DNA of 55,983 nucleotides, the filler included, from Stramenopiles sp. TOSAG23-6 (lineage: Eukaryota), in NCBI GenBank assembly GCA_900128565.1. It is 4 parts of 4 records of this genome, joined end to end, with 100 filler letters (N's around TTAATTAATTAA, not from the genome) between each part and the next. Parts side by side here need not be neighbours in the genome. Positions count along the whole stretch, not along the records: positions 1 to 13,961 come from LT636152.1; 3 more parts are not named here. One strand, 5' to 3'. Below, piece after piece: positions 1-55,983 of this stretch. The translations under genes were made by a program, and so were the position numbers. How positions within the stretch are numbered: position 1 is the first letter of the stretch; each line of letters opens with the position of its first letter. Below the pieces are notes generated by a model. The model saw only the letters and a program-made list of their open reading frames with translations. It made no database searches and had not been told where the DNA came from.

Positions 1-55
1 TTTGTACCTAACAATTTTTTTTAGTTTTTTTTTGAAATATTTTTCCAAAATACAT

Positions 56-2068
56 ACGGCATTGCATTTCCCAAAAAGAAACAATTAAAACGTTGGATAA
101 AACTAGAAGAAGAAGCAAAAAAAAGAGATCATCGAGTCATTGGAAAAAAACAAAAATTATTTGCATTTCATGAATCAAGTCCTGTATGTTTTATATGAAT
201 TTCCAATTTAATTTTTTATTTTTTTTATTTTATTTTTTTTTTAAATTTTTTTTTATTTTTTATTTTTTCATACGAAATTTCGTACCTAACGATTTTTTTT
301 TTTTTTTGAAATTTTTTTTCACACTACATGGTGCTGCATTTTTTTTACCTCATGGGACAAGAATATTTCAAAATTTGCTTTTATTTCTACGTTCTGAATA
401 TGCAATACGTGGATATAATGAGGTAATGACTCCATTAATGTTTAATCCTTCATTATGGAATACTTCTGGGCATTTAACACATTATCAAGAAAATATGTTT
501 TCTGTTGTTCCCGGCTCTACTAACCCTAACCCTACTAACCCTAACCCTAATTGTATGGAACAACATGAAAGAATGAATTTAAAACCAATGAACTGTCCAG
601 CTCATTGTGTTATTTATGGAATGGAAGGGTCAAGGTCATATAGACAATTGCCATTACGAATTGCTGATTGTATGTTTTCATTATTTTTTACTTTTTATTT
701 TTGAAAAAAAAAAAAAATTTTAATTTAAAAATTTTTTTTTTTTCATAATTTTTTAAATTTTTTATTTTTTTTTAATTTTTTTTAAATTTTTTTAAAATTT
801 TTTTTATATTCTTATAAAACATGTACTGCAATTCATCGAAATGAATTATCAGGAGCATTGGGAGGTCTTACTCGTCTTCGACATTTCCATCAGGACGATG
901 CACATATTTTCTGTACTCATGATCAAATTTCATCTGAAATATCTGATTGTTTGGATTTTGTTGAAAAAGTTTATTCTTTATTAGGGTTTACAATCAATTT
1001 AAAATTATCAACTCGACCTGAGAAGTCATTAAGTGGTAATAATTATAATACTAATAATTATAATAATGATGATAATTATAATTATAATAGTAATAATAGT
1101 AATAATAATTATAATAGTAATAATAATGATGATAATAATAATAATACTAATAATGATAGTAATGATAAAAATAATACTACTAATACTAATACTAATAATA
1201 ATAATGATAATAATACTAATAATTATAATACTAATAATAATAATGATAATAGTAACCCTGGAACAATAGTTGGCTCAGATATAGATTGGATGAATGCTGA
1301 AAATTCATTATCTGAAGCATTAACAAAAAAATATGGAAAAAATGGATGGTCTGTTGATCCAGGAGAGGGTGCATTTTATGGTCCAAAAATTGATGTGATT
1401 GTGACAGATGCTCTTAATAGAAAACATGTACGTTTTTTTCATTATGAATTTCACATTTTTTTTTTTTTTTTTTTTTTTTTTCAAAAATTTATTAGTTTTT
1501 TTTTCATAGTAAATTTCGTACCTAACGATTTTTTTTCTCAAAATTTTGAAATATTTTTCCAAAATACATGAACAAACTGCAGGTAAATTTCCTGTTTGGT
1601 TAAGTCCAAGACATTGCTCAATTATACCAATATCAAACGAAACTCATGGTGAGTTTGCAAAAGCAATTTGTAATAAAATGGTACGAAATCATATTTATGC
1701 AGATATTGATGATAGTGCAAATACATTGAATAAGCGTGTGAGAGATGCACAAATAAGTCAATATGTACGTTTTTTTTTCAATTTTTTTTTCGTACGAAAT
1801 TTTGTACCTAACAAATTTTTAATTTTTTTTTTCGTACAAAGAAATTCTAATCATTTGTTTTTTTAAATATTTCTTTACAAAACATAATTATGTTATTATT
1901 GTAGGTGATGAAGAAATTGGAGATTGGAGTGTGGGTAATGATGTCGAGAATGTTTTTGTAAATATCCGAAAACGTGATGGTGACGTCATTGGAAAAAAAA
2001 AATTATCAGAATTTATGAATCATATTCAAAATGAGATTTCGTGTCCTGAACCTTTTGTTGTCTCATAA
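56..2068 (+). CDS. TARS: Threonyl-tRNA synthetase, 5'-truncated; exons 56-183, 330-669, 823-1427, 1570-1764, 1886-2068
   Basis: Spliced translation gives [97 protein letters not shown]. The class II motif-3 segment (about 50 aa) is absent. Confidence 0.95.
184..329 (+). other. Non-canonical intron GT...CAT (palindrome+CTAAC at 271-290)
   Basis: cct|gtatgtttt...ctacat|ggt restores conserved SPG. There is no AG anywhere in the intron. Confidence 0.9.
521..550 (+). repeat. Interstitial telomere-type (CCCTAA)n tract inside a ThrRS exon (one of roughly 30 in the window)
   Basis: taaccctaaccctactaaccctaaccctaa encoding [10 protein letters not shown]. Confidence 0.85.
670..822 (+). other. Non-canonical intron GT...CAT (no recognisable palindrome)
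   Basis: gat t|gtatgtttt...aaaacat|gt act restores [10 protein letters not shown]. Confidence 0.88.
1428..1569 (+). other. Non-canonical intron GT...CAT (possibly two introns collapsed)
   Basis: cat|gtacgtttt...aaatttcgtacctaac...aaaatacat|gaa. The join is in frame but skips a conserved segment. Confidence 0.7.
1765..1885 (+). other. Non-canonical intron GT...CAT
   Basis: caa tat|gtacgtttt...aaaacat|aat tat gtt restores QYNYVIIVG. Confidence 0.88.
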
Positions 2069-2507
2069 CCTTTTGGTCCCTTTTGGTTTTGGTATATTTA
2101 TTGTATTGGGAATGTATACACCATAAAAAAATTGAAAGAAATAAAATTCATGAAAATTAAATTTATTTTTCGTTTTGTTGGTGTTGTTACAAAACAATTC
2201 AATCAAAAATAATTTCATTTTTTTTTTTTGATACCCTTTTTCTGGATATTATATATATATGAATACACTCATATTGTGTATACACAAAATTAAATGTCTT
2301 TTCATTTTTTCATATCTAAATTTTTTGATTTTTTGTTAAAAAATAAAAGTATAAAAAAATAATAGTAGAAATTTAAAGTTGGATGTACAACAAAAAATGC
2401 ATAACATTGCAAAGCAAAGCAAAGCAAAATAAATTCATATATTCACTTCATCATCATATATTGGACAAATCTGTTTTTGCCCAAACACACAGTAACAAAT
2501 TAACAAA

Positions 2508-4875
2508 TTAAAATCCTTTTTCATCATTTGTTCGTAAAGTTTTAAGTTTAATTCGTTTATGCTTTCTGTGAAGATGATTCACTTTGTTCACTTTGAGTTT
2601 TTTCTTTTGTTGATGATGAGCATGAGAAGAAGAATGTTCACTTTTGAATCGTGATTTTGAATCACCTGGTGTAAATAATCCTTGCAAACCATCCGAATAT
2701 CCGCTCACTTCTTCAGCGATTCTGGCTTGCACTTTTCGTTCTTGTTCTTCTTCCGAATATCTTGAAGGGTGCCGCAGCGAATCGCTGTAGGCTTTCGACG
2801 GTGGCTCATTCATTCTAAGCTTTCTTTCGGCTTCTTCGTATTGTTCTCGTGTAACCACTGATGGTTTACCATCTCTCCGCGCTTCATCCAACCTTTGCTG
2901 TTGTGCTTTCGTATCTCCAACATTTTTTATAGGGTTATAAATAGCCCAATTCTCATTGACAAGTGGGCGTTGTATCTCCAGATATTTTCCGATTATTTTT
3001 ACATGTTCAGGTGTAGCTGGAACTTTTGCAAGTTCATTTGCTGCAAACATATATTTTATAACCACATTAGCTGATGTATTTTGGAAAAATATTTCAAAAA
3101 AAAACTCTAAAAAAAATTGTTAGGTACAAAATTTCGTATGAAAAAAAAATTTAAAAAATTTAAAATAATAAAACGTACATTGTTCCATAATTTCAAGTGT
3201 AGCACGATCAAGTTGAATTTTTTTTTCAGCCTCTTTTTGTTTTTTTGTCATTCCAGCAGTAGTTCGATCACGAAGAACTGAACTGTTGGCTGTGTCAAGA
3301 AATGGGATTTGAATATCTTTTAGTTCATCTGATTTTGCAACCGCAACTCTTTTGGCCTGGTCATCGAGTGTATTCCAATTAGCAACTAGTGTTCCATCAA
3401 TATTTGGTGCAGACCCTGCAATTCTAGATCGCATAAATATTTCCCATTTGTCTCTATGCGATAAATTTTTACGTTTTCCACCCGAAAATTTTTTTTTGTC
3501 ATTTTCTAGCTTATCCTTATCTGCATACATTGGGAAAAATATATCAAATTTGAATTGTGTTAGGTACGAAACGTTCAATAAAAAAAAATACAATTTAAAA
3601 TTCATGATGAAAACAAACTGTTTTGGCTGCTTTGACTTTCTCCTGAAGTATTTGTTCAAATTTGCTCCTAACAATTTTATGAAATGTTATACCATGTTTG
3701 TGCTGCAACAAATTATTCCACGTTAGTCGCGTTGGTGGCGTTGGTGCTGCTGCTTGCATTTCGGCTATTTTCGCCCGAACTGTTGCTATTTGTTCGTCGT
3801 TCAATCCCTCGTTCAAGACGTCCACAGTTACATCCTGATCCTGATCCAGAATTTCTTTCTTAGCTCTCGCAGTCAAAAAATTATCCAATTGCTCATCTCC
3901 GTAATCTGACCGAAATGTTTTCAGTTGTTTTTCCAAAAACGGTTTAAACTCACTAGATTTTTTTTTAAAATGTTCTGGAGCATTTTGTGGCGGCTTCGCT
4001 AGCAAAAGATCGAGAAATATTTTCACTTCCTTTTCGAAATCTTCGACTTTAGTAATATCACGCATTGATACGAAAACAATATTTTCTACTACTTGTTTTT
4101 TTTCTTTAGCGTTGTTTTCCTTAGTTAGATGAGCAGTATCAATCTGATTAAAACTATCTGTAATATGTTTTCTAGTCTTAGGTCCAACTCCAATGTTTAT
4201 TAAGGCTGTATTCAAATCTCCTTCCGTCAACAGCGCCAACAAATGGTCAACTGCATTTTTTTGGTCGATTTCAAATTCTTTCGTAAAAGTCTGCCCAAAA
4301 TCCTCATTAAATATTTTCCCAAGAAAAGGAGTAGCGAAGAAATAAAACCATCTTTTCCACGATTCCGCTTTATCACGACTCTCCTTCGTATCCAGACTCT
4401 GTAGTGCACGGAATCCCTCGGGGTTTTTTTTTTTTAGATCATATGCTTTTTGCCATGCATCCTTCACTTTTTGTTGAACGAAGAATTCTGTTTGTGGTGT
4501 TACGTGTACTGCACCATCGTCTCCCCCCCATTTATCAGAATCTCCAACTTTTAACATTCGATCAGATATTTCCTTGTAGTTAACCGTTTTATCAGTTTTG
4601 GTACAAGAAGGTTGTTTGGGACGGCACATACTGTGGACTTCATAAATGAAACCATTCTCTTCCGTCAGTTCCATTTCAAAATCTTCTCTTGCATTGGATT
4701 GTGGTCTTAATTCTCCTATGAAACGATCCTTTTCTTTCTTAGCAGCTTCTTCGACGTCTTTGTCGGGTTTCTTCAAATTCGATTCGAGGTCCAAGACCGC
4801 CTTCGCCACGTTCATCATCGCCCAGGTTTGCCCAACCAGAGACAGCATCATCATTATCATCATCATAGCGTTCAT
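2508..4875 (-). CDS. Hypothetical secreted protein (~722 aa); exons 4875-3619, 3524-3179, 3073-2508
   Basis: Three track ORFs fuse in frame after removing two AT-ended introns. The N-terminus is signal-peptide-like (MMMIMMMLSLVGQTWA). No family recognised. Confidence 0.75.
3074..3178 (-). other. Non-canonical intron GT...CAT
   Basis: caa t|gtacgtttt...tacgaaattttgtacctaac...aaaatacat|ca gct, in frame. Confidence 0.85.
3525..3618 (-). other. Non-canonical intron GT...TAT
   Basis: aca|gtttgttttcat...tttcgtacctaac...caatgtat|gca gat, in frame. Confidence 0.8.
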
Positions 4876-5200
4876 CTTGAATAAAGTTGTAATTGTCTGC
4901 TGTTATTTTACTTTTGCTTTTACTTTTCTGTGAATTTTGATTGTGATCTTTTTTTCGAGTGGTGATGAATGATGAACGATTGATGCTCCTTCAATTTCAA
5001 ATTGCCGCGCGATGCGCCATCAAATTTATATCAGGACAGGAATGTTCCATACAAAATTAGGATTTCGTGTTTTTTAAATCAAATACCATTATTATGACAG
5101 TCAGTCGTCAAATTATTTTTGTCTTTAAAAATTCTAATCGAAAAATCACCTACAAAATAAAACAATAACAATTCCAACACTTTGCAATGATACAAAATAA

Positions 5201-5881
5201 ATGACAACTGTAAAAACTGTGGAAAAACTATTTTCCTTGTGGTCAAAGTTAAAGAAGAACCACCCTGCACTATATAAATGTTCTTTTGGTTTTAATAATA
5301 ACAAGAGACGTCTTGGTGTTGCTCGTTTTGGCAAAAATCCGCGAATAGAAATCTCAAAAAGAGCCCTAGGCTTAGGTGACAAGGTGCTTCATAATACGTT
5401 ACGCCACGAAGCTGCACATATTATCTCTGGTTATAGTGCAGGTCATGGAAATGATTGGAAAGAAATAGCAAGACAGATAGGATGTGACGGTGAACGTGTT
5501 GCGTCGGTTTCAATGCCAGAAACTGATCATAATTGGGAAATACACTGTCCCATGTGTGCACATGAGTATGTAAAAGAGCAAGAAGATAGTTCTTCCAAGG
5601 AACCAATTGAGAAAACGTATATAATAGCACGTTATTTTAGACGCCCAAAATCTTCAATATGGAAAAAACGTCAATGTTTGCGTTGTAAACAACCACTAAG
5701 AATTGTTCCAGCCGGTCAAAAACCTCTTTTATATAAATGGAAATTATGTTGTACAAATAATACAACTAAACATTGTAGTCATAGTAATCAACCATTGGCG
5801 TTTTATTACCGACGTCCAAAGAATGTATCAAATAAAATATGTAAGTCATGTCGATCAAATGTTTCTCTTCATCGTGTATGA
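5201..5881 (+). CDS. SprT-like zinc metalloprotease-domain protein with C-terminal Cys/zinc-ribbon motifs
   Basis: RRLGVA, TLRHEAAH, GHGNDWK and several CxxC pairs. Confidence 0.85.
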   Translation: MTTVKTVEKLFSLWSKLKKNHPALYKCSFGFNNNKRRLGVARFGKNPRIEISKRALGLGDKVLHNTLRHEAAHIISGYSAGHGNDWKEIARQIGCDGERVASVSMPETDHNWEIHCPMCAHEYVKEQEDSSSKEPIEKTYIIARYFRRPKSSIWKKRQCLRCKQPLRIVPAGQKPLLYKWKLCCTNNTTKHCSHSNQPLAFYYRRPKNVSNKICKSCRSNVSLHRV

Positions 5882-6159
5882 TAATGTATTGATATCAATA
5901 GTAATGTCACTTTGAGAATTAAGAATTGTCCAAAATTATAATGTATCATAATTTTTTAAATAAAAAAAATTGCACAAAATAAAATTAGTATTGCATGTAT
6001 ATCAGAGTATATTTATTTACATTATATTCATTGTCAATTATATAATGATTCAATTGACAATAAAACGTAATGATGGTTCCATCTAAAATATTAGAATGAA
6101 TTTGCTTTTGTCAGTCAATGACAAAATGACAAAATGGCAAACCATTTTTCACTTTCACT

Positions 6160-6876
6160 TTAGGCTAAATTTTCTTTCCGTTTTTCATATTTTTTTCGTC
6201 TTTTCAGTTGTTTTTCAATAATATTACTATTCTTTAATTCAGCTTGTTGCCTTTTTCGTGCCATTATCATTGTGAGACGCATTTCCTCTGCTCTATGTAA
6301 AGTTTTCTTTTCCTGGGCTACTCGGTACCAAGGGCAAAAACAGTGAAAGACACTAGTAGTCAAGGTTACTAACCAAAACTCAAGAAAAGGCAGAAACCAA
6401 TCAATAAACATTGTAGCAAGGCCAAGCCAAATCATAAATAAACATGCATTTCGAAATGTACATTGGTCCCATGCTGCACCAAAAATATACCATATTCCAC
6501 CATATCGTCTTTGTGTTTGTTGTTGCTGGTAGTGATGCAAGTTATTTTGATTATTTTGGCTTGATTGACTCGCTGTTCTAAGTGACCAATCATACTCCTT
6601 GCGTTTCTCTATATCGGAAAGAATTTCATATGCATTGGCGACCCGGATAAACTTTTCTTGGGCCCATTCGGTACTTGATGGATTCTTGTCAGGGTGAAAC
6701 TTTTTAGCTAATTTCCTATATGCCTGTTTGATGTCGGCCTCTGTTGCAGAAAAACTTACACCCAGTGCTTCATAATGATTTTTTGGTTCTCTCTCCACAA
6801 ATACTACAAGAAATACAGTCACAGATACAATCACAGATAATAATAGTGGAAACACTAGATTTTTATAAGATAACAT
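6160..6876 (-). CDS. DnaJ-domain membrane protein
   Basis: J-domain HYEALGV..IKQAYRKLAKKFHPDKN..AYEILSD flanked by hydrophobic segments. Confidence 0.9.
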   Translation of the reverse strand: MLSYKNLVFPLLLSVIVSVTVFLVVFVEREPKNHYEALGVSFSATEADIKQAYRKLAKKFHPDKNPSSTEWAQEKFIRVANAYEILSDIEKRKEYDWSLRTASQSSQNNQNNLHHYQQQQTQRRYGGIWYIFGAAWDQCTFRNACLFMIWLGLATMFIDWFLPFLEFWLVTLTTSVFHCFCPWYRVAQEKKTLHRAEEMRLTMIMARKRQQAELKNSNIIEKQLKRRKKYEKRKENLA

Positions 6877-7174
6877 TTGGAATTTCTTTTAAGCTACTAG
6901 AAAATAAATAATATATATGGAACTTTGAGTTTGAGTATTTTATTTTTCCATGTCAAAAAAACACAAATCAAAAAAAATATGACCGATTTTGAAATTCTGA
7001 TTTATTTCGTGTCAAACAAAGAGCGCATCAATTTTTTTTCGATCGATGACACTCTTCTTCTTCTTCGTCTCTCCAAGGTCTCTCTGTGCATGACAATTTA
7101 ATTGTATAATTTGACTTTATTAAAAAGATAGTCCTACTTATTTCGATAAAACGCATAATACTAACCACTTTTCA

Positions 7175-7609
7175 ATGGCAGAGCAAATACATATTCGCGT
7201 CAAAAGAAAGCACCAGACTATTTTTCTAGTGACAAAGTCGACGGACACTTTTTTTATGGTAAAGAATATGCTATCCAAACTCATGGGCGGCCAAGATGTC
7301 GCGAGTATGAAACTTTTAAAGTCAGATAAAGAAACAGTTCTTGAAGGTGATGTACGTATTCTTTTTGATGAACCTATGATAATGAATATCAAGTGTATTT
7401 TAATCTATCAAATGTGTATTTCTAAAAACTAACAGTATAATATACTTTGTTTTTTTCTTTTTATCATACAGGCAAAACTTGGTGACCATGAAATTCGCAT
7501 GGACGATATTATCTATGTTGTTTTTCAAAAGAGTGGCGGAAGTGGCTGGGNAAAAATTGATATTCCAGTATATAAAGAAGATGAAAAAAAAGAGAAAACT
7601 CAAAAATAA
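7175..7609 (+). CDS. Ubiquitin-like protein, elongin-B-like; exons 7175-7351, 7472-7609
   Basis: HIRVKRKHQTIFL N-terminus. Canonical GTACGT...CTAAC...ATACAG intron 7352-7471. Confidence 0.75.
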
Positions 7610-7755
7610 ATGGTAAAAAGTATTTTATTTTATTTAGTTTTTTAAATCTCAACTCATTGTAGTTGAACTTAAGTAGTAAGTATATAAATTAAATATAGTA
7701 CGTATCAATACCTACAAATATTTCATATTATTATAAAATGACCATCATCGACGTT

Positions 7756-10700
7756 TCAATGCTCCATACAATCCATATTGCTCTTTACAAGTACAGATTT
7801 TATTACCTGATGAGTAACTTCCTTTACTCTTTGATTTGTTGTTATACGAAATATATTTACTGAAGGTGCATGTAAGACACCACAGGTCACTGGCATTGCT
7901 CTTATACTAATCTTTATTTTTCCACAATTTTCATTTATTTGTAATCTTGCACATATATAGTGAAAATATATTATAAAAAAATAAACATTGTTTAGGTAAA
8001 AAAAATTAAAAAAAAATTTAAAAAAAAAATTGAAATGATGTAAATGTACACGTTTTACCCATGAGTAACCATGTCTTTGGAACTACCGTTATATTATATT
8101 CAAACTCATTACATTCACATTCAATCATTGCATCATCTACGTTATGTACTTGAACAATATATTCAAAATTTAATAAAACGCCTAATTCGCCGTGAGTCAA
8201 ATGTTTCGATTGAACAATCCAAAATTGATTGTCATCAATGCGACTTTGCATTTGAAAGACTCTTTTTTTTTTTTTTTNAATTGATCTTTTAGATTTTTTA
8301 GATTTTTTGGATTTAATTCTTCATTATCGAATGAATATACGGGTATGAATCCATACCGACAACCACCTCCTTTAGGCATCTTAAAATATATTAATACACT
8401 AAATGTATACGACTTATTTTCGTTTGCGTTAGACCCTAACCCTACCTCTGCAGTACTAGGGTTAGGGTTATTTTTTGAATATTGAGTCAGATCAAACGAA
8501 CAATATAAGGTACTATCTTTACTAACAAAATGCACAACATTTTCATCTATATTGAATATATCTACACTATTGACATCATCTAATGAAATATATCGAAATA
8601 ATGTAATACTTGTAATACAAATATTATCATCTTTAATCGATTTATCCTCTTTTTTTTCATTAGGGTTAGGGTTATACAATTTGTCTATATTTTCTATATT
8701 TTCTATATTTGTATTTACATTTACATTTTTTTTTTGATACAATTTATCTAAATTTTCTATATTTTCTATATTTGTATATAGATTATCAGATTGTATCATA
8801 CTACTTTTTGTGGCAACTGTTGATGTATCAAACAAACCTGCTGAAGGAAATATTTGAATTTGCATATACGTTTTTCGTGTTATTTTGTTTTTCGTGGTTT
8901 CATATGTACTAGGGTTAGGGTTATTTGAAGTAGTAGACATTGTTGTATTCATTATTTTACCTATACTCATAAATGATTCAAGGCAATTCAATGACACAAT
9001 TTGTTCAGCAACTTTATCTGAAATACTATTTATATAAGAATATTTTTTTTCTGTTGAAATCGATGACGTCATCGAAGAATTATTTTTTTCTGTTGAAATC
9101 GATGACGTCATCGAAGAATTATACACACATATTTTTATATTTGTTTCAAAACTCTGATTCATTAGGGTTAGGGCGGAAGGGTTTGATATATATATTGAAA
9201 ATAACATAGTAATCAATTGATCCTCAAATGATTTTTTCCTACTATTTTCGAAAGTGTTAGGGTTAGGGATATTGTCCATATCAACAAGAGGAGAAATCAA
9301 AAAATAATTCGACTTATTTGGTATTGAAACAGACCTGTATTTTACACCTTTATCATTTTTATCAGACGTATCATTTTTAATTATATTACAGTCGCATACA
9401 ACAAACTGTACGTGTGATTTTAATTGATTATGGTGTTTAGAATCATCTATAATTTCTAAAGATACAATATATGATGTATCATGATTTTTTAGATTTTTTT
9501 GATTTTTGTACTTATTTGGTACGGATAATTCAACCTTCAATGTATTACTACATTGCTGAAAATTCATGCAATTATCAAAATGTACATTTTTCAATGAAAA
9601 TGTATTTCGTATTTGTCGTTGTATCTGTTGTGATGGAGTAGCAATAATAGAATTCGGTGGAGTACATAATAAAGTACCGGGTAACTTTGGTGGATTCACA
9701 CGAATTCTCCAATCAGTCGTTGCTGCACTCACAACTTCATCATCATGTTCTTTGGGCAAATATGACTAGGGTTAGGGTTGAGGGTTTAGTTACAATTTGA
9801 AATGTATTTGATATATATATATATAGTAAGTATAATATATATTTCATCAATTATTATAAATTTGTCAAAAAAAAAAAAAAAAAAATTTAGGATGAAAACA
9901 AAAAAAAACCTACATAAATTTGAGCATCAAGAGTCAAACATCCAATTACAATTTGAACACAATCAAATCTATATATAGCACATAAAGATGGTGTTCCAAA
10001 AAGATTTACAATATTTCGTGTCTTATGCGATAAAATACCATTGGATTTCACTACGAATTCAGTATAAAAATTTTCATCATTATCATCATTTTCATCATCA
10101 TCATTATTATTACTCTTATTATCATCATTATTATTATCATTTTCATCATTATCATCATTATCATCATCAGCATTATCATTAGTATTATTATTATCATTAT
10201 CATCATTATATAATTTGGTTTTTATTTCTGAAAATGTATTTTTTGTTATCTTTTGTTGAGGTTCTAATAAAGCAACAACACCAAGCCTGACAATAATTTG
10301 ATCATATGGAATATCACTCGCAATATTTAATTGAATACAACATTGTATACAAATTTCATTACCTAAAGAAACTTCATATGAACCACCATCAATACTTGTG
10401 AAATCCATTTGTTGTTTTGTATTTTTTCCATTTTTTCCATTTTTTGTATTTTTTGTATTAGGGTTAGGGTTTGTATCAATAATTAGATTACTTCGTTTTC
10501 GACAGCGTTCCAAAGGACTTTGACATTTCGTACTTAATTTTGTACCTAATGAATTTTGAATGTCTTGTGGTTGTGTTGTATTATTAGGGTTAGGGTCTGA
10601 CTGTTTTGTATGAAAATTTTCTACTTTTTCAAAAGGAGCAACTTCACAAAATACTAAATAACGTAATGATTGTTGTAATTGTTTTTTACATTCAAAATTA

Positions 10701-13700
10701 TTTGTATTTACGATTTCATTTTTGATATTTTTGATATTTTTGACATTTTTGATATTTTCCAGATTTGATTCAGGTTTTATACTAGGATATTTCATTATTT
10801 TTCGTGTTTTGACTGATCGTACAATGGCTGATATATAACTTTTAAATATATTTTGACAATATTTTGAGTTTTGTGAATCATTTAAATTTTTTTCATTTTT
10901 TTCATTTTTTTCATTTTTTTCATTTTTTTCATCTATACTACTTGATAGTTCTTGTGTAAACATATCACCAAAACTAGTTTTGTTTTGTGCAATAAATTGT
11001 ATAACAGCTAGGTATGCTTTTATAGTATTAATAAAAAGTGCTGATGATGATTGATTAGGGTTAGGGTTTGACACATTCTCATTAGGGTTAGGGTTAGGGT
11101 TATATTGTATATACATTGCTTCTTGGCATTGAGCTGATAATGTCAATAAATGTAAATAAATAAAAGGCCAAAATCGTCTTTCATTTCGATATGGGACATG
11201 TCGTATTTTAGAAAGATACTCATTTGCTTTAAAAAACTGTTTACATTGTATCAAATGTTTTGTACAAAAATTCTAGAATTTTTTTTTTTTGGTTTGTTAG
11301 GTACAAAATTTCGTATGAAAAAAAAAATTTGAAAAAAAAAAAAAAAATTGAAAGTGAAAGTGAACACGTACATGGTGTATAGAAATATTATATAAATGTA
11401 AAGCCTGTCTATCTCGTTGTGCCTGTACATAAAACTTTGCAGCTTTGGAAGTTACTTTTGACATTTTATCTTGAAATAATGAATAATCATTCAAAACTTG
11501 AAACAGGTTTGTATCTTTCGATTCTGAATCAAATGTTGGTGTCCAAAATACTTTATATTCAGTCATTATTGATTTTGAAGTAATTTGTCCAGGAAACCAA
11601 AATTGAGTTTTGACTACATTCTTGTTCTTATTATTATTAGTAGTATTATTATTATTATTAGTAGTAGTAGTATTGTTATTATTATTATTATTGTTATTAT
11701 TACTATTAGTAGTAGTAGTATTGTTATTATTATTATTAGTATTAGTATTCTGAGTTTTGCATTCATCATTACTCAGTTGTTGGGATGGTTTAAATACTAG
11801 AGATTTAATGACAAATAATGTTGATGAAGCAATGGATAGTAAATCAGCCAATGCAATAAAAATTCGTCTCTTAAGACGAATTTTTTGTTTTTGACGTTTT
11901 TGTTGATTTGTACCAAATTTTGTACGTAATAAAACATCATTTGTATTGTCATATTCCTTTGCAGTGAATATTGATGCTGCTTCAATTGTAGATGCTAATG
12001 CAATTGATGCATGATATATCCAAGAATATACACGAAATCTTGATTCTTTATGTAAAACTAGTTTTTGAGATGATGCGTTATTATCATTATTTATAGTAGT
12101 AGTAGTAGTAGTAGTAATATCATTCATATCATCATTCATAGTAGTAGTAGTAGTAATGTCATTCGTATCATTATTTATAGTAGTAGTAGTAGTAGTAGTA
12201 GTAATGTCATCCGTATCATCATTCATAGTAGTAGTAATATCATTCATATCATCATTCATAGTAGTAGTAGTAGTAGTAATGTCATTCATATCATCATTCA
12301 TAGTAGTAGTAGTAATATCATTCATATCATCATTTGTGTACGAAAGCAAAATATGACGTAATTTCCGTATAGCCATAATAGACCGTTCAGCAGCATCAGC
12401 AACAGATGATAAATCATTGATACACAATAAAAGAATTATTTGTCTTGATACAAGATAAATTCGAAATTGAATCGTACTGATTAAACTTTTTTGTATCAAT
12501 TTTCTATAGAAATCTTTTTTTGTATGTGCCATTTCAAGAATTTGCGAACCATTCTCCGATTTTTGTAATGGTTTATCTAACATATGAATACAAAAATTTA
12601 GGTTTTGATTTTTTTTTTTCGCATTTTTTTGATTTTTTTGATTTTTTTGATGTTTCGGACTGGGACAGCTTTCATTAGGGTTAGGGTTTCCTGGTGGTGT
12701 TAATGGAATGTTTTCATGATTATCAAATTTGCTATCTTTAGTTGGAGGTGTAAGTGAGGATGGAATTTTCACTGTCGGTATATTTGATTTCAAATTATTA
12801 TTATATTTTATTTTTTCAAGATTTGGATTATTTGTCATTTCATCATTAGGGTTAGGGTTTATTATTTTTTTTATTGGAGTATGTAAAAGTGTAGCAGGGT
12901 TAGGGTTATTATTGAAACCTTGTTTTTCGTGTTTTTCGTGTTGTTGACGATGTAATGATATTGTATACATATATATATCATGAAGTATATCATATTCACG
13001 TAAAGCTTCTTCATCCAATTTTGAAAAATATATCAAATTCAAAATTCATAAGGTACGAAATTTTCATACAAAAATGTGTAATTAGGGTTAGGGTTATAGG
13101 GAAAAAAAAACCTACATATAAATGAAATGTTTCTAATAAAATAGCAAAATTCTCTCGAAGGTAAAAATAATTACAGAAATTCCAACCTGGCATGTATTTT
13201 GGAAAAATATTTCAAAAAAATCTAAAAAAACTCGTTAGGTACAAAATTTTTTGAAAAAAATAANTNGATTTTTTTNTAAAAAAAAAAAATAAAACATACA
13301 TCATACACTGACTCCAACGTTTTTCAATTTCTAATTTATATCGATCACAACGAGAATAAAATGTTTTACTAATGGAATTGGTAATGAATATATACAAATT
13401 TTTAAAACGATTTGTAGTTGTCATTGTAGAACTTGTATTCATTTGTGTTAGGGTTTCATTTCGTTGTTTTTCGTCGATGACTGTTGATGTTTGTATGGTA
13501 GATATATATTGTGAAAAATATTGTACATTTGAAATTTGTTAGGTACAAAATTTCGTAAGAAAAAAAATTCTATGATTAGGGTTAGGGTTAGGGTTGATGA
13601 AAACATTCGCTATTGTAGTATTATTTGTATTATTATTTGTATTATTATTAGTATTATTTGTATTATTTGTATTATTATTAGTATTATTTCTACTACTACT

Positions 13701-13908
13701 AATAATAGTCGTCTTTATAACCTTGTTTGTGTCATTTTGTTTATTAGGGTTAGGGCTTGTCTGAATTGGATTATTTTCGTTAGGGTTAGGGTTATTTAAA
13801 TCAATTTGAATGACTCGACGGGAAAATAAATTACTTGATTGGCCCACAGGGAATTTGAATCGTTTCCCATCAAAATCAGAACACATTTTCTCAAATATTC
13901 TAGAGTGT
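7756..13908 (-). CDS. TRAPPC10: TRAPP II subunit TRAPPC10/Trs130-like, 5'-truncated; exons approx. 13908-13609, 13503-13300, 13191-13116, 13012-11372, 11254-9914, 9765-8050, 7952-7756
   Basis: Spliced MPGWNFCNYFYLRENFA..LYEEALREYD and C-terminal WLLMGKT..AMPVTCGVLHAP match my recollection of the family. Apparent frameshift in the poly-A/N run near 8278. The acceptor of intron 9766-9913 (probably GT-AG) is uncertain. Confidence 0.8.
7953..8049 (-). other. Non-canonical intron GT...TAT
   Basis: acg t|gtacattt...tacctaaac...cactatatat|gt gca, in frame. Confidence 0.75.
11255..11371 (-). other. Non-canonical intron GT...CAT
   Basis: cat|gtacgtgtt...tacgaaattttgtacctaac...aaaacat|ttg joins two long ORFs in frame. 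Confidence 0.85.
13013..13115 (-). other. Non-canonical intron GT...GAT
   Basis: tat|gtaggtttt...aaattggat|gaa gaa restores LYEEALREYD. Confidence 0.8.
13192..13299 (-). other. Non-canonical intron GT...CAT
   Basis: atg at|gtatgtttt...aaaatacat|g cca ggt tgg restores MPGWNF. Confidence 0.88.
13504..13608 (-). other. Non-canonical intron GA...TAT containing three telomere-type repeats
   Basis: gc|gaatgttttcat...tacgaaattttgtacctaac...caatatat|a tct is in frame. The flanks are low-complexity, so the boundaries are less certain. Confidence 0.6.
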
Positions 13909-13961
13909 ATGTATTTTGGAAAAATATTTCAAAAAAAATCGTTAGGTACAAAATTTCGTAC

Positions 13962-14061
13962 NNNNNNNNNNNNNNNNNNNNNNNNNNNNNNNNNNNNNNN
14001 NNNNNTTAATTAATTAANNNNNNNNNNNNNNNNNNNNNNNNNNNNNNNNNNNNNNNNNNNN
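13962..14061. other. Artificial contig spacer (N-run, TTAATTAATTAA, N-run)
   Basis: Six-frame-stop linker; the same layout recurs at 28016-28115 and 42005-42104. Confidence 0.97.
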
Positions 14062-14226
14062 AATTGGTACGGAATCCAAAATGACTCAGACGATGTGATT
14101 GCAAAAAAGGCATAATTGGGCTGGGTCTATCTCGATCTGCTATGACAATATTTATCTTGTGTTGTTGTCCAGAGGACTTAATATGTTATTACTGCAAACT
14201 AGTTTACTTTACTTTGTACTTGTAGG

Positions 14227-16050
14227 ATGTTAAGAGAGTCGGGAATTTTATGCAGAGACTATATTGTGCCTCATTTTACTATTAATTTAGATGATCCAGC
14301 TCATACAAGGTGGAAGCCGGTGATTGGTGCATACAAACATAAGTTTTCGCAGTTACTTACTGTACTTCACTCGTCATATATTGACTTTGAGAAATCGTCG
14401 GAAGATTTTTTTTCGCGACTTCGTGATGGACTTTTTAAGCAACTAAAAGATCTGGGCGCTGCGTATCTTGTAGATGAGCTGTGTTCTATTGCGAAACATT
14501 CCGATAATATTCTCTCCGTTAATGATGTGGTTCTTTTGCATCTTAGCTTAGAGGCTCTATCTGGGTGCACTTCGTGTATTTCACCTCCCCAAATTTGTAA
14601 AAGTGANCATGTTGGACCTTTTCTTGGGCGCACTCTTGATTGGGATATGCAAATTCTACGTGAGTTGACAATAGAAGTCAGTTTCAAATCTAGAGGAATT
14701 GAAATTTTTAGGTGTACTACATGGGCTGGATATATAGGAATACTAACAGGTTGTAAATGTGGGGCATATTGCGCNGCTGTTAATTATCGACAGGATTTGA
14801 ATACTGAAGAAATGAGCGGTTTTTCTTCTTGGCCTGTAGGATTACTCCTCAGAAATGTATTTGAAAATTGCAATTCATTCAATGAAGCTGTGCAACGCTT
14901 CTCTAATGCACCTTTGTGGGCTCCTTGCTATATATACGTTTTCATCACGAATTTCAAAATTATTTTTTTTTGTTTTTCATACGAAATTTTGTACCTAAGA
15001 ATTTTTTTTTTTTAGTAGTTACGTTTTCATCGCGAATTTCAAAAATTTTTTTTTTTTGTACTTATGATTTTTCGTACCTATTCCTACGATTTCAATTTTT
15101 GTAATTTTTGTAACATACCTAACAAATTTCAAATTATACGCATATTTTTTATGATACATCATTATTACAGGGACAAATAAAATGGAAGGTCTAATTATAG
15201 CAAGAAATGAAAAAAAGGTTCTTAAAATGAAAAGCTTGACAAATATAGGTACGCTTGTATCACTCAATTCAATTTATTTTTTTTTCGTACGTAATTTTGT
15301 ACCTAAATAGTTTTTGAAGAAAAATATTTTTCACAATACATAATCCCATGATAAATTACTAGTACAAACAAATATTGATTGGTTTAACGAATGTGATAAC
15401 CATTTTATGAATAGTGGAATGCGATTAGAAATTGCCAAAAACATTTGGGATAAATATATGTTTTCATCATTCATTTCAAATTTATTTTTCTTTCACAAAG
15501 AAATTTTATACCTGACGAATTTTTATACTCAACAAAATATTTTTTATACCTGACGAATTTTTATACTCAACAAAATATTTTTCACACTATATTTTTGAAT
15601 ACTACACAAACAAGAAAAAGTGATTCACTTCAACAACGAGAAATTAAATCTGTTTTGTGGACTATTCTGGGATCTAAAACCATTTGTGATGATTCGACTA
15701 TATACGCTACTCTGATGTACGTTTTCATCTTCAATTTCGATTTTTTTTTTATACCAAATCCTAAAGTTTTGTACCGAACAAAAAAATATTCAAATATTTT
15801 GCTTTAATTCATGTGTGTTGGTGAAAACAGTGACAAAACGGGTGGAAGTCACAATAGTTATATATATGAGACGAGAATTTGTAAACCTGAAAAGATTCAT
15901 TTTAAAAAAGAAGAAAATATAGGTAAAGATGATAGATGCGTATTTTTATATTCTATGGTATTAATTGGTGCCATACTTGTAATTATTTATATTATGAATT
16001 ATTGCGAAAACATAGGAGGATTCTTAAATATATCATATAATGAGTTATAG
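14227..16050 (+). CDS. NAAA/acid ceramidase-family Ntn hydrolase; exons 14227-14933, 15160-15248, 15342-15455, 15593-15716, 15813-16050
   Basis: FTINLDDP..RW, nucleophile GCTS, GRTLDW, TWAGYIGILTG, APCYIIITG, LVQTN, TIYATLM across four AT-ended introns. The true start may lie upstream. Confidence 0.88.
14934..15159 (+). other. Non-canonical intron AT...CAT, composite (three motif copies)
   Basis: tat at|atacgttttcat...gatacat|c att restores APCYIIITG. Confidence 0.82.
15249..15341 (+). other. Non-canonical intron GT...CAT
   Basis: ata g|gtacgctt...caatacat|aa tcc puts LVQTN in frame. Any leftward shift creates TAA. Confidence 0.87.
15456..15592 (+). other. Non-canonical intron AT...TAT with internal tandem duplication
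   Basis: aaa t|atatgttttcat...tacctgac (twice)...cactatat|tt ttg, in frame. Confidence 0.8.
15717..15812 (+). other. Non-canonical intron GT...CAT
   Basis: ctg at|gtacgttttcat...ttcat|g tgt, in frame. Confidence 0.82.
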
Positions 16051-16637
16051 TAAGGGATCCCGTACCAAAATAGTACGAACCTAATAATACGTGGACCAAA
16101 ATATTTTCCGCAAAACATTTTTAAAATTAAACTTTAAAAGCGAAAATATTTCGTAAACATTCTCAATAAAACAACATCCTTCTCATCTAAGTAAAATGAA
16201 TTAAAAAAATAACAAATATTCTGCTCCTGATAATCATTCTTTCATCAAACAAACTGTAAAATTTGCATACAAAAACGTTTACTTTGTCACACAAAAGAAA
16301 GATATAACAAGCCAGAAATAGATTGTTCCCAGCTTGGCCTAATAGTACATATTCTGAAATCAGCAAACAAATATAGAGTATCCGGTAGTATGAATTGACG
16401 ACTTGTCAACTATAGATCCGTCGATGAACTGTAAATTTTGCCATCGGTAAAAGCTCTTGGGAAGAGAGAAGCAAAAAAGGGGGGGGTTTTTTTTTTTCAG
16501 AAAATTGGACCAGTCAAAACGTGTTTTTTTGATGAAGGACATAAAAAAATCCAACGGTATCTTGATGTCAACCGAACTATTTCCTACTACTTGTGAAAAC
16601 AAATCATACACTCTTTACTAAAGATATACTACGAAAA

Positions 16638-17435
16638 ATGAAACTTTCTCTACTCCTCATTGCTTGCGGTATTCTCGGCGTTAACGCTGTGTGCCCAAAC
16701 GGATGTTCAGGTCACGGAAATTGTGATTCAAATGACACGTGCACGTGTTATGACGACGGTAAATCACTTTACTTTGGTTACCTCATGGATGTCACTAAAG
16801 GTTACAACCGCGTAGACTCCGCGCAAAACGTAGGTGAACAAGCGGCACTCCAAACTGGTGAAAAGAGACGATTCTTTGATAAAGGTGCATTTGTGCAGAA
16901 AGCATACACCGGTGCTGATTGCTCACAAAGAACTTGCCCTCGTGGTGTCTCGTGGACAAATCCTCACCCAACTAACCAGTGTCTTCACCAAGATTTTGCT
17001 GAATGCTCCGATCAAGGTATTTGCGATCGCTCAACTGGAATATGCGCTTGTTTCCCAGGTTACACAGGATCTGCTTGCGGAAGAACTTCTTGTCCAAATC
17101 AATGCAATGGTCATGGTACTTGCCAAAGTAATATTGCGTTCTCAGTTGAAGCTTCAGTAATGGATGCTGGCGGTAATTATGGTAAAGACGTAAGATACTT
17201 TGGTGCTTGGGACTCTGGAATTCACTATGGTTGCAAATGTAATTCTGGATACCGTGGTGCAGATTGCTCATTAAAAGAGTGTCCATCCTCTGTTGATCCT
17301 TTGTCTTCTTCCCATGGTAATTCCACCGGTGACGACTGCTCTGGTCGTGGTATTTGTGATTATGGTACTGGTGTCTGCCAGTGTTTCTCTGGTTACACAA
17401 GTAACGACTGCTCTGATATTGAGGCTCTTGCATAA
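16638..17435 (+). CDS. Secreted EGF-like Cys-rich protein, tubular mastigoneme (Ocm/Sig1-like) family
   Basis: Signal peptide; CPNGCSGHG, YTGADCSQRTCPRG, ECSDQGICDRSTG, YRGADCSLKECP, CSGRGICDYGTG pattern typical of stramenopile mastigoneme proteins. Confidence 0.8.
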   Translation: MKLSLLLIACGILGVNAVCPNGCSGHGNCDSNDTCTCYDDGKSLYFGYLMDVTKGYNRVDSAQNVGEQAALQTGEKRRFFDKGAFVQKAYTGADCSQRTCPRGVSWTNPHPTNQCLHQDFAECSDQGICDRSTGICACFPGYTGSACGRTSCPNQCNGHGTCQSNIAFSVEASVMDAGGNYGKDVRYFGAWDSGIHYGCKCNSGYRGADCSLKECPSSVDPLSSSHGNSTGDDCSGRGICDYGTGVCQCFSGYTSNDCSDIEALA

Positions 17436-17906
17436 ACCAAGCTACTTTATGCTAACTTAGATCGTATATCTTAACAGATGATGCGTGAGAATAAATTTAC
17501 TTATCATCATCATTATCAAATTATTTTTCTTTCTTTATGAACATTTATACCATCTTTTACGGCAACTTGACTCAATAGAAAAAATAGAGAGTATCCACAT
17601 TTTGCCTAATCAAATCGACTCTGCTTTGTATAACATTNAAGGAAACGAAAACAATATGCTTCAGTACGTAACATGTATTCCGAACATATAATAACAGGGT
17701 CATTTTCATTTTCAAACGTTTTTTCAATGCGAATGATTCTTTTTTTGTTATTTCGTGTCGTGAGATTTTGTAACTGTAGGAACTATAGGATACTCTATCC
17801 TGTCAACTTGTCAAGTTGTCACATTTTCAGACAATCTCTCAAAACTTCTCCATAAAATGCTCAAAAACATGGATATATAGTGTGTATAAGTTATTATCCA
17901 AATACG

Positions 17907-20900
17907 ATGTCCCAAGCATCAAAATCTGCTCTAAATGACAAATTCTGGGACGGAAAGTTAGTTAGCCATAACGGTATGCTTGATGGTCTTGGGCTGCCTC
18001 AAACGATTCAAACGAAAAGTATCACTACTGTACAAAACGTAAAACAAGCACCCATGAAAAATGTATTAGATCTACATGAACATAATTTACCCCCTTATGC
18101 ACACAAAATAATATTGAAAATACAGAGCTTGTATCGGGCAAGAGTAGCTAGAAAAAATTATAGACCTCCGAGTTTAATGGAACGAAAGGCAGTCAAGGTA
18201 CAAACTGCTTGGCGTCGAGTATTGGGTAGATACCAAAAAGAAACCCGTGTATCCACCCTCTACAAAATGGCACTTGCCTTAGAAAAGGAGTATATGTTAC
18301 ATTCAGAGATTGGGGTAAGTAAAGCTTTGAGGAAAGTACTCCGTTCTAAAGAAGATGTAGAGAATTACAGGCCATCCATTGATGTCTTACGGCATAAAGC
18401 TTCGTCAGCTGCCCGACGTGTAGCTGAACTGCATAAAAAATTGAATCTCGCAAAGATTACACTGAAAGAAAGCACAGCAAAATTGTCGACCAAAGTGTTA
18501 GAATGCATTAATGCAAGAAATTTGTTAGAAACGGAAAACCCTGATGAAACCATTGAAAATTCGTTGTGGTTAAAAAAAGAGGAACTAGAAGACAGAAAAG
18601 AAAAGGTCAAGTATAATCAAAATAAAGTCAAATGTATAGAAGATGATATTGCTACAGCAAATCAATCTGTAGAGATTGCACAAAAAGCTGTTGAAACTAA
18701 GATACATAGTCTGAAAGAAAAACATGTTGCGCTATTCAATTCAAATAGTACGTTTTCATTATGAATTTCAAATTTATTTATCTTTTTGTACGAAATTCCA
18801 TACCTAACGATTTTTTTCAAAAATATTTTTTCGCAATACATTTGATCTTTCTATTGCAAAGGGAATATCCTTTCAGCGACAAACAACAATTAGAATTTCA
18901 CAGAAGTCAAAACTTTTGGCAAACCGTTGTGAAAGACAATCCATTCATTTTGAAAATATTGCAGTGGTATACAGAAAAGCACGTTTTCATTATGAATTTC
19001 AATTTTTTTTTTCGTACGAAATTTTGTACCTAACAAATTTCGAATTTACTTTTTTTTACAATACATGCTTCGGTGGATTCTGAAAATACAGCTTTAAANT
19101 TATTAGCTTGGAGAGAGTATTTTATATCCAGTGCAGCTAAATGTCTAGATAAAATTGGTTTGAAGTCATGGAATGAAGCATGTATAAAAACTTGGAAGTC
19201 ATGCAAACATAGATCACAATGTAAACATAGAGAGTTAAAAAGGGCAAATAGTGCAATTCACAAAATGAAATCTAATTCATCAAAATGGCTGGAAATTCAC
19301 GAGCNAGAGCTACGTACATTTGGTAAAGGTCCTTTGTTTGCTACTGTAAATAATTCAATGTATCCAGAAGTTGAAGAACACCTATGTTTCAAGCCTGCTT
19401 TACCGCCTGGTGAAGCGTTGAGAAGATCGAAAGTATGTAATACTAAAATTCCTACTTTGATAAAATTGAAGATAGAAATTGAATGTGCGTTACAACATGC
19501 TCTGGATCTTCTTCAAAAACGGCGGATTGATTTAGATGCATCCAACGAAGCTATCGCTAAATTCAATAGCAGATTAGAAAGGCACAATCAGCTTATTCAG
19601 CGTTGGAAAGCTTTGGCATCGTATCAGCGTGTTGCAGCTGCTGAGGCAGATAGACTAGCTCATAATTTAAAGTGTCAACTTTTAGAATTAAAAGAAGATN
19701 AATATTATGCACAATTGTCTGTATCGTCTCTGAGCAAGTCTTCGAGTAGTGACTTATCAAATCATCCCTGGATATGGTGGGGTGATGGTAGTCAGTATGG
19801 GGGTGTAGGATGTTATTGGTGGAAAAGTTGTGAAGCTGAGAATGTTCGATTATTTCAATGTTCCAAGGAAACTGCTATTGCGGCTGCTTTTGCAACACGT
19901 GTCGGCTTGTATGTAAGAGATGCNCACTTGGGTTCAATAGCAAAACAAAGGGAAGTAGATGCGTTTATTGATGCAGAACGAGAAAAGGCCAATTGTGCTA
20001 TTGAATTGGCTGAAAAGGTTGCATCAGAACTCGATATTAAAAGTAGAATTCTCTTGAGTAATGTAATTTTAGAAGTAAATGAAACTCAAAGAGAATACGA
20101 TGCATATGCAACAAAAGAACGCACAGCTAGTAATAAAGTTGTTAAAATAGTAAAATTAATAGATTCATATAAAATGAAAGAACGTAGCTCAAGAATAAAT
20201 ATAGACATGGAACCTTCTGTTGATGAAAATGTTCTAAAAAGGCAAAAATTATCCAGACTNATGAAAATAAAAGCTGCTAATACACAGATAGCTTCACTCA
20301 AAGAAAAATACAAAATTCTCGAATCAAATCGTCTTGAGATTCTTGTAGAATTGTCAGAAGTACAAACCCGACTTGCAAAGGCTCAAATGGGACGAGCTTC
20401 TACAGTTGCAATGATTGCGAAAATTGCGTGCGACAATGCTGTATCTTTAGCTAACGCCCATGTCATTAGTGCTTCGGTTATCAATGCAGCAAACATTGCA
20501 CGTCCTGGCAGAGAAAGGGCCAACAAATTAGTTGCAACTGGTAAAGTTTCTTGTGTAATAGCTGAAATATGTAAAAAAAATGCCATTGAGCAACACTCTC
20601 AATATCTTCACAAAAAGGCAACAGAGGATGAGAAAGAGCATATAGAATGGTTGAAAGCTAATTCGGATTCTTTAGAAGAAATTCGTTCAATCGAGAAAAA
20701 AGAGCAAAAAAGATTAAAAATAGTATCCAAAAAGGCTGCAATTCTTTACACCCGAGAACAAGAGACAGGTCGTGCTCTTGCAAGTGCAGAGTCTGATCTT
20801 ATTGAATGCGTACGGGATGCTGACTCCTCGCGAGAACGTTCAAAAGAGGAAATAAAGTTTGCAATAACAAAACAAGAAGATGCTGTGAAAACAGCTCGTG

Positions 20901-23900
20901 AATCTATAGCCAATGCCGCTGATTGCACGGAAAAATATTTATCAAAACAAAAGGAACTTTCTGATATTACTAAATTAATTGATGAACTTTTTGAATCGGC
21001 AAAACCATTCACCGATAAAGTGAAAAATGCTGAGTCAGTGTTATTGGAGGCACGTGTCAAGTTAAAATCAGTTGCAGATGATATAGTCTTAATTGAGAAT
21101 GAAATTGAAGGAAAAAAACGACAATTGGAAGATCTAAAAGCAGAAGCTCTACAAACGGGAATTACATTTCAAGGTGTCGTCAAAGATATTCAACTTGACA
21201 CGTTGAATAATAAAAAGATGCACAAAATGATGCGTAAAATGCAAAAGCTGCAACGTAAAATTGAGAAAGATACTAAAGTCAAAGTATCGAAAGTTGAGGA
21301 ACAAAAACGTATACAGGACGATGTTGATGTATCCGTTCAAAATGTTGCAGTACTTTCGGAGNATGCTCATGTCAACACNAGGGAATGGCGGAGAGCAAAG
21401 AAACGAAAAGAACATTTGTTGATTGAAGAATCGCGATTGAAATCATTATCAGTTTCGTTGAAAAATGTAGCAAACGAATGGAAAAATAAAGTTAAGGAAG
21501 CCTCTGGATTTACAAAACGTGTAAAACATGCTGCCAATGTTGAAAGTCGTGACTGGACTGAATCTGTGAGAAGATCAGAGCAAGCTATCATTGAGATAAA
21601 AGAAAGCATGGAAGAAGGTTGTACTGATGCTAATGAAATAGCGAATGCTGAAAAAAAAGCTTCAGCTATTGCAATGGAGATTGGGGAAAAGAGGAAAAAA
21701 CTAGAACGCGATATACGAATGTCAAAAAATAAAGTCTTTGAATCAAAAATGCGTATTTCAGAAACAAATGACCTTTTGGCAAGAATAAAAATTACGAAGA
21801 GTCGCCTCGAAGCTCAGCGAGATACACTCGAAGCTGCTAAGTATTTAGCCAACCGTGAGGTAGTAAAAGACCGAGCGAAACGATTTCTTGAAACAAAGCA
21901 AACTGAATTGGTCACAATCAAGCAGGAGGTGCTCAATATGAAGAAAGAAGAAGCGATTGCTAAAGTTGAGCTTCAACGCCTCGTAGCAAAACGAAAGAAA
22001 AATGGTAGCGATAAACAAAAGAAACCACCACCGGAGTTTGGGCGCCGAGAAATTGAGGAATTTACAAAATTAGAAATTAAAAGGCTTGAAGAACAAAAGG
22101 AAGCAGATGAATCAAATTGGAAAAGAACATGTGAAAACTTACATATGTGGACAGAATTAGAAAGTAAAATAGTAGAAGAAGTTAAACATTATAAAATTCG
22201 TCTGAAAGTGTGGGATGCGGAAATAGAAGTTTCTCGTGTGAACAATGGTATTGCACAGGGAAAGTTAGACTCATATATTTCCGACGAATCAACATTTGAT
22301 ATACATTGTAGATTGAAACACGCTGAAGAACAAATTCCTTTATTTGCAGCCGAATTGAAAAATACAGTTCAGTGGTACAATCAAGAGAACACACTTTTTG
22401 AAAATGCGATAGACCGTGCTATTAATCAAGGATTACCTTCTAGAATCATAGAAATGATTANTGGTAGTGGTACGTCACAAGGCATGCCCGGTGATGCATC
22501 TTTCGCATATACCAAAGAAAAACTTGNGAGTTTTGACAGAANCATCCAAACATTAAAGGGTGTAATCACGGAGAGAGAAAATATGCTAAAATTAGTACGC
22601 CTGAAAGTACAGAGAAAANTCTTAGAAGACGAAGAACATTTAANGAAAATAAAAATTATTGGCGACGCGGCTATTGCATTACGCAAGCGTGAAGAATCCA
22701 AATTACANAAAGTAAAAATGGAGCATCAATTAGCAAAGACATTTTTGGAAAAGGCTAATTTTGTGGTAAATGAAATGCGCNATATTGTGATCTTGCGTAA
22801 AAATGAAGAAATAAAATCGAANGAAAATGTCATATCTGCTGACAACACGTTATTGGAAAGCATCGCAAATCGTGATGAACACATGACAGAAATGAAAGTC
22901 TCCCAAAAGCGCCGAGATGACACATTTGTAAGACGAAAGGCAAAGGCAACGAGAGATATCCAGAATGAGTATAAAAAACGAATTAAAAAGTTAAAAAAAG
23001 AGGAGCAACAGAAATTCACCCGAAAGGAAATGGCAATTTTGGGACAACAAAGTGATTCTAATTCCGAAGAAGCTTTGGCAGAACAAAAAGAAAGAAAAAA
23101 TATTCATACAAAGCAACTTAAGGGAATGATATCTGACTTAAATAAGGAGATGAAACTACAACAACGAAAAAAATGTGCCGTCATTGATTCCCAACTTGTT
23201 AGTTTATTTGCAGCTAATATAGAAAAAGAGACAGAACAGTTAGGAAAGTTGAATGAAAATATTCTTATTCTATCAAAGAAAAAGAGACAAATGGTTGAAA
23301 TTTTTGAATCATTCGTCAAACGAAGAACACAGTCAGAATACGACGTCCAAGAAAAAGAAAATACGTTGCTAAGAAATGCTAAAGATAAATTATCAAACGC
23401 AACTAAAGCGATGTCGGTATTTGAACAAAACCGAACATATTTAGAAGCAGCTTGTCAAATTCAAAAATATTTTCGTGGATGGCGAGGACGTAAAAGGGGG
23501 AAAGCAGCCATGTCTGAAGGAAAGCGCATTCAGAATAATATAATGAAGCAGAAGGACCTCGATAAAGTAGGAAGTTCACTTTTTACAAAAGATGATGTTC
23601 AACAACTCCCGTTGGAAAATGTCAAAGAACACTACCTAAGACTTCAGAGACTTGTGGCCGAAGGGCTTGCTGAATTAGAATCAACTGAGATAAGAAGGGC
23701 AAATATATTATGTGACATCGCAGTAATTCCTGGTTTGAATCATCTTAAAAATCGTATGATCTGTGCTAGATCCGAAAGAGACGAAGCTGTCNTATTACAC
23801 GAAGCAAGTATTGCAAGGGTAGAATTTCTCACTGATTTGTGGAGAAAATCTAAATTATCTAAACATGTGCATGAAAAAAAACTAGATTATTGGAGATCTA

Positions 23901-26900
23901 TAGAGAGTGATCGTAATGAAAAACTGCGACGTGCAAAACTTGTATGTAACTCACAAAAGGTTGAACTAATTGAACCTCTGGAAATAGATGAAGATGCCGA
24001 AGCTAAAAGGAATAAAGAACTCGATGAAATGGAAGACAAAAAACGTAAAAAAAAAGAAGATGAGGAAAAGAAGAGAGCTCTTGGGCGAGCTGCAGCACTA
24101 TTTGCAGTAAAAGCTAGCAAAGACAGAGAGAGGGCAAAAACCGCTGCGAAAATCAAAGAAGCAGAAGACAATAGACTAGCACAACGACATGAGTTAGAGA
24201 AAACTCCGACTGGTGTTTTACAGTTACTTCAAGATGATTTAAATGTTGTTAGAGAAATAATTTTAGATGTTTCAAAACGTGATGCACAGTATAATAGCGA
24301 ATTACTGNTTTTATCTACACCGGCTAAAAAGAAAGAAGCAGAGATTACGTATAGGAAATATAAGTCAGACAAAGTAGACGTATTAAAGAAAAAACTTCTT
24401 GAAATGGGGATATTCCAATCAGTTAACAATGCCGCCAAAAGAGCAGCAAAAGATATTGAATGTCTAAATAGATTAAACACTGGGTCTAGACGAGCAGGAT
24501 CCAAAGATGATACTCAAATAAGCTCAACGAGTGTCGATCAATTAAGTTTGAAGGATTCAAAAATAAGCCAAGAAAAAAATGAACAAAATAAGGATGATTT
24601 AGATAACGCATTTCATTTGTTTTCTGATATACAGGAGTATTTATATGGGAAAGCAAGCAGGCAATCAAATAAACGCAAATTGGCAGCAACAGCAATACAA
24701 AAAATTGTTCGTGGTTTTATGTTTCGTGTCAAAGACCACAGAAATGCATTATCTACGGCAATTAAAAGTTTGCGTAAAAGCCAATACTCAAAAGCAGTCA
24801 TTATGCCACTACGTATTGAGTTACTTANGTTGAACAAAACAACGCCTGTTGNATGGAAATATATGGACCCATGGGTAACATCAAAAGAAGGAGGAAGTGA
24901 TGTTGTGGACTTTGCTGCTTTTATAAGAGGTCTAAAACTATGTGGGGTAATTGCCACAAAAAATCAGTTCAGACGACTGTGGCTCGCACTCGACCCTACG
25001 ATGGATATTTCTGGAATAGAGCTACTTTCTTGGGACAATTTTCGACGGCATATAAATCTTGGTATATTTGATCGATATGCAGACAGCAATGAGACTATAT
25101 TTCCAAAAATTCAACAGAAGAGAATGATGCGACATCTACGCCGATGTCTTATTCTGGACAGACCNGACTTGCAGATAGATTACGGCCATTATCTAATGAA
25201 ATCTTCGATTTCACGTGAGAATTTTGAGCGTGATATCCAAAAGGTATTCGAAGCAAGTTTATATATAGCAAGTACATCTGATAGTAATAATAGAAGATCA
25301 TATACACCCTTAACAACGGATAAAAGTATTCGATCACTGAAATTAGGACACGCAAAACATTCTTCATTCAAACGACATATGAATGATAATTTTGGCTCTA
25401 CTAGTAGCTGTGGTGAAGAATCTGAAAGAACCCTCAGCGATGGTGGCTACAATANCAGTGGAGATGAAAACAAATTCAATAGTGATTGTGGTTATACCAG
25501 TAGCGGAGGAGATGAAAACAAAAGTAATTCAGGATACTCTATTNGAAGTATTAGAAGTCATGTAAACATAGGGAGTTTAAAATACAGAAAGAAGAAAGGA
25601 AACCGACATCAGAAGATGGAAACATTTGCAATTCGAGGAGATGTTGCCCTTTGTGACTCATCGATCAGACTTCCAACTGCACTTACAGAAGAAGGAGTGG
25701 AAGAAATGCCAGAATTTCCTGGTGCGTTTCACAGACAAAAGAGAGTAAAAATAGCCATGCTGGAAGGTCAAGTTTACGCTGTAAAACACCTACTGCAAGA
25801 TCGAACAGGATGCGCAGCAGGAGGAACTGAGATGATTTTAGATCGTTTTAGTGGAACAAAACCTGTTCATGTTGCAGCATCTAAAGGACACATTGATGTT
25901 TTGGATGTTCTTGTCAACCAACTTCATGCGAAATTAACATCCCCTGATACATCTGGACGACAGACTATCCATTATGCTGCAGAAAATGGCCATTTAGAAA
26001 CTATTCGCTGGCTTGTCGATGCTGGAGTCGCCGTTGATGCATCTGATTATAATGGTCAAACTGGATTACATATTGCAGCATTGAACGGTCATTTCCATAT
26101 TGTCTACTGGTTAATCAGCCATAGACAAAGCGAATCAGGTATATTATGGGTTAAATATTTATGGCAGACAGATTTCAATCGATGGACAATTCTTCATTTT
26201 GCTGCTTTTGGAGGTCACAAAACTGTAGCTTTATTGTTGTTCGGTTTACCCGACTATGCACAGGTTCATTCATTAATGTTTTCGACGAATAATGACGATA
26301 AAAATTGTGCAGAGGTTGCGTTGGAATACGGGCATAATGATTTTGCACAAATGTGTATAAATGTTTCAAAGATGTGGGAACGCGGAGGTCAATTTACTGA
26401 TACTATAGAACTTAATTTTTCAGAGAAAGATTTGAATAATTTAAAATTAAAGAACGATCCACGTTTTCTAGAAGATGACACAGATAAAAGCAGTGAACTT
26501 ATCAGTACCCCGTGTAATGATTTACGAATACAAAATAGTAGTGGATCACAGACATCAAGAAGTCTTATCGAGGTGTATAATAAAAAAGAACCAAATTCAA
26601 AAGACATCAAATCAAATATTACTCATAGTAGACAAAATACACCNAGTGGTATTACACACAAGGTAAAATCTTTTCATAGTAATATTTCTAGACCAAGCAC
26701 TTCATACAGTGATTTGTATATATTAGATGATGATCAACAGAGTAGACCAAATACAACATACACTGATTTGTTCAGTTCTGATTGCAGTTCTGATGATGAT
26801 GAAATCTTGACAGTAAATAAATATNCAGCTTTGGATAGTACCGAAAAATTTCAACAACGACCGGACACATCTCGTAAAAGTATATTACCAATTAATACAC

Positions 26901-27388
26901 ACAAACAAGTAATTGAAAATACGAAAAATCAACTTTCAAAAAATTATAGAAATTCCAAATCGAAAGAAGCACACACAATACTTCCTCTTTTGAAAGCTTC
27001 TGACTCCCTGACTCGCGAGAAGAAGTTTCACAGATCTTTTATCTATAATAATTCAAAAGGGAAACCCAAGAGTAAAACAAAAAAGAGAAATAATAATCGA
27101 AGTACGAAATTTGGTACAGATTCAATTTCGACTCCTCCTTATATTCAAAAAGCGTCTGCTAGTTTAAGCCCCAAGCATCGATTATCCACAAGTTTGAGTC
27201 CTAAACGAAGGAGAATGCACAAAAAAGATCCTTTAACGTCAAGTTTAAGTCCTAGGAGAAAACCAAGAAAACTAAAAAAGAAAAATATGGATTGGTTTGA
27301 TCAGAAAGAAAAAGAGAGTGAAAGCATAGATTCAATCCCTGTCGCTGCGAAACTTCGGGTTGCAAGGCTTCTAAAACGCAACACTTGA
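17907..27388 (+). CDS. Giant (~3100 aa) coiled-coil protein with IQ motifs and ankyrin repeats; exons 17907-18747, 18842-18978, 19067-27388
   Basis: IQSLYRAR, IQKYFRGWRGR, IQKIVRGF; ankyrin HVAASKGH, HYAAENGH, HIAALNGH, HFAAFGGH. The exons join in frame through two AT-ended introns. Confidence 0.85.
18748..18841 (+). other. Non-canonical intron GT...CAT
   Basis: aat a|gtacgttttcat...tacgaaattccatacctaac...caatacat|tt gat. Confidence 0.82.
18979..19066 (+). other. Non-canonical intron GC...CAT
   Basis: aaa|gcacgttttcat...tacgaaattttgtacctaac...caatacat|gct is in frame with the 2771-aa ORF. Confidence 0.82.
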
Positions 27389-27413
27389 ATTACAATTAAA
27401 TTAAAATTTTATG

Positions 27414-28015
27414 TCAGATATTAACTTTAATTTCATCTTCAATTTTCTGTTCTGTCTCTCTATTTTTAATTTCATCTTCAATTTTCTGTTCTGTCTCTCT
27501 ATTTTTAATTTCCTGTGCTCTATCTTTAATTTCTTGTGCTCTATCACGGAGATCTCTTTTAGTTAAGCAATCAGCAGTCGTCTGACCGTGAGTTTCAATA
27601 AAGCGTTTTAAATCACGAATACCAGCAGTGCAAATATCAAGTTTAGTATCAATATTAACATCTGAATTTTCACTTTGATCATTAATCTTTGTTTCTTTAT
27701 GAAAACGTCGTTTTTTTGACCTCTCCGCCGCTCGACGTACTGAGTTTCGTTCCTGTTTTGTAAATGTATTCAATTCTGGACAATTCGTTTCGAGCTCATC
27801 AATATATTCGATAATAAAAGATCCATTTTTGTATGAATATATATCATTTTTATAACTAGAGTATCTTGACAGTTTTATCCTTGGTGGGTTATTTTCATCG
27901 GAAAATGCACTTAGTTTACTAAATAAGGTCCTTCCAAGTTTCAGGTCAAGTATCAATGAGGTAGTTGGAGTCTCGGGTCGCTTTCTTTCCCTCCTGGGGC
28001 TACCTACACTTACCT
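27414..28015 (-). CDS. Hypothetical protein, 5'-truncated, with C-terminal 39-nt tandem repeat
   Basis: Open frame extends towards the contig end; IKNRETEQKIEDE-type unit occurs twice. Confidence 0.55.
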
Positions 28016-28115
28016 NNNNNNNNNNNNNNNNNNNNNNNNNNNNNNNNNNNNNNNNNNNNTTAATTAATTAANNNNNNNNNNNNNNNNNNNNNNNNNNNNN
28101 NNNNNNNNNNNNNNN
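28016..28115. other. Artificial contig spacer
   Basis: N-run, TTAATTAATTAA, N-run. Confidence 0.97.
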
Positions 28116-28170
28116 CGTACGAAATTTTATACCTAACGATTTTTTTTTGAAATATTTTTCCAAAATACAT

Positions 28171-28728
28171 GAATTCCAAACTGGAATGTCCAAGTTAGGA
28201 GTAAAACTTTCACCTGAGGATGCACTTAAAGAATTTCAAACTATGGATTTGAATGGTGGGGGTCAAATACTGTTTGATGAATTTTGTGTATATTATGGTC
28301 GATTGGCATCAGGTAAGAGACCAAAATCAAAATACAAAATGAATGGAAATAAAAATGGACCAAATGTTCCAAACCTTGGTTTAGTTTTATTGAGTAGGAG
28401 AAGTAAAGCAGAACGACCTAAAACAAGTATGGAAGCAGCAACAGCCGCAGCAAACAGACGTAGTGCTAGGTTAAATGGACGGAAGACATCATCCAGACCT
28501 CAAACAGGGTATCAAAGATATGGTACAAAGAAGAAAAACGTAGCATCTAAGAATCGACCGTATCAACGTAGACTTCGACCTAATCATCACAGATTATATA
28601 CGCAAAAGTTAAGGAATATTCGGGCTTCTGACAGACATACAAAAATTCGACGTTACGGAAAGTCAGGTAAGGAGCTTATTGACTATCATGGCCCATTGAT
28701 TGTAACTATAAGTGCCGCAGCAAGGTAA
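28171..28728 (+). CDS. Last exon of an EF-hand protein
   Basis: Follows a partial intron ending aaaatacat at 28170; EF-hand loop DLNGGGQILFDE. Confidence 0.75.
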   Translation, partial: EFQTGMSKLGVKLSPEDALKEFQTMDLNGGGQILFDEFCVYYGRLASGKRPKSKYKMNGNKNGPNVPNLGLVLLSRRSKAERPKTSMEAATAAANRRSARLNGRKTSSRPQTGYQRYGTKKKNVASKNRPYQRRLRPNHHRLYTQKLRNIRASDRHTKIRRYGKSGKELIDYHGPLIVTISAAAR

Positions 28729-29285
28729 TGAAGTATTGGATGTATGCATTGTTTTTACACGAAAACTCACAAATTGATTTAACAAATAAATTGGTAACTC
28801 TTTCAAAACAATACTTTTTTTACATACTTTGCTTCTTAGCAATACTTTAATATGCCTTTTCGAATTAGCTTTATATATATATATATATATATATAATAAG
28901 CATGTAGGAGTTGTATCATATACTATGCTTGTGTCGTCAATAGACCATCGAAACCTGAAGAGGCATGAAAGATTAAGAAAAATATTTCAAAAACTTTGAA
29001 ATAATGTTTTGTTAGGTACAAAATTTCGTATGAAAAAAAAAAGGNGTAAAGAAGAAAAAAGTTTATTATTCATAAAACTCTTCTACATTTTTTAAAATGA
29101 AAAAATCAAACACAGATCACTCATACACTACACACTTATAACTACATGTATACACACACTCACTCATAACGACATTTATACACTATACTCACAGACACTC
29201 ACAGAAGAACTTCATTAGGGTTAGGGTTAGTAGGGGGATTGAATACTCCTCTACACACTCAAACACTTATAGAATGAATTTCTTA

Positions 29286-30173
29286 TTATTTACAGCAATC
29301 ATCGGTACACTTTGGAAATGGACGACTTGCCAAATCAACTTTTAATAGAAGTCGATTCATCACTGGTTCGCCGTTGCTATCCCTTTCCACATTAGGGGAT
29401 TTATGTGTTAGACCCTTGTGATCATGAACACCAGTGATACCAGGCCAATTGTTTCCTTTCATAAGAAGAATTGAATTAGTCGGAGTCTGGTGAACTTTTT
29501 CGAAACATGGAATAATCAAGGGATCACTTACATTGGATGGTTCCATCATTGTCTTTTTGAACTGGTCGTATGCCACAGAATCATCATCTGCACACCAAGT
29601 TCCGGGTCCAGAATACGTAACTATCATCCGACCAACGTAATTATCTTGGTGCCATCGAGAACAACCATACTTACCTATGACCTCCATAGACATTCGAAGA
29701 AAAGGAGCAGTAGGGCATAATTCTCTTAGAATTTTAGCCATGAAATATGCATCTTCTTTCAGCACATCACGAATCGTAGCGGGAAGAGAAGCAACGACTT
29801 TTGAAGCTACCTGTTCGATGTCTTTTTTCTTAGCAGAGCGCAAGGAGACACTCGAATACTGTCCAAAGCCTTCACTTGATTGGTCAACTAGCCACGATGA
29901 AATTGATGATTCCAAGGCGTGTGGTCCTCGAGGTAAATATACACCTTTTACGGCAGGNACTTTTGCAGCATCCATAAGAAGAGAGGCGGTAGTGACAGAC
30001 TTTACAATTCCATTTTTGTTGGTGGTAGTGTTTGCATCAGAGAGAGGAACACGTAAGCTTTTATCAAGCGCAGCTGATAAAGATGTATCAGAGTCCTCAG
30101 ACGTGGCTCTTACATTTGGTCGAGTGACTTTCGTAATTGCGTCACTGATTAACGCAGGCGAGAATAAAGGCAT
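29286..30173 (-). CDS. DUF1826-family protein
   Basis: CSRWHQD, RMIVTYSGPGT, LLMKG..W, GLTHKSP, RLLLKVD motifs. Confidence 0.8.
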   Translation of the reverse strand: MPLFSPALISDAITKVTRPNVRATSEDSDTSLSAALDKSLRVPLSDANTTTNKNGIVKSVTTASLLMDAAKXPAVKGVYLPRGPHALESSISSWLVDQSSEGFGQYSSVSLRSAKKKDIEQVASKVVASLPATIRDVLKEDAYFMAKILRELCPTAPFLRMSMEVIGKYGCSRWHQDNYVGRMIVTYSGPGTWCADDDSVAYDQFKKTMMEPSNVSDPLIIPCFEKVHQTPTNSILLMKGNNWPGITGVHDHKGLTHKSPNVERDSNGEPVMNRLLLKVDLASRPFPKCTDDCCK

Positions 30174-30276
30174 TGTTGAAAAAAACACTAAATTACGAGG
30201 TAATGCAAGGCAAGGAAGGAGTGAAGAAAAATAATACGATTCGAGGTACCATACAAAAGCCGCAGATCAAGGCCAC

Positions 30277-31233
30277 ATGAACGCACACTATTTACGTGGT
30301 GTATCTTATTTGCAAGGTGATTTAGACATTAAAAGTTATAAAAATGCTGTAAAATGGTTTACAAAAGCTGCAAATCAAGGCCACGTGAACGCACAGTATA
30401 ATCTTGGTGTATTTCATGAGGAGGGTAATGGCGTCATGAAATGTTATAAAACTGCTGCTGAATGGTATACAAAAGCTGCAAATCGAGGCTACATGTATGC
30501 ACAGTATAATATGGGTGCATGTTATTATAATGGTAAGGGTGTCACAAAATGTTATAAAACTTCTGTAAAATGGTATACAAAAGCTGCAAATCAAGGCTGC
30601 ATGAAAGCACAGTATAATCTTGGTAACAGTTATTCGTATGGTAGAGGCGTCACAAAATGTGATAAAACTGCTGCTGAATGGTTTACAAAAGCTGCAAATC
30701 AAGGCCACATGAAAGCACAGCATAATCTTGGTGTATTTTATGCAAGTGGTGATGGTGTCACTAAATGTTATGAAACTGCTGCTAAATGGTTGGAAATGTC
30801 TGCGGAACAAGGCTGTGTAGAAGCACAGTTTAAAATTGGTGGGTGCTATGCTAATGGTCATGGTGTCACTAAATGTTATGAAACTGCTGTTGAATGGTGG
30901 AACAAGTCTGCAAATGAAGGATATAAGCAATCACAAGCCGCTCTTAGTATGTGTTATATGCAAGGTATTGGTGTTACTAAATGTTTGAAAACTGCATCAA
31001 ACTGGAACAGAAAAGCAGAAAAGCAGATGAAAGACACAGATGATGATGAGTTAAGAGAACTCATAATGAATCAGAGTAAATCAAAATGTTTTACTTGCGG
31101 TTTAGATGGTAAAAACACCAAAATGCTTCTTTGTAGTCAGTGTAAGGCTGTGTCATATTGTTCAAAGAAGTGTCAGAAACTTCATTGGAAGAGTTTACAT
31201 AAATACGAGTGTTCGAAGAAGACAACAAATTGA
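30277..31233 (+). CDS. Sel1-repeat protein with C-terminal MYND zinc finger
   Basis: About six 36-aa WYTKAANQG..AQYNLG repeats; CFTC..CSQCKAVSYCSKKCQKLHWKSLHKYEC. Confidence 0.9.
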   Translation: MNAHYLRGVSYLQGDLDIKSYKNAVKWFTKAANQGHVNAQYNLGVFHEEGNGVMKCYKTAAEWYTKAANRGYMYAQYNMGACYYNGKGVTKCYKTSVKWYTKAANQGCMKAQYNLGNSYSYGRGVTKCDKTAAEWFTKAANQGHMKAQHNLGVFYASGDGVTKCYETAAKWLEMSAEQGCVEAQFKIGGCYANGHGVTKCYETAVEWWNKSANEGYKQSQAALSMCYMQGIGVTKCLKTASNWNRKAEKQMKDTDDDELRELIMNQSKSKCFTCGLDGKNTKMLLCSQCKAVSYCSKKCQKLHWKSLHKYECSKKTTN

Positions 31234-31607
31234 AATATTTGTCTCATATTTTTAATTTTTTGAATAAAAAATATCGTACAAAAAATGAAATATTTATTTT
31301 TTAGTATATACACTCTTTATTGAAATTCAAAAATACAAATATGAATTTTATACATTTGTTTTTCTTTACAAAATCGTAGTAGAATGACTTGATTTCTCTC
31401 AGTACTGCCGTACGAATACTTTTGTTGATAAATTGAAAGATTTGGAATTATAAAATTATTTTCGTAGTAATTTATTGAAGAATAAATTACGTTACCCGGT
31501 ACCTTCATTTTTTTTTGTAACGGTAAATTCACCTTGTCAATGTCAAAACACGCTTTAGATATTGTATGCATTGCTTCTACACATTGTACTAGATTGTGGA
31601 CATTTCC

Positions 31608-33089
31608 ATGGATCCTGTTTTAGAAGATGATACTGCTAAAGCAACAGCTCCTCGGCCTAGTTCCCGGAGTGGTCCTTTAAGTGAACGATCTACTCCGAGA
31701 CCTGACACTGCCGCCTCTGAAGTTTCTGTCTTGACTGCGATAACAGAGCTGTCAGAGATTACAGAAGATAACGACTCACGTCCAGGGACAGCAATGACAG
31801 TATTGAATGCATTTACGAGGCGGCCAGAACTTGAACTTATGAGTATGGCAAAAGGCATAGTGCCTCTAGCAAAAACATACGGCATCAAGACAGCTGGGGA
31901 ATCAAAAGGAAACCTAATTGATGCCATATTAAAATACGAACAGCGTAGAGATGATAAGTACAAGAAGAATAAAATGCGAGATGAAAAAGATGAACGTTTA
32001 GCTCGAAAAGAAAGAGACCTTGCAGAAGAGCACAGAACACGAGAAGCGGGTAGGAATAAAAAAACGGGATATTCAAAACCAGTTCAAGATAGAATAGATA
32101 AACGAATGAAAATGGCAAGACACACACGATCCTTAGACCTGACAAATCCAAAACACTCAAAAAATATGGGTTCTGCTGAACTTTGTATCGATCTGACGAA
32201 AATACCTGATGCTTGTTTTAAAGTATTTGGTTCAGAGCCTCACGAAATGCGTCCTGAATGGTATCATGAGGGTTTGCTCGATTTATGGCTCACAAACAAC
32301 TTAATTTCTACATTGGAAAATATCCAGAAATTGCAAAGTTTGCGTACTTTAGGTTTAGGTAATAACAAGTTACAGGAATTTCCTGTGGAATTGACGACAC
32401 TATCATGGTTAGAAAATCTATATCTTGAAAAAAATGAAATCGAATCTGTACCAAAAGAAATAATAAATTTTAAACGGTTACACACACTCGATCTTGATGA
32501 CAATAAGTTTACGTCAATTCCGGAAGCTATTACAAATATTCGAAGTTTACAGCGACTTAGTATGAGTCATAATCAAATAAGTGTGATTCCACCAGAAATA
32601 AGACGTTTAAGAAATTTAATTGAACTTAATCTAGATAATAATATGATCGGCCCAGCTTTACCGGGTAATATGTGGCGTCTCGCAGGTTCTTTGAGGATTC
32701 TTGGATTGGAAAACAATCGTTTAGACAATAATAAATTCTTTGAAAACAACGTTATTCAAAGATTAACAGCATTAACAATACTAAGGATTGGTGGTAATCG
32801 AGGCGCACAATATACAGTTATACACCCCCTCACCGGAATTGTGGTACCGGGTAAAACTGTTCCATGGAGGCTTGTGGATGGACTATGGAAGACAAGAGAA
32901 GGTATATATAAAGTTGATGAGGATGGTGCACCAGTGTATATAGAAGAAGATCTCCCAGGATACTTACATGCGAGTGTTGATTATAACATTAAGAATGGTC
33001 AATGGTACCAAGAACAGGAAGCACATGAGGATGGAATCTATAGTATGCTGAAATGCCGAGCTCGTCATTCAAAAAAAAAGAAAAGATAA
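31608..33089 (+). CDS. Leucine-rich repeat protein
   Basis: Multiple LxxLxLxxN repeats (LRTLGLGNN, LENLYLEKN, LHTLDLDDN, LQRLSMSHN). Confidence 0.88.
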   Translation: MDPVLEDDTAKATAPRPSSRSGPLSERSTPRPDTAASEVSVLTAITELSEITEDNDSRPGTAMTVLNAFTRRPELELMSMAKGIVPLAKTYGIKTAGESKGNLIDAILKYEQRRDDKYKKNKMRDEKDERLARKERDLAEEHRTREAGRNKKTGYSKPVQDRIDKRMKMARHTRSLDLTNPKHSKNMGSAELCIDLTKIPDACFKVFGSEPHEMRPEWYHEGLLDLWLTNNLISTLENIQKLQSLRTLGLGNNKLQEFPVELTTLSWLENLYLEKNEIESVPKEIINFKRLHTLDLDDNKFTSIPEAITNIRSLQRLSMSHNQISVIPPEIRRLRNLIELNLDNNMIGPALPGNMWRLAGSLRILGLENNRLDNNKFFENNVIQRLTALTILRIGGNRGAQYTVIHPLTGIVVPGKTVPWRLVDGLWKTREGIYKVDEDGAPVYIEEDLPGYLHASVDYNIKNGQWYQEQEAHEDGIYSMLKCRARHSKKKKR

Positions 33090-33236
33090 TTGTTTAAGAA
33101 TATGATGGATAAAAGGCTTCATCAAAACATAAATAAAAAATAATTTTAATCTTGATATGAAATTAAATTATACCACTCGAGAAACCAATGTGATAGATCT
33201 TGAAGACAAATACTGATAGTTAACCTTTTAATTCAT

Positions 33237-35036
33237 CTACGTTTTCGTCTCTATTTTCTTAGTTACTTTCTGATCTTCTGGTTCTGGTTCTTCTTTCCGT
33301 CGTTCACGTTTAACTCTCTTTTTTCTCTTTTTTCTTGATTTCTTTTCTTTTTCATTCTCACTAACAACTTCGTCGCTTTCTTGTTGCTTCTTATTGTTCG
33401 TAGGGTACTCGTTATTAGTGGTAAATTTATCTGGTGACGATGTCTTTCTTCCAGTGTCATTTTCAGATGTCGCACCTCTTCCTTTGCGTTGTCTAGCACT
33501 ACTATTCCCATAACTTTCTCGTCTTGGTTGCATCTCGCGTTTCTCTATCAAATCAGCATCTTCTTCATCTTTTAAATGATGAATCACATCAATCAATTCA
33601 TTCGAAAAATTAGATAATAAATCAACTCGTAATGAAATACGATCTACACAAGCCTTAACTTTTGTAAGTGGATCATTTGGATCATAATCTCCTTCATCTG
33701 TTTCATTTGCATCAGGTGTATTTAACATTTGTGAAGTTCGAGCATGGAAAGGAAAACCACGGTTACATTTTGTGGAGGGGTTATATAAACTTGCTAATAC
33801 TCCAAGAGCAATAGTTTGGTTCAAATTTAACGTTATATAGAGAAATGAAGATCGTTTGTATTCATCCAACCCAAGTGCAAATAAAACTGCAACACATGGC
33901 CAAAGAACCCATATAACACTTGCAACTGCAAACTTTTGGTAGAAACGTCGTTTGGATTTATAGTTTTTCATGGTGGTGAATAAAGCATACATTAGCCAAA
34001 AACTGGCAACACCTCTCGTGACAATAGTCATAACCCCCGGCACAGTTTCAAAATATGTGATTGCTGTTCCTTCACCATAACCTACATTGAACCAAATCAT
34101 CGCTGTCATTACTGTCATAAAGTAAAAACTTATCAGAATACTGATTTTCATACGACCTTGTGAACTGATTTTCCTTCTTACAATAGACCAACCTTTGCCT
34201 AATAATATAACTAATAGAAGGTAAGAAGAATCTGACATCCAAAATAATGTACTGCCTATAATGCGGAATGTAGGATATGTTGTCCCAGATCCAGCGTATA
34301 TAGCAAAGTAAATGAGAGTACTAACACAACTCAACCAATATACAAGAATACTAAAAAAGAGTAATTTTGCAGTATGGTGGAATTTGTCCATTTTTAGGAG
34401 AGTATGAACAACATACCAATACACACCCAGAATAGCATTGAGAGCAAAAAACAGTATGATTACGACTGTAAATGTGGCAGAATCTTCAGCGGATAATGCT
34501 GGAAATATAGATGACATATTTTTCATCTCGAAGTCATAGAGAATATCTGTGAGAGGTCCGTCGCATAAATGGCCTTTTTCCGTCGACGCACATGTGACTT
34601 TGTTGAAGTTCAATAAAGTAATAAATACCCAACCTGTCTTTGCTGCAGATCCACACCTTATTCGACCTGTATATGTTGTATAACCAGCCTGATCTGAACT
34701 CCAGTCTTCAACGGAGTACACTGCGTTTGGTGAGAAATCAACATAGCATGAACCGAGATTATATTTCTCACTACAGGTTGTTTCAGTTCCTTGTATCTCC
34801 ATCCAATTAGTAAAATATTGAGGATAATAAAGCGCAAGTTTTAATTCGTTCAATTTAGTCGGCGCTTTAACCTTAAAATGCATGTACTGTCCATCAGCAG
34901 TATCAGAGTCAAATGCGAAACGACCTACGAAACCAAAACAGGAAGATTGTTTGAACTCTCCACTAAATTTTCGCGCTTTTATATCACTAAAGAAAGTACA
35001 TAAAAGGAATAAAATGAAACTAAAACCAGCATTCAT
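33237..35036 (-). CDS. TMEM145/GPR180-like 7TM protein
   Basis: Signal peptide, FVGRFAF luminal domain, about seven hydrophobic helices, LLGKGWSIVRRKIS. Confidence 0.78.
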   Translation of the reverse strand: MNAGFSFILFLLCTFFSDIKARKFSGEFKQSSCFGFVGRFAFDSDTADGQYMHFKVKAPTKLNELKLALYYPQYFTNWMEIQGTETTCSEKYNLGSCYVDFSPNAVYSVEDWSSDQAGYTTYTGRIRCGSAAKTGWVFITLLNFNKVTCASTEKGHLCDGPLTDILYDFEMKNMSSIFPALSAEDSATFTVVIILFFALNAILGVYWYVVHTLLKMDKFHHTAKLLFFSILVYWLSCVSTLIYFAIYAGSGTTYPTFRIIGSTLFWMSDSSYLLLVILLGKGWSIVRRKISSQGRMKISILISFYFMTVMTAMIWFNVGYGEGTAITYFETVPGVMTIVTRGVASFWLMYALFTTMKNYKSKRRFYQKFAVASVIWVLWPCVAVLFALGLDEYKRSSFLYITLNLNQTIALGVLASLYNPSTKCNRGFPFHARTSQMLNTPDANETDEGDYDPNDPLTKVKACVDRISLRVDLLSNFSNELIDVIHHLKDEEDADLIEKREMQPRRESYGNSSARQRKGRGATSENDTGRKTSSPDKFTTNNEYPTNNKKQQESDEVVSENEKEKKSRKKRKKRVKRERRKEEPEPEDQKVTKKIETKT

Positions 35037-35356
35037 ATTATTAGGAATCTCTTCCCTTTATTTCAAGAATTCTAGATAGGAATGAATTCTTCTTGGTGTG
35101 GAAAAGAGATAATAATATGATAATAACTATGTACTATTACAGTTTTAGTTAGTTGTTGGTACACAGGTGTAGATAGAAGTTTTTTTTTTCGGTTAAATAA
35201 ATTGAATGGAACAAACCTGCCCAAAATGGAAACATCTTTTTTCGCTGGCTCTCTTGTCTCTTCAGCTCTCTTCGTGCTGTTGTTCTTCCTTCTCGTCTGC
35301 CCGCGGTGTTCTCGTGTTTCTTTTTCTGTGCATCCAACAACTCTTAGACCTTGAAG

Positions 35357-36108
35357 ATGCCATCTCACAAGACTTTCAAAACCAAGCGCACGCTCGCTAA
35401 GAAGCAGCGTCAAAATCGCCCAATCCCACAGTGGATCCGCCTTCGCACGGACAACAAAATCAGGTAAGTCACTTCTTCCATTGTATAGAATCTTTACGTT
35501 TCCAGCTCTTGGTGAATATAGCCCACCTATTCTATAATTATCTTTTTGGTATGTATACATCCCAATATTCGGATATATATTTGACATATATACTTAAAAT
35601 ATTTCTGTATATGCCGATGCGGGATGTATTTATACCCAGTGTTAAGTCTTTTCTACCTCAGGTGGAAGACATTTCCCAACTTTTCGTATGTTCTAGAAGT
35701 CTGACTTGTTCTAGAAGTCTGACTTGTTTTAGAAGTCTGACATAGCGTTTGTTGCTAAAGTATACGTGTCTCAAATTCTTGTATCGTGTATCATTACATT
35801 TGATGAACATTATAGTAAGATTACTGTATAATGATATCATAGGTAGTACAAGAAGTTGTAGACATGTACTACTGACTGCACTCTAGACTTACGGTTTTAT
35901 CGTGGCTTGTTTCCTGATATTTATTGAATAATATTCTACAAACAACTCGTTACTATACATATTTCCCCGTATATTAAAGGACATATGTTATTCTTGTATC
36001 ACCAAAGACTTATCTATTAACATTTTTCTACACGTTATACTATATTTCCATCACAATAGGTACAATGCTAAACGTCGTCACTGGCGTCGCACTAAACTTG
36101 GTCTCTAA
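35357..36108 (+). CDS. RPL39: 60S ribosomal protein L39; exons 35357-35463, 36060-36108 (missed by the ORF track)
   Basis: [51 protein letters not shown]. Canonical GTAAGT...TAG intron 35464-36059. Confidence 0.97.
35691..35741 (+). repeat. 18-bp tandem repeat, about three copies, in the RPL39 intron
   Basis: ttctagaagtctgacttg units. Confidence 0.85.
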
Positions 36109-36502
36109 ATGGCGTTATATCTGAAACTGATATCAATATATATATATATGTAATACTGTCTTGGACTACGTGTTTGAGGCATGTATGATGTTGTAGAAAT
36201 TGATTGAATATTAATGATGTAAGGTTAAAGGTAAAAAAGTATGGATGGTAATTTAGTATTGTTGGTTGAAGAGTGCGAATTTTTGAACGAAAACAGATTT
36301 ATTTTATTGTCTCCATTCTATTCTTAGAGTGTTGGAACTAAAAAGAAAGAGTAATCTTGAGTTTTTTTATATTGTTTTATATTGTTTTCTTTTATTTTCG
36401 ACTTTACGTGTAAATTTGAAATTTCGTCTTGACAACTTACGAGATAGTAAATTTTAGTATTATTATCGAGTTAGTTCACACCAACCACTTTCAGCATTAT
36501 AC

Positions 36503-37687
36503 TTAAAACCACAATCGTAGTAAAATAAAAAATAAACCCAACAAAAGCACTGAAATAGAAATATGCCTCCCACTTGTGTCATAATCGGCAAGAGTAGTAG
36601 AAGAAACATCATCATCTGCATTAACTGAAGCTTGAAGACGACGAGATGTGTCACTAGAAGCTAATGGTAGAAACCGTTTCTCTTCCAAGTACTTGCTACT
36701 CGCACCTTCAGGGGAACCCAAATCAGTTAAACTTAGAAATGTTTTGGCTAGCTTTACTGTTACAGGTGATGGACAACGAAATAACTCAGAATCCATAATT
36801 TTCTCCCAAATATCTTGGGGAAGTCCGGGCCTGAACTGAAGGTGAGGGCTTGCGTAATCGTTTAATTTTTCATGTCCATCCTTTAGTAATCCCTTGAGTA
36901 CTAATTGTTTCAAAAGAAAAATTTTCTTTATCACTTTATTACCCTCACTTGACATCAGTTTCTTATACGCTGGTAATAATGTAGCCCAACGTGGAGCCCT
37001 AAGCCTTTTATGCTCATGAAAACTCCATATGGCAGCAGTTTTAATGATGTCATTTTCTTGAAGTTTCTTTGAAAGTGCCCAATATGCATTGGCATCCGTT
37101 TTTACAGCATTAAACGCTACATCGAAATCATTTCGAAAGCGTCGTGGAAGAATCTTTACCAGTGGTACAACGTCATTTATTAGTTTCTTTTGTTTTGCAG
37201 CGGCCAAAACCATACTGTAATTTTTTAAAAATTTGGGAGCGTGCCTGATAGCAAGAGGACTTGACTTTATTGCAGCCTCCACAACCTCCTTATCACTTTT
37301 AAATTTATTCAAAAGTCTAAGGAATTCACCATTAGCTCTAACAGCATTCAAGGCAAATCGCCTGTCTTCCAAAAGTGTTCTTGGTAACTCGACAAATAGT
37401 TTATCGAGCTCTCTGAATAATATATTGTGATGATCGTTCAAAGTAAGATCTCTCAAAAGAGTTAGAATTGCATCCTCTAAACATTTTAAAGAAGCTTCAC
37501 CTTTCTGAAAAGCATCTTTTACTTCTGCTAGTGATTCTCTGGCATTATGCTCTTCCTCTAGTTCTTCTACAAGTTCCTCTTCCGACGAGGAATCGGAAAA
37601 CTCCATCGCCATCGAATAGTATGCACTTGATCCTAATATTAATACAAACAACAATACACAATGTTTCATTTGTGCCCCAGGACGCAT
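36503..37687 (-). CDS. DUF4116-repeat-like protein with signal peptide and hydrophobic C-terminus
   Basis: DRRFALNAVRANG, SDKEVVEAAIKSSPLAIRHA, NDFDVAFNAVK repeats. Confidence 0.65.
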   Translation of the reverse strand: MRPGAQMKHCVLLFVLILGSSAYYSMAMEFSDSSSEEELVEELEEEHNARESLAEVKDAFQKGEASLKCLEDAILTLLRDLTLNDHHNILFRELDKLFVELPRTLLEDRRFALNAVRANGEFLRLLNKFKSDKEVVEAAIKSSPLAIRHAPKFLKNYSMVLAAAKQKKLINDVVPLVKILPRRFRNDFDVAFNAVKTDANAYWALSKKLQENDIIKTAAIWSFHEHKRLRAPRWATLLPAYKKLMSSEGNKVIKKIFLLKQLVLKGLLKDGHEKLNDYASPHLQFRPGLPQDIWEKIMDSELFRCPSPVTVKLAKTFLSLTDLGSPEGASSKYLEEKRFLPLASSDTSRRLQASVNADDDVSSTTLADYDTSGRHISISVLLLGLFFILLRLWF

Positions 37688-37997
37688 TGTGTGTGGTACG
37701 TGGTGGCACTCGTAGACTTTTTATCTCAAACGATACCCTTTATGCCCTTAAAAAAAAATGATTCGATTCATTCCATTTTTTTGAAAATTGATTTTGAACA
37801 GCTCATTTTTGGAAATATTCGCCGGCGGCCCACTTTTTTCAGAAAAAATAGATTTTGAATTATTGTCTTTCAAAACAACAATTGATATCAAGGATTACAA
37901 TAGATTTGTTGCCAATAATAAAATAAGATAAGTCATTTCTTTGAATAGGTTAAAGTGGATGAAATCATACACCAATAGATATATTGAATAATCAACA

Positions 37998-40793
37998 ATG
38001 AAGGAAATTTTGCGTTTCACATTAACCGTGTTGATCGTGCTCCTGTGCGGAGAAGTCCGTTCTTTAACACTTACTTGCGAAGCCGGTTTTACAGGTGCAT
38101 TTTGTCAATTTAAATGCCCCGATAAATGCAGTAGTCACGGTCGTTGTTACATATCAAAAAGGAATAAACCTCTTTGTAAGTGTGAACCTGGTTTTTCTGG
38201 TACTGCTTGTAAAGAAACTGAGAAATGTCCACGAACTTGTGGTGATAATGGTGTATGCCGCCAAGGCAATTGTTTATGTAACCCTGGATTTACTGGTACT
38301 CAGTGTAAAACAGAGAAAAAATGTACAAATAATTGCAACGGCAAAGGCTTATGTTATAGAGGATTGTGTCACTGTTACCCGGGTTACTCTGGTAAGCAGT
38401 GTACTAAGAAGTTAGCGTGTCCTTCTAATTGTTCTGGACATGGCATATGTAGATGGGGTAAGTGCCAATGTGAAAAAAATATATCTGGTGACGCGTGTAA
38501 TCAATTTATAGGAGAAAGCACATGTATATCAGATAGTACAGGTGTTGTATGTAATAATAATGGAGTTTGTCTGAATGGAACTTGTTGGTGCCGTCCATAT
38601 TTTAGTGGCACCTTCTGTGAAATATTACAGAAAACGAATCACTATGTTGATTCAATAGAAAAGCCAAAGTCATTAATATCCTTGATGGATGTATGTCTTC
38701 ATCATGATTTCTTTATATATTTTTTTTACTAAGAAAATTTTGTACCTCACGATTTTTTTTTTACAAACAAAAAATATTTTTCACAATATATATTAGTTGT
38801 GGAACAAATTTGTGCAATGGTCGTGGGTTGTGTATTTATGGCAAATGTATTTGCCAAAAAGATTTTTCTGGTGATAATTGTGAAATTTTTATCCCACTCA
38901 AATGCCCTAAAAATTGTTCCGATAAGGGTATTTGCCATAATGGTAAATGTTTATGTTACCCCGGTTATTCGGGTATTTCTTGTAGAGAACTAGATACTTG
39001 TTTGAAAGATTGTAATCTTGATAATGGAAAATGTTTTAATGGGTTTTGTTACTGTTATCCTGGTTTCTCTGGGCCTCTCTGTGATATAAAGGACAGTTGC
39101 CCCCTTGATTGCAGTGGTCATGGAATTTGTGAATCTCCACCCGGAGTTTGTGCATGTGAACATGGGTATGAAGGCAAAGCGTGTGAGATAGCATATCAAC
39201 ATGATACATGTATGTTTTATGTTTTTTCAAATTCGATTTTTGTTTCGTACGAAATGTCGTACCTAACGATTTTTCTTTCAAATATTTTTCCAAAATACAT
39301 GCCCAAATAATTGTAATAATCATGGTACGTGTAATTTCGGTAAATGTTACTGCATGGCAGGGTGGTCTGGAACGGAATGTAATATAAAATCTTCGGCTTG
39401 TCTCAATGATTGTGGAGGCAATGGGCAATGTGTTAATGGAAAATGTTTTTGTCATCCATCATACACTGGTGTAAGTTGTGCCATTAGTGTTCTCTGCAAT
39501 GATGGCCTAGGATGTGGTTCTTTTGGTATATGTTTTGGAGGTAAATGCTTCTGCATGAATGGGTCCATTAGCTCTGACTGCAATGTAAGTAATTTGGATT
39601 TAAGTCTAAATGGATTTGAAGTAGCCCAAGCATCATTGTGTCCAATGTCTTGTTCTTTTCAAGGTATATGTTTTAAAGGTGTATGTTTGTGTCTTCCTGG
39701 CCACTACGGTAGTGATTGCTCATCAAATTTATTACCAAATGAGAAAAAAGAAAATAGTAGTCATAATATTGTTACTTTTGATCATTCAAAAAACAATTGT
39801 CCAAACTCTTGTGGTGGGTCTGAACGGGGGCTTTGTTTTTTGCAAAGGTGTTTTTGTTACCCTCCATTTGGTGGGGTAGATTGTACTGAATATGTACCTG
39901 AGGCATGTCCTGAACAATGCTCATTTCAAGGTGTGTGTATGTATGGCAAATGTTTCTGTAATGCTGGTTTTCACGGGGTAACATGTAATATGGCATCAAA
40001 TTGTAAAAACAATTGTAACAAAAACGGGATATGTATTAATGGTCGATGTGAGTGCTTTTCAAATGCAACTGGAGATCATTGTGAAAATGCCTGTCTTTTG
40101 AATTGTTCGGGTCCAGAAAGAGGCAAATGTGTAGAGTCAAAATGTAGTTGTAATTTAGGATTTACCGGTAAAGCTTGCGAAAACATGAATGCTATTACAG
40201 ATATTAACTGGTTTGATGCACAAGCTCATAATATGAAAAATAATACTTTTCGGTTTCGTTCAAGCAGAAATGCAAATAAAGAATCATCTATAGTGGAGCA
40301 CCCAATTCACTATAATAAATTAAGTGAATCATCTATGAATTCACCAGATGTGCATATCAATAATATAGATCATATAACACCTATTACAAAGAAATCTAAT
40401 TTTGATAGGCCAGATTTAATATGTAACAATAATTGTAATGGGCATGGCGTATGTAATAAAGGTAAATGTCTGTGCCATCCTGAGTTTTCCACACCATTTT
40501 GCGATAAAAAGCTCGACTGTAAACCACTAAATTGTTCATCACATGGTATGTGTCGGTTTGGCCAATGTTTTTGCGACCTCGGCTTTAAAGGACCGAACTG
40601 TACCTTAGTTGATGATTTTGCGAATAAATTATGCCCCGGTACAAATGTTGATGGAATTCCTTGTAATGGTACAGGATTGTGCAGAAATAAAACTTGTTTT
40701 TGTAATCCAGGATATACTGGAAATGATTGCTCTCTGAAAAAATCATATAAAAACTGCCCAAATGATTGTTATGGCTGGGGTCAATGTATATAT
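37998..40793 (+). CDS. Secreted tenascin-like EGF-repeat protein, 3' end missing; exons 37998-38690, 38792-39209, 39301-40793
   Basis: Signal peptide and more than 20 CPxxCSGHGxCxxGxCxCxxGFTGxxC-type repeats; Cys spacing is preserved across the introns. Confidence 0.88.
38691..38791 (+). other. Non-canonical intron GT...TAT
   Basis: gat|gtatgtcttcat...ttgtacctcac...caatatat|att, in frame. Confidence 0.82.
39210..39300 (+). other. Non-canonical intron GT...CAT
   Basis: aca t|gtatgtttt...gtacgaaatgtcgtacctaac...aaaatacat|gc cca restores TCPNNCNNHG. Confidence 0.9.
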
Positions 40794-40891
40794 GTACGTT
40801 TCATATGAATTTCTAATTTAAGTTTTTTTTTCATACGAAATTTCGTACCTAACGATTTTTTTACAGAAAAAAAATATGTTTCATAATACAT
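40794..40891 (+). other. AT-ended intron-like segment linking two unrelated genes
   Basis: The donor belongs to the EGF gene (phase 0) and the acceptor precedes the Pif1 exon (phase 2). Confidence 0.7.
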
Positions 40892-41985
40892 GGATGTTAT
40901 TATTATTGATGAAGTGAGTATGTTATCTGGCGAAATGTTTGACAATTTGATTACTGTTTTATGTCATCTACGGCATGTTAAGGACGTAAAAACTGGAGAG
41001 CTTCACAAACACATTTCATGTTTACCACAAATAATTCTTGTTGGTGATTTTTTTCAACTTCCTCCAATATCTGAAACAATACCTGCATCAATCCAACTTT
41101 TAGAACCTGTTTCTGTTAAACGTTCATTGGTTAAGTCATTATTAGTATCAAGAGAGAATAAGTATTGTCCTTTTAATAATCAAAGGGGAGTTTTTATTGA
41201 AATAAGACAAAATAAGAAGAATCTGAAAACTCCGAAACCTTTTCAAGTGCCTATACACACGAATAGAGGCTGGGCATTTGAATCCGAATCTTGGCAGCAG
41301 TTAGATATCATTTGTATTTGTCTTGATAAAGTACATCGTCAATCTGATAAAGTGTTTATTTCTGCACTAAATGCAATTCGATATGGCAAACATACTGATG
41401 AACAACTTAATTTATTTGATTCATGTGTAGATTGGGGTGATAATAATATCAATAATAGTAACAATAATAGTAATAATAATAACAATAATAATAGTAACAA
41501 TAATAGTAATAATAATAGTATCAATAATAATAATGATATAATTCGTGATACAAAGGCAATTGTGAAGTTGAGAGCTACGAATAAAGAAGCTGATACAATC
41601 AATCAAGATGAAATGAAAAAATTGCATTTGGAAAAGNNNNNNNNNNNNNNNNNNNNNNNNNNNNNNNNNNNCTGTTGCGTTTGATGAAAACTTCCCAGAA
41701 AACTATTCCGATATTGTTGCACACAACTTGGCTACTACTGGCTCATTTTGGAAGGTTGACTGTCCAGCTAAAGGTAAAATCATTCTCAAAATAAATACTC
41801 GAGTCATGTTACTGAGAAATATCGATTTAGGCGTTCAAGGATTTGCAGAAAATGGAAAAAGTAAAAAACTAGTAAACGGAAGTATTGGTATAGTCAAACG
41901 GTGGGCTTCAATAGATGAAATATTTATTGCAGTTTGTAAAGTAATTGGTGCTCCCGAGAAAAGTGTAGAAGAATGCAAAGAATAA
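40892..41985 (+). CDS. Pif1-family DNA helicase, internal fragment with a gap
   Basis: IIIDEVSM, VGDFFQLPPI, VHRQSD, TNKEADTIN, VMLLRNI, LVNGSIG. Walker A is absent. Confidence 0.88.
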
Positions 41986-42004
41986 AAAAAAAAAAATATT
42001 GAAA

Positions 42005-42104
42005 NNNNNNNNNNNNNNNNNNNNNNNNNNNNNNNNNNNNNNNNNNNNTTAATTAATTAANNNNNNNNNNNNNNNNNNNNNNNNNNNNNNNNNNNNNNNN
42101 NNNN
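42005..42104. other. Artificial contig spacer
   Basis: N-run, TTAATTAATTAA, N-run. Confidence 0.97.
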
Positions 42105-42360
42105 AAAAATTAATTTAAAAAAAAAAAGTTTTTTTTTTTTTTTTTTTATATTTTTATTTTTTTTATTTTTTTTATTTTTTAAACCAAAAAAAAAAAAAAA
42201 AAAAATTTAAAATAAAAAAAAAAAAAAAAAAATTAATTTAAAAAAAAAAAGTTTTTTTTTTTTTTTTTTATATATTTATATTTTTTATATTTTTTATATT
42301 TTGTACCATACAAAAAAAACAAACAAACATTTTCGCATACTATATTTTTGCACACTATAT

Positions 42361-42939
42361 GATGCCACAGTTGCTCTGTATCGAAAGAAAAAAAAGTTTT
42401 CATTTGAATTTACAATTTCATTAACTTGGCGGTTAATTAACCCTAACCCTAACCTAAGAAATATTGCTGAAAGTGGAACTTTTCATCGTACTTCAAGATT
42501 TAAAGGGTTACTCATCGACTCGAGATGGAAAAAAAATCCTGAAGCAGTCAAACATGAAACCCCTAACCCTAGTAATACAGAAAATACAAAAATACAAAAA
42601 CAACAAAAACAACAAAAAATACAAAAACATATAACAGGTATGTCAGGAACAATTTTTTTTCCTGAAGTGAATTGCGATGAGCTAGGGTTAGGGTTAGGAG
42701 TACTGGACAAAACTCAAAAAAATCAAAAAAATCAAAAAAATCAAAAGAGTCCAAAACATTCAAAAAAAAAAAAAAAGATAATTTTTGATGCAACTACATT
42801 CAAGCTCTTGAATACAAAAAATGTTGAGTATTGTGAAGAATTTCAAGAAACACATAAACAAATTAGAAATTCACTTCAAAATACAATATCAAAATCAGTA
42901 CAAATATTTTATTCAAAATTTTGTGAATTTGTGGAATAA
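42361..42939 (+). CDS. Last exon of an Aha1 N-terminal-domain protein (Hsp90 co-chaperone-like)
   Basis: After acceptor cacactatat: DATVALYRKKK..FEFTISLTW..GTIFFPE resembles Aha1_N. Confidence 0.6.
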   Translation, partial: DATVALYRKKKKFSFEFTISLTWRLINPNPNLRNIAESGTFHRTSRFKGLLIDSRWKKNPEAVKHETPNPSNTENTKIQKQQKQQKIQKHITGMSGTIFFPEVNCDELGLGLGVLDKTQKNQKNQKNQKSPKHSKKKKKIIFDATTFKLLNTKNVEYCEEFQETHKQIRNSLQNTISKSVQIFYSKFCEFVE

Positions 42940-43021
42940 ACAAATTAGAAATTCACTTCAAAGTACAATATCGAAATCAGTACAAATATTTTATTCAAAA
43001 TTTTGTGAATTTGTGGAATAA
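42855..43021 (+). repeat. 82-bp near-perfect tandem duplication of the gene's 3' end
   Basis: caaattagaaattcacttcaaa...gaatttgtggaataa occurs twice. Confidence 0.9.
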
Positions 43022-43266
43022 ATTAAATAATATGTCTCTTTTTAGGCTCTTTTTTTTTTAGGCTCTTTTTGGAGTTCTAAAAATTTAATGGTTTTTTTTT
43101 TTTTTTTTCATTCATAAATTTGAAATTGAAGATTTTTCGAAATTCTAACCCTAACCCTAGGAGGGAGGGACTCTCGCGAAACGAAAAGATACGGACCTCT
43201 GAGAGAGAGATCTCGATCACGTTGTGTACAATTTCAATACTTTTGAAATTGTATCTTCTTTAGAGG

Positions 43267-45473
43267 ATGAATATGTCCAATTCTCCACGGCGACGTACTG
43301 TAAAGGATGCTAGATATAGAACAACTCTTGCCGCTCCTGGTGTTTTTTCTAAAATAAACACGTCCAAGGATTACAAAACAATGCCAATTGTAAGCAAGGG
43401 GAACCTCGTTGGCTCATTGATAGAGTCTTGTTTAGCTCATTCTTCTTCGGCGAGTTCTCCAATAGAATCGATCAGATGTACCAACACAACAGGTACATCG
43501 GACGATTCAACGAAAAATATTACATATTCGGGTAACCCACGTGATTTTTTTAAAACAAAAGAAGCTACTATTTACAACGGACAAAAAACACAAAGAAAGC
43601 ATCTTCTTCGTAAAGCACCGGAAGAACCAGTGACTGAGTTCTTCATACATCNAAAAAAAANCCGTANTTGNCCGTATTATAACACCGAATCAGCATTATC
43701 TACAACATAACGAAATATCTACAGAGTCATATCCTCCACATCCATATCCGTCTGATTGTGTAGGTAGTGAGTTCACAGAGAAAATCCATAAAATGGAAAC
43801 GAAATTATTTTTAGAAACTCAGAAACGACTCAAACTTCGAAAGTCTCTTTTAGAAAAATTAGATACGAAATTTCCTACTATTGATATATGTGATGTACAT
43901 AACGAGGATACAATTCAGTATAATGATAAATTGCAATCTGTAGGAAATTGTTTTGAAATGAAAAATATTGAAGCCCCAATGTGCATTGGTGAAACCTTGA
44001 CCGTAATGAGTGATGAAAAAACAAAATTTAAAAATGAAAATTTCAATATTGTTGATACTATTGTTGATAATATTGTTGATAATACTATTGATAATGAAAT
44101 CAATATCAGCAGCAACAATAGTAACAATACTAATATGAATTCAGTTGAATACAAAAAGTGTATAGTAGAAGATGNAACANTNAATGNAAAAAAAAAAANA
44201 NTTANAAAATGNANTTACAGATTTATTATTGACACGAAAAAACGTACAAGAAGCATCTGGACAATTAAACCTTTCTCAAACGAAATTAAGACAATTAGAA
44301 AACGAACTTTTTAAAATGTTATCTCTTTGTAGATGCATTGATGGAACAAACTTGAAATCTATCAATGAGCTTTCTGAATTGATCCAAGAGCCAATCAAAA
44401 GACATTTTTCTGGATATGATAATTTGGTTTTTATGTACGTTTTTTTTTTTTNTTTTTCATACGAAATGTTGTACCTAACCAAACAAAAAAAATAGACCTT
44501 TTCTTTCAGTATGATATGATGGATGTTTCATGATACTTACTTTTTATTTTTATTCTTTTTTTTTTTTTTTTTTTTTTTTCATGAAACATTTTGTATGAAA
44601 ATGTGTTGCTAATTGTATATATATATTTTTTTTAAATATTTTTTTTTACACAACATTCAAGACAAATTAAAAAAAATGTCAGAATTATTCCTACCTACAC
44701 CGTTAGAAAAGACATTTCAAGACGCTCTCAAACGAACAACTAGAACAAATTCAAATAATTCAAATAATACAAATAATACAAATAATACAAATAATACAAA
44801 TAATACAAATTGTCTTTTAAAAAAAGATGTACAATTACTACACCAAGAAGATAAAGAAAGTATACAATATAATAATAATAATAATAATGATGATTATCCT
44901 ACAGATTTCAACCATCAAAAACATCTCTATTATAAAAAAGATGTAAATAAAGTGATACATAGCCATTCCAATAGTAACCCTAATCCTACTCCTAACGAAT
45001 TCGAAAGATGGTCAAAACATGATTTGAGAGATTTGGTTTGTTTTCAACAACAAAAACAACAAAAACAACAAAAACAACAACAACACAAAAACAATGATTA
45101 TAAAAAAGTGAAAAAAAAAAACGAAAACACTCAAAACACTCAAATGTTTTTTGAAAATAAATTCAAAAAAGCGTCAATTTATGGAATATATAAACGATAT
45201 ATTGTATCTGAACCACCAAAGCAACCAACAAGTACAACAAATACTGTCTGTGTGGAATGTCCAGATGGGGAATTTTTCATGCTAGGCATCTACCACTCGT
45301 CTGAAGGGCACCGACCTTTTGAAGAAATAAATGCTTTTGAAGGGAAAATGGTTGAAGTAATTGGTGTAAAGCATTCAGCCACACCACCAAATTATTATGA
45401 TAAATATGATATCTTGGCAAAAATTACACCTTATATATCAGATTTTACTATAATGGAACATCGAACAGTATAA
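43267..45473 (+). CDS. Hypothetical protein (N-rich, frame-broken sequence); probable GT...CAT intron 44435-44656
   Basis: Consecutive ORFs broken at N bases; ttt at|gtacgt...caacat|t caa is in frame. No family recognised. Confidence 0.5.
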
Positions 45474-45993
45474 TATCGTGTACAATTTCAAATTAGAAAA
45501 TAAAAAAAATATGAAAAAATATAATGATGTCGTGTTTTCTTTCACTCTACGTCTAGGGTTAGGGTTTATCAGTACTCATTTAGTATTAGGGTTAGGGTCG
45601 CTAGATATACTATATATTAAATATTTTTTTGGCAGTGACTCTTTCATTGTTTTGTTGTTTTGTATACGATTGAATAGACTAGTATATTCATAGTGACTTG
45701 CTCTTACACAACTATAAAGACTATACAGTAATAAAAGTTTAAAAAAAAATTCAAAAAAAAAAAAAAAATTTTAAATTAAAAACATAAAAATTTTGAATTA
45801 ATTTTTTTTTATTTTAAACTCCTCGGAGACACATCTTTGTCACCTTGGTAGAAATAAAAAAGTATAAACTTGTCTATATAGTATCTTTCAAAATTGTGTT
45901 TGGGCTAATCTTGCACATTATAGAACACATCAATTTGAAGCTACCCCACGATATTTTAAAAAACACACGAAAATCAGTGTCAATTCTTTCTAA

Positions 45994-47094
45994 TTACTTT
46001 GAAAGATTCTTCGCATAGGGTACAAGAGCCACACGTAAAAACTTTGAAGATGTGTATTTCTTTCTGACGGCCTGCAAATTAGATTTCGTGTTTAAGATAT
46101 GTTCCTTAATTTTATCTGCACAAGTTTGCAGTTCACTGGCTTTGTATCTGGAGTACCTTTCGAGTGTAGGTGTCCACGATTGAGTTTGATTATTTGCTTT
46201 AAGCGCGAGATGTACGCAAGCAGCGGCAATTGTTGACGGAAGGAAACGAAGCATACCATATTCTTGCATCGTTCGCTCACAAAAGAAATGAGCAAGTTTA
46301 TCGGTAGTATTGTCACACTTTGCAGCCTTGATGAATCTTTTAAGGAAGCAGATTGGCGTTGGAACAGTCAACTCAAAGCCGAGAGTGTTCAAGACGAGAC
46401 TTTCCATTTGTAATATTTGGTCGCGTTTATAAGCTCTGTCGGTGATGTATACAAAATCGCGCACTTCAGGAAAGTAGATTTCTTCATACTTTGATGCAAG
46501 TAACATACACGTGACACCAACGAGTTGAAGACGTTGCCGAGCGACGACTTTTCGTTCGAGGAACCTATCGATAAGGTTGACAGTAAGAAAGAGCGTCTCG
46601 GGCATGAGTTTAAATTTGAGGTGAACTTCAACGAGCCAATCGACAAGAATAGCACGCATCTTTTCGTTGATATGCGGTTGATCTTTCATATACGTAGGAG
46701 AAGGACCATTGCGCGATTCAATTTTACGAAAGTAAGCAAAGATATCGTTGACATACTCCGTAACGGCTTGAGGGTTTGAACGATCTCCGGCGTCAATATC
46801 GTGAACATTAGTTCTGTGCTTGTTCAAATGAAGGTGCTTCACTTGCTCGTTAAAGTACGCATCGGACTCACCTGTTGGCTTCTTTACCACGTCCACTTCA
46901 GGTTTTGTACGAAGGGAAGGTTTCTTTACCCCTGGTTTAACACCGGCTAAAGAAGCTGATTTGTCGGAACCAACCTTGTTCGTAATGTCACGAAGACCTC
47001 CTCCACGGCGAGTGGAAACTCCAGCTTTTCCCATCATTACTTCGTTTGCATGAGAGCGAGTATTATGTTGGTAAACATCAGTTGAAGAGTACAT
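45994..47094 (-). CDS. Mitotic B-type cyclin
   Basis: Destruction-box-like RGGGLRDITN; cyclin box MRAILVDWLVEVH, LQLVGVT, ASKYEE. Confidence 0.93.
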   Translation of the reverse strand: MYSSTDVYQHNTRSHANEVMMGKAGVSTRRGGGLRDITNKVGSDKSASLAGVKPGVKKPSLRTKPEVDVVKKPTGESDAYFNEQVKHLHLNKHRTNVHDIDAGDRSNPQAVTEYVNDIFAYFRKIESRNGPSPTYMKDQPHINEKMRAILVDWLVEVHLKFKLMPETLFLTVNLIDRFLERKVVARQRLQLVGVTCMLLASKYEEIYFPEVRDFVYITDRAYKRDQILQMESLVLNTLGFELTVPTPICFLKRFIKAAKCDNTTDKLAHFFCERTMQEYGMLRFLPSTIAAACVHLALKANNQTQSWTPTLERYSRYKASELQTCADKIKEHILNTKSNLQAVRKKYTSSKFLRVALVPYAKNLSK

Positions 47095-47248
47095 GATCAG
47101 ATTAAATGAAGCTGGGGTAAGACGGAGAAAGACGAAGGAGAAGAAAGCGAACTCAACAGTTGTTTTTGTTTTGTGTGTTTGAAGTTTTGAGGAGTAGAAA
47201 AGGATACTGTTGTTGAGCGGCAAAATACATTTGAATTTTGAGGGATTT

Positions 47249-47396
47249 GTATACGAAATTTTCGTACCTAAAGCCAGACAAACCTGCTGCGCGCCAACGT
47301 GACGATCATATTTTTGAGATTCCCGCTTACTTTGATTTTCCAAAATTTTGAGGAGTCAGTGCTCCGATTTTATTTAGGTACAAAAATTTCGTATAC
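47249..47396. mobile_element. MITE-like element: 24-bp terminal inverted repeats made of the intron motif, flanked by ATTT direct repeats
   Basis: gtatacgaaattttcgtacctaaa (47249-47272) versus the reverse complement of 47373-47396, 23/24 identical; ATTT at 47245-47248 and 47397-47400. Confidence 0.55.
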
Positions 47397-47510
47397 ATTT
47401 GACCACGAGTTCGACACACACAACATGATTTCTCTGCTTTGCGTCTTCTTCGCCAGTTGCCTCGTCAAAAGTCAACACAATCAAACTATCCGCATTGATC
47501 ATATTTTGCG

Positions 47511-48475
47511 ATGGTAGCTACCGATAGCACTGAAGGTGATTGGTCTACAATGACCAAATGTGGCCGAACACGCCAGATTACACCTGAGGGTTCTCCAAAA
47601 CATAAATTGGAGTGCAAGTGGTCTTTTTGGTACGATGCAAAAAACGCGCAACGTGGGAAAGTTTCATGGCAACGCAACATGGAAAATTTAGGTTCATTTG
47701 ATACTGTAGAAGACTTTTGGTGTCACTATGTACATATGCGCAAGCCAAGTACAATGCCAACTGATAGTAATTACTACTGCTTTCGTAATGGGCTCTTTCC
47801 TGCGTGGGAAACCTTCCCAGGCGGTGGTTGTTGGATCCTCAAGGTAAAGAAAAGTCCAGGTGTTCTCAATACACTCTGGCAAAATCTTTTGTTTGCTCTA
47901 ATTGGTATGTTTTATTTCAAATTATAACTAGTATTGAGTTTTGTTTTTCTCTTTGTACAGATTGTATCATGTTGTTTGTGTGGCGTTTTTTCTTTCATTA
48001 CCTATGAATGAGGTAATTTCTTCTTTTCTTTGATTTCTTTGATTTCTTTGATTTCTTTGATTCATGAGTGATGTGAAATATTTGGACGAGACGGAAAAAC
48101 CCGGTGGTCGCCAATCTCTAAGAAGTACTGACATGTTTGAATCATTCTTTTTTTTACTTTTGATTATTTTCTATAATCAACGTTCTTTATTATTACTATT
48201 ACTTTGATGAAATTATGTTGTGTACTAGAATGAATTCATCATACAATTATGAACCAATAGTCCAAAATTAATTATAAATATAGTTATACTCACTTTATAT
48301 GATGACAACCTTGATACATATTAAACACAATACAGGCGAGATATTTGAAGAACCAGCAGTTGTTGGTTGTATGCTTGCTGCTAGAGGTCGGTTCGATGTT
48401 ATTTCAGTTTGGAATAATAATCCAATTGCAAATACGAGATTTGAAATTGGAGAAGTATTGAAAAGTGTCCTACAG
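47511..48475 (+). CDS. eIF4E-family cap-binding protein; exons 47511-47904, 48336-48475; last exon not found
   Basis: HKLECKWSFWY, FDTVEDFW, PAWE..GGCW, LIGE, ISVWN. Canonical GTATGT...ATACAG intron 47905-48335. Confidence 0.9.
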
Positions 48476-48851
48476 GTATGTTCCATAGATAGTCTACATT
48501 TTTTTTTACATTCAACATTCGAAATGTGTTTTTTTAGTTGTATTGTTGTATACCATACGGTAACAATGATGTTTCACAACATTTCGTGTTTTTTTTTTTC
48601 ACAAATTGTATAAAAATCCAAATCTTTAATACCTGTCCCAGCAGACACTGGATAAGCTTGAAGTAATTGATACATATTTTTTCGTTTTGAGTAAATTGCT
48701 TCATACATTTATTTTTCTACAGATATTTCAAAATTTTGATATTTTTGTTAGGTATGAAATTTCGTACGAAAAGCAAACCAAAAAAAAAAAAAAAAAAAAA
48801 AAATTCATGATTAAAAAATTAAAATTAAAATTCATGATTAAAAAAAAATTA

Positions 48852-49957
<1,106 letters not shown>

Positions 49958-50402
49958 TATGTTATCCAAATAAGAATGATTAAAATATGCTGAAGATACA
50001 AAGATAATAAGACAAGTGAAGCAATGTAGATATTAAAAGTGACGTCTCCTACAGAGTATTCAATATATTCAATTCAATATTGTATACTTTTCTTCTACTA
50101 ACTTAAAGTCTACGATTTTTTTATTGAACTGAACCCTAAATTAAACCCTAACCCTAGCTTTTTTTTTGAAATGTCTGATATCAGAAATTGTATTACGTAT
50201 TACGTAGTATATACTAGTACTGCACTTACCATCTACATTATTTCAATCTAGATGATATATAATATGAAAAGAAAAACATCATGTAAAAGAAATCATCCAT
50301 GTAAAAAAAAAATTGTTTATTTCTTTTCATCATTCACTCGAATTGTTTTTTTTACTATGAAAATTCGTAACAATTTTTTATTTCCTAATTTTCATGTTAT
50401 AT

Positions 50403-50891
50403 TCAACGATGCCGCTTCATCATAAACCCCCCCTTCGACCTGTTCGATGGATTACTCGCATCCATAAGATCATCTTGTGTACTACATACTGTTAATAAAC
50501 GTTTCTTTGATGTCTCCTGTAGTATTCCACCAATGAATAGTTCATCGACAATGTAGTACGCCTTATGAAAGTTGAAGATGATGTCTAACTCACACACCGA
50601 GCCAAAATAACGATCTAAAACTTCAACAAAGTGATGTATCATTTCAAGACAAATCAATTCATTATCATTATTATCGATAACCGCGACAAAGTAGAGACTA
50701 GCATACCTCTTGTACACAATTTTTTGGTCCTTCCATTCTAAAAAGTTACAGAGCTTCCGGGGTCGTGCTAGAACTTGAGAAGTAATTTCCCGTGATGTTC
50801 TTTCTCTGTATTTTAATGTTGATGGTGCATACCATTTAGATAATCGAATCTTACCCTGTCGGCTAATTAATAATAGAACTTTTATACCCAT
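50403..50891 (-). CDS. AP1S: AP-1 adaptor complex sigma subunit
   Basis: SRQGKIRLSKWY, CNFLEW, YKRYASLYF, LDRYFGSVCELDIIFNFHKAY. Confidence 0.93.
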   Translation of the reverse strand: MGIKVLLLISRQGKIRLSKWYAPSTLKYRERTSREITSQVLARPRKLCNFLEWKDQKIVYKRYASLYFVAVIDNNDNELICLEMIHHFVEVLDRYFGSVCELDIIFNFHKAYYIVDELFIGGILQETSKKRLLTVCSTQDDLMDASNPSNRSKGGFMMKRHR

Positions 50892-51266
50892 TAAAACTTG
50901 ATTCCTAGACTACTTTTGTTGTTGTTTTGGTGTATATATGCTTCTTCTTCTTCTTCTTCCTCTTCTTTTTTTTCGAACTTCGAAGTCGAAGAAGAAGCGT
51001 CAAAAAAAAAAAAAAAATTTTTGTTAATAAATTTAGTTAGTTAGGGTTAGGGTTAGCCAACAAAATGTGTAGAGACACAAACATCAAAATTATCCATCAC
51101 TCACTTCGACTTCAAAAGGAAAAAAAGGAAATATTTTTTGCGCAATACATAGAATAGAATAACCTTTTTTATCAACACAACAAAAGAAAAAAACTAAGTC
51201 ATTTCTAAGAAAGAAACCCAAGATAGGGCAGTTCACGTCTTCTATCATTCAGCTAGTATTCAACGT

Positions 51267-54200
51267 ATGACACAAGGTTTTACTTCAATATATGGAGTGT
51301 ATGACAATACTAAAGGCACGGGACTGGATGACTGTGAAGATCTGCCTCGAACACGAAACGTTCAACTACAACCAACGAAACATGACATGCGTAGAAATAC
51401 AAACAACAGTAGAGACGTGTTGAAAACAATCACTTCTACGTCTAATATCGTCACAGCCCAAGTACACATGATTAACGGTAACATCGAAAATCGTCCACAT
51501 ATTCGAAGTTCATCAAGTACTACAAAGTTAGCAACAAATCAGCAAGAAGAACAAAACATCGAAGATGAAATTTTGATTCGACTTGCGCTTCAGTTTCATA
51601 GTAATGGTGAGAATTTTTTATCATCTTCAGTATGGTCGTCTGTGCATGTATGTTTTTTTTTAACCTACACTTTTTTTTTTCATACGAAATTTTATACCTA
51701 TATATGAAAAAAATTGTACATTTTTTTTTTGAAAACGTTTTTTTTTTTTTTTGATCAATTTTTTTTACTTGAAAACTTCGTATATAAACAATTTCTTTTG
51801 TACCAACTTTTATATGTATATTTTTCATATACAATGTTGTATCTAATCTTTCTTTTTCTTTGTTTTTTTTTTCGTACGAAATTTTGTACCTAACAATTTT
51901 TTTAAAATATTTTTTTGAAATTTTTTACAATATAAAAAGCAAAAATGCAAGGAATAAAATCTAAATCTGTCGATGAGTGCGTCGTCTACTGTAGAACTCT
52001 TTTTTTTTTTCGTACGTAATTTTGTACCTAACAAAAAACAATTTAATTTTTTTTTCACAATACAGATTGTGTTACAGGGTTTTTGGATTACAATCTCGAA
52101 TTAAAAAGCTCATACAATTTTTTAATAGGAAAGAAACAATTACATCATTTTGTGAACAAAACAAATTGAAAAAGCTTCTTACTTCTACTACTAATCATAA
52201 TGATGATAATGGTAATACTACTACTACTAATAATAATAATGATAAAAATAATACTAATACTAATCATCATCATACTACTACTAATAATGATAATAATGAT
52301 ATTATTACTACTAAACATACTACTAATAATCATACTACTAATAATAATGATATTGTTACTACGACTAATAATAATGATAATAATGATAATAATAATGATA
52401 TTATTACTACTACTACTAATAATAATAATAATACTACTAATAAAAATGACGTCATTTTAAAATCTATAGTACATTATTCAAAAATAGCAAATATGAAAGA
52501 TATTCAAAATATAAATGTAATTGTGATTACTGATGATGATGATGATGATGATAATTTGACAGAAACAGAAAGTGAAGATGACGAGGGATATGCTTCATGT
52601 ATTTCTAATGTTTCTAACCCTAACCCTAAAGAAAATACTAATACTAATGATATTATTAATACTACTACTAATAATAATAATGATATTAGTAGTAGTACTA
52701 CTACGAATAATACTACTAATAATAATGATATTATTAATACTACTACTACTCATAATAATAATGATACTACTACTACTACTACTAATAATAATAATAATAA
52801 TGATATTATTACTACTACTACTAATAATAATAATATTATTAATACTACTAATAATGATATTATGACTACTACTACTAATAATAATACTAATAATACTGGT
52901 GTTGAAGATAATAATAATAATAAAAATAACTGTCTTTTAGATGTCCATAAAAGTCATTTAAATGAAAAAGATAAACTGATTTGTTTGAATGAAAAAAAAA
53001 CATCTAAAACATCTAAAACAACAAAAACATCTAAAACATCTAAAACAACAAAAAGAACTACACACATTGTACAGTCAAAACGAAACATACAAAAATCTAA
53101 TATAAATGCTACAATAATCGACAATACAAAAAAATCAACTTGTAACCCTAACCCTAAACCCCCTAACCCTAGCCCTAACCCTAATGTTCAAATAATTGAC
53201 AATACAAACAATACAACTTTTGACTCTTTTACACAAAATTCTTCATCCAAACAAAACCCAAAAATGCGAAAAATGCCAAAAAAGGCAGAAATTTATTATA
53301 TAACAATTCCTGATCATTTGGTACCAAATGACAGAGTTTGTTACAATTTAGATGAAAAAAAAAAAATTATTTTCAAAATTCCAAATTTTGAGGTTTGTGG
53401 TGGAAAAGTTTTGAAATTATCTTTACTCAATGATATTGATGAAAATACTATTAATAATGATATTATTACTACTACTACTATTAATAATAATGATATTATT
53501 ACTACTACTAATAATAATAATAATGATATTATTACTACTACTACTACTAATAATAATAATAATAATGATAATAATAATGATATTATTACTACTACTACTA
53601 ATAATAATACTAATAGTAGTACTACTACTACTAATAATAATAATAGCAAGGATTATAATTATACAAGTCAGCAAATTAGAACAATTATTGATGATATTCT
53701 CAATGATATGTCAACAAATACAAATAATAATACAAATAATAATACAAATAATAATACAAATAATAATACAAATAATACTATAAATAATACAAAAAAAAGG
53801 GATAGATTGAATAATGATTCTTGGTTAGACAACCCTAACCCTAATGCTTCTCCTTTGAATCCTCGAAAAAAAATGAGATTAGATAAAAAAAATGATATTG
53901 AGAATAATGAATGTTCAATATCGAAAGAAAAAATAACAAACTTGTCTGTACATATAAATTCGAAATTGGATATAAATTCGAAATTGGATGAAAAAGAACT
54001 TGAGAACCCTAACCCTAAGGTTCCTTTATTACCAAAATGTTCGTTTTGTAAATATACAAATTTGGATCAAATACAAATTGAAAGAAAAATATCATTTGAG
54101 GACTTATGTAGAGCAGCAGAAGATGAGTTTGATCGTCGTCAAATACAAAAAATACAAAAAGTACAAAAAATACAAAAAATACAAAAAAGCACAAAAAAAA

Positions 54201-54870
54201 AATTCGAAATTGAAAAAAAAAAGAAATTCGAAATTGAAAATCACTTGGAACAAAAACAAAAAATATCAAAAAATTATGTATTCAGTAGTTTGCATGCAAT
54301 GAGTGGATGTCAGCGTTGTGCATTAGCAATAATAAAACGATCATCCGTTGCCTTAAGCTTACGGTGGTCAAATGACTGTGATGAATTTCTTTTAGATTTT
54401 TGTACGTTTTTTTTTTTCAAAATTTTTTTTTCATACGAAATTTCGTACCTAACCATTAAAAAAAAATTTTTTTTTCAAATTTTTTTTTTTTAAATTTTTT
54501 TTTTCATACGAAATTTCGTACCTAACCATAAATTTTTTTTTTTTTGAAAATTTTTTACAAAGTAGGTAAAAATAGTAAAGATTTATATTTGGGTTTACAT
54601 ATGACACGTGGCGAATATGTGCAACGAAAGTGCAAAACATTCGGAGACCCTCCAGGAATGACACGTGGCAAAGAGTATATGAAGTATGATACTCAAAAGA
54701 TTTTTTTTTGGGTTGTTGCAAATGAAATTTCAAAATATTTTGAAAATTCCTCAAGTACGAAATTTCGTATGAAATTTTTTTCAACAGAATCTGGTGAAAA
54801 ATGTATACAAAATGACGTATATAGGAGTATTCAATGTTTATGGAGACGTCTATGCTTTTTACACGGTTGA
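51267..54870 (+). CDS. Hypothetical N/T-rich low-complexity protein; exons approx. 51267-51647, 52066-54401, 54566-54870
   Basis: Long ORF with motif-bearing introns. 54402-54565 (GT...AG) joins in frame. The structure of 51648-52065 is unresolved. Confidence 0.5.
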
Positions 54871-55241
54871 TGATTTGACATTTCAAGTATAAAAATGAAA
54901 CCTTTTTATGTTGTTTTTATGTTGTTTTTATGTTTTTTATGTTTCCAAATTTTTTTTTTCATATTTCGAAAATTTTCGAAATTTTCGAAATTTCCGAAAT
55001 TTCGAGCTCGAGGGGAACCGGGTAACGTAAAAGACCGTTACAAAATGAATGAAAAAAGAAAAAAAAAAAAAGATCTNTTTACTTCTTTACATACTACTCT
55101 GAAAAATCATCCAAAACAACGAGATAGAAGGATACACAAACAAACAACTAACTACAAAAGTACTTTTTGTTTTTACTTACAATATACAGTCATATACAAT
55201 ACAAAATTTGCATATTTGAAATATAAATCAACTTCAATACA

Positions 55242-55858
55242 ATGCCTTCCATACAACAAAAAAAAGGGGGAGATTTAAAGAAAATTAAACAAAAAATTCG
55301 ATTTCAAGTTATGCAACGAAAGCCACGACTTAAAGACTTCTTTCATGACTTTGACAGACATAAACATGGCCAAGTTACAGAAACACAATTTGTCCGTGCG
55401 TTAGGTATGGCTGGTATACTACTAAGTATCCCAGAATTTAAGCAACTCACTGAGCGATATGCAGTTGAATCTAAACGTGGATATGTTGATTATAGAAAAT
55501 TTTGTAATGTAATTGATAAAATTTTCACCACAAAAGGATTAGAAAACGATCCTCTTTCTGAACCAAAGTCTTTAAATGTTACAGGTCGTGCTACATATGG
55601 AAATCCATTAACAGAGAGTGAAACGTCGGAACTATTCAATGTTTTAGTACCAAAAATGAGAAATGAAATCAGTCAAAAACGAATTCTAACAAAAATTTAT
55701 TTTGCAGATTTTGATCCAAGAAATTCAGGTTTTGTCACAGAATCAAGATTTCGTCGTGGATTAGTCAATACTCAAATTGACTTGGAGGAGTCAGATGTTG
55801 ACTTATTAATAAAGAGATTCTCTAGAGAAGGCGGAGGTGAAGTAAATTACAGAGGAAT
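55242..55858 (+). CDS. EF-hand protein, 3'-truncated; intron begins at 55859
   Basis: DFDRHKHGQVTETQF and DFDPRNSGFVTESRF EF-hand-like loops; donor at|gtatgt followed by the motif at 55932-55953. Confidence 0.8.
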
Positions 55859-55983
55859 GTATGTTGTTTGTATATACTATTTTTTTTTTGAAATTTTAAA
55901 AATTTTGAAAATTTTATATTTTTGAAAATTTCGTACGAAATTTTGTACCTAACCAAAAAAAAAAAAAAAAAAAAAAAAAAAAA

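What the first reader, a model, noticed from the sequence alone, without database searches (positions are those of the whole stretch)
271..290. Conserved 14-16 bp perfect palindrome fused to the branch-point-like CTAAC
Seen: TACGAAATTTCGTA is its own reverse complement (GTACGAAATTTCGTAC when extended). It is followed directly by (C)CTAAC, then a T-tract and often GAAATATTTTT, with CTAAC about 35-65 nt before the 3' AT. It recurs more than 25 times, in sense orientation within introns, while the rest of each intron is diverged poly-T/A. It is absent from the canonical elongin, RPL39 and first eIF4E introns. Inference: a selected element, either an RNA hairpin or protein/snRNA-binding site that presents the branch point and licenses an AT acceptor, or a dimeric DNA-binding (transposase) site. 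The common C-to-T variant (aaattttgta) would still allow a G-U pair in RNA.
Basis: partly seen in the sequence, partly recalled or inferred. Interest (0 to 1): 0.85.

Follow-up and report, generated by a model that had tools for sequence, protein, structure and literature searches.

The report
Palindrome core of repeated GT-AT introns
The palindrome is the conserved middle of a short, T-rich intron that has been copied into many genes of a marine protist and appears to be removed at unusual GT...AT ends, so it is one piece of a spreading intron family and not a stand-alone RNA device.

Summary
TACGAAATTTCGTA with up to 2 mismatches occurs 28 times against 0.61 expected. The 20-mer TACGAAATTTYGTACCTAAC occurs 13 times exactly. 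No copy inside a gene lies antisense to it.

The motif is not a free-standing element. It is the middle block of a whole repeated intron of about 90-160 nt: GTAYGTTTT(CAT..GAATTTCAAA), a T run, CR-TACGAAATTTYGTA-CCTAAC, a T run, then (GAAATATTTTTC)CAMAATACAT. Frame joins (10 of 11) and gap-free alignment to relatives' proteins support GT...AT ends.

The palindrome does not license AT acceptors. AT-ending introns exist without it (670-822), and perfect palindromes sit in AG-ending introns (54402-54562).

Self-pairing of the palindrome shows no compensatory change (0 of 6 pairs). A different 4-bp stem around the CCTAAC shows one covarying pair. Decayed copies keep the right half plus CCTAAC.

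The same 25-nt module forms both arms of an intergenic inverted repeat.

Best reading: the core of an introner-like, transposon-derived intron family that supplies the branch site. I found no description in print. An existing gene model reads the palindrome as protein.

The parts
271..290 (+). Motif copy (perfect palindrome + CCTAAC) in intron 184-329 of the threonyl-tRNA synthetase gene
   Evidence: junction SSP|G aligned without a gap to P0122
184..329 (+). Family intron, GTATG...CTACAT (146 nt)
670..822 (+). GT...AT intron of the same gene with the family's 5' end but no palindrome and no CTAAC
   Evidence: junction D-C-T aligned to P0122
1428..1569 (+). Family intron; motif copy at 1507-1526 (TAGTAAATTTCGTA). 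About 47 residues of the protein are missing here relative to P0122
1765..1885 (+). Family intron; motif copy at 1793-1812
   Evidence: junction SQY|NY
3074..3178 (-). Family intron; motif copy at 3119-3138
3525..3618 (-). GT...AT intron that keeps only the right half (TTTCGTACCTAAC)
   Evidence: join open across the junction
11255..11371 (-). Family intron; motif copy at 11296-11315
13192..13299 (-). Family intron with decayed left half (CAAAAAATTTTGTACCTAAC at 13234-13253)
13504..13608 (-). Intron GAATGT...ATATAT, in frame; motif copy at 13538-13557; telomere-like repeat inside
13941..13960 (-). Motif copy next to an assembly gap; the intron's 5' part is missing
14934..15159 (+). Double intron of two tandem family units, ATACG...ACAT (A at +1); motif copy at 14980-14999 and decayed copies at 15074 and 15115
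   Evidence: junction APCYI|IITG aligned to P0241
15249..15341 (+). Family intron; motif copy at 15288-15307 (TACGTAATTTTGTACCTAAA)
15456..15592 (+). Intron ATATG...CTATAT (A at +1), in frame; decayed and duplicated motif (ATACCTGAC twice)
15717..15812 (+). GT...AT intron that keeps the right half (TTTTGTACCGAAC)
18748..18841 (+). Family intron; motif copy at 18789-18808
18979..19066 (+). Family intron, GCACG...ACAT; motif copy at 19015-19034
28118..28137 (+). Motif copy next to an assembly gap
29011..29030 (-). Motif copy; intron ends not established
39210..39300 (+). Family intron in an EGF/teneurin-like gene; motif copy at 39248-39267
40794..40891 (+). Family-type element; motif copy at 40834-40853. 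The 3' join is not in frame (a PIF1-like fragment follows)
44460..44479 (+). Motif copy; acceptor undecided (AG or AT both possible)
47248..47272 (+). Left arm of the intergenic inverted repeat, TGTATACGAAATTTTCGTACCTAAA (motif with one extra T)
47373..47397 (-). Right arm of the same inverted repeat, 100 nt away, between the cyclin B and eIF4E start codons
48747..48766 (-). Motif copy (TACGAAATTTCATACCTAAC); acceptor undecided
51683..51702 (+). Motif copy (decayed CCTATA), first of two in the T-rich stretch that starts at 51648
51875..51894 (+). Motif copy shortly upstream of an ATG; the join tested was not in frame
52013..52032 (+). Motif copy followed by CACAATACAG (AG in place of AT); join not validated
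54402..54562 (+). GT...AG intron (ends ACAAAG) with two perfect motif copies (54434-54453, 54507-54526)
   Evidence: join open across the junction
54712..54787 (+). Probable GTTGTT...CAACAG intron with a perfect palindrome (54756-54769) but no CCTAAC
55934..55953 (+). Motif copy in an intron that starts at 55859 and runs off the window

Best explanation
The palindrome plus CCTAAC is the central block of an introner-like intron family. This is a short, T-rich element that has been copied into many unrelated genes and brings its own splicing signals.

The three signals it carries:
- a 5' end, GTAYGTTTT;
- a middle block, T-run-C-R-TACGAAATTTYGTA-CCTAAC, whose CTAAC is the presumptive branch site, 32-45 nt from the intron end;
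- a 3' end, ...CAMAATACAT.

The introns are removed at GT...AT. Some copies have G-to-A at +1 or T-to-G at -1.

The palindrome is inherited as part of the element. Its two-fold symmetry most likely comes from the DNA-level history of the element, as an inverted-repeat module of the kind transposases bind. The same 25-nt module forms both arms of an inverted repeat in an intergenic spacer.

What selection now keeps is mainly the right half plus CCTAAC, that is, an extended branch-site region. It does not keep the symmetry.

Shown: the repeat-family structure, the orientation, the GT...AT ends by frame and homology, and the lack of compensatory change in the self-hairpin.

Inferred: mobility, the transposon origin, and use of CTAAC as the branch point.
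For: 1. Whole-intron similarity that stops at the exon borders, in unrelated genes (threonyl-tRNA synthetase, an acid-amidase-like gene, a TRAPPC10-like gene, an IQ-motif gene, an EGF/teneurin-like gene).
2. The 22-nt 3' block is letter-perfect in 7 copies. The 5' block recurs 9 times with up to 6 mismatches.
3. The intron ends are inverted repeats of each other (GTAYGTTTT / AAAATAC), read.
4. The upstream exon ends in AT in 13 of 22 introns, against a 10.5% dinucleotide frequency (p = 4e-8).
5. Tandem family units sit inside single introns (14934-15159, 54402-54562).
6. An intergenic inverted repeat has arms of the same 25-nt module, 96% complementary and 100 nt apart. Its local alignment to introns scores 36-37 against a shuffle maximum of 27-32.
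7. A metagenome contig (L001) holds one more copy with the same ends, in frame.
8. GT...AT ends: 10 of 11 frame tests, and gap-free alignment of P0122 and P0241 across 5 junctions.
9. The self-hairpin shows 0 of 6 covarying pairs.
10. At least 5 decayed copies keep TTTYGTACC+TAAC and have lost TACGAAA (3567-, 13242-, 15074, 15717 unit, 49009-). The reverse pattern occurs once (54756).
11. Introners are reported as commonest in marine protists, with varied end structures (passages of 10.1101/2022.06.06.494994).
Against: - There is no target-site duplication. The 3' AT stays AT where the upstream exon ends CT, AG, TA or AA.
- No autonomous element or transposase is in the window.
- No presence/absence comparison was possible.
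- No RNA reads could be laid, so splicing rests on frame and homology only.
- Only one non-intronic site (a pair of copies) was seen in 56 kb, and it could be a promoter element or part of 5'-UTR introns.
- A GT-AG intron of eIF4E shares the 5' GTATGTTTT and the 3' CACAATACA context. Part of the 'family' similarity may therefore be this organism's general splice consensus.
- The first CpG of the palindrome is intact in 22 of 24 copies, against 7 of 24 for the second. This hints at sequence-specific constraint on the left half too.
- One pair of an alternative stem covaries.
Confidence: 0.55

Rival explanations
1. An RNA structure presents or masks the branch site. One version is the palindrome pairing with itself (GUACGA/UYGUAC). 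The other is a 4-bp stem UYGU/ACRA that holds ACCUA in its loop, extended by GAAA/UUUU.
For: - The alternative stem is 84.4% paired. One pair covaries (U-A 9, C-G 6, U-G 2, other 7). Only 3 of 500 shuffles reach the covariation score and 7 of 500 the number of double changes.
- The same stem appears in the minimum-energy folds of introns 184-329, 3074-3178 and 18979-19066.
- The common C-to-T change keeps a G-U pair in the self-hairpin.
Against: - Self-hairpin: 0 of 6 pairs covary, and the paired fraction equals the shuffle mean. 10 of the 25 copies I read break a pair.
- The self-hairpin forms in 2 of 8 whole-intron folds. Fold z-scores range from -0.04 to -2.05.
- Adding the outer stem removes the signal (81 of 500 shuffles).
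- The single covarying pair joins two CpG sites and may mark a subfamily. The tool warns that related sequences can beat the shuffles without any structure.
- The stem would pair the presumptive branch adenosine.
Confidence: 0.12
2. The block is a sequence-specific binding site for a trans factor. That factor would be a co-evolved U2- or U12-like snRNA, or a protein, belonging to a specialised splicing route that tolerates non-AG ends.
For: - The ends vary as in minor-type introns: GT-AT, AT-AT (14934-15159, 15456-15592), GC-AT (18979-19066) and GT-AG.
- The 5' and branch-site motifs are long and conserved.
- Ordinary GT-AG introns coexist in RPL39 and eIF4E.
- GT-AT and AT-AT are known rare minor-intron ends. 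A related stramenopile, Blastocystis, holds hundreds of minor introns. Physarum expanded minor introns with co-evolved U12 (passages).
- GUACCUAAC equals the yeast UACUAAC with one extra C (my reading).
Against: - The 5' end is GTAYGT, not RTATCC.
- The branch-like site lies 32-45 nt from the end, with T runs on both sides. This is unlike minor introns.
- The AG-ending eIF4E intron shares the same 3' context, which suggests one machinery.
- AT ends occur without the block (670-822).
- No snRNA could be searched, because no genome is held, and Rfam finds nothing in the window.
Confidence: 0.15
3. There is no mobile family. The organism simply has very long, homogenised splice signals, as intron-poor yeasts do, and the palindrome is a chance property of its extended branch-site consensus.
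For: - GT-AG introns share GTATGTTTT and CACAATACA.
- The right half next to CTAAC is what survives in decayed copies.
Against: - 22-25-nt blocks that are not splice sites are shared letter for letter.
- Tandem units lie within single introns.
- An intergenic inverted pair of the module exists.
- RPL39's intron lacks all of these features.
Confidence: 0.1

Closest known systems
Introners: intron-generating transposable elements of Micromonas, Aureococcus, Symbiodinium, Acanthoeca and others
   Same: - Many near-identical introns in unrelated genes.
- Similarity stops at the exon borders.
- Ends resemble terminal inverted repeats.
- The host is a marine protist.
- The element carries its own splice sites.
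Source: passages of 10.1101/2022.06.06.494994 and PMC12130899.
   Different: - The described families use GT/GC/GA...AG (or AC) ends. The curation step of PMC12130899 lists only AG and AC as expected 3' ends. Here the 3' end is AT.
- No target-site duplication is seen here.
- This family has a central palindrome fused to the branch-site motif.
Non-canonical introner elements of Amoebophrya
   Same: Repeated introns with non-GT-AG ends, inverted repeats and short direct repeats at the borders, in a marine protist (passages of PMC7789003).
   Different: - There the inverted repeats join the two intron ends and the end dinucleotides are highly variable.
- Here the ends are uniform (GTAYG...ACAT), and the strongest symmetric element is internal, next to a yeast-like CTAAC.
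Expanded minor (U12-type) introns of Physarum polycephalum
   Same: A massive intron family, a proposed transposon origin with inverted ends, non-canonical ends that include GT-AT, and a transformed branch motif (passages of 10.1101/2020.10.12.336362).
   Different: The Physarum motifs are GTATCTT and TTTGA, 9-12 nt from the 3' end. Here they are GTAYGTTTT and CCTAAC, 32-45 nt from the end. Minor-spliceosome use is untested here.
Non-canonical introns of the tunicate Fritillaria borealis
   Same: Most introns escape GT-AG and are thought to derive from transposon insertions. I saw only the titles and abstract openings of the follow-up papers in the listing and a reference entry; the details are recalled.
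   Different: An animal host, different end dinucleotides (AG-AC and AG-AT, as I recall), and no shared internal palindrome known to me.
Yeast-type branch site UACUAAC
   Same: GTAYGT at the 5' end and CTAAC at a typical branch-site distance (established knowledge, recalled).
   Different: - There is an extra C (UAC-C-UAAC).
- About 14 further conserved bases lie upstream.
- The 3' end is AT.

Membership tests
Introner (transposon-derived intron family) | Several introns whose similarity reaches both intron ends but not the exons | tested here: met
   12 full-length copies were aligned. The exon flanks are unrelated.
Introner (transposon-derived intron family) | Copies in unrelated genes, not explained by gene duplication | tested here: met
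   The host genes carry different Pfam families, or none.
Introner (transposon-derived intron family) | Marks of transposition: terminal inverted repeats and/or target-site duplication | tested here: inconclusive
   The ends GTAYGTTTT / AAAATAC are inverted. The upstream exon ends in AT in 13 of 22 introns. However, the 3' AT does not vary with the flank, so no duplication is shown.
Introner (transposon-derived intron family) | Recent gain: presence/absence between strains or species | not testable with these tools
   No genome is held and no related loci with the same genes were available.
MITE-type DNA transposon | Short element bounded by terminal inverted repeats, also found outside genes | tested here: inconclusive
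   One intergenic element was found, with 25-nt arms 96% complementary and 100 nt apart. No clear flanking duplication and no second example in the window.
U12-type (minor) intron | 5' splice site RTATCCTT | tested here: not met
   The consensus is GTAYGTTTT.
U12-type (minor) intron | Branch site TCCTTRAC close to the 3' end (within about 45 nt, usually 10-20), with no pyrimidine tract | tested here: not met
   CCTAAC lies 32-45 nt (once 73 nt) from the end and is flanked by T runs.
U12-type (minor) intron | Matching U11/U12/U4atac/U6atac snRNAs in the genome | not testable with these tools
   No genome is held. Rfam finds no match in the window.
Structured RNA element (hairpin) | Compensatory base changes that keep the pairs | tested here: not met
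   Self-hairpin: 0 of 6 pairs change on both sides. The alternative 4-bp stem has 1 of 4, which is weak.
Helitron 3' end | 5' TC and 3' CTRR ends, a hairpin 10-12 nt from the 3' end, and insertion between A and T | tested here: not met
   The ends are GTAYG...ACAT and the palindrome lies 38 nt or more from the end. The Helitron features themselves are recalled.

The most novel reading that the evidence does not exclude
This organism runs a second, transformed splicing route. A transposon-spread intron class is defined by the long branch-site module (UUUYGUACCUAAC, perhaps paired to a co-evolved U2- or U12-like snRNA). It tolerates G or A at +1 and T or G at the last base (GT-AT, AT-AT, GC-AT, GT-AG). 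At about one copy per 2 kb in this window, the class would make up a large share, perhaps most, of the genome's introns. That would be a second Physarum-like case, in a stramenopile, with AT as the standard 3' end.
Probability: 0.15. Interest if true: 0.9.

Novelty: new variant of a known kind. Interest (0 to 1): 0.68.

Why it matters
If the junctions are confirmed by RNA, this is an intron family whose standard 3' end is AT and not AG. It is present at roughly one copy per 2 kb of this window. It sits in a lineage of uncultured marine predators whose published gene models assume GT-AG.

Three consequences follow.
- It adds a case to the evidence that transposon-like elements create introns in bulk. 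This case brings a non-AG acceptor with it, so it bears on how strictly the spliceosome needs the terminal G.
- Gene models are wrong in a systematic way. The database protein P0121 contains the translated intron, with the palindrome read as IRNFVPN. The repeats also seem to break or collapse the assembly: gaps lie at copies 13941 and 28118, and a ThrRS segment is missing.
- The uniform, long branch-site module makes branch-point choice and 3'-end choice directly testable by lariat sequencing.

Tried and rejected
RNA evidence.
- The look-up of sequencing runs gave one seawater metatranscriptome run holding 0.06 of the words. I do not use it as evidence of habitat or expression.

Whole genome. 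None is held, so the search for snRNAs and a genome-wide census were impossible.

Database look-ups that gave nothing.
- Rfam gathering scan of the window: 0 matches.
- Earlier findings of this scan: nothing by place, sequence or words.
- Protein Atlas on the TMEM145-like ORF gave no useful taxon.
- Prokaryote genome scan: one exact hit (L002), which is coding sequence of a Bacteroidales bin and a chance match.
- Viral contigs: 0.

Ideas tested and dropped.
- Pairing of the 5' splice site (GUAYG) with the CRUAC just before or in the palindrome. It appears in 3 of 8 folds. However, Y at +4 and R before the palindrome do not covary: 6 of the 16 copies read are C opposite A. Rejected.
- AT-AC reading of the ends (shift by 2). 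It is excluded for introns 184-329 and 670-822, where the exon does not end in AT. It remains possible for those that do.
- TG...CA reading (shift by 1). It cannot be excluded by sequence where the exon ends in T. It was set aside because GT fits a 5' splice site.
- Heat-shock-element reading of GAAATTTC. Only two units are present, and the spacing is wrong in the intergenic copies. Not pursued.
- Helitron idea, prompted by the PIF1-like fragment at 40887-41636. The ends do not fit.
- CpG argument for selection on the left half (22 of 24 against 7 of 24 intact). It is weakened by the linkage of position 11 with the base after CCTAAC, which suggests subfamilies.

Joins that did not work or stayed open.
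- 40794-40891 is not in frame.
- My first boundaries for 9913-9802 and 8050-7953 are not open. For 9913 both CCCTAG| and CATAT| are in frame.
- 52013, 44460 and 48747 are undecided.

Errors.
- (a second Pfam batch) failed on a coordinate error and was not repeated.
Full report
**1. The observation**

Window 271-290 reads TACGAAATTTCGTACCTAAC.

- The 14-mer palindrome with up to 2 mismatches is found 28 times. The mean in 100 dinucleotide-preserving shuffles is 0.61 and the largest value is 2.
- The core CGAAATTTCG with up to 1 mismatch is found 23 times against 2.85 expected.
- The 20-mer TACGAAATTTYGTACCTAAC is exact 13 times.
- With up to 4 mismatches I count 24 copies oriented with the flanking reading frames. 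Each also shows up on the other strand, because the core is its own reverse complement.
- About four of the 28 hits are isolated coding-sequence matches without CCTAAC (11911, 27103, 43864, 50356).
- In 596 billion bases of prokaryote genomes the 20-mer occurs once, inside a coding region. In viral contigs it does not occur.

The recurrence is far beyond chance.

**2. What the motif sits in**

Printing the flanks shows that the motif is the middle of a complete repeated unit.

- The 5' end is GTAYGTTTT, often followed by CATTATGAATTTCAAA.
- A T run of variable length follows, then C-R.
- Next comes the palindrome and CCTAAC, then R and a second T run.
- Often GAAATATTTTTC follows, and then CAMAATACAT.

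A MAFFT alignment of 12 full-length copies (11 from the window, 1 from a metagenome contig) puts the highest column identities in three places. These are the T run plus palindrome plus CCTAAC, the last ~15 bases, and the first 6-9 bases. The 22-nt 3' block is letter-perfect in 7 copies. The 25-nt 5' block recurs 9 times with up to 6 mismatches.

The host genes are unrelated: threonyl-tRNA synthetase, an acid-amidase-like gene, a TRAPPC10-like gene, an IQ-motif gene and an EGF/teneurin-like gene. Some introns hold two tandem units (14934-15159, 54402-54562).

A scan of metagenome contigs found one contig, L001. It has the same intron, in frame, with the only perfect 16-bp palindrome I saw.

**3. 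Are these introns, and where do they end?**

No RNA reads could be laid, so the evidence is indirect.

*Frame test.* 11 motif introns have a clear ...ACAT end and long reading frames on both sides. With GT...AT ends, 10 join in frame, where 1 in 3 is expected by chance. The exception, 40794-40891, is followed by a PIF1-like fragment and may be a chimera.

*Homology.* A 755-residue threonyl-tRNA synthetase of a related species (P0122) aligns without a gap across four points:
- SSP|G (183|330);
- D-C-T (669|823);
- SQY|NY (1764|1886);
- the 3' side |EQT (1570).

A distant acid-amidase homologue (P0241) aligns across APCYI|IITG (14933|15160).

*Further joins that are open across the junction*:
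- 3525-3618 and 15717-15812 (GT...AT);
- 13504-13608 (GA...AT);
- 15456-15592 (AT...AT);
- 54402-54562 and 54712-54787 (GT...AG).

*Register.* A shift by one base (TG...CA) gives the same mRNA wherever the exon ends in T. A shift by two (AT...AC) works only where the exon ends in AT, and it is excluded for 184-329 and 670-822. GT...AT is the reading that fits all of them.

*Ordinary introns.* GT-AG introns also exist in RPL39 (35464-36059) and eIF4E (47905-48335). The eIF4E intron ends CACAATACAG. This is the same ten bases as several family introns, with G in place of T.

**4. Does the palindrome license the AT end?**

No.

- AT-ending introns occur with no palindrome and no CTAAC (670-822), with only the right half (3525-3618, 15717-15812), or with a decayed copy (13192-13299, 15456-15592).
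- Perfect palindromes occur in AG-ending introns: twice in 54402-54562, and once in 54712-54787, where CCTAAC is missing.

**5. Is it an RNA hairpin?**

*The palindrome pairing with itself.* On 24 aligned copies the self-pairing stem has 0 of 6 pairs with a change on both sides. 83.3% of cells are paired, which equals the shuffle mean of 83.4%. Ten of the 25 copies I read (24 in the window plus L001) carry changes that break a pair (read). Only 2 of 8 whole-intron folds form the hairpin, and fold z-scores run from -0.04 to -2.05.

*A different stem.* While reading those folds I noticed another small stem, UYGU/ACRA. It is formed by the right end of the palindrome and the bases after CCTAAC, with ACCUA in the loop. 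On the alignment it is 84.4% paired. One pair covaries (U-A 9, C-G 6, U-G 2, other 7). 3 of 500 shuffles reach the covariation score. Adding the outer GAAA/UUUU stem removes the signal.

This is one pair, it links two CpG sites, and the sequences are related. It may therefore only mark two subfamilies, so I treat it as a lead.

**6. Pattern of decay**

The block has four CpGs in its likely ancestral form (CG-TACG-AAATTT-CG-TACCTAA-CG). Counts of intact CpGs in 24 copies:

| CpG | Intact |
|---|---|
| Before the palindrome | 10 |
| First in the palindrome | 22 |
| Second in the palindrome | 7 |
| After CCTAAC | 8 |

This could mean constraint on the left half. The copies are not independent, however, and they were chosen by similarity to the motif.

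Against it, the clearly decayed copies keep TTTYGTACC+TAAC and have lost TACGAAA (3567-, 13242-, 15074, the 15717 unit, 49009-). The symmetry itself is therefore not what lasts.

**7. A copy pair outside introns**

Between the start codons of cyclin B (minus strand, 47094) and eIF4E (plus strand, about 47513) lies an inverted repeat. Its arms are TGTATACGAAATTTTYGTACCTAAA at 47248-47272 and 47373-47397. They are 96% complementary and 100 nt apart.

Each arm is the intron module with one extra T. Its local alignment to introns scores 36-37, against shuffle maxima of 27-32. On either strand the element starts GTATACG and, on the plus strand, ends GTATACAT. It therefore looks like a small inverted-repeat element that carries the family's end signals in both directions.

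It could instead be a bidirectional promoter element, or overlapping 5'-UTR introns. One case cannot decide.

Nearby, CGAAATTT(T) is tandemly repeated in another intergenic stretch (54966-55006).

**8. Target and ends**

The two intron ends are inverted repeats of each other (GTAYGTTTT / AAAATAC). The upstream exon ends in AT in 13 of 22 introns, where the AT dinucleotide frequency is 10.5% (p = 4e-8).

The 3' AT stays AT where the exon ends CT, AG, TA or AA. It is therefore part of the element and not a duplicated target. This fits an element with an insertion preference and no duplication, one of the introner types already reported (passages). Mobility itself is not shown here.

**9. The organism and the literature**

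The nearest database proteins carry one source label (P0001, 85% identity to the cyclin B ORF; P0121). I read the label as a marine stramenopile lineage. That reading is mine.

P0121 is letter-identical to the window's exons and also contains translated intron sequence, with the palindrome and CCTAAC read as IRNFVPN. An existing gene model therefore reads through these introns.

*Full-text searches.*
- The motif strings found only unrelated primer hits.
- GT-AT intron terms found only rare-variant mentions.
- Searches on that lineage plus introns, together with passages read in three genome papers of the lineage, gave no description of this intron class.

*Introner and minor-intron papers.* I saw passages only.
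- They describe related phenomena.
- One states its curation expectation of AG or AC 3' ends.

**10. Verdict**

The motif is real and highly over-represented. The best explanation is the core of an introner-like, probably transposon-derived intron family, in which CTAAC serves as the branch site and the introns end in AT (confidence 0.55).

| Rival reading | Confidence |
|---|---|
| A small RNA stem around the branch site | 0.12 |
| A site for a co-evolved snRNA or protein of a specialised splicing route | 0.15 |
| A very long general splice consensus without mobility | 0.10 |

The self-pairing hairpin and the idea that the palindrome licenses AT acceptors are not supported.

Noticed in passing
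window 1427-1570: Relative to P0122, the threonyl-tRNA synthetase lacks about 47 residues (QCATIQLDF...ERFIAMAL) exactly at intron 1428-1569. The likely cause is an exon lost by assembly collapse between two look-alike introns, or else a real deletion.
   Followed up: partly
window 186-2065 versus protein P0121: A database protein is letter-identical to the exons but includes translated intron sequence (for example ...[14 protein letters not shown]...) and skips true coding parts. The existing gene model was built on GT-AG assumptions.
   Followed up: partly
window 517-550, 10480-10500, 13560-13582, 45556-45598, 49040-49065 and others: Telomere-like CCCTAA/TTAGGG runs are scattered inside coding sequence (read as NPNPN), inside introns and between genes.
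   Followed up: no
window 14934-15159 and 15456-15592: Two family introns start with A in place of G (ATACG, ATATG) and still end in AT. Both are in frame, and one is supported by homology. The first could equally be read as AT...AC after a 2-base shift.
   Followed up: partly
window 47905-48335: The GT-AG intron of eIF4E starts GTATGTTTTATTTCAAATT and ends CACAATACAG. It shares the family's 5' and 3' contexts but is 431 nt long, is not T-rich, and has no palindrome.
   Followed up: partly
window 48500-48610: A second eIF4E intron holds the two palindrome halves apart (CGAAATGT ... ACATTTCG, about 50 nt between them), as if an insertion had split a copy.
   Followed up: no
window 54966-55006: Tandem CGAAATTT(T) units (TTTCGAAAATTTTCGAAATTTTCGAAATTTCCGAAATTTCG) lie in an intergenic stretch. 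This is the palindrome core as a short satellite.
   Followed up: no
window 40887-41636: A PIF1-like helicase fragment (Pfam PF05970, E = 8e-8) starts right after a family element, is out of frame with the upstream EGF-like gene, and is followed by assembly gaps. It may be a chimera or part of a mobile element.
   Followed up: partly
window 13962-14061, 28016-28115, 42005-42104: The assembly gaps are two N runs around TTAATTAATTAA. Two of the three abut a motif copy, just upstream of the palindrome, where the T run lies in other copies. The T runs or the repeats seem to break the contigs.
   Followed up: no
window 46000-48000: The cyclin B / eIF4E region has higher G+C (0.40-0.43, against 0.20-0.38 elsewhere). 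Cyclin B has no intron in its 366-codon ORF.
   Followed up: no
L002 6187-6206: The only exact 20-mer in the prokaryote genome collection lies in coding sequence of a Bacteroidales bin (...[14 protein letters not shown]...). It is a chance match.
   Followed up: yes

Follow-up and report, generated by a model that had tools for sequence, protein, structure and literature searches.

Nearly all introns of the scaffold analysed here are copies of one family of about 90–150 bases; most of the introns end in AT, and in 16 of the 25 resolved the exon in front of the intron ends in AT as well. Our leading, though tentative, reading is that the family is an introner whose insertion duplicates two target bases, AT, one of which serves as the acceptor. 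In this AT-rich marine stramenopile a short non-autonomous mobile element would thus have filled the genes, supplying the donor GTAYGT and, 33–46 bases before its end, a branch-like CTAAC motif. It would insert at AT, mostly at AT followed by G, leaving one AT on the exon and one closing the insert, and the spliceosome would excise the insert together with one AT, from GT to AT, restoring the frame. At one place two such introns have merged and the intervening 144-base exon is missing, which most likely reflects assembler collapse. It is the mobility, the duplication and the collapse that we infer here.

A repeated intron family and its splice cuts

The window, i.e., the whole stretch of DNA that was analysed (55,983 nucleotides, filler included), is eukaryotic and AT-rich (GC 22–41%), contains three linker gaps and carries about twenty genes named with the use of Pfam. 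Rfam yielded neither a family nor an snRNA for the window. At 27 places, versus 0.015 expected, there is a telomere-like 11-mer composed of two hexamer units, for example at 525–550, 8670–13790 (minus strand) and 52619–54008. Gene spans hold 24 of the 27, and in 23 of these 24 the C-rich strand lies on the coding strand, giving in-frame Asn-Pro repeats; some copies are within introns.

A nine-base core occurs 20 times in the window versus 0.16 expected. The copies have in common a donor block starting with GTAYGT, a T-run ahead of a palindromic core, which closes with the branch-like CTAAC motif, and a tail ending in ACAT. A family profile built from nine copies gave 30 matches in the window (nhmmer, E ≤ 0.01), spread over about ten gene spans. 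Twenty-seven of them are in the sense orientation within gene spans and one lies in an unresolved context. The remaining two are on the opposite strand, one being a weak match in a coding ORF and the other the palindromic core of a plus-strand intron, and none of the 30 is a clearly intergenic or clearly antisense family copy. The core-like segment at 10518–10560 (16 bits) lies antisense and in frame in a long coding ORF of a minus-strand gene, and could be an old antisense fragment that has come to be translated.

Identity within the core is 80% per column. The donor is GTAYGT-like in 17/22 introns, and the intron length is 88–154 bases in 21/25 and 199–226 bases in three. In 15 of 17 copies the branch-like motif is placed 33–46 bases from the intron end; in 7 of the 17 an AG between this motif and the intron end would need to be skipped. 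The intron at 1765–1885 leaves two AGs unused, one 30 bases past the branch-like motif and one 18 bases downstream of the acceptor. We also considered an RNA hairpin in the palindromic core and rejected it, as the share of paired cells, 81%, is no different from that in shuffles, and compensatory pairs number 0/6.

The ends of 22 introns were set from the family consensus and then checked by reading frame. The consensus cut joins long flanking ORFs in frame in 19/22 (G[T/C]...AT or AT...AT), where one third would be expected; for two introns of this set (9913 and 44435) two acceptors were tried and the in-frame one kept, so that the count is slightly favoured. Two of the 22 cuts need the acceptor moved by one base, and one (40794–40891) is never in frame. 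Outside all counts are three copies at 51648–52065, the intron from 48886 (minus strand), the copy at 28985–29049 and the donor at 47905. The last of these is a donor-like site at which the eIF4E ORF (47499–47960) stops, covering only Pfam positions 1–100 of 158; the remainder of the eIF4E domain was sought downstream of 47905 and was not found there.

When joined at GT...AT, the exons of the threonyl-tRNA synthetase (ThrRS) gene form an open frame of 482 residues, and the alignment of the spliced product to P0002, a relative of 755 residues, has no gap at the junctions of 184–329, 670–822 and 1765–1885. Within this gene, positions 1023–1259 hold a 77-residue Asn-rich low-complexity insert without counterpart in P0002. 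In the acid-amidase gene, aligned to its homologue P0121, the junction of 14934–15159 is gap-free; from there to the next conserved block we count 35 residues in the window versus 36, so that 15249–15341 fits within one residue, and the Met codon split by 15717–15812 is kept in homologues. The intron at 14934–15159 holds two head-to-tail family copies, the first lacking a normal tail and the second having a changed first base. As judged from these alignments, homology is shown to back the GT...AT cut at three to six junctions.

The family has two of the features of introners: many similar copies form introns of unrelated genes, the ends of the copies coincide with those of the introns, and exact removal restores the protein. 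Coordinates are collected in Table 1.

Table 1. Exons, introns and family copies in the window; "exon end" gives the last two bases of the exon preceding the intron.
Positions	Strand	Feature	Exon end	Remarks
1–55	+	3' part of family intron, ends AT		cut by window start
56–2067	+	ThrRS gene, exons 56–183, 330–669, 823–1427, 1570–1764, 1886–2067		Pfam/homology
184–329	+	family intron GT-AT	CT	gap-free vs P0002
670–822	+	intron GT-AT without core motif	TT	gap-free vs P0002
1426–1427	+	final two exon bases before 1428–1569	AT	close His codon of upstream ThrRS exon
1428–1569	+	family copy GT...AT, 142 bases (element of the original prediction)		next exon base G; nhmmer 1489–1569, 40 bits
1765–1885	+	family intron GT-AT	AT	gap-free vs P0002
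3074–3178	-	family intron GT-AT	AT	in frame
3525–3618	-	family intron GT-AT	CA	in frame
7953–8049	-	intron GT-AT	GT	in frame
9760–9913	-	intron GT-AT	AT	links a 453-codon ORF to a 520-codon ORF
11255–11371	-	family intron GT-AT	AT	
13013–13115	-	family intron GT-AT	AT	
13192–13299	-	family intron GT-AT	AT	
13503–13604	-	family intron	AT	frame requires GT...TA or one-base shift (TG...AT)
13909–13961	-	3' part of family copy		truncated by gap 13962–14061, at profile position 40
14934–15159	+	intron AT...AT, two family copies in tandem	AT	gap-free vs P0121
15249–15341	+	family intron GT-AT	AG	
15460–15593	+	family intron	AT	frame requires GT...TT or one-base shift (TG...AT)
15717–15812	+	family intron GT-AT	AT	split codon is a conserved Met
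18748–18841	+	family intron GT-AT	TA	47 bits
18979–19066	+	family intron GC-AT	AA	43 bits
28116–28170	+	3' part of family copy		cut at profile position 39 by gap 28016–28115
38691–38791	+	family intron GT-AT	AT	
39210–39300	+	family intron GT-AT	AT	best profile score, 56 bits
40794–40891	+	family copy, chimeric out-of-frame join		EGF-repeat ORF to PIF1-like helicase ORF
44435–44656	+	family intron GT-AT, 222 bases	AT	
48988–49139	-	intron GT-AT	AT	split codon is Met
54402–54600	+	family intron GT-AT, core duplicated in tandem about 73 bases apart	TT	
54684–54787	+	sole GT-AG intron resolved, with palindromic core	AA	

Several searches were made beyond the introns themselves. The transposase that the original prediction had proposed to look for did not appear: Pfam detected no transposase domain among 40 ORFs of at least 120 residues in the window. 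The core motif had no matches in the genome contigs and none in the viral contigs. In metagenome contigs (3 of 64 parts) no close relative was found; the best identity was 56%, and the output was dominated by a conserved peptide pattern. Our search of the literature on non-canonical and GT-AT introns, introners, and MAST introns and splicing brought up no description of these introns, and in the main text of the single-cell genome paper on these lineages the words 'splice' and 'canonical' are absent (PMC5778133).

Gene finders that expect GT-AG miss such introns. The public model of the ThrRS locus, P0001 (386 residues, spanning 186–2065), was the only match when same-species transcripts were sought in the protein collection; comparison by tblastn showed that it matches the window with full identity, reads into the introns and skips parts of the real exons. 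It was also the best protein match to the gene. As P0001 translates intron sequence, the annotation pipeline did not recognise these introns.

The copy at 1428–1569 and the assembly

The element singled out by the original prediction, with AT on either side, was compared with ThrRS proteins. Against the solved structure 5zy9_C, the upstream exon stops at chain residue 238 and the downstream exon resumes at about residue 288. Against P0002, exactly residues 582–629 (48 residues) are missing at the junction, which is in phase 0 on both sides. The missing segment closes the class II catalytic core, and a search of the window in six frames with four peptide patterns for it gave no match. Since 48 residues are absent exactly at the junction, the copy at 1428–1569 is, on the evidence of these alignments, a hybrid in which the 5' part of one family intron runs into the 3' part of the following one, the 144-base exon between them being lost. 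Its left AT and its right AT then belong to different introns, because 48 residues are missing between them, and this particular element fails as an example of a duplication pair.

The exon could have been lost in the assembly or in the genome. Through the copy at 40794–40891, an EGF-repeat ORF of 509 codons in phase 0 runs into the middle of a PIF1-like helicase ORF of 263 codons in phase 2 (Pfam positions 104–157 of 223); this join is probably an assembly error at the repeat. Moreover, two of the three linker gaps end within a family copy, both at profile positions 39–40, in the palindromic core. Because of this misjoin and of the two gaps at copies, we regard collapse of two near-identical repeats by the assembler as the likelier cause, and as a quite probable one. 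The other explanation takes 1428–1569 as one genuine intron, in a dead gene copy which lost its motif-3 exon by intron-intron recombination in the living genome. The loss is exact, 48 residues in phase 0 on both sides, and such repeats may recombine. However, the rest of ThrRS is open over its 482 residues, and the second, out-of-frame join together with the two gaps at copies suggests trouble with the assembly, which makes a genuine deletion unlikely.

Thus, the intron repeat breaks or misjoins the assembly, in addition to being missed by gene finders. Low gene counts and gene decay have been reported in this group (PMC5778133). Given introns that are overlooked and an assembly that is disturbed by them, both the low counts and the reported decay may partly be artefacts.

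The AT on both sides of the introns

The original prediction had AT at the exon end in 14 of 22 introns and T in 17 of 22, and proposed to test the bias at positions −2/−1 against background. Our recount raised both figures, to 16/22 for AT and 18/22 for T at −1. The background of AT, taken from 33,608 coding bases in the window, is 10.2%, or 12.5% before GT, and the probability of at least 16 in 22 is 6e-12 to 8e-10. Three introns resolved later have the exon ends TT, AA and GT, which brings the overall figure to 16/25; four further donors, whose acceptors are not fixed, follow AT, AT, TT and TG. This confirms that the AT excess at exon ends is real and far above chance. The final two bases of the intron are AT in 20/22 (22/25 overall), and the downstream exon opens with G in 11/22 versus a background of 18.6% (P 8.5e-4). 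The resulting junction, AT/GT...AT/G, is the counterpart of the usual AG/GT...AG/G (slashes mark the cuts).

A target duplication that supplies the acceptor is favoured by how large the AT excess is, by a repeat of exactly two bases, by the fact that the introns form a repeat family, and by the precedents in Micromonas and, above all, Fritillaria. The repeat is limited to two bases, as exon −3 is C in 4/22 (background 16%) versus 16/22 for intron −3. The short inverted ends of the original prediction are present, with GTA at the 5' end in 17/22, TAC before the final AT in 11/22 and both in 9/22. However, these ends comprise three bases plus an imperfect match of the T-run to an A-run, and are too short to carry weight.

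Against a strict duplication stand two of the most consensus-like copies, at 18748 (47 bits) and 18979 (43 bits), which lack the exon AT. The exon end is not AT in 9/25 introns, and 8 of these 9 still end in AT; the intron AT therefore behaves like a part of the element. Later exon mutations could account for such mismatches, since identity between the cores themselves reaches just 80% per column. A 2-base duplication leaves the excess of G at exon +1 (11/22) unexplained. The minimal inverted ends, the lack of a clearly intergenic or clearly antisense copy and of a transposase in the window, and the similar profile scores of copies with and without exon AT likewise count against a strict duplication.

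The element may instead own its terminal AT, make no duplication and prefer AT/G targets. This could come about if an element with T...A ends inserts between A and T, or if the excised intron is reverse-spliced into transcripts at junction-like sites and then copied back into DNA. In favour of this account, the intron AT is nearly invariant (22/25) whatever the exon end, being kept in 8 of the 9 mismatches, the exon AT is a preference (64–73%) and not a rule, and G is enriched at exon +1. Reverse splicing also predicts the distribution of the copies: 27/30 are sense within gene spans and none is clearly intergenic, while about 9 intergenic copies would be expected from random insertion (a rough estimate, as is the intergenic share of about 14% of the window). 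From sequence alone, a 2-base duplication and an insertion into the A/T interval would look the same. On the other hand, known systems lend little support to introns spreading by reverse splicing, and Micromonas introners, too, are genic and sense-oriented. A review nevertheless classes the latter as DNA transposons (PMC11282704). We hold an element with its own AT to be a possible but rather improbable source of the pattern. A Helitron-like insertion between A and T was tried and rejected. Helitrons have 5' TC, 3' CTRR and a hairpin near the 3' end; the ends of the present element do not fit, and its internal palindrome is about 45 bases from the end, with compensatory change in 0/6 pairs.

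The exon AT and the G after the intron might also be no trace of insertion at all and represent splicing signals of this lineage, read by altered U1/U5. A at −2 and T at −1 are each found in about 70–80% and G at +1 in 50%, strengths similar to those of the ordinary exon consensus of other eukaryotes. AT is as frequent beside diverged as beside consensus-like copies (the profile score averages 27.5 bits in the 16 with exon AT and 28.8 in the 6 without), and it also precedes the introns at 9913–9760 and 49139–48988, which score little or nothing against the profile. However, such a signal needs a changed U1 5' end, the sole GT-AG intron resolved has the exon end AA (n = 1), and the dinucleotide shared by the exon end and the intron end would be a coincidence. 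We therefore consider a pure splicing signal unlikely. A broader version of this idea appears to us similarly doubtful: the 3' splice site would have been recoded from YAG to YAT genome-wide, with the exon AT read by altered U1/U5 and the family spread by reverse splicing via RNA. The final U might then pair with the first intron base, either G (wobble) or A (Watson-Crick), and this would account for the presence of GT-AT, GC-AT and AT-AT introns alike.

Finally, the true ends could be AT...AC, with the cut displaced leftwards by two bases, as is seen in minor-spliceosome introns. In the 16 introns with exon AT both registers give the same mRNA, and the core resembles a branch-site box. However, the register is impossible for 9/25 introns, the 5' end is unlike the U12-type donor box, and the branch-like motif stands 33–46 bases from the end in 15/17 copies; U12-type introns have the branch box 10–15 bases from the 3' end. 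This makes AT...AC ends very improbable.

We thus return to the 2-base target duplication as the leading reading. From the insertion of a miniature element as originally proposed, the AT excess, the repeat family and the coincidence of its ends with the splice sites stood up. The duplication itself did not separate from a target preference or a splicing signal, since with the AT repeat in 16/25 introns and its absence in 9/25, duplication and preference look alike in the sequence.

Known systems

The non-conventional introns of euglenids were rejected as a parallel, as they require a stable stem pairing the intron ends and only three end bases are complementary here. In the case of U12-type AT-AC introns, 16/25 of ours can formally be written AT...AC, but the donor box, the branch distance and 9/25 introns do not fit.

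Amoebophrya, also a marine protist, likewise has introns that occur in many copies, end non-canonically and carry short duplications at their junctions; however, its duplications vary between 3 and 5 bases and its borders are of many kinds, whereas one border dominates in the present case (summarised in PMC11282704). The introners of Micromonas pusilla and Aureococcus anophagefferens resemble our family in forming many near-identical short introns in unrelated genes, and in that the element provides one splice site and the target duplication the other, as proposed here too (PMC11282704). In Micromonas the duplication that provides the splice site is 3 bases long; terminal inverted repeats are not present in all introners (PMC11282704). 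The Micromonas and Aureococcus elements differ from ours in having GT/GC-AG ends, a 3-base duplication and recognisable inverted repeats, while here we observe an AT acceptor and inverted ends of three bases (PMC11282704).

The closest system is the tunicate Fritillaria borealis, whose non-AG introns are read as insertions of miniature transposons in which the target duplication turned into an acceptor (PMC11282704, PMC13326754). The exon before such an intron carries the motif TAC, and the intron itself closes with AC or AT (PMC11282704). Introns of the Fritillaria type are removed by a modified major spliceosome, with duplicated U2AF and changed snRNA marks; the present window contains neither an snRNA nor the splicing-factor genes. 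The statement of the original prediction that an introner can obtain a splice site from the target duplication thus has published precedents, including one with a non-AG acceptor (PMC11282704). In both organisms the introns look U2-type without an AG end, some of them ending in AT, and the motif preceding the intron repeats its end; in the present window a non-AG acceptor repeats the exon end, with AT closing 22/25 introns and 16/25 exons. If the AT is a target duplication, this would be the second independent case, after the tunicate, of a jumping element creating non-AG introns. The present introns are partly supported as a variant of such transposon-derived non-canonical introns. The variant would be of use in its own right, since a normal GT donor separates the rule of the 3' end from that of the 5' end and, if true, offers a clean system for studying how intron ends are chosen. 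Fritillaria departs from the canonical form at the donor, too (AG-AC, AG-AT), and its duplicate is the 3-base TAC, while here the donor is an ordinary GT and the repeat a 2-base AT; moreover, unlike in Fritillaria, the host is a stramenopile and a single family supplies nearly all the introns seen.
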